64,000 nt of DNA. Source: Balanoglossus misakiensis. Lineage: Eukaryota; Animalia; Hemichordata. The position numbers and the translations under genes are program-made. The notes under the pieces were generated by a model. That model was not told where the DNA came from. It made no database searches and saw nothing but the letters and a program-made list of their open reading frames with translations. This document shows positions 1-64,000 of this stretch, piece by piece; positions within the stretch are counted from its first letter, which is position 1, and each line of letters opens with the position of its first letter. The stretch is from the NCBI GenBank assembly GCA_040954595.2, contig CM082598.2, positions 7,207,097-7,271,096 on the forward strand, written 5' to 3'.

Positions 1-507
1 GTGTCATACATACCAGAAGAAGACTGGTCTACACCTGATCAGATCCTGACAACAGACGCCTGCCTACAAGGTGCAGGAGGCACATGCGGGAAAGGGTATT
101 TCCACGCCTCATTTCCTGAGGCCATTACCGATCAGAATTTACACATTTCAGCACTAGAATTACTTGGTGTAGTCCTTGCCTGTAAATTATGGGCTGCACA
201 TCTCAAACATAAACGCATCCTGATCCAGTGTGATAACGAACCTACAGTCCATGGGATAAATTCCGGATCCTGCCGTGACCCCACAATGTTAACCTACCTG
301 CGAGAATTGTGGTTTATCGCAGCAACACATTCATTCGAATTGAAATCTGTGCATATACCTGGTATTGACAACCGCACGGCCGACCTCTTGAGCCGTTGGT
401 CCCTTTCCCCGTCCTATCAACGACAATTTCATACATTGACAACTACTGCAGATATGATCGACTGTCCCATCACAGATGACATGTACAACTTAACCCACTC
501 ATGGTAA
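1..507 (+). CDS. C-terminal RNase H domain of the DIRS/Ngaro RT-RH polyprotein (partial)
   Basis: Motifs TDAC..GAGG, HISALELLGV, QCDN and HIPGIDNRTADLLSR are typical of DIRS RNase H; the frame is open at the window start. Confidence 0.92.
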   Translation: MSYIPEEDWSTPDQILTTDACLQGAGGTCGKGYFHASFPEAITDQNLHISALELLGVVLACKLWAAHLKHKRILIQCDNEPTVHGINSGSCRDPTMLTYLRELWFIAATHSFELKSVHIPGIDNRTADLLSRWSLSPSYQRQFHTLTTTADMIDCPITDDMYNLTHSW

Positions 508-1537
508 TTTCCTCTCACTCTGTTTCAGGAGGAATAAAAAGTCACCCCCTATGTGAAGCCCTTAAGTCCAGGGTTAGTCAACAAGTAGCCTCCGCTTATG
601 CACCAGGTACACTACGCAACCTGCAATCTCACTGGAAAACATATTTTTCCTTCTGTGTTGTCCTGAAGCTGACACCAGTGCCGGCCTCACATGAGACTAT
701 TAACTGTTTTGTTGAGTTCCTTTCATCGACGATACACAACGTTGGTACGCTTAAAAGCTACCTTAACAGTTTAGCCACCCTTCACGAGCTGCATAATTTC
801 CCTCGGGCAGCGGTTCACAGTTTTACTACCAATTTACTGCTTCGCAGTATTGGCCGCAGTCACCCCCATTTACCAAAGCAAAAGCTCGCCATCACACCAG
901 TCATTCTGCTGGCCATCTACAGGTTACTCAATTTGCACAACTCTTTCCACGTCACACTCTGGGCAGCCTTCCTCACTGCCTTTCACTTGTTTTTAAGAAA
1001 ATCAAATCTTGTCCCTCCCAGTGTGGCAGCCTTCGATCCCAGCATTCACCTGGCACGCCAAAATTTCCACTTCACAACTACGGGTGTTGTTGTTGGCATT
1101 ACATGGTCCAAAACTATTCAGCAACATGAACGTGTACTTACTATACCCATAGCTAGTTTACCAGATTCACCGTTGTTTCTTGTTTCCGCCTTGAGACATA
1201 TGTGCAGTTTCCTCCCAGCGACTCCCACTTCGCCTGCCTTCCTAGTGCCCAGCACAAGGGGTCTTGTCACCTTGACCCACAGCACTTTCACTTCTAACTT
1301 GCACCAGCTTCTCCAACAAGCAGGGTTTAACCCCTCCCATTATTCAGGTCACAGTTTCAGGCGAGGGGAGCATCCTGTGCCTTTTCTGCACATGTGCCCG
1401 GTGAGCTGATCCAGATACACGGTGACTGGAAATCACAAGCCTACCTTTTGTACTTACAAATACCTTTTTCCAAACGTCTCGAAGTTTCCACACGTATTAA
1501 CCTTTTTCTCAGACAATTTTCAAATAGTGCACTTTAA
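501..1537 (+). pseudogene. Tyrosine recombinase of the DIRS/Ngaro element, interrupted by a 1-nt frameshift
   Basis: ORF 501-1409 has FLRKSNL (catalytic Arg), SKT and GHSFRRG. Adding one G to the G4 run at 1365-1368 continues the frame as GASCAFSAHVPGELIQIHGDWKSQAYLLY...SAL, stop 1535-1537, supplying the catalytic Trp/Tyr region. Confidence 0.88.
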
Positions 1538-1728
1538 ATGTACCCGTATTATACTGCCTACAAGTGCTTTGAGCATTGTAAAAAAATATTGTTGACCTAA
1601 CTGTCCATGCCGATGGAATGTACTCGTATTATGCTGCCTACAAGCACTTTGAGCATTGTACAATTTTATTGTTGACCTAACTTTTCATACAAGTGGGCGG
1701 ACAGGATTGGCGGCCACTTCGTTCTTGT

Positions 1729-2175
1729 CCTTTGTTTGGACTGCAGGTCCCATTGCCGATTTAACGGGCACCTTTGCCTTTAGCCGCCAATCCTGTCTCC
1801 TGTGTTTTATATATGCTGACTATTGATTATGTGTGAGTAATTTGGGGGAGCATGAGGGGCGCCCTCAGTGCCCATCAGGGTCCTTAATTGATCACGCATG
1901 CGCCTTATCATCACAGTTAGTTTTCATAGCGTTTCTGACTTGTTCAAGCTGGGAGCTTTCTTTGCAATCCCTCCCACCCACCCATAGCCTTGCAATGTCT
2001 TTAGTCATCATTGCTCATACACAACGATTGCTGAAACTTGTTATTTACCTTTCATTGTTGGCCTTTGTTTGGACTGCAGGTCCCTTTGCCGATTAAACGG
2101 GCAACTTTGCCTTTAGCCGCCAATCCTGTCTCCTGTGTTTTATATATGTTGACTATTGATTATGTGTGAGTAATT
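1729..2175 (+). repeat. Split direct repeats B1 (1729-1842) and B2 (2062-2175), 114 bp each, flanking a putative A2 segment (1843-2061)
   Basis: CCTTTGTTTGGACTGCAGGTCCC...TGTGTGAGTAATT occurs twice with a few substitutions. Confidence 0.9.
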
Positions 2176-3225
2176 ATCAAAAAATGACAGTTTTTGGACG
2201 TTGGAAAATCTCAAAATATCATCGAGTTCTGATTTTAAAAAATCATGGGTTATAGCTCATGAAAATCATCAAAAAATAAAAATTTTACGACTTTGCAAAT
2301 TCTCAAATATTCGTCGATTTTTGAAAAAAAAATATCACGGGTTATAGATCATGAAAATCATCAAAAATGACAATTTTTGCGACTTTGAAAATTTTCAAAA
2401 ATTCTTAATTTCCGATTAAAAAAGCATTGTTATAGTATACATAATTATAGTTCATGAAAATCATCAAAAAATGACAATTTTTCGACTTTGATAATTTTCA
2501 AAATTCTTTACTTTTATATGAACTAATCATGGTTTATAGCTCATGAAAATCATCAAAAAATGACCAGATTTCGACGTTGCGAAATCTCAAATATTCGTCG
2601 ATTTTTTCATAAAAATCATGGTTTATAGCTCATGAAAATCATCAAAAAATGACAATTTTTCGGCTTAGAAAATTTTCAATTTGAAAATCATGAAAAAATG
2701 ACAATTTTTCAACTTTGCGAAATCTCAAATATTCGTCGATTTTTTGACTTGCGAAATCTCAAAATTCCGTCAAGTTTTGAAAAATAATCATGGGTTATGA
2801 AAATCATCAAAAAATGACAATTTTTCGACTTTGAAAATTTTCAAAAAATCTTTACTTTTGATAAAAAAATCATGGTTAATAGCCCATGTAAAACATCCAA
2901 TTATGACAATTTTTCGACTTTGCAAATTCTCAAATATTCGTCGATTTTTTGAAAAATATGGGTCACAGCTCATGAAAATCATCAAAAAATGAAAATTTTT
3001 CGACTTTGAAAATTTTCAAAAATTCTTTACTTTCGATAAAAAATCATGGTTAATAGCTCATGAAAATCATCAAAAAATGACAATTTTTTTACTTGATAAT
3101 TTTCAAAAATTCTTTACTTTTATATAAAAAATCATGGTTTATAGCTCATGAAAATAATCAAAAAATGACAATTTTTCGACTTTGCAAAATCTCAAAATTT
3201 CGTCGTTTTTGAAAAAAATCATGGA
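2176..3225. repeat. AT-rich tandem repeat, ~88-bp unit with two mostly alternating variants
   Basis: GCTCATGAAAATCATCAAAAAATGACAATTTTT recurs, e.g. at 2968 and 3056 (near-match at 3144); two tail variants occur (..CAAATATTCGTCGA.. and ..CAAAAATTCTTTACT..). Confidence 0.92.
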
Positions 3226-3952
3226 TTAGACCTACAAACTCGGTACTGCACTGGTACATTTGGTCAAACATCCGATTCTTATGCCGTTGTTGCACTGCAG
3301 CGGACAGTGCACATATCAACAAGCAGTAGGCGACTGCGTTCAGCAGAAGAACTGTTCTTTTTTGTTTTTCTAAACATACACTTAAAAGATCATCAATAAA
3401 AATGAAATATCAGCCCTGAAAATGAAGTCTGAGTGCAAACTAGCACAGAATTAATGGAGACATCATCGCTGGCACACAGAAAGTGAGGATCAATAATTAG
3501 TTCATTGGCGCATAAATCTTACTTGTAATTGTATTTGTTGTGGCAGCTGCAGGCCAGAATGTTTTACTACCACAAATAAATCGATGCTAATTGATTATTC
3601 ATTAAAGTACACAGTTTTTTGGAACTACTGCCGGCACTGTAAAAACCGTGGCCAGTTACTTGGGGTGAAACAAGGCAACTCTCAGTAGCTCCCGGGAACA
3701 GTTCAATTTCATGATTATATTATATTGTGTGTGGGTCCAGTAAAAAAATGAGTCCCTTAAACGTTCCTCAATCATGCCTCATCACCGAGATCCTTGAAAA
3801 GAAGCACATTTTAAAACAGGCACTTAGTCTGGTCTTTTGCTTTGTCAACTTTGGACAAGCTTTAATATTGCATGCCCTGTGAGTCACAATGCACATCAGG
3901 CATCAACATAACTTTCAAACACGATGACTTTTACACCGCGTGTAGGTTATAT

Positions 3953-4483
3953 TATTACGGCTTGTTTCTCATGATTGTTCATGCATCGGGGAATCTGTAG
4001 CGATGATGTATCGGGCTCTGACGAGAACAGTGATCCACGGAGACACGTATCTGATTCACGTTCATTTATTGTCCAGAACTACTCCAGTACATCAAATACG
4101 CCCAGTAAAGTACATGAGGAAGGGAACGAACTCAGTAGCCTGAGGTACTCCCATCTCCCGTTAGATTATTTTTCCCCAACTTTGGAAACAAAGTTCTCTT
4201 ATAATTACTTTTCTCAAGGCGTGGTTAATAATGTAAAATATCACAAATACAATGTGTTACAATTTCATTGGGCATCAGTCAACTCTATACGTACCAATTT
4301 ACATAAAGTGTTATATAACAAAGTCAGTTCGGTGATGATTGACAATCAGAGCAGTCAGTTAAACACCCGCTCTCCCTATCTACTTCAAATACATAAAATC
4401 AAATACTATCAAACATTGACATTTCCGAGCTCTGGATTAATTAACCCTTGAAATCGTATTTGACCTTTATACAGATCGTAACA
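3953..4483 (-). repeat. 3' LTR (531 bp)
   Basis: Matches 10768-11298 at offset 6815 (two substitutions seen by eye). Minus-strand termini are TGTTACG...CGTAATA, preceded by the PPT. Confidence 0.93.
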
Positions 4484-4496
4484 CTCCCCTCCTTTT
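4484..4496 (-). promoter_or_regulatory. Polypurine tract (second copy at 11299-11311)
   Basis: Minus strand AAAAGGAGGGGAG immediately precedes the TGTTAC LTR start. Confidence 0.88.
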
Positions 4497-5514
4497 AAAC
4501 CAATGCGTCCCGCATTGGACACAAATCTCTTAACGAGCAGTACACCAAGGGTAATCGTTCAATTCCACCCCAAGAATATATTAAGATGTACCGTATGATT
4601 TTGAAATGTAAGAGTACAATATATATAACAAAATTGAAGTAAAATATTTGAAAAAAATCGAGTCATGTCTATGAAGTGATCGTCTTGAAAAATTATAAAA
4701 TTACAATACAAAAATTACTACAGAATAAAAGTACATATAAACTTAAAATAGTATGTGCTCATAAAACCTTCGCACACCTATCCACCTACTAATATAACCA
4801 ATAAAATCGCAACTCCTTCTGTAAACCCATAAAACGTTGTATCCATCATTGAACACAATCTGAATATCTGTTGTCTTATTGACTCAAAAGAAACCCTCTT
4901 GCATTCTTTTACATCGAACGATCATCCGACATTCCTTATTCTCGAGTTGCGTCATGTCGGGTAAATTCAATAACCTTAAAAAAATTAAAACTGAAACATC
5001 TTAGCGTTTTGTCAAAAATCCACTTTTTACAACTTCGAAAATGGCATTTTCTTCATTCGAAAATGGGATTTTCTTTGGTTTCTTTATACAAACACATAGC
5101 CATTAAAAGGGGCTATTTACACAATTTGGACCATCTATTTAGGTCATCAAACGAAAGGCAAATTCAACTCACAACATTTTTCTCCAGTGATAAAATCTCT
5201 GCAACTTCAAACTTCACTGGTAATTTCTTTACAACTTAAATACATCAACACATTTAAACAGAGTGACACGGGAACCAGGTTGCACAGCTCTAGCCTCTTA
5301 CAACTAAACTCAGCAAACAAAAGATAATAAAATGTCATTCGACAACTTACGTAACATTAAACGAATCAAGGGACACGCCAATCGTACACTCACTCATACA
5401 GGCCGGCCAACACTCATACCTCTCATTCATATTCAAATATTCATTTCAATCAACCACGTGTCTCCCTTTTCCGTTTTTTTTTCCTGTTACGCATATATTT
5501 TTCTGTCCATAGAT

Positions 5515-8500
5515 TTAAATGTGCAAATGTGCTATAACCTGTTTCCCTTGTATCTTTACAGGATTTCTTATCAAATACTCTTTCGCAGTTTCATTCAAAT
5601 TGTCTTCATCCTCCCACGTATTATGTTTGTTTGAATAATTCTTCCACTTAACCAAATATTGTAATTTCCCATTTCTATATCGACCCTTTAACACATTGTC
5701 TATATCGTAAAATGGCTCAGAAGCATTAGTCTGACAATTTCCATTGTTGTCAGTTTCATCGAAAGCACTGGGATTTGTCCTTGACGACAAATCTCTCAAT
5801 CCCAATCCCTCAATTTGATCAGAACCATTTTCTGATTCTGCATATGTTTCTGCTTCTGGACTTTGACATATTTCGGTCCCATTTTCATAATTTGTGGTTT
5901 CTGGGACATCGTTTTCTTCACACGACTCATCAGATGAGGATGAGTCAAACTCAGAGGGGCGCAAATAAGCTCTTTTTAGTCTATTCACATGTATGACTTT
6001 ACGATAATTCCTGGTGCTATTTATGAAACGCAACTTGTAATTAACAGGACCCACCTTCTCAGAAATAATGTAAGGACCTGTCCACTTATGTACGAATTTC
6101 TTATTAACTCCTGGTTTAACAGATGGTGTGTATAAATATACAGGATCCCCCACTTTAAGATTTTGTGACCGTTGGATATTTTGATCGTAACGGTCCTTCA
6201 TATTCTGTTGATATCGATCTATATTCTCTTTGGCGATTTTATGAGCTATCTCCCTTTTAGCAGCTAAATGTTTAAGGTGTGTATCTATATTTCTCGTCCT
6301 CCCCTCAACTGGCTGAAACTCAACATCCATGGGCAATGTGGGATGCCGACCGTATAGCAGATAATACGGGCTGAACCCACTGGACTCTTGAGGGCTAACT
6401 CTATAAGCGAAAAGCACTGAACTTAGGTACCGATCCCAATCTTTCTGTTTACTATCGACAAACATGGACAGCATGTCGACTAGGCAACCATTGAAACGCT
6501 CTGTAAGGCCATTAGTCTGTGGACGATAAGGGGTCGAAACTTTCCTCTGGATGTTGAAAAATTTGCAAGTTTCACGAACTACTTGGGATAAAAAATTCGA
6601 TCCCTGATCACTCAGCAAAACTCTGGGGCTGCCATAAGTAGCAATTACTTCATCAAACAAGATCTTAGCGACTGTCTCAGCTCTTGCATTACGTAATGGA
6701 TATGCTAGTGGAAATTTAGTAAAGTAATCAGTAAGTACTAAGATGTATTTATGACCATCATACGTTCTAGGGAGGGGTCCCACAATATCCATACCCAGTC
6801 GGTCCCAGGGTCCTGATACTGGAATAGGTAACAACTTAGCATGAGTAGGGGGTGTGGCTCTCTTTCGTGTGTGACAATGTGCGCATGTCTTTACGTACAT
6901 ATTAACATCCCGGGGCATCCTTTCCCAAAAATACCTCTGTCTTAAAACTCCCAACGTTTTAGTGTATCCCAAATGTCCCGCTAAAACACAATCATGAGCC
7001 CACCGCAGAACATAATTTCTTAAGGACTTAGGTATCACAACCTGTCTAACACAATCTAATTTACCAGCTGATTTCCCCGTGGGTTTCCAAAAATGATACA
7101 AAACCCCGTCAACAATGTCATAATTTGGAGCCATACTAACAAATTTACGAGCTAACTTTTGATCAGTTGGTAACTCATCATTCTCTAAATAATTAAGAAA
7201 TTTACTCAAATAATTATCCTTTCTCTGTTCTCCCTTCATTCGTGATTGCACCTCACTGTCGAATGTTTTATCCACTTCAGTGTTGGAAGCATTTTCCTCC
7301 ACGTCAGTGTTAGAAGTGTCGTTAGAACTGTTAAGTAAAATCCCATACCCAGATGAGTCCTCACTATTAGCAGAATTATGAACCTCAGGTTCGGTTTGTT
7401 GCCCTGTATGTATATTATTTATACAAGGTGAGTTTATGGGCCCAGTGTTTACACACTTATCTACCATTGGCTGACTGTTAGGCTTGTAATTCATTTCAGG
7501 CGCATGCTCTAAATCAGTGACGTCAGACTTGTACCCCTCACATTGTTGATATGGTCTCCTTGACAACCCGTCAGCATTCATGTGTTTCTTACCAGGTCTA
7601 TAGATAATTTCGTAATCGTACTGCTGCATGGTCATTATCCAACGGCCAATACGCCCCCTTGGTATTTTCTGTTTAAACATGTAAGTCAGATTGGAGTGAT
7701 CAGTCACTATAGTGACATGGTTGCTCCGTACATAGTGATCACATTGTCGGATAGCATGAATGACGGCCAAAGCTTCCAATTCTGTAATTGAGTAATTTCT
7801 TTCGTGACAGTTTAAACTTCGACCCCCATATAAAATCACTCGTTCAACACAATTCTGTCGTTGAGCTAAAACAAACCCCAGGGCATGAGTGGAACTATCG
7901 GTATAAATTGTGAAATTTTCATTCATATCAGGATACCCTAGAATTGGTGCTTGACACAGGACATGTTTTAATTTCTCGAATGCATGTTCGCATCGATCAT
8001 CCCATTCAAATTTCGTGTCCTTTCCCAACAATTTATGCAGAGGCCTTGCAATGATCGAGAAATTCTTTATAAACTTTCTATAATAATTGGCCAACCCCAA
8101 AAATGATTTCAGCTGTGTGACAGTATGAGGACGGGGATATTCTTTAACAGCTGTTACTTTACTCTCGTCAACCGCAATTCCATCCTTACTGATAATATGA
8201 CCCAAAAATTTAACACTCTTTCTCATAAATTGACATTTGCTGGGCTTTAATTTCAATCCAGCTTGACGTAACCTGGTTAGGACAGTATCAATGTGTTGAA
8301 GATGCTCCTCAAAAAAGCTGCTAAATATAATAATATCATCGATATAACATAACACATATTGCCACATAATATTGCGTAACACGTGTTGCATAGTACGCTG
8401 AAAACAACTGGGACTATTTCGCAACCCCTGGGCAAGTCTCCTGTATTGATATAAACCTTGATGTGTGACAAAAGCTGTTTTTGGTCTGCTCTCTTCATCT

Positions 8501-9018
8501 AATTCCAATTGAAAAAATCCTGACTGTAAATCAAGCGTCGAAAAATACTGAGGCTTATTCTTGCCTAACATTTCAAGAGATTCGTCAGTTCTAGGTAAGG
8601 GAAACGAATCAGGCACTGTAATATTATTCAAATGACGGAAATCTGTGCAAAAACGCCACGAACCATCAGGCTTTTTGACTAAAACTACTGGACTAGCAAA
8701 CGGTGAAGTGGACGGCTCGATAATATTTTGTTCTAACAGCTGATCAACTTGTCGCTCTAGTTCACGCCTTTTCTCAGGCGTTACTCGGTAAGGTGGGCGA
8801 CGGAACGGGGCAGCACCCTCTTGTAATCGTATTGTATGTTTGATTACATCACAGTTGCCTAAACGACCACTAGAATCAACAAAAGCTTCCATATTGTGCA
8901 GTAAAACATCTCTAAGCTGTTTACGCTGTGCCTTAGTTATCTCTAATTCATTAAATTTCAATTGACCCATCAAATGATCCGTCTCTTTTGTGTGTACGGG
9001 GCCCTTGAGGTGAGACAC
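5515..9018 (-). CDS. pol: Pol: reverse transcriptase, RNase H, integrase (HHCC, DDE, GPY/F) and chromodomain
   Basis: RT LDLQSGF and YIDD; RH YTDSS..ELEALAV..TDH; IN H..GHLG..CAHC, MDIVGP, SDQG, TERFN, WTGPY; chromodomain YLVKWKNYSNKHNTWEDEDNL. The listed start is a GTG, so the frame is probably reached from gag-PR. Confidence 0.96.
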   Translation of the reverse strand: MSHLKGPVHTKETDHLMGQLKFNELEITKAQRKQLRDVLLHNMEAFVDSSGRLGNCDVIKHTIRLQEGAAPFRRPPYRVTPEKRRELERQVDQLLEQNIIEPSTSPFASPVVLVKKPDGSWRFCTDFRHLNNITVPDSFPLPRTDESLEMLGKNKPQYFSTLDLQSGFFQLELDEESRPKTAFVTHQGLYQYRRLAQGLRNSPSCFQRTMQHVLRNIMWQYVLCYIDDIIIFSSFFEEHLQHIDTVLTRLRQAGLKLKPSKCQFMRKSVKFLGHIISKDGIAVDESKVTAVKEYPRPHTVTQLKSFLGLANYYRKFIKNFSIIARPLHKLLGKDTKFEWDDRCEHAFEKLKHVLCQAPILGYPDMNENFTIYTDSSTHALGFVLAQRQNCVERVILYGGRSLNCHERNYSITELEALAVIHAIRQCDHYVRSNHVTIVTDHSNLTYMFKQKIPRGRIGRWIMTMQQYDYEIIYRPGKKHMNADGLSRRPYQQCEGYKSDVTDLEHAPEMNYKPNSQPMVDKCVNTGPINSPCINNIHTGQQTEPEVHNSANSEDSSGYGILLNSSNDTSNTDVEENASNTEVDKTFDSEVQSRMKGEQRKDNYLSKFLNYLENDELPTDQKLARKFVSMAPNYDIVDGVLYHFWKPTGKSAGKLDCVRQVVIPKSLRNYVLRWAHDCVLAGHLGYTKTLGVLRQRYFWERMPRDVNMYVKTCAHCHTRKRATPPTHAKLLPIPVSGPWDRLGMDIVGPLPRTYDGHKYILVLTDYFTKFPLAYPLRNARAETVAKILFDEVIATYGSPRVLLSDQGSNFLSQVVRETCKFFNIQRKVSTPYRPQTNGLTERFNGCLVDMLSMFVDSKQKDWDRYLSSVLFAYRVSPQESSGFSPYYLLYGRHPTLPMDVEFQPVEGRTRNIDTHLKHLAAKREIAHKIAKENIDRYQQNMKDRYDQNIQRSQNLKVGDPVYLYTPSVKPGVNKKFVHKWTGPYIISEKVGPVNYKLRFINSTRNYRKVIHVNRLKRAYLRPSEFDSSSSDESCEENDVPETTNYENGTEICQSPEAETYAESENGSDQIEGLGLRDLSSRTNPSAFDETDNNGNCQTNASEPFYDIDNVLKGRYRNGKLQYLVKWKNYSNKHNTWEDEDNLNETAKEYLIRNPVKIQGKQVIAHLHI

Positions 9019-10690
9019 AATTAACGGCAGTATTATCGAGTGGGACTATTTCACTATTACGGGGCAAGGGCGAAAACATTCCAACAACACTGTTTTTCTT
9101 AATTTTGACCACAGTATCCAAAGTGTTTACAACTCGCATGGGAAGAAAATTCTTATTCGAATAGGCCAACCCCTTAGCTACCAAAATACCCGGGGTTAAG
9201 CGTGTTCGTTTATCACAAATACAACCTAAAACTCCAGTAAGATATTTATACGGTACTTTCACTGGAATAACCATTTCACTTCCAGGTGAAATGTTAACAT
9301 CAACATTGGTTCTTAACGGTACGTCTGATTGTAATCTTAAAATATTACCCTTGAAATCAATAACAGCTCTATAACGCTTCATAAAATCAAGTCCCAAAAT
9401 CAGATTATGCTGAAGAGACTCAACTAAATTAACATACAGTAATACACGCTTATTCCCAATAAAAGCAGGTATTTTCATAAATCCAATTACCTTCAATTTG
9501 TCTTCGTGTGCTGTATGTACACAATTATATCTGGACTTGAACATCGGATAGTTCTTTAGAGCGGGAATAAGCTCTAACAACCGAATAGGAGCTACAGTAA
9601 TATGTGCTCCAGTATCAATTAATGACGTCACTTTTTCATGACATATTGAAATTGGAATAACATTCTCATGAAAAGCACACCCATCTTTGTTAACAAAGTT
9701 TACACCATCTTTAACATTATAGGCACCCTCTTTCCCGAGTGCATTTACACCTGCACATGACCTGCTGTCGGACGATCCATCAAAATAAAATTTCCGACTA
9801 GGCTTCGAAACATTTCCAGAGAACGCATATTTTGAACAATTTCTAGCTATATGATCGTAACGCCCACAATTAAAACATGCACGGGAATTAAATTGACTAT
9901 GTCGAGGAAAACGTTGGGCAGAGTGTCCAGTAAAATTATATCTGTTCCTCTTTACCTTATTGTCTATTGTTCGTTCTCTTGCTCTGTAATTCGGCGATTT
10001 CTTCTCTCTTTTTGTCGATCGTCCTCGATGATCTGCCGCGCTTGATTTGGTCTTCACTTCTTGATCTTCTTGTTTCATCTCGTCAATCCGTGTCGAGATT
10101 TGTTGTAAAAGACCCGCTTCTGGCTCGTCTGTCTCTGGTAATCCTGCCACGACCTCTGCTGTTCGAGCATGTTTGTACGCTGTTTCGAAGTCCTTAGGTG
10201 ACATTCCCGCTACGAACTTTAGTATGCCCGGTCTCAGTCCGTTCATGAAGAAAGACAGTATTTCCTCATCAGTCTTTTTCGCTTTTTCTGCTTTTTCGCA
10301 TATTAATTCCGCATATTGTTCAACAGTCTGGTCCGGCAGTTGCTTCAGGCGAAACAGTTTCTCGTCATACAGCCACATCGGACCGCACTTATCAAAACGA
10401 GCGAGGAAAACATTTTGCAGTGTCGTCAAGTCATTTTTCTTTTCAGCAGACAGTCTGTAGAACCATCGCTCCGCTTCACCAGTCAAATATTGTCCGATTC
10501 CTTTAAGCCGTTTCTCGTCTGACCATTGCTTAAAGTCAGCAAAGTCTATATATTTTTTCCACCATCGGTGTGCATTCTCAGTCTCTGTAGCCGAAAAGAA
10601 ACCTGGGCCTACCTGACCTCCAACTCTGAGTGTAACCTGTCGTATTTCCGATATTTGACTGTTCATGTCGTTTAGCATCTCGCGATCCAT
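8951..10690 (-). CDS. gag: Gag (capsid, CCHC zinc knuckle) fused to aspartic protease
   Basis: CFNCGRYDHIARNC knuckle, LIDTGA protease active site, ILGLDF. First in-frame ATG is at 10690 (the track start at 10753 is GTG). Confidence 0.92.
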   Translation of the reverse strand: MDREMLNDMNSQISEIRQVTLRVGGQVGPGFFSATETENAHRWWKKYIDFADFKQWSDEKRLKGIGQYLTGEAERWFYRLSAEKKNDLTTLQNVFLARFDKCGPMWLYDEKLFRLKQLPDQTVEQYAELICEKAEKAKKTDEEILSFFMNGLRPGILKFVAGMSPKDFETAYKHARTAEVVAGLPETDEPEAGLLQQISTRIDEMKQEDQEVKTKSSAADHRGRSTKREKKSPNYRARERTIDNKVKRNRYNFTGHSAQRFPRHSQFNSRACFNCGRYDHIARNCSKYAFSGNVSKPSRKFYFDGSSDSRSCAGVNALGKEGAYNVKDGVNFVNKDGCAFHENVIPISICHEKVTSLIDTGAHITVAPIRLLELIPALKNYPMFKSRYNCVHTAHEDKLKVIGFMKIPAFIGNKRVLLYVNLVESLQHNLILGLDFMKRYRAVIDFKGNILRLQSDVPLRTNVDVNISPGSEMVIPVKVPYKYLTGVLGCICDKRTRLTPGILVAKGLAYSNKNFLPMRVVNTLDTVVKIKKNSVVGMFSPLPRNSEIVPLDNTAVNCVSPQGPRTHKRDGSFDGSIEI

Positions 10691-10755
10691 GCTGTAATCT
10701 TTCCGCTGGACGTCGCCGTTTCTGTCTCCGATGGATTTGTTTCGTCTACCCACGT

Positions 10756-10765
10756 ATCTCCACCA
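10756..10765 (-). promoter_or_regulatory. Primer binding site, probably tRNA-Ala
   Basis: Minus strand TGGTGGAGAT lies 2 nt after the LTR end and is complementary to the ...AUCUCCACCA 3' end typical of eukaryotic tRNA-Ala. Confidence 0.75.
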
Positions 10766-10767
10766 TG

Positions 10768-11298
10768 TATTACGGCTTGTTTCTCATGATTGTTCATGCA
10801 TCGGGGAATCTGTAGCGATGAGGTATCGGGCTCTGACGAGAACAGTGATCCACGGAGACACGTATCTGATTCACGTTCATTTATTGTCCAGAACTACTCC
10901 AGTACATCAAATACGCCCAGTAAAGTGCATGAGGAAGGGAACGAACTCAGTAGCCTGAGGTACTCCCATCTCCCGTTAGATTATTTTTCCCCAACTTTGG
11001 AAACAAAGTTCTCTTATAATTACTTTTCTCAAGGCGTGGTTAATAATGTAAAATATCACAAATACAATGTGTTACAATTTCATTGGGCATCAGTCAACTC
11101 TATACGTACCAATTTACATAAAGTGTTATATAACAAAGTCAGTTCGGTGATGATTGACAATCAGAGCAGTCAGTTAAACACCCGCTCTCCCTATCTACTT
11201 CAAATACATAAAATCAAATACTATCAAACATTGACATTTCCGAGCTCTGGATTAATTAACCCTTGAAATCGTATTTGACCTTTATACAGATCGTAACA
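10768..11298 (-). repeat. Shared LTR (5' LTR of the complete copy and 3' LTR of the truncated copy)
   Basis: Flanked by a PBS on one side and a PPT on the other. Confidence 0.93.
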
Positions 11299-14200
11299 CT
11301 CCCCTCCTTTTAAACCAATGCGTCCCGCATTGGACACAAATCTCTTAACGAGCAGTACATCAAGGGTAATCGTTCAATTCCACCCCAAGAATATATTAAG
11401 ATGTACCGTATGATTTTGAAATGTAAGAGTACAATATATATAACAAAATTGAAGTAAAATATTTGAAAAAAATCGAGTCATGTCTATGAAGTGATCGTCT
11501 TGAAAAATTATAAAATTACAATACAAAAATTACTACAGAATAAAAGTACATATAAACTTAAAATAGTATGTGCTCATAAAACCTTCGCACACCTATCCAC
11601 CTACTAATATAACCAATAAAATCGCAACTCCTTCTGTAAACCCATAAAACGTTGTATCCATCATTGAACACAATCTGAATATCTGTTGTCTTATTGACTC
11701 AAAAGAAACCCTCTTGCATTCTTTTACATCGAACGATCATCCGACATTCCTTATTCTCGAGTTGCGTCATGTCGGGTAAATTCAATAACCTTAAAAAATT
11801 TAAAACTGAAACATCTTAGCGTTTTGTCAAAAATCCACTTTTTACAACTTCGAAAATGGCATTTTCTTCATTCGAAAATGGGATTTTCTTTGGTTTCTTT
11901 ATACAAACACATAGCCATTAAAAGGGGCTATTTACACAATTTGGACCATCTATTTAGGTCATCAAACGAAAGGCAAATTCAACTCACAACATTTTTCTCC
12001 AGTGATAAAATCTCTGCAACTTCAAACTTCACTGGTAATTTCTTTACAACTTAAATACATCAACACATTTAAACAGAGTGACACGGGAACCAGGTTGCAC
12101 AGCTCTTACAACTAAACTCAGCAAACAAAAGATAATAAAATGTCATTCGACAACTTACGTAACATTAAACGAATCAAGGGACACGCCAATCGTACACTCA
12201 CTCATACAGGCCGGCCAACACTCATACCTCTCATTCATATTCAAATATTCATTTCAATCAACCACGTGTCTCCCTTTTCCGTTTTTTTTCCTGTTACGCA
12301 TATATTTTTCTGTCCATAGATTTAAATGTGCAAATGTGCTATAACCTGTTTCCCTTGTATCTTTACAGGATTTCTTATCAAATACTCTTTCGCAGTTTCA
12401 TTCAAATTGTCTTCATCCTCCCACGTATTATGTTTGTTTGAATAATTCTTCCACTTAACCAAATATTGTAATTTCCCATTTCTATATCGACCCTTTAACA
12501 CATTGTCTATATCGTAAAATGGCTCAGAAGCATTAGTCTGACAATTTCCATTGTTGTCAGTTTCATCGAAAGCACTGGGATTTGTCCTTGACGACAAATC
12601 TCTCAATCCCAATCCCTCAATTTGATCAGAACCATTTTCTGATTCTGCATATGTTTCTGCTTCTGGACTTTGACATATTTCGGTCCCATTTTCATAATTT
12701 GTGGTTTCTGGGACATCGTTTTCTTCACACGACTCATCAGATGAGGATGAGTCAAACTCAGAGGGGCGCAAATAAGCTCTTTTTAGTCTATTCACATGTA
12801 TGACTTTACGATAATTCCTGGTGCTATTTATGAAACGCAACTTGTAATTAACAGGACCCACCTTCTCAGAAATAATGTAAGGACCTGTCCACTTATGTAC
12901 GAATTTCTTATTAACTCCTGGTTTAACAGATGGTGTGTATAAATATACAGGATCCCCCACTTTAAGATTTTGTGACCGTTGGATATTTTGATCGTAACGG
13001 TCCTTCATATTCTGTTGATATCGATCTATATTCTCTTTGGCGATTTTATGAGCTATCTCCCTTTTAGCAGCTAAATGTTTAAGGTGTGTATCTATATTTC
13101 TCGTCCTCCCCTCAACTGGCTGAAACTCAACATCCATGGGCAATGTGGGATGCCGACCGTATAGCAGATAATACGGGCTGAACCCACTGGACTCTTGAGG
13201 GCTAACTCTATAAGCGAAAAGCACTGAACTTAGGTACCGATCCCAATCTTTCTGTTTACTATCGACAAACATGGACAGCATGTCGACTAGGCAACCATTG
13301 AAACGCTCTGTAAGGCCATTAGTCTGTGGACGATAAGGGGTCGAAACTTTCCTCTGGATGTTGAAAAATTTGCAAGTTTCACGAACTACTTGGGATAAAA
13401 AATTCGATCCCTGATCACTCAGCAAAACTCTGGGGCTGCCATAAGTAGCAATTACTTCATCAAACAAGATCTTAGCGACTGTCTCAGCTCTTGCATTACG
13501 TAATGGATATGCTAGTGGAAATTTAGTAAAGTAATCAGTAAGTACTAAGATGTATTTATGACCATCATACGTTCTAGGGAGGGGTCCCACAATATCCATA
13601 CCCAGTCGGTCCCAGGGTCCTGATACTGGAATAGGTAACAACTTAGCATGAGTAGGGGGTGTGGCTCTCTTTCGTGTGTGACAATGTGCGCATGTCTTTA
13701 CGTACATATTAACATCCCGGGGCATCCTTTCCCAAAAATACCTCTGTCTTAAAACTCCCAACGTTTTAGTGTATCCCAAATGTCCCGCTAAAACACAATC
13801 ATGAGCCCACCGCAGAACATAATTTCTTAAGGACTTAGGTATCACAACCTGTCTAACACAATCTAATTTACCAGCTGATTTCCCCGTGGGTTTCCAAAAA
13901 TGATACAAAACCCCGTCAACAATGTCATAATTTGGAGCCATACTAACAAATTTACGAGCTAACTTTTGATCAGTTGGTAACTCATCATTCTCTAAATAAT
14001 TAAGAAATTTACTCAAATAATTATCCTTTCTCTGTTCTCCCTTCATTCGTGATTGCACCTCACTGTCGATCCCCCACTTTAAGATTTTGTGACCGTTGGA
14101 TATTTTGATCGTAACGGTCCTTCATATTCTGTTGATATCGATCTATATTCTCTTTGGCGATTTTATGAGCTATCTCCCTTTTAGCAGCTAAATGTTTAAG

Positions 14201-14356
14201 GTGTGTATCTATATTTCTCGTACTCCCCTCAACTGGCTGAAACTCAACATCCATGGGCAATGTGGGATGCCGACCGTATAGCAGATAATACGGGCTGAAC
14301 CCACTGGACTCTTGAGGGCTAACTCTATAAGCGAAAAGCACTGAACTTAGGTACCG
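11299..14356 (-). mobile_element. 5'-truncated second copy of the same Gypsy element (integrase-chromodomain plus 3' UTR) with a 289-bp re-duplicated integrase piece
   Basis: 11299-14069 copies 4484-7262; 14068-14356 copies 6144-6432. ORF 12322-14058 matches the pol C-terminus. Confidence 0.93.
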
Positions 14357-14960
14357 CTACAATATTTTCAGTGTTTGGGTGTTAAAATGAACTCAGGTGG
14401 CTGGCAGTTGAAACACTGCTGAACAAACAGCTTCGTGTCAATATAATTCAGGCATTATCACTGAAGAGGTGTGAATGAGCGCATTTAAGAGACTCCTCTG
14501 TGCAAACACTGCCCTAGCTACCAGTTGTGAAGTTATCCGTCGTTATGGTTACAGAATTTTAATATAAATTACAACCTAAGACGAAAATAGGCCTATTTTT
14601 CTTAAAGCTAATAATCCTTGCTACCTGATGACCAATTTACAGCCTCCTCGAGCAAACCGTTTTCCAGTAAATCAAAACTATGTATGATTGATATGCAAAA
14701 AATAGCGAAATTTTCACTTTGACCCCAAGTTTTGAATATGAACTTGACCTATGACCATGTCGGTCGTGTAATAATTGGATAGCCCGTGCCCTACTTTATA
14801 ATACTTAATGTTTAAATTTTTTCTCTAGATTTCTCAGAACCTGAAATATCTCATTTTAACTGTATGAGTACTCTTGCTATTCCTACCATTCATTTTGTTG
14901 TCATTAAAACAGCAGGTTTTGCATATTAAGTATATGTAAACAGCAAAACAAATTAAAATC

Positions 14961-17900
14961 TTTGTAATGTCAAATTATAGTGCGTTTGGCCATGTATTAA
15001 CCCAGGGATTTACAATTAACTTGAAATCCCCATATGCATTAAATACCCATGTCAAAGCGAAGTGTTTGCATCACTATCTACCGTGATTCATCATCAAGCT
15101 TGCATCGCCATTTACCCTGATGCAAAGAATCAGATTCAATGTCACCGTTGCATTAGCAATGTCAAATTACAGTGCTTTTTGACACGTATTAACCCAGGAA
15201 TTGACTCTGACGCATCATCAAGCATGCTTCACAATTTGCCCTGATGCAAAGAATCAGTTTTAGTGTCACTATTGCATAAGCAATGTCAAATTACAGTGCT
15301 TTTGGACACGTATTAACCCAGGGATTTATAATCAACTTGAAATCCCCATATGCATGTTATACCTATGTCAAAGCGAAGTGTTTGCATCACTCTCTACCGT
15401 GATAATCATCAAGCTTGCTTCGCCATTTACCCTAACACAAAGAATCAGATTTAGTGTCACCATTGCATTAGCAATGTCAAATTACAGTGCTTTTGGCTAC
15501 GTATTAACCTGGAGATTTACAGACAACTTCAAATACCCATGCATATGCATTAAATACCTATGTCAAAATGCAGTGTTTGCATCATCAAGCATGCTTCACT
15601 ATTTGCCCTGATGCAAAGAATCAGATTCAATGTCACCATCGCATTAGCAATTTTAAATTACAGTGCTTTTCGACACAGATTAACTGAGGGATTTATAATC
15701 AACTTGAAATCCCCATATGCATTTTATACCCATATCAAAGCGAAGTGTTTTCATCACTCTCTACCATTATGCATCATCAAGCCTGCATCGCCATTTACCC
15801 TGATGCAAAGAATCACATTGAATGTCACCATTGCATTAGCAATGTCAAATTACAGTGCTTTTGGACACGTATTAACCCAGGAATTTTCAGTCAACATTAA
15901 ATACTCATGCAAATACATTAAATACCTATGTCAAAGTGCAGAGCTTGCATCACCATCTACTCTGATCCATCTTTAAGCTTGCTTCGCCATTTGCCCTAAT
16001 GCAAAGAATTACATTCAATGTCACCATTGCATTAGCAATGTCAAATTACAGTGCGTTTGGCCACGTATTAACCCAGGGATTTACAATTAACTTGAAATCC
16101 CCATATGCATTAAATACCCATGTCAAAGCGAAGTGTTTGCATCACTATCTACCGTGATTCATCATCAAGCTTGCATCGCCATTTACCCTGATGCAAAGAA
16201 TCAGATTCAATGTCACCGTTGCATTAGCAATGTCAAATTACAGTGCTTTTCGACACGTATTAACCCAGGAATTGACTCTGACGCATCATCAAGAACGCTT
16301 CACAATTTGCCCTGATGCAAAGAATCAGTTTTAGTGTCACTATTGCATAAGCAATGTCAAATTACAGTGCTTTTGGACACGTATTAACCCAGGGATTTAT
16401 AATCAACTTGAAATCCCCATATGCATGTTATACCTATGTCAAAGCGAAGTGTTTGCATCACTCTCTACCATGATAATCATCAAGCTTGCTTCGCCATTTA
16501 CCCTGATACAAAGAATCAGATTTAGTGTCACCATTGCATTAGCAAAGTCAAATTACAGTGCTTTTGGCTACGTATTAACCTGGAGATTTACAGACAACTT
16601 CAAATACCCATGTATATGCATTAAATACCTATGTCAAAATGCAGTGTTTGCATCATCAAGCATTCTTCAGCATTTGCCCTGATGCAAAGAATCAGATTCA
16701 ATGTCACCATTGCATTAGCAATGTCAAATTACAGCGCTTTTGGCAACCTAGGGATTTTCAATCAACTTTTAATCCCCCTGTATGTATTTTAAACCCTGGT
16801 GTCAAAGGTTAGTGTTTGTATCACCATTGACCCAAGTGCATCATCAAGCATTCTTCAGCATTTGCCCTAATGCAAAGAATCAGATTCAATGTCACCCTTG
16901 CATTAGTAATTTTAAATTACAGTGCTTTTGGCAATGTATTAACCTCTGGATTTATAGTCAACTTTAAATATCAATGCATATACATTAAATACCCATATCA
17001 AAGTGCAGAGCTTGCATCACCATCTACTCTTATGCATCATCAATCAGGCTTCACAATTTGCCCTAATGCAAAGAATCAGTTTTAGTGTCACTATTGCATA
17101 AGCAATGTCAAATTACAGTGCTTTTGGACACGTATTAACCCAGGGATTTATAATCCACTTGAAATCCCCATATGCATTTTATACCCATGTCAAAGCGAAG
17201 TGTTTTCATCACTCTCTACCATTATGCATCATCAAGCCTGCATCGCCATTTACCCTGATGCAAAGAATCACATTCAATGTCACCATTGCATTAGCAATGT
17301 CAAATTACAGTGCTTTTGGACACGTATTAACCCAGGAATTTTCAGTCAACATTAAATACCCATGCAAATACATTAAATACCTATGTCAAAGTGCAGAGCT
17401 TGCATCACCGTCTAATCTGATCCATCATTAAGCTTGCTTCGCCATTTGCCCTAATGCAAAGAATTACATTCAATGTCACCATTGCATTAGCAATGTCAAA
17501 TTATAGTGCGTTTGGCCATGTATTAACCCAGGGATTTACAATTAACTTGAAATCCCCATATGCATTAAATACCCATGTCAAAGCGAAGTGTTTGCATCAC
17601 TATCTACCGTGATTCATCATCAAGCTTGCATCGCCATTTACCCTGATGCAAAGAATCAGATTCAATGTCACCGTTGCATTAGCAATGTCAAATTACAGTG
17701 CTTTTTGACACGTATTAACCCAGGAATTGACTCTGACGCATCATCAAGCATGCTTCACAATTTGCCCTGATGCAAAGAATCAGTTTTAGTGTCACTATTG
17801 CATAAGCAATGTCAAATTACAGTGCTTTTGGACACGTATTAACCCAGGGATTTATAATCAACTTGAAATCCCCATATGCATGTTATACCTATGTCAAAGC

Positions 17901-20900
17901 GAAGTGTTTGCATCACTCTCTACCGTGATAATCATCAAGCTTGCTTCGCCATTTACCCTAACACAAAGAATCAGATTTAGTGTCACCATTGCATTAGCAA
18001 TGTCAAATTACAGTGCTTTTGGCTACGTATTAACCTGGAGATTTACAGACAACTTCAAATACCCATGCATATGCATTAAATACCTATGTCAAAATGCAGT
18101 GTTTGCATCATCAAGCATGCTTCACTATTTGCCCTGATGCAAAGAATCAGATTCAATGTCACCATCGCATTAGCAATTTTAAATTACAGTGCTTTTCGAC
18201 ACAGATTAACTGAGGGATTTATAATCAACTTGAAATCCCCATATGCATTTTATACCCATATCAAAGCGAAGTGTTTTCATCACTCTCTACCATTATGCAT
18301 CATCAAGCCTGCATCGCCATTTACCCTGATGCAAAGAATCACATTGAATGTCACCATTGCATTAGCAATGTCAAATTACAGTGCTTTTGGACACGTATTA
18401 ACCCAGGAATTTTCAGTCAACATTAAATACTCATGCAAATACATTAAATACCTATGTCAAAGTGCAGAGCTTGCATCACCATCTACTCTGATCCATCTTT
18501 AAGCTTGCTTCGCCATTTGCCCTAATGCAAAGAATTACATTCAATGTCACCATTGCATTAGCAATGTCAAATTACAGTGCGTTTGGCCACGTATTAACCC
18601 AGGGATTTACAATTAACTTGAAATCCCCATATGCATTAAATACCCATGTCAAAGCGAAGTGTTTGCATCACTATCTACCGTGATTCATCATCAAGCTTGC
18701 ATCGCCATTTACCCTGATGCAAAGAATCAGATTCAATGTCACCGTTGCATTAGCAATGTCAAATTACAGTGCTTTTCGACACGTATTAACCCAGGAATTG
18801 ACTCTGACGCATCATCAAGAACGCTTCACAATTTGCCCTGATGCAAAGAATCAGTTTTAGTGTCACTATTGCATAAGCAATGTCAAATTACAGTGCTTTT
18901 GGACACGTATTAACCCAGGGATTTATAATCAACTTGAAATCCCCATATGCATGTTATACCTATGTCAAAGCGAAGTGTTTGCATCACTCTCTACCGTGAT
19001 AATCATCAAGCTTGCTTCGCCATTTACCCTGATACAAAGAATCAGATTTAGTGTCACCATTGCATTAGCAAAGTCAAATTACAGTGCTTTTGGCTACGTA
19101 TTAACCTGGAGATTTACAGACAACTTCAAATACCCATGTATATGCATTAAATACCTATGTCAAAATGCAGTGTTTGCATCATCAAGCATGCTTCACTATT
19201 TGCCCTGATGCAAAGAATCAGATTCAATGTCACCATCGCATTAGCAATTTTAAATTACAGTGCTTTACGACACAGATTAACTGAGGGATTTATAATCAAC
19301 ATGAAATCCCCATACGCATTTTATACCCATGTCAAAGCGAAGTGTTTTCATCACTCTCTACCATTATGCATCATCAAGCCTGCATCGCCATTTACCCTGA
19401 TGCAAAGAATCACATTCAATGTCACCATTGCATTAACAATGTCAAATTACAGTGCTTTTGGACACGTATTAACCCAGGAATTTTCAGTCAACATTAAATA
19501 CTCATGCAAATACATTAAATACCTATGTCAAAGTGCAAAGCTTGCATCACCATCTACTCTGATCCATCTTTAAGCTTGCTTCGCCATTTGCCCTAATGCA
19601 AAGAATTACATTCAATGTCACCATTGCATTAGCAATGTCAAATTACAGTGCGTTTGGCCACGTATTAACCCAGGGATTTACAATTAACTTGAAATCCCCA
19701 TATGCATTAAATACCCATGTCAAAGCGAAGTGTTTGCATCACTATCTACCGTGATTCATCATCAAGCTTGCATCGCCATTTACCCTGATGCAAAGAATCA
19801 GATTCAATGTCACCGTTGCATTAGCAATGTCAAATTACAGTGCTTTTCGACACGTATTAACCCAGGAATTGACTCTGACGCATCATCAAGAATGCTTCAC
19901 AATTTGCCCTGATGCAAAGAATCAGTTTTAGTGTCACTATTGCATAAGCAATGTCAAATTACAGTGCTTTTGGACACGTATTAACCCAGGGATTTATAAT
20001 CAACTTGAAATCCCCATATGCATGTTATACCTATGTCAAAGCGAAGTGTTTGCATCACTCTCTACCGTGATAATCATCAAGCTTGCTTCGCCATTTACCC
20101 TGATACAAAGAATCAGATTTAGTGTCACCATTGCATTAGCAAAGTCAAATTACAGTGCTTTTGGCTACATATTAACCTGGAGATTTACAGACAACTTCAA
20201 ATACCCATGTATATGCATTAAATACCTATGTCAAAATGCAGTGTTTGCATCATCAAGCATGCTTCACTATTTGCCCTGATGCAAAGAATCAGATTCAATG
20301 TCACCATCGCATTAGCAATTTTAAATTACAGTGCTTTACGACACAGATTAACTGAGGGATTTATAATCAACATGAAATCCCCATATGCATTTTATACCCA
20401 TGTCAAAGCGAAGTGTTTTCATCACTCTCTACCATTATGCATCATCAAGCCTGCATCGCCATTTACCCTGATGCAAAGAATCACATTCAATGTCACCATT
20501 GCATTAGCAATGTCAAATTACAGTGCTTTTGGACACGTATTAACCCAGGAATTTTCAGTCAACATTAAATACCCATGCAAATACATTAAATACCTATGTC
20601 AAAGTGCAGAGCTTGCATCACCATCTACTCTGATCCATCATTAAGCTTGCTTCGCCATTTGCCCTAATGCAAAGAATTACATTCAATGTCACCATTGCAT
20701 TAGCAATGTCAAATTACAGTGCGTTTGGCTACGTATTAACCCAGGGATTTACAATTAACTTGAAATCCCCATATGCATTAAATACCCATGTCAAAGCGAA
20801 GTGTTTGCATCACTATCTACCGTGATTCATCATCAAGCTTGCATCGTCATTTACCCTGATGCAAAGAATCAGATTCAATGTCACCGTTGCATTAGCAATG

Positions 20901-23900
20901 TCAAATTACAGTGCTTTTCGACACGTATTAACCCAGGAATTGACTCTGACGTATCATCAAGAATGCTTCACAATTTGCCCTGATGCAAAGAATCAGTTTT
21001 AGTATCACTATTGCATAAGCAATGTCAAATTACTGTGCTTTTGGACACGTATTAACCCAGGAATTTTCAGTCAACATTAAATACCCATGCAAATACATTA
21101 AGTACCTATGTCAAAGTGCAGAGCTTGCATCACAGTCTAATCTGATCCATCATTAAGCTTGCTTCGCCATTTGCCCTAATGCAAAGAATTACATTCAATG
21201 TCACCATTGCATTAGCAATGTCAAATTACAGTGCGTTTGGCCACGTATTAACCCAGGGATTTACAATTAACTTGAAATCCCCATATGCATTAAATACCCA
21301 TGTCAAAGCGAAGTGTTTGCATCACTATCTACCGTGATTCATCATCAAGCTTGCATCGCCATTTACCCTGATGCAAAGAATCAGATTCAATGTCACCGTT
21401 GCATTAGCAATGTCAAATTACAGTGCTTTTCGACACGTATTAACCCAGGAATTGACTCTGACGCATCATCAAGAATGCTTCACAATTTGCCCTGATGCAA
21501 AGAATCAGTTTTAGTGTCACTATTGCATAAGCAATGTCAAATTACAGTGCTTTTGGACACGTATTAACCCAGGGATTTATAATCAACTTGAAATCCCCAT
21601 ATGCATGTTATACCCATGTCAAAGCGAAGTGTTTGCATCACTCTCTACCGTGATAATCATCAAGCTTGCTTCGCCATTTACCCTGATACAAAGAATCAGA
21701 TTTAGTGTCACCATTGCATTAGCAAAGTCAAATTACAGTGCTTTTGGCTACATATTAACCTGGAGATTTACAGACAACTTCAAATACCCATGTATATGCA
21801 TTAAATACCTATGTCAAAATGCAGTGTTTGCATCATCAAGCATGCTTCACTATTTGCCCTGATGCAAAGAATCAGATTCAATGTCACCATCGCATTAGCA
21901 ATTTTAAATTACAGTGCTTTACGACACAGATTAACTGAGGGATTTATAATCAACATGAAATCCCCATATGCATTTTATACCCATGTCAAAGCGAAGTGTT
22001 TTCATCACTCTCTACCATTATGCATCATCAAGCCTGCATCGCCATTTACCCTGATGCAAAGAATCACATTCAATGTCACCATTGCATTAGCAATGTCAAA
22101 TTACAGTGCTTTTGGACACGTATTAACCCAGGAATTTTCAGTCAACATTAAATACCCATGCAAATACATTAAATACCTATGTCAAAGTGCAGAGCTTGCA
22201 TCACCATCTACTCTGATCCATCATTAAGCTTGCTTCGCCATTTGCCCTAATGCAAAGAATTACATTCAATGTCACCATTGCATTAGCAATGTCAAATTAC
22301 AGTGCGTTTGGCTACGTATTAACCCATGGATTTACAATTAACTTGAAATCCCCATATGCATTAAATACCCATGTCAAAGCGAAGTGTTTGCATCACTATC
22401 TACCGTGATTCATCATCAAGCTTGCATCGTCATTTACCCTGATGCAAAGAATCAGATTCAATGTCACCGTTGCATTAGCAATGTCAAATTACAGTGCTTT
22501 TCGACACGTATTAACCCAGGAATTGACTCTGACGTATCATCAAGAATGCTTCACAATTTGCCCTGATGCAAAGAATCAGTTTTAGTATCACTATTGCATA
22601 AGCAATGTCAAATTACTGTGCTTTTGGACACGTATTAACCCAGGAATTTTCAGTCAACATTAAATACCCATGCAAATACATTAAGTACCTATGTCAAAGT
22701 GCAGAGCTTGCATCACAGTCTAATCTGATCCATCATTAAGCTTGCTTCGCCATTTGCCCTAATGCAAAGAATTACATTCAATGTCACCATTGCATTAGCA
22801 ATGTCAAATTACAGTGCGTTTGGCCACGTATTAACCCAGGGATTTACAATTAACTTGAAATCCCCATATGCATTAAATACCCATGTCAAAGCGAAGTGTT
22901 TGCATCACTATCTACCGTGATTCATCATCAAGCTTGCATCGCCATTTACCCTGATGCAAATAATCAGATTCAATGTCACCGTTGCATTAGCAATGTAAAA
23001 TTACAGTGCTTTTTGACACGTATTAACCCAGGAATTGACTCTGACGCATCATCAAGCATGCTTCACAATTTGCCCTGATGCAAAGAATCAGTTTTAGTGT
23101 CACTATTGCATAAGCAATGTCAAATTACAGTGCTTTTGGACACGTATTAACCCAGGGATTTATAATCAACTTGAAATCCCCATATGCATGTTATACCTAT
23201 GTCAAAGCGAAGTGTTTGCATCACTCTCTACCGTGATAATCATCAAGCTTGCTTCGCCATTTACCCTAATACAAAGAATCAGATTTAGTGTCACCATTGC
23301 ATTAGCAATGTCAAATTACAGTGCTTTTGGCTACGTATTAACCTGGAGATTTACAGACAACTTCAAATACCCATGCATATGCATTAAATACCTATGTCAA
23401 AATGCAATGTTTGCATCATCAAGCATGCTTCACTATTTGCCCTGATGCAAAGAATCAGATTCAATGTCACCATCGCATTAGCAATTTTAAATTACAGTGC
23501 TTTTCGACACAGATTAACTGAGGGATTTATAATCAACTTGAAATCCCCATATGCATTTTATACCCATATCAAAGCGAAGTGTTTTCATCACTCTCTACCA
23601 TTATGCATCATCAAGCCTGCCTCGCCATTTACCCTGATGCAAAGAATCACATTCAATGTCACCATTGCATTAGCAATGTCAAATTACAGTGCTTTTGGAC
23701 ACGTATTAACCCAGGAATTTTCAGTCAACATTTAATACCCATGCAAATACATTAAATACCTATGTCAAAGTGCACAGCTTGCATCACCATCTACTCTGAT
23801 CCATCTTTAAGCTTGCTTCGCCATTTGCCCTAATGCAAAGAATTACATTCAATGTCACCATTGCATAAGCAATGTCAAATTACAGTGCTTTTGTACACGT

Positions 23901-26900
23901 ATTAACCCAGGGATTTATAATCTACTTGAAATCCCCATATGCATGTTATACCTATGTCAAAGCGAAGTGTTTGCATCACTCTCTACCGTGATAATCAAGC
24001 TTGCTTCGCCATTTACCCTGATACAAAGAATCAGATTTAGTGTCACCATTGCATTAGCAAAGTCAAATTACAGTGCTTTTGGCTACGTATTAACCTGGAG
24101 ATTTACAGACAACTTCAAATACCCATGTATATGCATTAAATACCTATGTCAAAATGCAGTGTTTGCATCATCAAGCATGCTTCACTATTTGCCCTGATGC
24201 AAAGAATCAGATTCAATGTCACCATCGCATTAGCAATTTTAAATTACAGTGCTTTACGACACAGATTAACTGAGGGATTTATAATCAACATGAAATCCCC
24301 ATATGCATTTTATACCCATGTCAAAGCGAAGTGTTTTCATCACTCTCTACCATTATGCATCATCAAGCCTGCATCGCCATTTACCCTGATGCAAAGAATC
24401 ACATTCAATGTCACCATTGCATTAGCAATGTCAAATTACAGTGCTTTTGGACATGTATTAACCCAGGAATTTTCAGTCAACATTAAATACCCATGCAAAT
24501 ACATTAAATACCTATGTCAAAGTGCAGAGCTTGCATCACCATCTACTCTGATCCATCATTAAGCTTGCTTCGCCATTTGCCCTAATGCAAAGAATTACAT
24601 TCAATGTCACCATTGCATTAGCAATGTCAAACTACAGTGCGTTTGGCTACGTATTAACCCAGGGATTTACAATTAACTTGAAATCCCCATATGCATTAAA
24701 TACCCATGTCAAAGCGAAGTGTTTGCATCACTATCTACCGTGATTCATCATCAAGCTTGCATCGTCATTTACCCTGATGCAAAGAATCAGATTCAATGTC
24801 ACCGTTGCATTAGCAATGTCAAATTACAGTGCTTTTGGACACGTATTAACCCAGGGATTTATAATCATCTTGAAATCCCCATATGCATGTTATACCTATG
24901 TCAAAGCGAAGTGTTTGCATCACTCTCTACCGTGATAATCATCAAACTTGCTTCGCCATTTACCCTGATACAAAGAATCAGATTTAGTGTCACCATTGCA
25001 TTAGCAATGTCAAATTACAGTGCTTTTCGACACGTATTACCCCAGGAATTGACTCTGACACATCATCAAGAATGCTTCACAATTTGCCCTGATGCAAAGA
25101 ATCAGTTTTAGTGTCACTATTGCATAAGCAATGTCAAATTACAATGCTTTTGGACACGTTTTAACCCAGGGATTTATAATCAACTTGAAATCCCAATATG
25201 CATTAAATACCCATGTCAAAGCGAAGTGTTTGCATCACTATCTACCGTGATTCATCATCAAGCTTGCATCGCCATTTACCCTGATGCAAAGAATCAGATT
25301 CAATGTCACCGTTGCATTAGCAATGTCAAATTACAGTGCTTTTGGCTACGTATTAACCTGGAAATTTACAGACAACTTCAAATACCCATGCATATGCATT
25401 AAATACCTATGTCAAAATGCAGTGTTTGCATCATCAAGCATGCTTCACTATTTGCCCTGATGCAAAGAATTAGATTCAATGTCACCATCGCATTAGCAAT
25501 TTTAAATTACAGTGCTTTTCGACACAGATTAACTGAGGGATTTATAATCAACTTGAAATCCCCATATGCATTTTATACCCATATCAAAGCGAAGTGTTTT
25601 CATCACTCTCTACCATTATGCATCATCAAGCCTGCATCGCCATTTACCCTGATACAAAGAATCAGGTTTAGTGTCACCATTGCTTTGAATGTCAAATTAC
25701 AGTGTTTTTGGCTATGTATTAACCTGGGGATTTACAGACAACTTTAAATAACCAGGCATATGCATTACATACCTATGTCAAAGTGCAGACCTTGCATCAC
25801 ATTCTACTATGATGCATCATTAAGCTTGCTTCGCCATTTGCCCTAATGCAAAGAATCAGATTCAATGTCACCCTTGCATTAGCAATTTTAAATTACAGTG
25901 CTTTTGACCATGTACTAACCTGGGGATTTAGAGTCAACTTTAAATATCGATGCGTATGCCTTAAATACCCATGTCAAAATGCAGTGTTTGCATTATCAAG
26001 CATGCTTCACAATTTGCCCTGATGCAAAGAATCAGTTTTAGTGTCACTATTGCATAAGCAATGTCAAATTACAGTGCTTTTGGACATGTATTAACCCAGG
26101 GATTTATAATCAACTTGAAATCCCCATATGCATGTTATACCTATGTCAAAGCGAAGTGTTTGCATCACTCTCTACCGTGATGATCATCAAGCTTGCTTCG
26201 CCATTTACCCTGATACAAATAATCATATTCAATGTCACCGTTGCATTAGCAATGTCAAATTACAGTGCTTTTTGACATGTATTAACCCAAGAATTTTAAG
26301 TCATCCTTTAATCCCCCTGTCTGCATTTTAAACCCTTGTGTCAAAGTTTAGTGATTGCACCACAATTGACCTAGGTGCATCATTAAGCATTCTTCAGTAT
26401 TTGCCCTGATGCATAGAATCAGATTTAATGTCACCCTTGCAATAGCAATTTTCAATTACAGTGCTTTTGGCCATGTGTTAACCAAGTATTTAGAGTCAAC
26501 TTTGAATATCAATGCATATGCATTAAATACCCATGTCAAAGTGCAGTGTTTGCAGCACCATTGACCCTGATGCATCATCAAGCATGCTTCACAATTTGCC
26601 CTGATTTAGAGAATCAGATTTAGTGTCACCATTGCTTTGTAATGTCAAATTACAGTGCTTTTCGCTACGTATTAACCTGGGGATTTACAGACAACTTTAA
26701 ATAACCAGGCATATGCATTACATACCTATGTCAAAGTGCAGACTAAAAATGTCACCTTTGCATTAGCAATTTTAAATTACAGTGCTTTTGACCATGTATT
26801 AACCTCAGGATTTAGAGTCAACTTTAAATATTAATGTGTATGCATTAAATACCCATGTCAAAATGCAGTGTTTGAATCATCAAGCATGCTTCACAATTTG

Positions 26901-29900
26901 CCCTGATGCAAAGAATCAGTTTTAGTGTCGCTATTGCAGTAGCAATGTCAAATTATAGTGCATTTGGCCACGTATTAACCCAGGGATTTACAATTAATTT
27001 GAAATCCCCGTATGCATTTTATGCCCATGTCATAGTTAAGTGTTTGCATCACTATCTACCCTGATGCATCATCAAGCTTGCTTCGCCATTTACCCTGGTG
27101 CAAAGAATCAAATTCAATGTCACCGTTGCATTAGCAATGTCAAATTACATTGCGTTTGGCCAGGTATTACCCCAGGAATTTTCAGTCAACTTTTCACCCC
27201 CCTGTATGCATTTTAAACCCTGGTGTCAAAGTTTAGTGTTTGCATCACCATTGACCCTGGTGCATCATAAAGCATTCTTCAGCATTTGCCCTTATGCAAA
27301 GAATCAGATTCAATGTCACCGTTGCATTAGCAATGTCAAATTACAGTGCTTTTGGACACGTATTAACCATAGGATGTATAATCAACTTGAAAACCCCATA
27401 TGCATTAAATACCCATGTCAAAGCGAAGTGTTTGCATCACTATCTACCATGATGCATTATCAAGCTTGCTTCGCCATTTACCCTGATGCAAAGAATTAGA
27501 TTCAATGTCACCGTTGCATTAGCAATGTCAAATTTCCGTGTTTTTGGACACATATTAACCCTGGGATTTATAATCAACTTGAAAACCCCAGATGCATTTT
27601 ACATCCATGTCAAAGTGAAGTGTTTGCATCACTATCTACCATGATGCATCATCAAGGTTGCATCGCCATTTACCCTGATGCAAAGAATCAGATTCAATGT
27701 CACCGTTGCATTAGCAATGTCAAATTACAGTGCTTTTGGACATGTATTAACCCTAGAATGTATAATCAACTTGAAAGCCCCATATGCATTAAATACCCAT
27801 GTCAAAGCGAAGTGTTTGCATCACTGTCTACCGTGATGCATCATCAAGCTTGCTTCGCCATTTACCCTGATGCAAAGAATCACATTTAATGTCACTGTTG
27901 CATTAGCAATGTCAAATTACAGTGCTTTTGGACACGTATTAACCCTAGGATTTATAATCAACTTGAAAACCCCATATGCATTAAATACCCATGTCAAAGC
28001 GAAGTGTTTGCATCACTATCTACCGTGATGATCATCAAGCTTGCTTCGCCATTTACCCTGATACAAAGAATCATATTCAATGTCACCGTTGCATTAGCAA
28101 TGTCAAATTACAGTGCTTTTTGACATGTATTAACCCAGGAATTTTAAGTCATCCTTTAATCCTCCTGTCTGCATTTTAAACCCTTGTGTCAAAGTTTAGT
28201 GATTGCACCACAATTGACCTAGGTGCATCATTAAGCATTCTTCAGTATTTGCCCTGATGCATAGAATCAGATTCAATGTCACCCTTGCAATAGCAATTTT
28301 CAATTACAGTGCTTTTGGCCATGTGTTAACCAAGTATTTAGAGTCAACTTTGAATATCAATGCATATGCATTAAATACCCATGTCAAAGTGCAGTGTTTG
28401 CAGCACCATTGACCCTGATGCATCATCAAGCATGCTTCACAATTTGCCCTGATTTAGAGAATCAGATTTAGTGTCACCATTGCTTTGTAATGTCAAATTA
28501 CAGTGCTTTTCGCTACGTATTAACCTGGGGATTTACAGACAACTTTAAATAACCAGGCATATGCATTACATACCTATGTCAAAGTGCAGACTAAAAATGT
28601 CACCTTTGCATTAGCAATTTTAAATTACAGTGCTTTTGACCATGTATTAACCTCGGGATTTAGAGTCAACTTTAAATATTAATGTGTATGTATTAAATAC
28701 CCATGTCAAAATGCAGTGTTTGAATCATCAAGCATGCTTCACAATTTGCCCTGATGCAAAGAATCAGTTTTAGTGTCGCTATTGCAGTAGCAATGTCAAA
28801 TTATAGTGCATTTGGCCACGTATTAACCATAGGATGTATAATCAACTTGAAAACCCCATATGCATTAAATACCCAAGTCAAAGCGAAGTGTTTGCATCAC
28901 TATCTACCATGATGCATTATCAAGCTTGCTTCGCCATTTACCCTGATGCAAAGAATTAGATTCAATGTCACCGTTGCATTAGCAATGTCAAATTTCCGTG
29001 TTTTTGGACACATATTAACCCTGGGATTTATAATCAACTTGAAATCCCCATATGCATTTTACATCCATGTCAAAGTGAAGTGTTTGCATCACTATCTACC
29101 ATGATGCATCATCAAGGTTGCATCGCCATTTACCCTGATGCAAAGAATCAGATTCAATGTCACCGTTGCATTAGCAATGTCAAATTACAGTGCTTTTGGA
29201 CATGTATTAACCCTAGAATGTATAATCAACTTGAAAGCCCCATATGCATTAAATACCCATGTCAAAGCGAAGTGTTTGCATCACTGTCTACCGTGATGCA
29301 TCATCAAGCTTGCTTCGCCATTTACCCTGATGCAAAGAATCACATTCAATGTCACTGTTGCATTAGCAATGTCAAATTACAGTGCTTTTGGACACGTATT
29401 AACCCTAGGATTTATAATCAACTTGAAAACCCCATATGCATTAAATACCTATGTCAAAGTGAAGTGTTTGCATCACTATCTACCGTGATGCATCATCAAG
29501 CTTGCATCGCCATTTACCCTGATGCAAAGAATCACATTCAATGTCACTGTTGCATTAGCAATGTCAAATTACAGTGCTTTTGGACACGTATTAACCCTAG
29601 GATTTATAATCAACTTGAAAACCCCATATGCATTAAATACCCATGTCAAAGCGAAGTGTTTGCATCACTATCTACCGTGATGCATCATCAAGCTTGCATC
29701 GCCATTTACCTCGATGCAAAGAATCACATTCAATGTCACCGTTGCATTAGCATGTCAAATTATAGTGCTTTTGGCCATGTATTAACCTGGGGAGTCAACT
29801 TTAAATATCAATGCGTATGCATTAAATACCCATGTCAAAAGCAGTGTTTGCATCATTAAGCATGCTTCACAATTTGCCCGATGCAAAGAAACAGATTTCG

Positions 29901-30717
29901 TGGCACCATTGCATTAGCAATGTAAAATTAGAGTGCTTTTGGCTACGTATTAACCTGGGGATTTACAGACAACTTAAAATACTCATGCATATGCATTAAA
30001 TACCTATGTCAAAGTGCAGAGCTTGCATCACTGTCTACTCTGATGCATCATCAAGCTTGCTTCACCATTTGCCCAGGATGCAAAGAATCACATTCAATGT
30101 CACCATTGCATTAGCAATGTCAAATTACAGTGCTTTTGGACACGTATTAACCCAGGGATTTTCAGTCAACTTTTAATCCCTCTGAATGCATTTTATAACT
30201 ATGTCAAAGTGCATATTTTCAGTCAACGTTTAATCCCCCTGTGTGCATTTTAAACCCTGGTGTCAAAGTTTAGTGATTGCATCACCATTGACCCTGGTGC
30301 ATCAAACAGCATTCTTCAGCATTTGCCCAGATGCAAAGAATCCGATTCAATGTCACCCTTGCGCATTAGCAATTTTAAATTTTAGTGCTTTTGGCCATGT
30401 ATTCACCTGGGGATTTACAATCAACTTTTAATCCCCATATGCATTATATTCCAATGTTAAAGTGAAGGGCTTGAAACACCATCTACCCTGATGCATCATC
30501 AAGCTTGATTCACCATTTACCCTGATGCAAAGAATTAGATTTAGTGTCACAGTAGCATTAGCAATGTCAAATAAAAGTGCTTTTGGCCACGTATCAATCT
30601 AGGGATTTACAGTCAAGTTTAAATTGCTCTGTATGCATTTTATACCTATGTCAAAAGTGCAGAGCTTGTATCACCATTGACCCTGATGCATCATCAAGCA
30701 TGCTTCAACATTTACCC
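14961..30717. repeat. Satellite array, 192-bp basic monomer, with a 1071-bp six-monomer higher-order repeat
   Basis: AATGTCAAATTACAGTGC-type anchor at 14966, 15158, 15282, 15473, 15649, 15841 and 16037 gives spacings 192/124/191/176/192/196 = 1071. ORF-track repeats recur at 1071, 1583 and 2526 bp. Confidence 0.97.
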
Positions 30718-31179
30718 AACCATACCAGTGTTCGAACCCTCGATCCTTTAACCACTTGAAAATGACTTTATGTGACAGAATGACCTTTCCGTATGGTGCC
30801 TTGTTTAGCTCCTTGTCAGAGTTCAAGAGAATTTGGAAAAGTGCAAATTAGTCTCTTTGAATTTCCAACAACTCGTCAGCTCACATATCCCGATGACCAG
30901 TTCCCGTGCTTCTTACATGTCATAATACTGATCACTAGACACGCAGTTGTACACTTAGCGGGAAACGTTAATAATATATCGAGACAAGAAAAGACTTAAT
31001 TGTGGGCAATTTAAACACAACATTTTGAGTAAACTGGGTAAAATGGGATTAAAGTTGTATTATAATGACATGTCGAAAAGAATCTACTTCAATTTGTTCA
31101 TTTCCGAAATTTGAGAATGTGAATATGCATGTTTTATTCGCCATATATGAACTCCAATGAAAAGTTATGTTTCCAGCTT

Positions 31180-31232
31180 AGGTATTGGTGGATTTGAACC
31201 ACCTGACATCAGAAGACGCCTCCAGAATACCT
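31180..31232 (-). ncRNA. Candidate 53-nt tRNA-like (mascRNA/menRNA-like, D-armless) RNA element
   Basis: AGGTATT-CTGGA-GGCGTC-TTCT-GATGTC-A-GGTGG-TTCAAAT-CCACC-AATACCT: perfect 7-bp acceptor stem, canonical 5-bp T stem with 7-nt TTCAAAT loop, 6-bp middle stem, no D stem. Expression is not shown. Confidence 0.6.
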
Positions 31233-31304
31233 TCAATTTGGTTGCATAATTTTCATGTGAATGTTCATAATATAGCGAGTGATTAATCTCAAATTTATTG
31301 TTTT

Positions 31305-31328
31305 GGGGGGATGGGGGTGGGGATGGGG
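31305..31328 (+). other. G-quadruplex-forming motif
   Basis: GGGGGG-AT-GGGGG-T-GGGG-AT-GGGG: four runs of at least 4 G with 1-2-nt loops. Confidence 0.6.
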
Positions 31329-31919
31329 CAGCGGTTCAAGTAGCATATCCTGCAAGCCAATTTGAAACAATGTGTCATGTGGTTAAACTGAAAGAAATTG
31401 TTGAACTGTAACAATGGGCCAGTCAAAATAGCATCTGCTAATTATGCACACAATAGTGTGATGGGTTAGTGGTTAAGTTTACTTTTACCTTAGCATTATA
31501 TAACACACTATCGTGTTCATAATCTCGCAGAGCTCATTTCACAATTGTTTTAAAATAAAGCAAGATAACTACTTGTATGATTACATATCTAATTTACGCG
31601 CCTAAAGGGCAGTTAAAAACCTCAGACCAGTTACAAAAGAGGAAAAAAAACTGTCCTCTCCTCCTCTCACCCCATGATCTAAGCTAAATTTGGAATTTGG
31701 ATGGGGTGGGGAGGTTTAGCTAACCTAACATTTTCTGCCTGTCTGTCGCGTACAATGTGTCGATGCGCGAATACGATCACGGGTACCGTTGCGAGAAATT
31801 CCACCGAATAACGATGCTGACGAGTATTATCTATCTGAGAAATAATAGCATGTTATTCATAAAATATACACATTAACCAATGAATGAACCAACATGATTA
31901 TTAGACCCTGGACACTTAT

Positions 31920-32480
31920 TTAACGTTTTATCATTATTATACCTCTGTCATCATCATCAATATTAACACCCTTGTATACTTAATATCACCATAAGCCATC
32001 ACCGCAATTATTAATCGTTATTATACCCTTCCATGATTGTTACCTTTATTAAACCCGACACAGTTATCACCATTTATTATACCCTTCTCATTCATATACC
32101 CATTATAACCTGTGTACACAAGCCATCATCATATTATAAACCCATTATTATACCTTTTTTATACCAGTCACATTTGTTACCCTATTATCATTCCCTTCAC
32201 ACAAGCAACCACTGTTACCCCTTTATAACCTGTGTACACTAAAATTTTACCATAAGCCGTCATCACATTTGTAACCCTTTTATTACCCCTTTATAACCTG
32301 TGTACACTAAAATTTTACCATAAGCCATCATCACATTTGTAACCCTTTTATTAAACCATTCATATTTGTTCGCCTTTATTATACCATACACATTATGAAC
32401 CTATTATCATACCCTGCACAAAGCCATTGCTGTTAACCTTATTTTAGCATAAGTAATCACTACCAATTATTAACCTGATT
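31920..32480. repeat. Degenerate low-complexity TTATACCC-like repeat with a ~67-bp tandem duplication (32217-32350)
   Basis: ACCCCTTTATAACCTGTGTACACTAAAATTTTACCATAAGCC occurs twice; many TTATACC-like motifs surround it. Confidence 0.65.
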
Positions 32481-32579
32481 TATTGGACTATTAAGTTTTA
32501 TATTACGATCACTTCGTTTTGTACTCCTATATAACTCTACCTCATAATTTCGGTCAATAGGTTTATTATGTTGAAACTC

Positions 32580-33200
32580 CACTTCTCCATCCTTCCACTT
32601 CTCCATCCTTTAAGTTGACGCTCCACGGTACCATCCATCCATCAAAGTTTATATTTTAGCAGGTTGACTATGGTTGACGCACCGCTCCATCCATCCATCC
32701 ATCAAAGTTTAATATTAGTAGGTTGACTATGGTTGACACTCTGCTCCATCCATCCATCCATCAAATTTTACGTTAGTAGGTTGATTATGGTGTTACCAGT
32801 GAGCCCTACAGGAAAAAAAAAGAGAAAAAAGAGAAAGAAACTCTTCTTCTCCATCCTTCCACTTCTCCATCGTTTAAGTTGACGCTCCATGGCACCATCC
32901 ATCCATCAAAGTTTATATTTTAGCAGGTTGACTATGGTTGACGCCCCACTCCATCCATCCATCAAAGTTTATATTTAGTAGGTTGACTATGGTTGACGTT
33001 CTGCTCCATCCATCCATCAAAGTTTAATATTAGTAGGTTGACTATGGTTGACGCTCCGCTCCATCCATCCATCAAAGTTTATATTAGTAGGTTGACTATG
33101 GTTGACACTCCGCTCCACCCATCCATCAAATTTTACGTTAGTAGGTTGATTATGGTGTTACCATTGGGGCCTACAGGGAAAAAAAGAAGAGAAGAGAGAA

Positions 33201-33234
<34 letters not shown>

Positions 33235-33280
33235 AGAAGAAGAGTACCGGTGGGACCTACAGAAGAAAAAAGAATGAAAG
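32580..33280. repeat. (CCAT)n-containing ~55-60-bp minisatellite in two blocks, each ending in a purine-rich A/GAAA tract
   Basis: Unit CCATCCATCAAAGTTTATATTAGTAGGTTGACTATGGTTGAC; both blocks end GTGTTACCA.TG.GCCCTACAGG-like followed by A/G-rich runs. Confidence 0.85.
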
Positions 33281-33307
33281 AATTAAATACATGAAATCAA
33301 TGATAAT

Positions 33308-34676
33308 TAAAGCTGCAAGCAGCGTTGGTGGGGCACAAACGGTTCCCATGGTAACCAGCGAATCCTAAAGCTGTATATGCTGTGGATACCAAGATATGGG
33401 AAAGTAGGTCAAAGGTCACCTGAGTTCACCCAAATTTGGGCAAAACATTTTGACACCATACTTGTCCATGACCAACAAAAAACAAACCTCTAGCCCTATT
33501 GGTTAGCCTGGAATTAGATATGTCCATAATTAATGAGGTAACATAAAAGACTCCAAAAGGTGTTCAATCCCTCCAAAAGCCAAGGCTCTATCCTGTCTGG
33601 ATGCCGAGATATATGAAGGAAGGTCAAAGGTCACCTGAGGTCACCAAAATTTGAGCAAAACATTTTGACACCACACATGTCCTTAACCAACAAAAACCAA
33701 ACCTCTAGCCCTGTTGGTTAGCTTGGAATAAGATATGCACATAATTAATGAGGTATTGTGTAAGACTCTATTAGGTGGTCAATCCCCCAATAGCCAGGGC
33801 TGTAACTGTTCTGGATGCTGAGATATTGGAAAGTAGGTCAAAGGTCACCCACAATTTGGGCATAAATTTTGACCCCATAGTGGGCCATGTCCAACAAAAA
33901 CCAGACCTGGAGCCCTATTGGTTAGCCTGGATTTAGATATGCAGAAAAATGATGTTTCAGAAATAGGTCAAAGGTCATTGCCAAAATATTTGTGTCATGT
34001 CCTGACAGCATTGGTACCCATGTCCACAAAATTCATGACTGTAGTGCTTTTACAAGAGGAGGTATGGGGAATATGCATATATAATTAGTTCGTTTAAAAC
34101 TGGGTCAAAGGTCATGTGAAAATTGTGCCCCAAAATTGTGACAAGTTCCGGTCATATGATGACTTATATCCACAAAAATAATTTCTGTGGTGTAAACATT
34201 TTGGCTATAAAACGGAATTTACATGGAAATCCAATATGGCCGCCATAATGATCGACCAATCACAGTGCACTTCACAAACTTGAAAGACATAGGTTAGGTG
34301 ACCGCATACCCCGAATCCCATAACTCGGCGATCACTGCTTCTGGAGAAATAGATTTTTAAAGTTTTAAGTAATTTTTCAGAAAAAAAATTGTAGCAAAAA
34401 AACTTTATATTTGACATCATGATTTCAATGGGGTAAAATAATGGACAGAAGGTAGGCTACCTGCACACAAAATTTGAACTCGATTGGCCCAGTAGTTTTT
34501 GAGAAGGAGTCATTTAACGGTTTTTGGAAAATCCAATATGGCCGCCAGGTCACGTGACTAATTAAATATTCACGGCCACTGTAGGTCTACTCATTGGCCC
34601 CTATCACTCTACAAAGTTTCAGCCCCGTAGGTGCTGCGGTTTTCCAGATCTACCTGGCCGGGCTTGTGCCCCTAAT
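33308..34676 (-). mobile_element. Non-autonomous Helentron/HINE-like element with internal ~214-bp tandem units
   Basis: Terminal hairpin GCTGC-AA-GCAGC at 33312; subterminal inverted repeats GGGGCACAA (33330-33338) / TTGTGCCCC (34664-34672); TAAT ends; AGGTCAAAGGTCA anchors at 33407, 33622 and 33835. The family assignment is inferred from architecture. Confidence 0.55.
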
Positions 34677-35788
34677 GATAGCATTAATGTGGCAAGCCAG
34701 CCCAACACAACATACTGCGGGTCAAGGGGTGCATATGGTCAATTAATGAAAAAAATTAAGGTGCAACCAACATTGGCTAGGTCTACGCAGTTCCTATGGA
34801 TACCAGAGAGTGCCAATGCTGTATCTGATATGTTTATAGGAAAGTTGATCAAAGGTCACCAAGAGCTCACCCAAAATTGTCAACAAATTTTTCTTCCAAA
34901 ATGATCAGTGTAAAATGAAAAACAAGACTTCTGGCTCTATTGGTTAACCTGGTTATAAGGTGTGCCAGCCTTCAACATTTTAAGGCAGTATCTGCTGTGC
35001 ATGCCAAGGCATGGAAAAATAGGTTAAAAGTCATCAAAAGTCATCAAACCAAAGCCATCAAAAATGTCAGAAAAAAATTTGATTGCATAGTGGTCAATGG
35101 TCAAGGAAACCCAGACTCAAAGCTTCATTGTCTAGTCTACAATTACGTAAGCACATATTTATAAGATTATCATTGGTCAAGAAATTCAGCAAAAAAATTA
35201 AGTCCAATAGTAGAGCATGTTCATAAAAAATTCAACCTGTAACAATGTGGGTAAGCTCAGCATTAGATATGCACATATTTATAAGGTCAACATTGGTCCA
35301 GTGGATCCCAAATGTAACAAAAATACCTAAGTCCCATACTTGTCCATATTCATCAAAAACCAAACCTCTAGTGCTACTAGTCTTGCCGCAATAATATATT
35401 CAGAAAAGAATACAGGTGCCAAATGTAGAACGAAGTTCAATGCCAAAATTATCAAAATATTTGGGTTATGTCCTGGCAGGAGTAATATTAATGTGACAAA
35501 AATCATCACTGTTGTGCTTTTCAACAAGAGGCACATCTACGAATAATTAAGTTCTGAAAAAAACTGGATCAAAATACATGCGAAAGTTGCCCAAAAAATG
35601 TATTCTGGTCATATGAAGACTCGTATCTATAAAAAGAATTGGTGTGCAATCAATGAGTAGCCCAGAAAAAGGAAATTTTAGTTTTTAATCAGAATTCATA
35701 AAATCCAATTTGGCTTCAATAAGCTTTAATTAAGTTCTGAAAGATCTGGATCAAAAGACAAATGAAATTTGCCAAAAATTTGTATTAA

Positions 35789-38700
35789 CCAGATATCTCC
35801 CAAATCGTAATCAGTATGAAGCTCTCATGGCTGCCCAGATCAGATCAAGTTGCAAGTTTTAATGACCTGCCCAGGCACCGGTCATTCTAATTACTCAAAT
35901 CTTAATTACTTGTAACCCGAAACTGGTGAAGCTGTTTGAATGCTTTCAAATACAGTTTAGGAGGTCAGTCTGTTGCTGCTGTTTTGCAAAGCTCTCAAGT
36001 ATACTTCAGACGGGCAGAATTAAACTTGTAACATGGATTTTGGTGAGTACAAGTTTATGTATGACTGGTGATATACCTTCAGTCAACAAGCAGAACTGGC
36101 AAAATACAAAAGTTGGCTGTGATTGCTGACAAAACTGACCAGGGGTCAGATTACGATTCACTGCATTACCAACAGTTCAGTGTCTGGCAATTCTCTGTGC
36201 TTTCTGTATATTTTGTCTAATGGGCGGGCTAATGACAAGTGTTCTCCTATACTTGTCATTACAGATAAAGTGGTGCATGATTACAGAATGTCCACACGAG
36301 AAATTGCCTCTTTACAAGTCACTGAAGAAGAAAGTGCTCTTCTTACAGGTGAATCAACTACACGGTCTGGGGCTGTGCGAAGACACGTGTACTTTAGGGA
36401 AGATGGGAGCATTACCCCTACTCCTCCAGACAGGGGTGACGAGCAAGGACAGGGAGAAGTAGTTTCTGGTGCCGAAGCCAGCACTACAGATGGTGAGATT
36501 CCCAGCAGATCTCACCAGGGAAATGAGTCTCCGATGGACATTTCCGACAACGAACAAGACATTTCGGCAAACAGATCTATGAGGGCTAGAAAGCGAATCA
36601 GGTATGAACAGTTGGATGACACTGAAAGTGAAGAATGGAGCAGTGATCCTGATTATGCCCCTTCTTCAGATCCCGATTCTGATATTGATACAACATCTGG
36701 TGACGAGGACGAATCGGCCGATGAAGGATTGACGGAAGGGGCACGTCGACGTGTTCGCAATGTACCCCTCACCAGAATAGAATCTACTTGGCGGGAGAGC
36801 GGTTACACAGAACCAACTCATCACGATGATGATGACGACAGTGACAGTGATGATAGCGATGACTGGTCCTATAGATTGAAGCCACACAACAATCTGCATG
36901 CCTTCACCGGCAGTCCTGGTGCCTCGGTAGATTTGGGAGATGAACCCACTCCCCTTAGTACGTTCCAGAAAATTTTCCCACCATCACTGGTAACAAAGCT
37001 GCGACAAGAAACCAACAGCTACGCCAGGTGGGTGAGACGGCAAACTGGTAAGGAGGACAGATTTTGGTCACCAGTTGACAACGATGAGATGCAAGCCGTC
37101 ATCGGTATATTGATATTGATGGGTGCAGATCCAAAACATGAAGTCGCTGACTACTGGTCGACAAATAGATCACTCCGAAATGACTTCATTGCCAGTGTTA
37201 TGAGCAGAAATCGGTTTCAGAAGATAATGCAGTATTTCCACTGCAATGACGCTGACCGAGACCCAGCTAATATGGAGGTGGGTGAAGCACGAAGGAGGGC
37301 AAGACAGGCACAACCTATGTATAAGGTGGCACCAGTACTTGACGCTGTAATGGCAAACTCTCGTGAGTGCTATGGCCTGCATGAACAGATAGCCATCGAT
37401 GAATCAATAGTGGCATACAAGGGACGATACAACGGTATTCCTACTGTATTCATCAAGGGAAAACCACACGCGAAAGGCTTCAAAGTCTATACCCTTGCAG
37501 ACAGTGTCACTAATTACATGGCAAATATGAAGTTCATGACAACAACTGGCAGTCATGAAAACGATATGCGTGATGTCTCAAGAACGACAGCCATCTGCGT
37601 AGACCTGGTACAGCATGTACAGGGACAGTATCACACCCTTTTTACGGACAGTTTCTACACAAGCATGCCATTGGCGACAACACTGCTTGAGGAGTACCAG
37701 ACATATCTGGTTGGCAGCATCCGGCAAGATAGAGTGGGTTTTCCTAATGCACTACGTACAAACCCCAAAAGGAACCCAAACAGTGCGCAGATAGCAGGGT
37801 TACAAAGGGGACAGTTTGTCACTCTGCAGAAGGGCAACTTGGTAGTGGTCGCATGGAAAGATTCGAGCCTGTTGTATTTAGTGACTAACTGTTATGAAGG
37901 CTATAGAACGGATGGCCAACGAGTGGTCCGATACGTAAAGTCGGCTCAATTACTGAGAAAGATTGCGTACAGCCTGCCAGCGCCTGATGTGGTTTCCAAG
38001 TACAACCAGTACATGGGTGGTGTCGACAGAGCCAATCAGCTAAGATCGTACTATACATCTCAGCGACAAACCCACAAATGGTGGAAGTACATTTTCTTCT
38101 TCCTGCTGGACACTGCGATATCAAATAGCTGGATAATCTACACCGAACTGGTTGATGAGCGGAAAAAGCACAAGGCCTTCCAGGTCGATGTTGGCAATGC
38201 AATGGTTGGTGGCTTTACTTCCCGCAAACAAATGCTAACCAGCACGGCACCACCGATACACACATACAAGCATCACAGCTTGGTGAAAGGGGATGGCAGA
38301 GGTGCAAGCTGTAGAATGTGTATAAAGATGGGAAGGAAAACCCCGAGTGGCTGTTTTGTCACCACAGTGTTCCTGTGCAGCCAGTGCCGTATACACCTTT
38401 GCAAAGACTGCTTCCTACCCTACCATCACGTAGCCACAGGTAGTCCAAGTGTTGTGGCTGTTACCCAAACAGAGGTGGATGACCTAAATGAGGCAATGAG
38501 ACGGTGGACTATAGCACAACCTCGAGGCAGAGGAAGACCGTCTACAACCGGGACAGGGAGGCAGCAGCCTGCAGCCGCCGAGCCACATGCTGGACCCAGT
38601 GGACAACAGTCTGTGAATCGCACAGCAAGAAGGGGACGTGGTGCTTCCAGAGGAACTGCAAGATCGGTCGCCGCAGAAAGACAGCAGTCCATCAATGAAG

Positions 38701-39195
38701 CACAAGCTCCAACAAGAGGACGACCACCACTTCAAAGGGGAAGTCGCGGTGGACGGATGAGAAGAAATGGTCCCAAGGGGCGGGGGGCTATTTGAACGCA
38801 AACAAGTGTTAAATTTGGGCCCTGGGGCGGGGGGCTCTTTGTCGTTAGAGAAGTAAACTACTGGTATAACACTTTCGTCTTGTGTCTTGCAGGATTAGTC
38901 GTGAAGTTGCACACAAGCAAACATACTGCCATATTTTGAGGTAGGCTAAACATGCTAGCCAACTCGGAACTATTGGTAGTGCAGTGAATCGTAATAGGCC
39001 TGGGTCTGATGTACTTGCAAACTCAATAAGCCCAACTCTGAAGTACTTGCAACATGTTGACGGCCCAAGTCTGATTTACTCAGTCAAAAAAACCCTATGG
39101 GAAATCCATGACAGGTTGCAACAAATCCAGACTTGGTAGTTTAGAATGGCAAACCCATGGGAGCTTCCTATGTATTACGGCTGGGAGAAAGAGGA
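35789..39195 (+). mobile_element. Autonomous-type piggyBac DNA transposon (~3.4 kb) with TTAA target-site duplication
   Basis: TTAA at 35785-35788 and 39196-39199; imperfect TIRs sharing TCTCCCA..CGTAAT. Removing the element approximately restores the host repeat (TTTGTA-TTAA-T..GAAAAA..TGGATCAAA). Confidence 0.88.
36288..38795 (+). CDS. piggyBac (PGBD-like) transposase with acidic N-terminus, DDD core, Cys-rich domain and Arg/Gly-rich tail
   Basis: MSRNRF, AIDES (D at 37398), FTDSFYTS (D at 37647), YNQYMGGVD (D at 38025), KWWK..FFFLLD, CRMC..CSQC..LCKDCFLPYH. First in-frame ATG is at 36288; a spliced start at 36033 is possible. Confidence 0.95.
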   Translation: MSTREIASLQVTEEESALLTGESTTRSGAVRRHVYFREDGSITPTPPDRGDEQGQGEVVSGAEASTTDGEIPSRSHQGNESPMDISDNEQDISANRSMRARKRIRYEQLDDTESEEWSSDPDYAPSSDPDSDIDTTSGDEDESADEGLTEGARRRVRNVPLTRIESTWRESGYTEPTHHDDDDDSDSDDSDDWSYRLKPHNNLHAFTGSPGASVDLGDEPTPLSTFQKIFPPSLVTKLRQETNSYARWVRRQTGKEDRFWSPVDNDEMQAVIGILILMGADPKHEVADYWSTNRSLRNDFIASVMSRNRFQKIMQYFHCNDADRDPANMEVGEARRRARQAQPMYKVAPVLDAVMANSRECYGLHEQIAIDESIVAYKGRYNGIPTVFIKGKPHAKGFKVYTLADSVTNYMANMKFMTTTGSHENDMRDVSRTTAICVDLVQHVQGQYHTLFTDSFYTSMPLATTLLEEYQTYLVGSIRQDRVGFPNALRTNPKRNPNSAQIAGLQRGQFVTLQKGNLVVVAWKDSSLLYLVTNCYEGYRTDGQRVVRYVKSAQLLRKIAYSLPAPDVVSKYNQYMGGVDRANQLRSYYTSQRQTHKWWKYIFFFLLDTAISNSWIIYTELVDERKKHKAFQVDVGNAMVGGFTSRKQMLTSTAPPIHTYKHHSLVKGDGRGASCRMCIKMGRKTPSGCFVTTVFLCSQCRIHLCKDCFLPYHHVATGSPSVVAVTQTEVDDLNEAMRRWTIAQPRGRGRPSTTGTGRQQPAAAEPHAGPSGQQSVNRTARRGRGASRGTARSVAAERQQSINEAQAPTRGRPPLQRGSRGGRMRRNGPKGRGAI

Positions 39196-42100
39196 TTAAT
39201 AGGTGTTGAAAAAGGTTGGATCAAAGGACATGTGAAAGTTGCCAAAACATTGTAACATATTCTAGTTGTATGGTGACTCGTATCCATTAAAGGAATTTGT
39301 ATGCAATCAATGCTTAGGCTAAAAATAGGAAAATTTAGTTTTTAATCGGAGTTTAGAAAATCTAATTTGGCTCCAATGAGATTTAACCAATCAAAATTCA
39401 CTTGAAAACTTGATTAGATAAAAAAATGACAATTTTAATGAGATTTTCAAAAATACAACAAGGCATCAAAAGTCACATGACCACTAATGATATTATTGTC
39501 AAACTTTGAACTGGACAGTCAATTAGTAATTGATTTGCCCTGCAGTTTTGAAAAAAAAATGTCAACTTGTAGAAATTATCAGAAAATCCAATATGGCCGT
39601 CATGAAGAAGACAATTAAACTTACAAGCAGCATAGCAGGGGCTAAACTGGTTAGCATGGTTTCAAAAGAAAGCAAAGGCTGTAAATGGTAAATGGTAAAG
39701 TACTTCATTAGGTGTTCCAGTCCTCTAAATTTGAAACATGCATCTGCTGTGCATGCCAGGTTATGGGAAAGTAGATCAAAGGTCATTGCCAAAATTATCA
39801 AAAAATTAGGTTATGTTCCGGCAGCAGTAGTACTCTTGTAAACAAAATCATGACTGTTGTGCTTTTTAACAAGAATCGTATCCACGTACAATTAAGTTCA
39901 GAAAACACTGGATCAAAGGACATGTGTAGTTGTCAAAATTTTGTATAATCAAGTTCTGAGAAAACTGGATCAAAACATGTATTCTGGTCATATGGCGACT
40001 CGTATCCATACAAAAGTTTTATCCAATAAGGTTGAACCAATCACAATTCACTTGAAAACTTAAGTAGAAAAAGATTTTTGACATTTTTAACGAGATTTTT
40101 CAAAAATCCATAATAAATCCAAAGTCACATGACCACTAACATTATTATTGAAAAAATTGGAATCGCACAGTAAATTAGAACTTTATTGGCCTTGTAATTT
40201 TTAAAAAAGTCAACTTTTAAAGGTTATCAGAAAATCCAATATGGCCGCCATGACGAAGACAAAGCTAAAAGCAGCATTGGAGGGACGAATGTCCTTAGCA
40301 TGGTTCCAACAGAAAGCAAAGGCTGTATCTGTAGCAGATGCCGAGAAATGGTAAAGTAAGCCAGATGTCATGCAAAATTGTGCCAACAAATTTTGATATC
40401 AAACTGATCAAACTGATCAGTGTCCAGACTTCTAAGCTATATTGGTTAACTTGAAATTGCTTATGTACATAATTATTGTGTTAACGTTTAAGACTTCATT
40501 AGGTGTTCCAGTCCTAAAAATTTGAAGGCTGTATCTGCTGTACATTCCAAGGCATGGGATAGTAGATCAAAGGTCATTTCCAAAGTTATCAAAAGATTTG
40601 GGTTATGTCCTGGCAGCAGTAGTACTCATGTGAACAAAATCATGACTGTTGTGCTTTTTAACAAGAGGCATATCCACATAAAATTAAGTAGTGAACAAAA
40701 ATGGATTAGAGAATGTGTGAAAGTTGCCAAAAAATGGAACGTATTCTAGTCATATGGTGACTCGTATCCATAAAAAATAGTTGTGTGCTATCAATTAGTA
40801 GGCAAGAAATAGGAAAATTTAGTTGTTAATCGGATTTTAGAAAATTCATTTTGGCTCCATAAATAAATGAGATGTTTTAATGAGATTTTCAAAAATCCAA
40901 TAAGGCATCCAAAGTCACATGACCACTAATGATATTATTGTCAAACTTTGTGAACAGTAAATTAGAACTTGATTCGCCCTGCAGTTTTGAAAAAAAGTCA
41001 ACTTTTATAGATTATCAGAATATCCTATATGGCAACCATGAAGGAGACAATTAAAGCAACATGCAGCATTGCAGGGGCCAAAGTGGTTAGCATGGTTCCA
41101 ACACAAAGCAAAGGCTGTATATGTTATGGATGCTGAGAAATGGTAAAGTAAGTCAGAGGTCATGCAAAATTGTGCTAAGAAAATTTGATATCACACTGAT
41201 CCGTATCCAACAAAAAGCCAGACTTCTAACTCTATTGGTTAATTTGAAAAAGCTTATGTACATAAATATTGTGTTAAAGTTTAAACTTCATTAGGTGTTT
41301 AAGTCCTCCAAATTTGAAGACTGTATCTGCTGTGCATGCCAAGTTATGGGGAAGTACATCAAAGGTAATTGCCAAAATTATCAAAATATATGTGTTATGT
41401 CCTGGCAGCAGTAGTACTAATGTGAGCAAAATCATGACTGTTGTGCTTTTTAACAAGAGGCATATCCACATAAAATTAAGTTCTGGAATTACTGGATCAA
41501 AGGACATGCGAGAGTCACCGGCAAATTGTAATATATTCTGGTCATATGGTGACTCATATCCATAAAAATAATTTGTGTGCTTTCAATGAGAAGGCTAGAA
41601 ATAGGAAATTTTAGTTTTTAATCAGAGATCAGAAAATCCAATATGGGTCCAATTAGTTTTAACCAATCACAATTTACTTGATTTTTTTATGATATTTGTC
41701 AAAAATCCAATTATGCATCCAAAGCCACATGACCACTACTGATACTATTATTGTCAAACAGACTTCAGAAAACAGACTTCTCAGCTGTATTGGTTAACTT
41801 GAAATTGCTTATGTACATAATTATTGTGTTAAAGTTTAATACTTCATTAGGTGTTTCAGTCCTCCAAATATTTTGTTTATTTCCTGGCAGCAGAAAGCAA
41901 AGGCTGCATCTGTTATAGATGCAAAACTCCTGTGAACAAAATCATGACTGGTGTGCTTTTTGACAAGAAGCATATCCATGCACAATTAAGTTCTGGAAAA
42001 AATGGATCAAAGGACATTCAAAAATTGCCCAAAAATTGTAATATAATCTGGTCATGTGGTGACTCATATCTATTGAAAGAATTTGGGTAGGTTTGAAATA

Positions 42101-42283
42101 GGATTTTTATTTAAATCGTGTGTTTAGAAAATCCGATTTCGCTTTAATTAGGATAAACCAATCACAATTCACTTGAAAACGTGATTAGGAAAAGATTTGT
42201 GAAATTTTTCATGAGATTTTTCAAAAATTCAAAATGGCAACCAAAGTGACATGACCACTAATGATATTATTGTCCAACATTAA

Positions 42284-42859
42284 AGGTCTCATGTCATGCT
42301 TTGGAAAGTTTTCATTTTTCCACGTCAAAAGCTCACCTAGGGTACCTGTCTATGCATTGCCTATTGTGTCGGTTCCGAAAAATGTGCGCGAATGCCGGAA
42401 TTTGCCCCCTTTTTTCATGCCTGTGATCAGGGAGCCACTTCGCACTCGAGCCAGGCGAAGGTATTTGCATATGGACAAACAAGTACACTACATTGTAGTG
42501 TACCATTCTGTTTACAGTAAAGTGTAATTAGCAGTCCATGAGTAATTAAGTCCACAGACAAAGACAAGCTATATAAACAGTGTTCAAAGCAAAGGAAGCC
42601 CTTGCCTCACATTGCAGGCAGAGGATTTACAAAGGTGTGAAAGACTATTTGTCCACATCAAGATAAGTCTTCGGCTTAACTTCAAAAAGCCGAAAAAAAT
42701 CGACTGAGTTGGGTTAGGGGTACACGCCCACCCGCCACTTTTACTTGCTTGTTATCTAAGCACAAGGGGCAAAACGCATTGCAAGATAGTAACATACGTT
42801 AACTTCAAGACCCAAATAGTGATTTTACGCGTGGTTGTATAGGGCATGGCATGAGACCT
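42284..42859. mobile_element. Kolobok-type non-autonomous element (576 bp) with 16-bp TIRs and TTAA TSD
   Basis: TTAA|AGGTCTCATGTCATGC ... GCATGGCATGAGACCT|TTAA (15/16 TIR match). Purine-purine termini with TTAA point to Kolobok rather than piggyBac. The host repeat resumes as ..CAACATTAAACCGCACAG. Confidence 0.85.
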
Positions 42860-45824
42860 TTAAACCGCACAGTAAATTAGAACTTGATTTGCCTTGTAGT
42901 TGTTGAAAAGATGTAAATTTTTAAGGGTTATCATAATATCCAATATGGCCACCATTAAGAAGAAATGGGATGGGCCCAAGCGGTTAGCATGGTTCCAACA
43001 GAAAGCAAAGGATGTTTTGTGAAAAAAATCTTATGAAAACTCATATTCGAAAGAGCATACAGTGTGGTTTAACCGTGAGCGTCATTGGGCAAAATTTCTT
43101 TTTGGATTTTGGCGCTATATAAACTTTTTTGTTTGATTGATTTGATTTGTTTGATTTTGTTGTGGATGCAAAGAAATGGTAAAGTAAGCCAGAGGTCACA
43201 CAAAATTGTGACACAAATTTTTTATCTTAAACTGATCAGTGTCAAACAAAAAAAACAGATTTCTAAGCTCTATTGGTTAACTTAAATTAGATTATGTACA
43301 AAATTATTGTGTAAAAGTTTAATACTTCATTGGGTGTTCCAGTCCACCAAATTTGAAGGCTGTATCTGCTGTACATGCCAAGGCATGGGATAGTAGACCA
43401 AAGGTCATTGCCAAAATTATCAAAAGATTTTGGTTGTGTCCTGGCAGCAGTAGTACTCATGTGAACAAAATCATGACTGTTGTGCTTTTTAACAAGAGGC
43501 ATATCCACATAAAATAATTTCTGGAATTACTGGATCAAAGAACATGTGGAAGTAGTCTAATAATTATGATATATTCTGTTCCTATGGTGACACGTATCCA
43601 TAAAAAGAATTTGTGTGGTTTCAATGAGCACGCTAGAAATAGGAAATTTTAGTTTTTAATCGGAGATCAGAAAATCCAATTTGGCTCCAATAAGGTTTAC
43701 CCAATCACATTCTACTTGAAAACTTGATTAGAAATAAATGTTTTGAATTTTTTTTATTCTATTTTTCAAAAATCCAAAGCCACATGACCACTAACGATAT
43801 TATTGTCAAACATTGAACCGCACAGTCAATTTGAACCTGATTGGCCCTGTAGTTTTTGAAAAGAAATGTCACCTTTTAAAGGTTATCCGAAAATCCAATA
43901 TGGCCGCCATGAACAAGACAATTACAACTAAAAGCAGCATTGGAGGGACCAACGTGGTTAGTATGGTTCCAACAGAAAGCAAAGGCTGTATCTGTTAATG
44001 ATGCTGAGAAATGGTAAATAAGCCAGAGGTCACGCAAATTTGGGCCAACAAATTTTGATATCAAACTGAGCTGTGTCCAACAGAAAACAGACTTCTAAGC
44101 TCTATTGGTTAACTTGAAATAGCTTATGTACATAATTATTGTGTTAACGTTTAATACTTCATAAGGTGTTCCAGTCCACCAAATTTGAAGGCTGTATCTG
44201 CTGTACATGCCAAGGCATGGGATAGTAGATCAAAGGTCATTGCCAAAATTATCAAAAGATTTGGGTTATGTCCTGGCAGCAGTAGTACTCATGTGAACAA
44301 AATCATGACAGCTGTGCTGTTTAACAAGAGGCATATCCACATAAAATAAGTTCTTGAATTACTGGATCAAAGGACATGCGAGAGTCGAAAACAAGTTGTT
44401 TAATCAAGTTTTGTAAAAATTTGATCAAAGAACATCTGAAAGTAGTCTAATAATTTTGATATATTCTGGTCCTATGGTGACTCATATCCATAAAAAGAAT
44501 TTGTGTGGTTTCAACGAATACGCTAGAAATAGAAAATGTTAGTCTTTTATCAGAAAATTTTAGTCTTTTATCAGAGATCAGAAAATCCAATTTGGCTCCA
44601 ATAAGGTTTACCCAATCACAATTTACTTGAAAACTTGATTATAAATAGATTTTTTGATTTTTTTTATGATATTTTTCAAAAATCCAAAGCCACATGACCA
44701 CTGACGATATTATTGTCAAACATTGAACCGCACAGTCAATTAGAACTTGATTGGCCCTGTATTTTTTGAAAAAAATGTCACCTTTTAAAGGTTATCCAAA
44801 AATCCAATATGGCCACCATGAAGAAGACAATTAAAACTAAACGCAGCATTGGAGGGACCAACGGGGTTAGCATGGTTCCAAGAGAAAGCAAAGGCTTTAT
44901 CTGTTATAGATGCTGAGAAATGGTAAGTAAGCCATAGGTCACGCAAATTTGTGCTAACAAATTTTGATATCAAACTGAGCTGTGTCCAACAGAAAACAGA
45001 CTTCTAAGCTCTATCGGTTAACTTGAAATAGCTTATGTACATAATTATTGTGTTAAAATTTAATTCTTCATTAGGTGTTCCAGTCCACCAAATTTAAAGG
45101 CTGTATCTGCTGTACATGCCAAGGCATGGGATAATATATCAAAGGTCATTGCCAAAATTATCAAAATATGTGGGTTATGTCCTGTCAGCAGTAGTACTCA
45201 TGTGAACAAAATCATGACTGTTGTGCTTTTTAACAAGAGGCATATCCAAATTAAATAAGTTCTCGAATTACTGGATCAAAGGACATGCGAGAGTCGCAAA
45301 CAAATTGTTTAATCAAGTTTTGTAAAATCTTGATCAAAGAACATATGAAAGTAGTCTAATAATTGTGATATATTCTGGTCATATGGTGACTCGTATCCAT
45401 AAAAAGAATTTGTGTGGTTTCAATGAGCACGCTAGAAATAGGAAATTTTAGTCTTTTATCGGAGATCAGAAAATCCAATTTGGCTCCAATAGGGTTTATC
45501 CAATCACAATTTACTTGAAAACTTGATTAGAAATAGATTTTTGAAATTTTTTTATGATATTTTTCAAAAATCCAAAGCCACATGACCACTAATGATATTA
45601 TTGTCAAACATTGAACCGCACAGTCAATTAGAAGACCAAATTTGAAGGCTGTATCTGCTGTACATGCCAAGGCACTGGATAGTAGATCAAAGGTCATTGC
45701 CAAAATTATCAAAAGATTTGGGTTATGTCCTGGCAGCAGTAGTACTCATGTGAACAAAATCATGACAGTTGAGCTTTTTAACAAGATGCATATCTATGTA
45801 TAATTTACTTCTTATAAAATAATA

Positions 45825-47470
45825 TAAAGGACACTGTGGTGCCCTTTGGGGATTACACAGAAATTAGGTATTCGCCAGAATTAAATTCAGGGGCGACATT
45901 GGCAAGCATATATGGCATTACTATTTAAATACTATGGAAACATAAAAAAATTAACTATGCCAAATAAAGTGTTATGTGCCACAGCAATCTTACAAGCTAC
46001 ACTAAAAAAACAACAACTGATTTGTGTCCAAAAACTGTCTGTAAAAATACATGCGAGTATGACAAATTAATTAGTCCAATCAGACAGAGGCATTCACTGA
46101 CCTACCACCAGTTTATAATAAAATTATATAAAAATGCAAGATTCACAGAAGATTACTTCTGTCAGTTTTACAGGAGATCATCTAAACTTGTAAAAAAATC
46201 TCTATTTTTTGCATGGCACCATGGTAAAATATGAAAATTTGCAATGTTTGATGTTCCGTGTCTAAATCATGTTTGATCTAATTTTCACGAAATTTTCAGA
46301 TTATATTACAATATATGTGCAGATACAGATAGTGACTTCTGTTTTGGATATCTGGATTATAATTTAATTCCCAGGCGCTCAAATATGGTAAACCTAGCAT
46401 TTTACCATTGCAAATGGGCGGCCATATTGGGTTGACATTTCATTAGATGGCAATATTTGTTTATACACTGCAATTTGCTGAAAATCTGTTCAATCACTGT
46501 AGTAAGTGGAAATATTTAAATTCTTGTGTATTTTAGCAATCATAAAGCTGATATTACTACCAAAAAATTTTTATACAGTTACTTCTGGACAGCAAAAATT
46601 GCCATCATTCAAGTCAAAGTCTCAGATCGGCCCTTTTGCTTGCCTGTGTCGAGCAGATATCAACAGTGGAGAAAGTTGGATAGTTTAATTTCTACATGTT
46701 ACCTGTACTATCCTTGTAGACTATTAACATTAACAAGAATTTCATATTAAATTTTGGTATGATATGCATGGAAAGACTGGCTGGTTATAAATCATAAAAA
46801 TGGACGCCGTTGCACCATACAGTTTTACTGCATACACACGTATTTTAAGCAAACTGTGTCTTTCATGTATTCCACTTTTCTCCCTTCCTTGCTGGCTTTC
46901 TATATTTCTTTTCTGACTGTGTCTTTATGAAATTACTGATTTTTTTTTTTTTTTTTTTGGGGGGGGGGGGTAATTCAATTTCTGGCTCAAAAAATTGTAC
47001 TAGAGCTGGTAAGGTTTCCTGAAAATTAATCCCTGTATCTTTAACGCAGATGTGCAAGTTCATATAAAGTTCATTGGTTAAAGGAATATTATGAGCTGAT
47101 AAATTTACTAAGCTCTTCTTCCCAGTTAGAAGCTCTGCTATATTATCAACTACTCTCAATGCTACTTCAATAATGTTGCCTGTGCAAATTGACAATCAAA
47201 ATATCCATTAGTTAGACAACATATTTGGTTGGGTAATTACAGAATAATTACTTTAATTCCATGCATACTCTACCTAAACTCAAATTAGAATATATAACTA
47301 AAATTATAGTTATACACAGGTCTATAAAATGCTAAGAAAATGTAAAATCTAGGAAAGAACACCCATGGGCATTCAGCTCTTAGCAGATAACATCAGTCAC
47401 TTTGAAGACATGTCACTTCCCAGACTTTACTAAAAAAAACGTCCAACTCTGACGTTAAACGCATCTCCAA
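45825..47470. repeat. Non-satellite ~1.65-kb segment, duplicated at ~52046-53720 (probable non-autonomous TE portion)
   Basis: Both copies start TAAAGGACACYGTGGTGCCC; ORF-track pairs are offset 6221-6223 bp. Copy 1 breaks at GCATCTCCAA back into the array, while copy 2 continues. Confidence 0.85.
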
Positions 47471-47599
47471 AAAATCCAATATGGCAACCATGAAGAAGAC
47501 AATTAAAGCAACATGCTGCATTGGAGGGACCAAAGGCTGTTTCTGTTGTGGATGCCAAGAAATGGTAAAGTAAGCCAGAGGTCATGCAAAAATGTGCTA

Positions 47600-50500
47600 A
47601 CAAAATTTGATATCAAACTGATCAGTGTCCAACAAAAAACCAGACTTCTAAGCTCTATTGGTTAACTTGAAATAGCTTATGTACATAATTATTGTGTTAA
47701 AGTTTAATACTTCATTAGGTGTTCCAGTCCACCAAATTTGAAGGCTGTATCTGCTGTACATTCCAAGGCATGGGATAGTAGATCAAAGGTCATTGCCAAA
47801 ATTATCAAGAGATTTGGGATATGTCCTGGCAGCAGTAGTACTCATGTGAACAAAATCATGACAGCTGTGCTTTTTAACAAGAGGCATATCCACATAAAAT
47901 AAGTTCTGGAATTACTGGATCAAAGGACATGCGAGAGTCGCAAACAAATTGTTTAATCGAGTTCTGTAAAAACTTGATTAAGGATATGTGAAAGTAGTCT
48001 AATAATTGTGATATATTCTGGTCACATGGTGACTCGTATCCATAAAAAGAATGTGTGGTTTCAATAAGTAGGCTAGAAATAGGAAATTTTAGTCTTTTAT
48101 CGGAGATCAGAAAATCCAATTTGGCTCCAATAAGGTTTAATTAATCACAATTCACTTGAAAACTTCATTAGAAATAGATTTTTGAAAATTTTTTATGATA
48201 TTTTCCAAAAATCCAATTATGCATCCAAAGCCACATGACCACTACTGATACTATTATTGTCAAACATTGAACCGCACAGTAAATTAGAACTTGATTGGCC
48301 CAGTATTTTTTGAAAAAAATGTCACCTTTTAAAGGTTATCCGAAAATCCAATATGGCCACCATGAAGAAGACAATTAAAACTAAAAGCAGCATTGGAGGG
48401 ACCAAAGTGGTTAGCATGGTTCGAACAGAAAGCAAAGGCTGTATCTGTTATGGATGCTGAGAAATGGTAAGTAAGCGAGAGGTCACGCAAATTTGGGCCA
48501 ACAAATTTCGATATCAAACTGAGCTGTGTCCAACAGAAAACAGACTTCTCAGCTCTATTGGTTAACTTGAAATAGCTTATGTACATAATTATTGTGTTAA
48601 AATTTAATTCTTCATTAGGTGTTCCAGTCCACCAAATTTGAAGGCTGTATCTGCTGTACATGCCAAGGCATGGGATAATATATCAAAGGTCATTGCCAAA
48701 ATTATCAAAATATGTGGGTTATGTCCTGTCAGCAGTAGTACTCATGTGAACAAAATCATGACTGTTGTGCTTTTTAACAAGAGGCATATCCAAATTAAAT
48801 AAGTTCTCGAATTACTGGATCAAAGGACATGCGAGAGTCGCAAACAAGTTGTTTAATCAAGTTTTGTAAAAATTTGATCAAAGAACATCTGAAAGTAGTC
48901 TAATAACTTTGATATATTCTGGTCCTATGGTGACTCATATCCATAAAAAGAATTTGTGTGGTTTCAACGAGCACGCTAGAAATAGAAAATTTTAGACTTT
49001 TATCACAGATCAGAAAATCCAATTTGGCTCCAATAAGGTTTACCCAATCACAATTTACTTGAAAACTTGATTACAAATAGTTTTGTTGATTTTTTTTATG
49101 ATATTTTTCAAAAATCCAAAGCCACATGACCACTGACGATATTATTGTCAAACATTGAACCGCACAGTCAATTAGAACTTGATTGGCCCTGTAGTTTTTG
49201 AAAAAAATGTCACCTTTTAAAGGTTATCCGAAAATCCAATATGGCCGCCATGAACAAGACAATTAAAACTCAACGCAGCATTGGAGGGACCAACGTGGTT
49301 AGCATGGTTCCAACAGAAAGCAAAGGCTGTATCTGTTATTGATGCTGAGAAATGGTAAGTAAGCCAGAGATCACGCAAATTTGTGCTAACAAATTTTGAT
49401 ATCAAACTGAGCTGTGTCCAACAGAAAACAGACTTCTAAGCTCTATTGGTTAACTTGAAATAGCTTATGTACATAATTATTGTGTTAAAGTTTAATACTT
49501 CATTAGGTGTTCCAGTCCACCAAATTTGAAGGCTGTATCTGCTGTACATTCCAAGGCATGGGATAGTAGATCAAAGGTCATTGCCAAAATTATCAACAGA
49601 TTTGGGATATGTCCTGGCAGCAGTAGTACTCATGTGAACAAAATCATGACAGCTGTGCTTTTTAACAAGAGGCATATCCACATAAAATAAGTTCTGGAAT
49701 TACTGGATCAAAGGACATGCGAGAGTCGCAAACAAATTGTTTAATCGAGTTCTGTAAAAACTTGATTAAGGATATGTGAAAGTAGTCTAATAATTGTGAT
49801 ATATTCTGGTCACATGGTGACTCGTATCCATAAAAAGAATGTGTGGTTTCAATAAGTAGGCTAGAAATAGGAAATTTTAGTCTTTTATCGGAGATCAGAA
49901 AATCCAATTTGGCTCCAATAAGGTTTAATTAATCACAATTCACTTGAAAACTTCATTAGAAATAGATTTTTGAAAATTTTTTATGATATTTTCCAAAAAT
50001 CCAATTATGCATCCAAAGCCACATGACCACTACTGATACTATTATTGTCAAACATTGAACCGCACAGTAAATTAGAACTTGATTGGCCCAGTATTTTTTG
50101 AAAAAAATGTCACCTTTTAAAGGTTATCCGAAAATCCAATATGGCCACCATGAAGAAGACAATTAAAACTAAAAGCAGCATTGGAGGGACCAAAGTGGTT
50201 AGCATGGTTCGAACAGAAAGCAAAGGCTGTATCTGTTATGGATGCTGAGAAATGGTAAGTAAGCGAGAGGTCACGCAAATTTGGGCCAACAAATTTCGAT
50301 ATCAAACTGAGCTGTGTCCAACAGAAAACAGACTTCTCAGCTCTATTGGTTAACTTGAAATAGCTTATGTACATAATTATTGTGTTAAAATTTAATTCTT
50401 CATTAGGTGTTCCAGTCCACCAAATTTGAAGGCTGTATCTGCTGTACATGCCAAGGCATGGGATAATATATCAAAGGTCATTGCCAAAATTATCAAAATA

Positions 50501-51300
50501 TGTGGGTTATGTCCTGTCAGCAGTAGTACTCATGTGAACAAAATCATGACTGTTGTGCTTTTTAACAAGAGGCATATCCAAATTAAATAAGTTCTCGAAT
50601 TACTGGATCAAAGGACATGCGAGAGTCGCAAACAAGTTGTTTAATCAAGTTTTGTAAAAATTTGATCAAAGAACATCTGAAAGTAGTCTAATAACTTTGA
50701 TATATTCTGGTCCTATGGTGACTCATATCCATAAAAAGAATTTGTGTGGTTTCAACGAGCACGCTAGAAATAGAAAATTTTAGACTTTTATCACAGATCA
50801 GAAAATCCAATTTGGCTCCAATAAGGTTTACCCAATCACAATTTACTTGAAAACTTGATTATAAATAGATTTTTTGATTTTTTTTATGATATTTTTCAAA
50901 AATCCAAAGCCACATGACCACTGACGATATTATTGTCAAACATTGAACCGCACAGTCAATTAGAACTTGATTGGCCCTGTAGTTTTTGAAAAAAATGTCA
51001 CCTTTTAAAGGTTATCCGAAAATCCAATATGGCCGCCATGAACAAGACAATTAAAACTCAACGCAGCATTGGAGGGACCAACGTGGTTAGCATGGTTCCA
51101 ACAGAAAGCAAAGGCTGTATCTGTTATTGATGCTGAGAAATGGTAAGTAAGCCAGAGGTCACGCAAATTTGTGCTAACAAATTTTGATATCAAACTGAGC
51201 TGTGTCCAACAGAAAACAGACTTCTAAGCTCTATTGGTTAACTTGAAATAGCTTATGTACATAATTATTGTGTTAAAATTTAATTCTTCATTAGGTGTTC
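47600..51300. repeat. Near-perfect 1788-bp tandem duplication (dimer of ~900 + ~888 bp units); boundaries approximate
   Basis: Identical ORF-track peptides at 47874/49662, 48329/50117 and 49217/51005, all offset by 1788. Confidence 0.9.
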
Positions 51301-54300
51301 CAGTCCACCAAATTTGAAGGCTGTATCTGCTGTACATGCCAAGGCATGGGATAATATATCAAAGGTCATTGCCCAAATTATCAAAATATGTGGGTTATGT
51401 CCTGTCAGCAGTAGTACTCATGTGAACAAAATCATGACTGTTGTGCTTTTTAACAAGAGGCATATCCAAATTAAATAAGTTCTCGAATTACTGGATCAAA
51501 GGACATGCGAGAGTCGCAAACAAATTGTTTAATCAAGTTTTGTAAAATCTTGATCAAAGAACATATGAAAGTAGTCTAATAATTGTGATATATTCTGGTC
51601 ATATGGTGACTCGTATCCATAAAAAGGATTTTGTGTGGTTTCAATGAGCACGCTAGAAATAGGAAATTTTAGTCTTTTATCGGAGATCAGAAAATCCAAT
51701 TTGGCTCCAATAAGGTTTATCCAATCACAATTTACTTGAAAACTTGATTAGAAATAGATTTTTGAAATTTTTTTATGATATTTTTCAAAAATCCAAAGCC
51801 ACATGACCACTAATGATATTATTGTCAAACATTGAACTGCACAGTCAATTAGAAGACCAAATTTGAAGGCTGTATCTGCTGTACATGCCAAGGCATGGGA
51901 TAGTAGATCAAAGGTCATTGCCAAAATTATCAAAAGATTAGGGTTATGTCCTGGCAGCAGTAGTACTCATGTGAACAAAATCATGACAGTTGAGCTTTTT
52001 AACAAGATGCATATCTATGTATAATTTACTTCTTATAAAATAATGTAAAGGACACCGTGGTGCCCTTTGGGGATTACACAGAAATTAGGTATTCGCCAGA
52101 ATTAAATTCAGGGGCGACATTGGCAAGCATATATGGCATTACTATTTAAATACTATGGAAACATAAAAAAATTAATTATGCCAAATAAAGTGTTATGTGC
52201 CACAGCAATCTTACAAGCTACACTAAAAAAACAACAACTGATTTTTGTCCAAAAACTTTCTGTAAAAATACATGCGAGTATGACAAATTAATTAGTCCAA
52301 TCAGACAGAGGCATTCACTGACCTACCACCAGTTTATAATAAAATTATATAAAAATGCAAGATTCACAGAAGATTACTTCTTTCAGTTTTACAGGAGATC
52401 ATCTAAACTTGTAAAAAAAATCTCTCTATTTTTTGCATGGCACCATGGTAAAATATGAAAATTTGCAATGATTGATGTTCCGTGTCTAAATCATGTTTGA
52501 TCTAATTTTCACGAAATTTTCAGATTATATTACAATATATGTGCAGATACAGATAGTGACTTATGTTTTTGATATGTGGATTATAATTTAATTCCCAGGC
52601 GCTCAAATATGGTAAACCTAGCATTTTACCATTGCAAATGGGCGGCCATATTGGCTGACATTTCATTAGATGGCAATATTTGTTTATACACTGCAATTTG
52701 CTGAAAATCAGTTCAATCACTGTAGTAAGTGGAAATATTTAAATTATTGTGTATTTTAGCAATCATAAAGCTGATATTACTACCAAAAAATTTTTATACA
52801 GTTACTTCTGGACAGCAAAAATTGCCATCATTCAAGTCAAAGTCTCCGATCGGCCCTTTTGCTTGCCTGTGTCGAGCAGATATCAAAAGTGGAGAAAGTT
52901 GGATTGTTTAATTTCTACATGTTATTTGTACTATCCTTGTAGACTATTAACATTAACAAGAATTTCATATTAAATTTTGGTATGATATGCATGGAAAGAC
53001 TGGCTGGCTGTAAATCATGAACATGGACGCCGTTGCACCATACAGTTTTTACTGCATACACACGTATTTTACGCAAACTGTGTCTTTCATGTATTCCACT
53101 TTTCTCCCTTCCTTGCAGGCTTTCTCTATTTGTTTTCTGACTGTGTCTTTATGAAATTACTGATTTTTTTTATTTTATTTTATTTTATTTTATATTTTTT
53201 TTTGGGGGGGGGGGGGGGGGGTAATTCAATTTCTGGCTCAAAAAATTGTACTAGAGCTGGTAAGGTTTCCTGAACATTAATCCCTGTATCTTTAACGCAG
53301 GTGTGCAAGTTCATATAAAGTTCATTGGTTAAAGGAATATTATGAGCTGATAAATTTACTAAGCTCTTCTTTCCAGTTAGAAGCTCTGCTATATTATCAA
53401 CTACTCTCAATGCTACTTCAATAATGTTGCCTGTGCAAATTAACAATCAAAGTATCCATTAGTTAGACAACATATTTGGTTGGGTAATTACAGAATAATT
53501 ACTTTAATTCCATGCATACCCTTCCTAAACTCAAATTAGAATATATAACTGAAATTATAATTATACACAGGTCTATAAAATGCTAAGAAAATGTAAAATC
53601 TAGGAAAGAACACCCATGGGCATTCAGCTCTTAGCAGATAACATCAATCACTTTGAAGACATGTCACTTCCCAGACTTTACTAAAAAAACTTCCAACTCT
53701 GAAGTGAAACGCATCTCCAAGTTGCATACACAATATTATAATATACTGTTAGAGATTTATAATGGTTTAAGTGAAAAAAATAAAGAGATGTAAATACCCC
53801 TGATATTTATTCAGTGCCATGTAATGCTGCCATTATGCACTGATTGACTCTAGCCACTTTCCCAGTAGGAGGAAAAAGACCATATGCCGACTTCAGCATA
53901 AAAATCTCGGTTTACTCTGGCTAATTATATTGGAGTTCTTATCAGTGTTTCGGGACGCTTAGATGATAACCGTTGTAATGGACAACACCAATATATGACG
54001 TTAACAAGCGGGAAGAAACAAAAGTTACTCAGTTTTTGGCATTTTATGTTTATTTGCAAGATCGAGAAATTAAAATATGACAAGTTTAGAAATCAATCAG
54101 ATTATACAGCATGTCCCACTTTGAATGGCGGCCATATTGGATTCTGAACTCCCTAGTAATATAAACATAAAGTGTACTTAGTGAGTCTCAGTATAGGGTA
54201 ATCAACACAATCAGACAAAACTTGGGTTACCCATTGGAATATTCCTATCAAATTTCAAAGCAATCCCATATGCAGTTTCAGAAAAATCAGTATTTTATCC

Positions 54301-54329
54301 AAAATTGTATAATATCTTACTTCAATCGC

Positions 54330-54730
54330 TTCAGGGAACATGCCTACCAAAGCGCAAGGCAATCTGACATGCAGTTTGAAAGAAAATAATTTTTGATGAA
54401 AAATTCCACAACTTTCACACACAAAACGCAAATACGTAAATTTCAAGTATTTTTTTTTTAAACATCTTATTTAATTATCCCCAAGGAACAAGCCTACCAA
54501 ATTTGAAAGCAATCTCACAAGCGGTTTTAGAGAAAACAATTTTTGACCAAAAATGGCAAAAATTGCTACAAAATTATAAATATGCACATTTTTCAGCAAC
54601 CAGGTTTTCATCAACTGGGACCACACATACAAAAGTATGCTTCAAAGCAACACGACTCTTGGAGAAAAAATGCTTGTCACCCTGGTCAAAAAATTGGCTT
54701 TACCAAAACATCAAATCGGTTATCTCTCAA
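54330..54730. repeat. Short array of a further interspersed repeat family (second patch at ~57890-58400)
   Basis: AACATGCCTACCAAA..AAAGCAATCTGACAAGCGGTTT..AGAAAAC.ATTTTTGACCAAAAA-type units are present in both patches. Confidence 0.7.
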
Positions 54731-56290
54731 AGTTAAAAGGGTTACCACCAAACAGATTACAATGCCTGAGTTAAAATGTTTCAGACATTTTCTTTATTCG
54801 TGGTTTTGGTTTTATCGGTTTTCCCAATAAAAATTAGGATAATTTTTTAAGTATGCCAACGGAGAGGTGGAAATCTCACCAGAAAAGCGAAAATACGCCA
54901 ACCACATGTAAACAGTGAAAAGGTTACGAAAAAACAAACAGAAAAGCGAACATACACCAACCACGTTTAAACCATAAAATTAAAAAAAAACTTGCAAACA
55001 CCGAGGTGTCTCATATAAAAACCTCACAGAACGTAAGGAATTATGTATGGAAAGATACCTTGGTCTTCCGACCTTCCGCTAAACAAAGACTATACGTATG
55101 GAACTATCGCTCCGTCCACCAGCAAAGAGACTTTCCGGAGAAAAACCTTCTCTACCCGTACCTTATGTCGCCACACAGACGTGCCATTTTGGCACAACCG
55201 TTCGACAGTATGGTCGACTATTTTGACACTAAAAATTCTGCAGCGCTGCCATTATTTCAATATCACAAACCGGCCCTACGTGCGCTTAGGCAAGAGCCCT
55301 AGCAATAACATTCTCACAAAATATAACCCTATAAATATGACTAGACTTTCTCGATTATGACTTCCTGGTCTCCTTATTCACTTATTCGGGAGCCAGCGCA
55401 GCCATACCCAGAATAGCCGAGAGGCATGGCTAGCTGCACGCCCGTAGCTCGGATTTTATTTTCTGGAATAAGACCTACTTCTGTTCAACTACAAGGTGTT
55501 GTACGGATAGCTGCAAATCACCCAATACCAGACAAAACAATCGGGCGACAGTAACGTAGCTATATAGGCGATTTTACTGAAAGCAATGACTGAATTATGA
55601 GCCTACCGAAAAGACGTCTTGATCCCGCGGCAAGTAGAAGGAAAGTGGTCGAAACCCGGCGTCGCACACCGGAAACGGGTCAATGATCACCTGTTGTTAT
55701 GGTGAGTAGGACCTGTTACCCAATCACAGACCAAAGTTAGCATTACGACACACTAATGAATATGCATACATGCTACAGCTGCATATTTTATTTCTTTAGA
55801 ACGCTCTGGAACATGATCGCAATCGAAAGAATATCTCATTTGCTTCTTGAGTGTGAGTGCATCATTGTCTACACAATAAAAATCGGGGGGGGGGGGCACA
55901 GTGGGTAATTTCTACCACAGCCACGCATTTCAAATCAAGCAAGCGAACTGCAAACTTCCGATGTCTGAGCAACGGGTTTGATGTGCCTTGTGTTGTGAAC
56001 ACTTATTCGACTTCGAGGAAACAGAGCTATAATACTTCCTAATGTGTTTCTCTTTCTGTGTCATTTTGGTCAGTCAGACCACGATACCCGAGATCGTAAA
56101 CTGCTTGGGTTAGGTCGCTTAGGAGGCTGCAACTGCGGCCACAGGTCAAGTCGGTGTGTGTCGTAAACAAACATGGTAAATGCGTCCCGCACAGCAACAC
56201 GCTCGCTCTACCGTACTTTCGATTGTTTCCATGTCAGTTTCACGTTGGCTCGTTATAATGTCCCTATGCTTATCGTAATCTCGGGATCGT

Positions 56291-56805
56291 AATTATTATT
56301 TTATTATTATTATGATTATTATTTATCTTTATTTCAGACACAACCGTCCATAGAAATAGGTTACAAAAACTGACAAAAACACTAGAAAAGTAATAAATAA
56401 AATAAATGTAAAAAATATAATAGTTTTAAGAATCAATGTAAAATGTCAATCCAGTGGGCATGTAGTCCATAAAAGCGCATATCTCATGAGACAAGACGAT
56501 TGATCAAAACATTGGGACTAGTACAGAGACGAACAGAAAAATTAAAAACGACTTTTCTTCTCATGACGGAGAAGCAGTTTACGGCGTTTAGAACAAATAT
56601 TTTAGAGGCACTTTCGTGTCCGGGTGACCAAGAAGTCTTCGAAGTGAATTATTGTGACATACGATGATATTCCGGATATTATACGAATTAAAATCGCACC
56701 ATAAATGAGAGTCATAACTGTTATTACAAAAAGCATTAAATAAACGCAATTTCACATCGACAGAACACGAATTGAACTTTCTCAGGAGAAAATTAGGCCT
56801 AGCCC
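56291..56805 (-). pseudogene. 5'-truncated RTE-X-like non-LTR retrotransposon: ORF2 C-terminus, 3' UTR and (AAT)n tail
   Basis: Minus-strand 56803-56433 reads ARPNFLLRKFNSCSVDVKLRLFNAFCNNSYDSHLWCDF..VCHNNSLRRLLGHP/HESASKIFV..RRKVVFNFSVRLCTSPNVLI..W, with one frameshift (~56620) and a stop (56484-56486). It ends ATGGAC..GTCTGAAATAAA plus an (AAT)n tail. Confidence 0.8.
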
Positions 56806-59800
56806 TTCCACACGTTATGTATTCGTGTTATGATAGTCCTACTGATCTGACAACACGCTCGCTTTTATTGTGGCCTTTTGTCCCGTTCGCCAGCACTGTG
56901 TATAGGCCTGCGTTTTCCGTTAACAGACTATCCCGTTCGCCAACTTTACTGAACTGCAAATTGAAGAATCGGTTTGCAGCTAGGCCGAAACGGCCGGGGT
57001 CGCGTACATTAAAGGCCGAACCGATAAGAATAAGTGCCGTAACGACTTGCTACCGAGTGGGACGGCTACGAGCCAAGAGCATATTGCAGCTAAGTGTGGC
57101 AGGGCCGGTGGTGTGTCTTACGAGCGATGTCTCCACACACTGTACTGCTCTGTTTGATAAGAGTGTCCAAGCTTCGGACCACGGTCATGTTCGGACTTAT
57201 GTCTTAACTTTGCTTTGTAGACACATTACCAAAGTACAACCCACCCATGTTTGCAGAGAAATTAGATGAAGTCACATGGCGGAGTTCTCATCCTATCGGG
57301 ATGCGTTTATCTCGGAATCGGCTGCTTTTCCATCGTCGAGTTTGATTTCATGTCCGATTCATAGTCGAGTTATATGATGATCCCTGATTGATATATATTT
57401 TTTTCGGGCGCGCGGGGGGGGGGGGGTTCATGGGATTGATAATTCGAGGCAGGAGAAGAAATATGTCGACAGCGCAAATTGCCATTTTCTCGCTTTGTTT
57501 CGTCGATTTTGACAACTTCAAAACAATTAAACTTCGCTCTGCATTGGTCGAGTGGTCCTAAATTTTACCCATCTAACAAAACGACTTTGTGGTCGATAAA
57601 GTGCTCCCAGCTGGAATAAACGTCAATTCAATTCATCATGAATTTGATCCAATTTTCTAAAAAGCTAACTTGCGGGCGCTGTTACTTCTCAATGTAAGCA
57701 GGTAACGTAACACAAACTGGTCGTTTTTTCATACTTGTGCTATATTAAAGTAGGATGCGTGGCCAACCTTTGGACTTAATTTTTTGTTATTGACCTAATA
57801 CCACACGAGCTGATATGACCTACTAGTAATTTCAAAACTGTCCCAAAACTGCCAAACTCAAATATTCAAACATCACCAAAATTGTACTATATCTTACATC
57901 AATCAGTATAAGGAACATGCTTACCGAAGTTCAAAGCAATCTAACAAGTGGTTTCAAGGACAAAAACTTCTGACTAAAAATTGCAACAGTTAGGCCCTAC
58001 CTCAAGAACATAAATATGCACATTTCAGCAAAATTTTAAGACAACTCACAATTGCTTAACCCTGAAAACATGCCTACCAATTTTCAAAGCAATCTGACAA
58101 GCGGTTTCCGAGAAAACGATTTTTGACCAAAAAATGCAAAATTTGGCCGATAATTACAAATACGCAAACTTAGCAACAATTTGAAAAAAAAACAAAGATC
58201 ACCTATAAGAAGCTTTATACTGAATTTTTTTTAGAGAAACTAATCACTTTCATAGAAGATGTGGAAAAAATGACAAAAGTCATAAAAAGTAGAAAATTCA
58301 CGATATAAGGTCAAAACTTATAGAACTCTGTGATGTTGGCAGAAGATATATGCATACCAATTTTCAAAGAAATCTGACCAGTAGTTTCCAGCTAATGAGT
58401 ACGAGAACAGACAAAAACAGAGAACAGAACAGCCAAAGTGAGAGAACAGAATAGCCAAAACTATCACCAGCGCTTAACTCCACATCTGAAAGCAAACCAT
58501 TTGTTGGAGCAATATTCAGGTCCTAAGAAAACTCAAACTTCAATCAGACCGAACATACTGGTCATCACAATTGCCTTCTGATTGGAATCTGTGCTGGAAA
58601 AGCAACAACAAATACTGATCCTCACCTGAAATGAAAGAGACAGACAAAAGCACTCATTTTATCAGAATATTTATTTTAAGTATGCAAAAATCCTTACATG
58701 ATATCTCTGTCTATTTATTTATCATGATAGAAAAATGGTGGAATAAAAATATCAAAGATATTCCTTCCTAACGCTGCATATAATATTTACATACTCTGGC
58801 AGTCTTGTAAGTACAATGAAATGTTAGTCAAAAGCTCTTCTTAAGAACCGAGTAATTCTCAGTACAAAAAGCAATATGTGGAAAATACCAACTTAGCATC
58901 TTATGCAAAATCAACAAAATTGAGGAATGGTGTCCCCCCTCCCCTTCAGCACTATACATGATTCAACAGCCTCAGAGGGTCATTCTTCACACACACATAA
59001 AATGAATGGCTGATTACATGAAATATTTTCGAAAGTCAATAAGTGGTCACGAAAGGCTCTTGTTTTTGTTAAAATAAAAAAAATGTTATGTGAATATGGA
59101 TATTAAAACATGTGATTTTAATCGTTTCGCAACTATGGTCACTTCCTTATAACAGGCTATATTTCTTCACATGCATCTAATAGTTTGATTCTAACATACT
59201 TGTCACGGGTGTCGCTGTTCACCACAAACACACCAAAATGGTTTAAAGGTTTCACAAGACATAGGCCTATAACATTTCTTAACTGAAATTGAAGAGGGAT
59301 ATCATCAGTTCATACATGTGGCCGGTCTGGCTACATAGGTGAACTGCTAAATTACACACATGTATGGGAGTTCACCTACAACAGAATACACCAAAATTCA
59401 TGCAAGTGAAAAATACAGTAGTACATTTGAAGACTTGACGCAAGTTCAGACACCAATTACTTGTGCTGAAATGAGCCAGTAGAATGCACCAATATAAAAA
59501 GCTTCAAGCTACAGGTAAAGTACAAGGAAAACTAACCTGAAATTGAACAGAGACATCTTCAGTTCATACGTGTGGCCGGTCTGGATACAGACATGAACTG
59601 ACTAAGTATATGCATGGGGTCCTTTTATATCAGCAATCTACACTATGGTGGCGCATTAGCTTGAGTTCATTAGTCAAATGAAACATCCTGGTGGTTTGCA
59701 TATAATTGAGATCAACAAATAGAATGTAAGTTCTATCATTACTAGAAAGGTGTTCACATGAATAAATGATTAAATGATGACTGCAAAGAATACAGGTGTT

Positions 59801-60896
59801 ACATTCATACAGATATTACATATATATTCAAGTGAACAAATGGTTCGGTCCAAAACCATTGTTTCCGGTGGGAAAATTGGATGTCTACACAGGGAATTGG
59901 GTGAAAGGTGAGAGTGCTAAGAAAATAGGCTGATGGTAATTTTCCATTTTTATCTAAATTGTATACATGTGTGGGCTTAATCTTTCCCAATAATGCTGAC
60001 ACAGAAAAAGTTAATTGTTTTACCAAACTTTCCTTGAGAGTCGAATGAAGGCACTTGATATTAGCACAGAGACTGATTTTTTCCACACACCACTTTTCTC
60101 TTTTCATAGAGCTCCATTCAAATTTTGTACACAACAATGTAATGACATTGTCACTACCCAAGCCTAAACTTTCAAATTACAATGTGACATTTCAAAACAC
60201 TGTTAGACTCCCCAATGAAACATTATCTCTGGATCAGCATCCCTTCAAATTAGTGATAGCCCTGGGGTGAGTTTCGTTAATTTTGTTATAATGGTGTTAT
60301 TTAATTGTTTGGCTGTAACAGAAATTACTACATGGAAGTATAAACATGTTTTTTCCACACATATGCTGTAGGTTCAGCTTCAATTCAATTTTCATCAATC
60401 AGATCATAAGAAATTATTCAACAACAACAAAATGAACATCAAGAGCTGGTGACTTTGTGGCTTTCACATGGTAAATATAAACGTGTGAACATTGCCCCAT
60501 GCTAGAGTGTGATATTAACACGTCTCATACAACCTACAATTCTCTGTATAAAACGAAACACATTCATTATAGCTGGCTTAGTTGGTCCACAGGTAATCTG
60601 TAACCAGATAGGCTGACCTGAGCAATCCATGTTTTTGCAAGTGTTGTATTTTCACTGTTATAGTGAGACTTCTTTGATGTAATGTTCCACTGAACACAAG
60701 AGTATCAGAATTGGACAGATAAATGACCAATAACACAAAGTCTGTGATTGGGTAATACAAATGATAAGTACACAACTGGAAGATCTGTCACTCAAAGTTT
60801 TGTCTATTGCTCTCTTCCCTGAGGGAGCGATAGAGAGCAACTTTAGAGATACGTTCTCCAATTTACAGATCAGGAATAATTGAAATATTAGTCTAG

Positions 60897-61280
60897 TATA
60901 TAGCTGTATTTTGTCAGCTTTGCTTCCAAAAACTATGCATGCAACTGCCCCAATAAAGCATGATACCCCTTGCTGGGAATTGTGATGTAATTAGCATTAC
61001 TTTGAAGTCAATCATAGACTGTTTTTCCAATGATTGTTTTCCAATGATTGGTCAAAGGATACATAGGTGTGATTGAGGATGGGTACCATTTTGAATTGAA
61101 ATAAGCCTAGCCTTCACTGTAACTTTACACACAATCGCCATTGATCAGTTTATGTGTGTGACTTCAAGGGGGATGCTAGTTACATCACAATTCCCAGCAA
61201 GGGCTATCAGGCTTTATCGGGTTAGTGGCATGCATGACTCTAGATGTTAGTTTTGGAAGCAGAAAAAAAATGGCTATATA
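60897..61280. mobile_element. MITE-like element with long imperfect TIRs (~100 bp)
   Basis: GCTTCCAAAAACTA / TAGTTTTGGAAGC and CCTTGCTGGGAATTGTGATGTAA / TTACATCACAATTCCCAGCAAGG inverted pairs; TATATAGC / GCTATATA ends. Confidence 0.75.
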
Positions 61281-61480
61281 CTGTCAAACAGGAAATTTTC
61301 GCAACAGGAAATTTTCGCAATATCAAAAACTGTTATGCAACGATTAATTTTCACATTCTCGAATTTCAATTCATCATTATTTCCGAAAAATATTTTTATG
61401 TGAATTTTTAGTTTTCAGGTTTTTGGGCTCTTACATGATTCGTGCAAATTTATTGCTTGTGAAAATTTCCCGCTTTACAG
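61281..61480. mobile_element. 200-bp MITE with TA TSD (Tc1/mariner-like)
   Basis: TA|CTGTCAAACAGGAAATTTTC ... GAAAATTTCCCGCTTTACAG|TA. Confidence 0.8.
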
Positions 61481-62019
61481 TACATCCTAAGTATCTTTTT
61501 TTCACACCAGAAGACAATGCATAGTTGCTTTACGTATGGCAGACTTTGTATTACGATAGACACTGACAACCAGTTACATCTGTCTAGCATACAAATATGG
61601 TCATATTGAAATAAGGCATTACAATGGAAACAAAGTAAAGCTAATGCAAGAATTAGTACAGAACAAGTCTATTCAGTTACTACACTGGAATAACCATTCT
61701 GTGTTATTTGATCTGTTTAAAATTAAGATGTTATGAGCAATAAACTAAACACTGAAGAATGAGGTGATAGCTTTGGAATGGATGCATCTGTATACAGTAA
61801 ATGAGAATTATAAATATTCCAAATCCCCAACGCTTGACTGTCTGGATTAATTGACAATTCCCGCATACCTTGAGAAATTTCTGACATTTCTTTGGGCATC
61901 TGGGTTTCAGTTAGTACATAGAAGTTACAATGGTAATGAAGGCATGAACAGTCTCCTGTTCATTATAGTCAGTTTCCCGTATAAATTTATTGATTCAGAA
62001 TATCAAAAAGACTACTTGA

Positions 62020-62262
62020 TTAATGCTGTGTTTGTTGCATGCTGGGTGCCAAGCCCATCTGAGGTACCTGTGGTCGCGGCCATGGCTGTTGTCCTAGTAA
62101 CAGCTGTTGTTGTTGTTGTTGTGATAACTGCTGCTGTTGTTGTTGCCATGTTTGTTGTGTTGCTGCTGGTTGTTGTTGTTGTGGTGGTGGAATGGTTGCT
62201 TGTGTACCGCTAGCTTGTTGTTGTTGCTGTTGCTGTTGATTGCAAACAAAATGGTTTTCTTG
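62020..62262 (-). other. Gln-rich open frame (possible exon or pseudo-exon of an unidentified gene)
   Basis: Reads ..CNQQQQQQQQASGTQATIPPPQQQQPAATQQTWQQQQQQLSQQQQQQLLLGQQPWPRPQVPQMGLAPSMQQTQH*, with CAA/CAG wobble variation. No upstream ATG; splice-like sites at 62339 (AG) and 61868 (GTATGC). Confidence 0.35.
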
Positions 62263-62601
62263 TTAAAGTCACTTCACAGAAGGTGGCAATGTATCAGGAG
62301 ACGGCTCTCTTTCACATTGTTCACATTTGTTAATCTGACTGAAATTTAGGGCAGCAAAAAGTAATTGTACTTTGGTGAATAGATTTAGGCCACATCTTAA
62401 ATATTATTGTTAATTTCAGGACCACATTGACCAATGTTGACCTCATTCTAGGCTAGCCAATAGAGTAAGAAGTCTAGTTTTTGTTGGACATAGTTCAGTT
62501 TATGATCAACGTTTTTTGACAAAATTTTGGGTGACCTCTGGGTGACATTTGCTCTACTTTTGCCATATCTCAGCATCCTCAACAGATAATCCTCGATTTT
62601 T

Positions 62602-62638
62602 AAGCTCACCTAGGGTACCTGTCTATGCATTGCCTATT
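62602..62638 (+). mobile_element. Subterminal fragment related to the Kolobok-type element at 42284
   Basis: AAGCTCACCTAGGGTACCTGTCTATGCATTGCCTATT is identical to 42329-42365; the TIR is missing and downstream sequence diverges. Confidence 0.6.
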
Positions 62639-64000
62639 CAGTCTGCACGATAGCCCCAACCTATGAATGCCGGGTAATATCCACAACAGAGGCATTATCC
62701 ATGCGCGTAATTGAAAGTAAACAAAAGCCAGCGATATTGGCGAATTTAAGTTGCGGTTTTCTCGTAAACTAGAGAATGACTTTACTATTATGAGGATGGG
62801 AGGTGTCGACTGCATGTCTGACGAACGTTGTGCAGTAATTTGTTGCTAAATATACATTTTTCAAAACATTTTTTTTTCACTCTGAATTAAGGTTGCTAAA
62901 ATTCCTTAATTTGAAGCATACTCGACTTTCAACATTTGTACTTTTTGGTGTAAAGACGGGATTGCCGATTTATGTGGATTAAACGTACCTCAGTATGAAA
63001 ATAAACGAAAATCAGGTCAACTGGGTTCACTGAGCGCGCTTGCTGTCGGCAGAAATGTAGCCAATTTACGTTAGTCGATATTGGGCAAAATCCGAATATT
63101 TTGTCAATTTTAGGGCAAAATCTTGGTCTTGGCGTCAACTCTGTGCAAAAAAAGCTGCAACTATCGTGTTCGGGAAGTCATGGACTGTCCAGTAAGCGGG
63201 TCCTACGATGCTGCCGGTTCCGTAGGATTCCTCAGCGCGTGACCAAATAAAGAGTACATTTTCCGGGGGATTTACAGGCCTCTCTTTGATATGTTGTACT
63301 TTTTGGTCTAAAAATCATATCGGCAATCTTGTATGAAAAATATGCCCTTCTGATATTATCTTTCATTCCAAAATAGTCAATTGTGCAGTCAAATGCTAAG
63401 ATGTGCCCGTAGTATTATATAAATATGAGGAAAAATATAGAAAATGCTATTATTTTCGAGTCCATTTTGTTCGAACGTTTGAGCCATTAGGAGAGTGCAA
63501 ACCCCTACATTGACACATGGTTTACTCCAGGGATCTTTCAGCTTCAAAATGCAACACTCTCGGTTTGCCGCCTACCCAAATTTTGTTTTGAAACGCGTGA
63601 GTTTGAAGACATGCATAGAAAACCATTGATTGACACACGCCGGATTTCGGTCATGTGAGCATTTAGCGCCGCATTGTCCAATCCAGTTTTATTTTATTGA
63701 ATGCAGCATGTCATTTGTCACTCCCCATAAAGTTTTGCGTTGGCAGATATGCCCCAATATGGTAAAAAATGGGCGTAAAAGTCAAGTCTGGTGACATGGC
63801 GGGAAATTCTCACGTGTGAAGATCAACTCAATAATAATGTCATGTGATACCATAGAGCTGCGTCTATTGGTGGAAAGTGGCAGGTCATGCATAATGAGCG
63901 TCTCTCTACATTATATCATTTGCTCATTCATGTGAGGCAGACTAATACGGAAGTATCTCATCGGTGTTCTTAGCTAATTGGACTTTAGTTCGGGTTGAAT

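What the first reader, a model, noticed from the sequence alone, without database searches (positions are those of the whole stretch)
31180..31232. Stand-alone 53-nt D-armless tRNA mimic (mascRNA/menRNA-like) in invertebrate-type DNA
Seen: the minus strand folds into exact tRNA top-half geometry, with a perfect 7-bp acceptor stem AGGUAUU/AAUACCU (next pair is A-A, so the discriminator is A), a 5-bp T stem GGUGG/CCACC with UUCAAAU loop (B-box consensus), a 6-bp middle stem with two G-U pairs and a 4-nt loop (no usable anticodon), and a 5-nt CUGGA linker in place of the D arm that keeps a GG. A TTTT lies 16 nt downstream (31163-31160), a TATATTAT ~35-42 nt upstream and an AATAAA ~60 nt upstream. 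Known: vertebrate mascRNA/menRNA are shrunken tRNA mimics cut by RNase P/Z to end MALAT1/NEAT1, and the 12-bp acceptor+T helix is what RNase P, RNase Z and the CCA-adding enzyme recognise. Inference: this is either an RNase P 3'-end-processing signal for an unannotated minus-strand transcript or a minimal Pol III small RNA, possibly a new family. I see no MALAT1-type U-rich/A-rich triple helix upstream.
Basis: partly seen in the sequence, partly recalled or inferred. Interest (0 to 1): 0.8.

Follow-up and report, generated by a model that had tools for sequence, protein, structure and literature searches.

The report
Multi-copy armless tRNA mimic, acorn worm
A 53-letter stretch in what is likely an acorn-worm genome is predicted to fold like a tRNA that lacks one arm and its anticodon; it sits inside a DNA unit that likely has tens of copies or more, and it is likely a small RNA trimmed by the tRNA-cutting enzymes, though no RNA from it has been seen.

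Summary
The fold is there as described: 12 Watson-Crick pairs in acceptor plus T stem, a canonical T loop and a 6-bp middle stem. It holds with 400-nt flanks and is rare by chance (0 perfect matches in 176 Mb simulated). ARAGORN and Rfam do not call it. It is not stand-alone. Contigs of two runs that behave as genomic DNA cover it and both flanks at 5-45 times the depth of a neighbouring piggyBac, so it lies inside a repeated unit of at least 1.2 kb, next to a 15.8-kb satellite. Lineages that differ by 8-15% downstream collapse to one path over the element and about 83 nt of trailer. The one change seen inside it keeps a pair (U-A to U-G). This hints at selection but is statistically weak. It is not a mascRNA/menRNA member (no D stem, no triple helix, no Rfam hit), not a SINE head and not a Helenus LTR. 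Best reading (0.38): a multi-copy small-RNA gene (TATA, 11-nt leader, 16-nt trailer, T4) trimmed by RNase P and Z. Rivals: MALAT1-like cut signal (0.25), inert passenger (0.27), chance (0.07). No RNA data were available.

The parts
31180..31232 (-). tRNA-like core, 53 nt: acceptor stem 1-7/47-53, 5-nt linker with GG, 6-bp middle stem with 4-nt loop, one A, T stem-loop 30-46
   Evidence: one listed variant at 31186 turns U-A into U-G
31179..31179 (-). predicted discriminator A; no CCA encoded
31267..31274 (-). TATA-like box, first T 31 nt before a CA at 31244-31243 (inferred start site)
   Evidence: unchanged in X1 record 5, whose 3 differences lie at 31153, 31233, 31234; function inferred
31233..31243 (-). 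predicted 11-nt 5' leader; positions -1 and -2 vary between copies; predicted weak pairing with the trailer leaving a 2-nt bulge
31160..31178 (-). 15-nt trailer after the discriminator, then TTTT (possible Pol III terminator)
   Evidence: T4 is common in this DNA (22-28% per 25 nt)
31133..31138 (-). downstream AATAAA (possible poly(A) signal) inside the block shared by all lineages
31097..31232 (-). block over which divergent lineages of the family collapse to one contig path in run X2
   Evidence: tables 3 and 8: records 9 and 10 both end at 31126, one contig covers 31153 and 31186 and ends at 31232; inferred from truncated tables
30769..31950 (.). minimum extent of the multi-copy unit that carries the element; true ends not found
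   Evidence: (depth, contigs spanning both flanks) against (piggyBac control)
14966..30717 (.). adjacent 15.8-kb array of 192-bp units, directly 3' of the unit on the minus strand; not shown to belong to it

Best explanation
The 53-nt element is predicted to fold as a tRNA without D arm or anticodon, lies inside a likely multi-copy DNA unit, and is likely a small-RNA gene whose short precursor would be trimmed by RNase P and RNase Z to a 54-nt RNA (57 nt with CCA). Shown: the sequence, its uniqueness in the window, the predicted fold, contigs that span both flanks at high depth, and one pair-keeping variant. Inferred: transcription starts about 11 nt upstream under the TATA box, helped by the B box in the T arm. 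It ends at the T4 16 nt downstream (Pol III) or, less likely, after the downstream AATAAA (Pol II). The 12-bp acceptor-T helix and T loop are what RNase P, RNase Z and the CCA-adding enzyme would read. The product cannot decode; it would most likely act as an abundant decoy or ligand for tRNA-binding proteins. The unit was likely multiplied as DNA (segmental amplification or cargo of a DNA transposon), because the upstream flank travels with it.
For: Fold: 12 of 12 Watson-Crick pairs, robust in context, strand-asymmetric, rare by chance. Pre-tRNA-like layout: TATA 31 nt before a CA, 11-nt leader, 16 nt to T4. Multi-copy: in X2, depth is 1,890 at 31186, 3,113 at 31119 and 3,888 at 31234, against 126.8 for a single 2,900-nt piggyBac contig (15-31 times); in X1, 2,263 at 31186 and 12,937 at 31119 against 280-483 (about 5-45 times). 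Conservation: X1 record 5 (31140-31278) has 3 differences, none in the element, TATA or T4. X2 records 9 (30 differences in 358 nt) and 10 (52 differences, 19 gap letters) both stop at 31126; one contig then covers the element and ends at its first base, where two haplotypes split. The only listed change inside is 31186, U-A to U-G. Variable -1/-2 and the lack of U-rich or A-rich tracts within 150 nt upstream fit a disposable leader better than a protected 3' end.
Against: No RNA evidence of any kind. No A box at the tRNA position, which ordinary tRNA promoters need (established knowledge), so an unusual external promoter must be assumed. TATA and T4 are common here (4% and 22-28%) and were picked after the fact. 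The shared block runs about 63 nt past the T4, which a Pol III unit does not explain. The drop in substitutions is weak: in X3 record 17, 1 of 53 in the element against 26 of 328 downstream gives P 0.07, or 0.59 if the 3 unplaced differences fall inside; for 31097-31278, 6 of 182 gives P 0.009, or 0.08 in the worst case. No double-sided compensatory change was seen. One search shows 41 of 87 difference rows and 32 of 318 pieces. The tool warns that contig depth is no copy number, and the run type is only guessed as DNA. Whether a 5-nt linker can reach the T loop is untested.
Confidence: 0.38

Rival explanations
1. Inert passenger: a remnant of a tRNA (nuclear, mitochondrial or SINE-borne) that lost its D arm and part of its anticodon loop and was amplified with a mobile or segmentally duplicated unit. 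It looks conserved only because copies are young or homogenised, and at most its B box serves as a promoter.
For: The window is almost wholly transposon and satellite DNA. tRNA-derived promoter pieces inside mobile elements are known (Helenus, PMC10886601). The statistical support for conservation is weak. Some lineages are within 2-3% of the window copy in the flanks too (X1 record 1; X3 record 22). A second A/B-box-like stretch without pairing lies at 30766-30728.
Against: All 12 top-half pairs are intact, while no tRNA model recognises a parent; promoter remnants keep boxes A and B and mostly do not score as functional tRNAs (PMC10886601), whereas this keeps the fold and lacks box A. A lineage 15% divergent downstream rejoins the common path near the element. 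The flanks hold no reading frame that looks mitochondrial under code 9 (judged by eye), and ARAGORN's mitochondrial mode does not call it at the default threshold. No second copy in the window as a paired LTR would need.
Confidence: 0.27
2. mascRNA logic: the element would be an RNase P/Z cut signal in a longer Pol II transcript of the repeated unit that comes from upstream on the minus strand. The cut would give that RNA a non-polyadenylated 3' end ahead of the downstream AATAAA, and may limit read-through into the satellite.
For: [quoted passage not shown] The shared block includes the downstream AATAAA and about 36 nt beyond. Architecture close to mascRNA/menRNA: full acceptor and T stem-loop, a long anticodon-like stem with a compact loop, and almost none of the usual linker residues (PMC11693755). 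Predicted leader-trailer pairing with a bulge before the cut (probabilities 0.6-1.0) loosely echoes PMC8457004. Multi-copy MALAT1-like modules exist in anole and some fish (PMC10869381, passage). At least 700 nt of upstream DNA travels with the element.
Against: No A-rich tract at the cut site and no U-rich tract within 150 nt (nearest 31397 and 31650). Positions -1 and -2 vary between copies. No open frame of 100 codons or more between 29.9 and 33.1 kb and no evidence of an upstream transcript. The leader-trailer pairing is 5 bp in two pieces.
Confidence: 0.25
3. Chance fold inside a repeat, picked out of a very large scan.
For: The loose descriptor occurs 0.023 times per window, so thousands are expected over 250,000 windows. 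The folding z-score is only -2.6. No homologue in viral, metagenome or prokaryote collections.
Against: 0 perfect matches in 176 Mb, before counting the middle stem that fills the gap and the GG. The lineage collapse starts at the predicted +1, and the one variant keeps the pair. Those collections are of viruses, metagenomes and prokaryotes, so absence is expected.
Confidence: 0.07

Closest known systems
mascRNA / menRNA of vertebrate MALAT1 and NEAT1 (PMC11693755 section read in part; PMC8457004 and PMC12941219 passages)
   Same: 7-bp acceptor stem, 17-nt T stem-loop with a loop beginning UUCAA, a long anticodon-like stem with a compact loop and no anticodon, a GG available for the elbow, almost no linker residues, no encoded CCA, a poly(A) signal downstream.
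   Different: mascRNA has an 11-nt D stem-loop (nt 8-18) and menRNA a 10-nt one; here only 5 unpaired nt. No triple-helix parts upstream. 53 nt against 57-58. No Rfam match. Lies in a multi-copy unit in a non-vertebrate. Cleavage not shown.
Helenus, non-autonomous LTR elements with a tRNA-derived sequence in the LTR (PMC10886601, parts 1-3 of 6 read)
   Same: tRNA-like sequence internal to a repeated unit, with flanks on both sides; GGTTC of box B present.
   Different: Helenus keeps box A (TRGCY and YGG) and has two LTRs in a unit of about 1.3 kb at most; here TRGCY is absent, there is no second copy in 64 kb, and the fold is kept rather than the boxes.
tRNA-derived SINE heads (recalled; introduction of PMC10886601)
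   Same: B box, multi-copy.
   Different: A SINE begins at its tRNA head; here contigs continue 46 nt or more upstream with the same sequence, and box A is missing.
D-armless mitochondrial tRNA-Ser(AGN) (recalled)
   Same: D arm replaced by a short loop; AU-rich acceptor stem; a UCU triplet in the middle loop.
   Different: No 7-nt anticodon loop can be drawn with a paired stem; not called by ARAGORN -mt at the default threshold; flanks not mitochondrial.
Pol III small RNAs with upstream TATA and internal B box, such as tRNA-Sec genes; repeated Pol III units such as Xenopus OAX (all recalled, not read)
   Same: TATA about 30 nt before a likely start, internal B box, T-run terminator, multiple copies.
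   Different: No family match; no proximal sequence element identified; product has no D arm.

Membership tests
mascRNA/menRNA | Match to the Rfam model of the family | tested here: not met
   No hit at gathering over the window, none at E<=10 over 5 kb or 181 nt
mascRNA/menRNA | 7-bp acceptor stem stacked on a T stem-loop with canonical loop | tested here: met
   Predicted fold; reference layout from PMC11693755
mascRNA/menRNA | Small D stem-loop (10-11 nt) carrying the GG | tested here: not met
   5-nt unpaired linker with GG; no D stem in the 12 structures within 3.5 kcal/mol
mascRNA/menRNA | Upstream U-rich ENE and A-rich tract at the cut site (triple helix) | tested here: not met
   Pattern scan of 770 nt upstream: U-rich tracts at 31650 and 31397 (plus a C tract at 31311), A-rich tracts only at 31736 and 31667
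mascRNA/menRNA | Cleavage by RNase P and Z from a long Pol II transcript; CCA addition | not testable with these tools
   No RNA holder listed
mascRNA/menRNA | Synteny with FRMD8/SCYL1 | tested here: inconclusive
   11 of 51 open frames scanned; the strong hits are transposon domains only; no genome held
Canonical or mitochondrial tRNA | Called by ARAGORN or Rfam; 7-nt anticodon loop | tested here: not met
   ARAGORN -mt default lists 16 other places in the window but not this; at a lowered threshold it draws different overlapping structures among 45 calls in 2 kb
tRNA-derived SINE head | Element starts at the tRNA 5' end, upstream flank differs per copy | tested here: not met
   X1 record 5 (depth 2,263) and X3 record 17 run to 31278 with 2 listed differences upstream; no loose end listed at 31233, though 32 loose-end rows are not shown
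tRNA-derived SINE head | Internal boxes A and B | tested here: not met
   B box at 31200; no A-box match on the minus strand between 30600 and 31878
Helenus TRIM | Two LTRs, each with the tRNA-like part, PBS and PPT between | tested here: not met
   Single copy in the window; a solo LTR cannot be excluded
Helenus TRIM | Target-site duplication of 4 bp at the unit's ends | not testable with these tools
   Ends of the unit not found; no genome held

The most novel reading that the evidence does not exclude
A non-vertebrate deuterostome carries, in tens to hundreds of copies, a mascRNA-type RNase P/Z module stripped of its whole D arm that cuts the transcript of a repeated unit at the edge of satellite DNA. 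This would be the first such module outside vertebrates in the literature I could search, the smallest nuclear one, and a hint that tRNA-machinery 3' processing either predates vertebrates or arose twice.
Probability: 0.2. Interest if true: 0.8.

Novelty: new variant of a known kind. Interest (0 to 1): 0.5.

Why it matters
A 2025 survey calls MALAT1 and NEAT1 the only lncRNAs matured by the tRNA machinery (PMC12941219, passages), and MALAT1 is described as present across jawed vertebrates (PMC10869381, passage). A natural 53-nt D-armless substrate in a likely hemichordate would extend this class beyond vertebrates, or define a new multi-copy small RNA. It would also show how small a nuclear RNase P/Z substrate can be in nature. 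Because there are many copies in several lineages, covariation can be tested within one genome assembly. If it is a passenger of a repeat, it is ordinary.

Tried and rejected
1) Expression: no RNA holder was listed; this is no evidence either way. I first read the very high depth (up to 174,000 in X1) as RNA from a MALAT1-like transcript. The control overturned that: the same runs cover a piggyBac evenly through its ends and dispersed repeats at up to 550,000, as genomic DNA would. RNA origin of these runs is not strictly excluded. 2) X3 and X4 look like one data set and hold only trace depth (2-5) of the same lineages, so they are not independent support; X5 holds next to none of the words and was laid only on the control stretch. 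3) Homologues: exact 20-24-nt patterns gave 1 viral locus, 2 metagenome loci and 0 prokaryote loci. All 3 share only the T-arm hairpin, without acceptor or middle stem (by eye). No covariance model was built, as no homologous sequences were in hand. 4) Rfam at E<=10: 4 and 3 weak hits, none a tRNA or mascRNA; the alpha_tmRNA hit is on the opposite strand at E 0.66-0.85. 5) Mitochondrial insertion: rejected. 6) Other structured RNA nearby: 80-nt windows over 30700-32659 reach at best z -2.0 (first-order simulation, 40 per window). 7) Terminal inverted repeats or LTRs for the unit: none convincing. 8) CpG island upstream: ratios of 0.9-1.0 in 200-nt bins at 31600-32200 against 0.60 for the window; too noisy to use. 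10) Literature: searches listed no paper whose title or abstract start describes such an element in a hemichordate ('tRNA-like' with 'hemichordate' 0 papers; 'mascRNA-like' 0 papers). The 2017 paper on MALAT1-like loci is not held, and I read no supplements, so I cannot say whether invertebrates were screened there. 11) Earlier scan findings: no look-alike by sequence, none near this place.

Full report
Observation. The energy is -20.1 kcal/mol, z -2.6, with 3 of 200 shuffles as good. The fold survives 400-nt flanks, and the plus strand folds far worse. A descriptor for a canonical T loop on a contiguous 12-bp helix hits only this place in the window. In simulated sequence it occurs 0.023 times per window when one G-U per stem is allowed, and 0 times in 176 Mb when all pairs must be Watson-Crick with G before the loop. 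This is rare for one window but does not by itself exclude chance in a scan of some 250,000 windows. The TATA-like box, the T4 and both AATAAA are present but common in this DNA (4%, 22-28% and 3% for windows of comparable size).

Known families. ARAGORN finds no tRNA in the window. Its mitochondrial mode lists 16 other places at the default threshold and not this one. Rfam gives nothing at gathering and no tRNA or mascRNA match at E up to 10.

Surroundings. No genome is held. The window is transposon and satellite DNA: chromodomain Gypsy frames at 5.5-14.1 kb, a piggyBac frame at 36123-38795 (11 of 51 frames scanned), a 15,752-bp array of 192-bp units ending 462 nt 3' of the element, and a further repeat family over 33.3-53.7 kb. 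The four best of 37 relatives of the piggyBac protein are from Saccoglossus kowalevskii (48-56% identity; the rest 30% or less), so the host is likely a hemichordate. An earlier AI note on this genome says the same (unchecked). The element occurs once in the window.

It is not stand-alone. Five runs were listed, four holding part of the stretch, none on record as RNA. Contigs of X1 and X2 (one sample, guessed as DNA) cover 30 of 30 bins of 30730-31950; away from the two edge bins the depths run from about 600 to 174,000. I first took this for RNA. The control on 33950-39200 showed one 2,900-nt piggyBac contig with 7 differences at depth 126.8 in X2 (280-483 over several contigs in X1), even to its ends, and dispersed repeats at up to 550,000. 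That is how genomic DNA behaves. Depth at and beside the element is 15-31 times the piggyBac in X2 and about 5-45 times in X1. The tool warns that depth is no copy number, so I conclude only that the unit is multi-copy: tens of copies or more, about 70-140 if the lowest lineage (depth 27) were single. Contigs run through both flanks (X1 record 5, 31140-31278; X3 record 17, 30769-31278), so the element is internal to a unit of at least 1.2 kb and is not the start of a SINE. Because upstream DNA travels with it, the unit was likely multiplied as DNA.

Variation among copies. One search shows 41 of 87 difference rows and 32 of 318 pieces, so what follows is partial. The one listed change inside the element is at 31186, which turns the last acceptor pair from U-A into U-G. 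X1 record 5 has 3 differences in 139 nt (31153, 31233, 31234), none in the element, the TATA box or the T4. In X2, a lineage with 30 differences in 358 nt and one with 52 differences and 19 gap letters both end at 31126. A single contig covers 31153 and 31186 and ends at 31232, the predicted first base, and two haplotypes appear at 31233. I read this as lineages collapsing over 31097-31232, the element plus about 83 nt of trailer with the T4 and a second AATAAA; assemblers can also hide isolated variants. Counting the 32 of 35 placed differences of X3 record 17: 26 in 328 nt downstream, 3 in 83, 1 in 53 (element), 2 in 46 upstream. That gives P 0.07 for the element (0.59 if the 3 unplaced fall inside) and P 0.009 for the 182-nt block (0.08 worst case; Fisher 0.055 and 0.27). 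Against the reading, some contigs are 2-3% from the window in the flanks as well, and no double-sided change was seen. Selection is suggested, not shown.

Homologues elsewhere. Exact patterns found 1 viral, 2 metagenome and 0 prokaryote loci. The 3 hits share only the T hairpin. No animal genome collection could be searched.

Mechanism. The 12-bp acceptor-T helix with a canonical T loop is the part of a tRNA read by RNase P, RNase Z and the CCA-adding enzyme (established knowledge). In mascRNA the T stem-loop and two D-loop guanines form the tRNA-like elbow (PMC11693755). The layout around the element resembles a pre-tRNA unit: TATA 31 nt before a CA, an 11-nt leader whose last two bases vary, 16 nt to a T4. 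I therefore put most weight (0.38) on a multi-copy small-RNA gene whose precursor is trimmed to 54-57 nt. Against it are the missing A box and the conservation beyond the T4. [quoted passage not shown] An inert tRNA remnant carried by a repeat (0.27) fits the neighbourhood but not well the intact pairing without a recognisable parent. Chance is 0.07. Together the two functional readings give about 0.6 that this is a real RNase P/Z substrate. Every step after the fold is inferred; no RNA was seen.

Comparison. It likely works like mascRNA at the level of enzyme recognition but is not a member: mascRNA and menRNA have D stem-loops of 11 and 10 nt, sit behind a triple helix and have an Rfam model that does not match. 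Helenus elements carry tRNA-like promoters inside LTRs, keep boxes A and B, and come with two LTRs (PMC10886601); neither box A nor a second LTR is seen here. Comparisons with mitochondrial tRNA-Ser, tRNA-Sec promoters and Xenopus OAX are recalled, not read.

What I read. PMC11693755: outline and part 1 of 2 of the main text. PMC10886601: parts 1-3 of 6. PMC8457004, PMC10869381, PMC12941219, PMC12016569: passages only. The 2017 paper on MALAT1-like loci: not held, known only through a passage. No supplements were read. Nine searches listed no paper on such an element in a hemichordate; the library lacks most subscription papers.

Verdict. A real, uncatalogued tRNA top-half mimic inside a multi-copy unit of a likely acorn worm, with a weak hint of selection and no expression data. 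New variant of a known kind; interest 0.5.

Noticed in passing
window 14966-30717: 15,752-bp array of 192-bp units with a higher-order repeat of 1,071 bp (124+367+192+388) in its left half and C well above G on the plus strand (3,541 against 2,398). It begins 462 nt 3' of the tRNA-like element.
   Followed up: partly
window 30766-30728, minus strand: A stretch with a D-loop-like AGTGGTTAA followed by a B-box-like GGTTCGAAC, without stems, at the junction between the unit and the array; major lineages stop aligning at 30769.
   Followed up: partly
window 31069-31110; 31288-31361; 31731-31825: Structural variants among copies: a 42-nt tandem duplication in one major lineage, a 72-nt skip of the C-rich tract in a low-depth lineage, and a 93-nt stretch replaced by 155 other letters.
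   Followed up: no
window 36023-39125: piggyBac with an 890-codon open frame and 39-nt inverted repeats at 36150-36188 and 38958-38995; near-identical copies in X1 and X2 (7 differences in 2,900 nt), so probably young.
   Followed up: partly
window 3953-14356: Chromodomain Gypsy retrotransposon (gag and pol frames on the minus strand) with a 3.3-kb stretch present twice at 99.6% identity (3953-7262 and 10768-14069).
   Followed up: partly
window 480-1409, plus strand: 309-codon frame without a Pfam hit at E 0.001 that by eye resembles a DIRS/Ngaro-type tyrosine recombinase (recalled motif, not tested).
   Followed up: no
window 33300-53700: One repeat family of about 800-890-bp units, in tandem and scattered, all in the same orientation; resembles the nested non-autonomous Helentron piles reported for this genome in earlier notes.
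   Followed up: no
window 32573-33156: Two blocks of 55-59-bp tandem repeats with a GGAT microsatellite core, upstream of a G-rich, C-poor degenerate repeat zone (31950-32560, minus strand).
   Followed up: no
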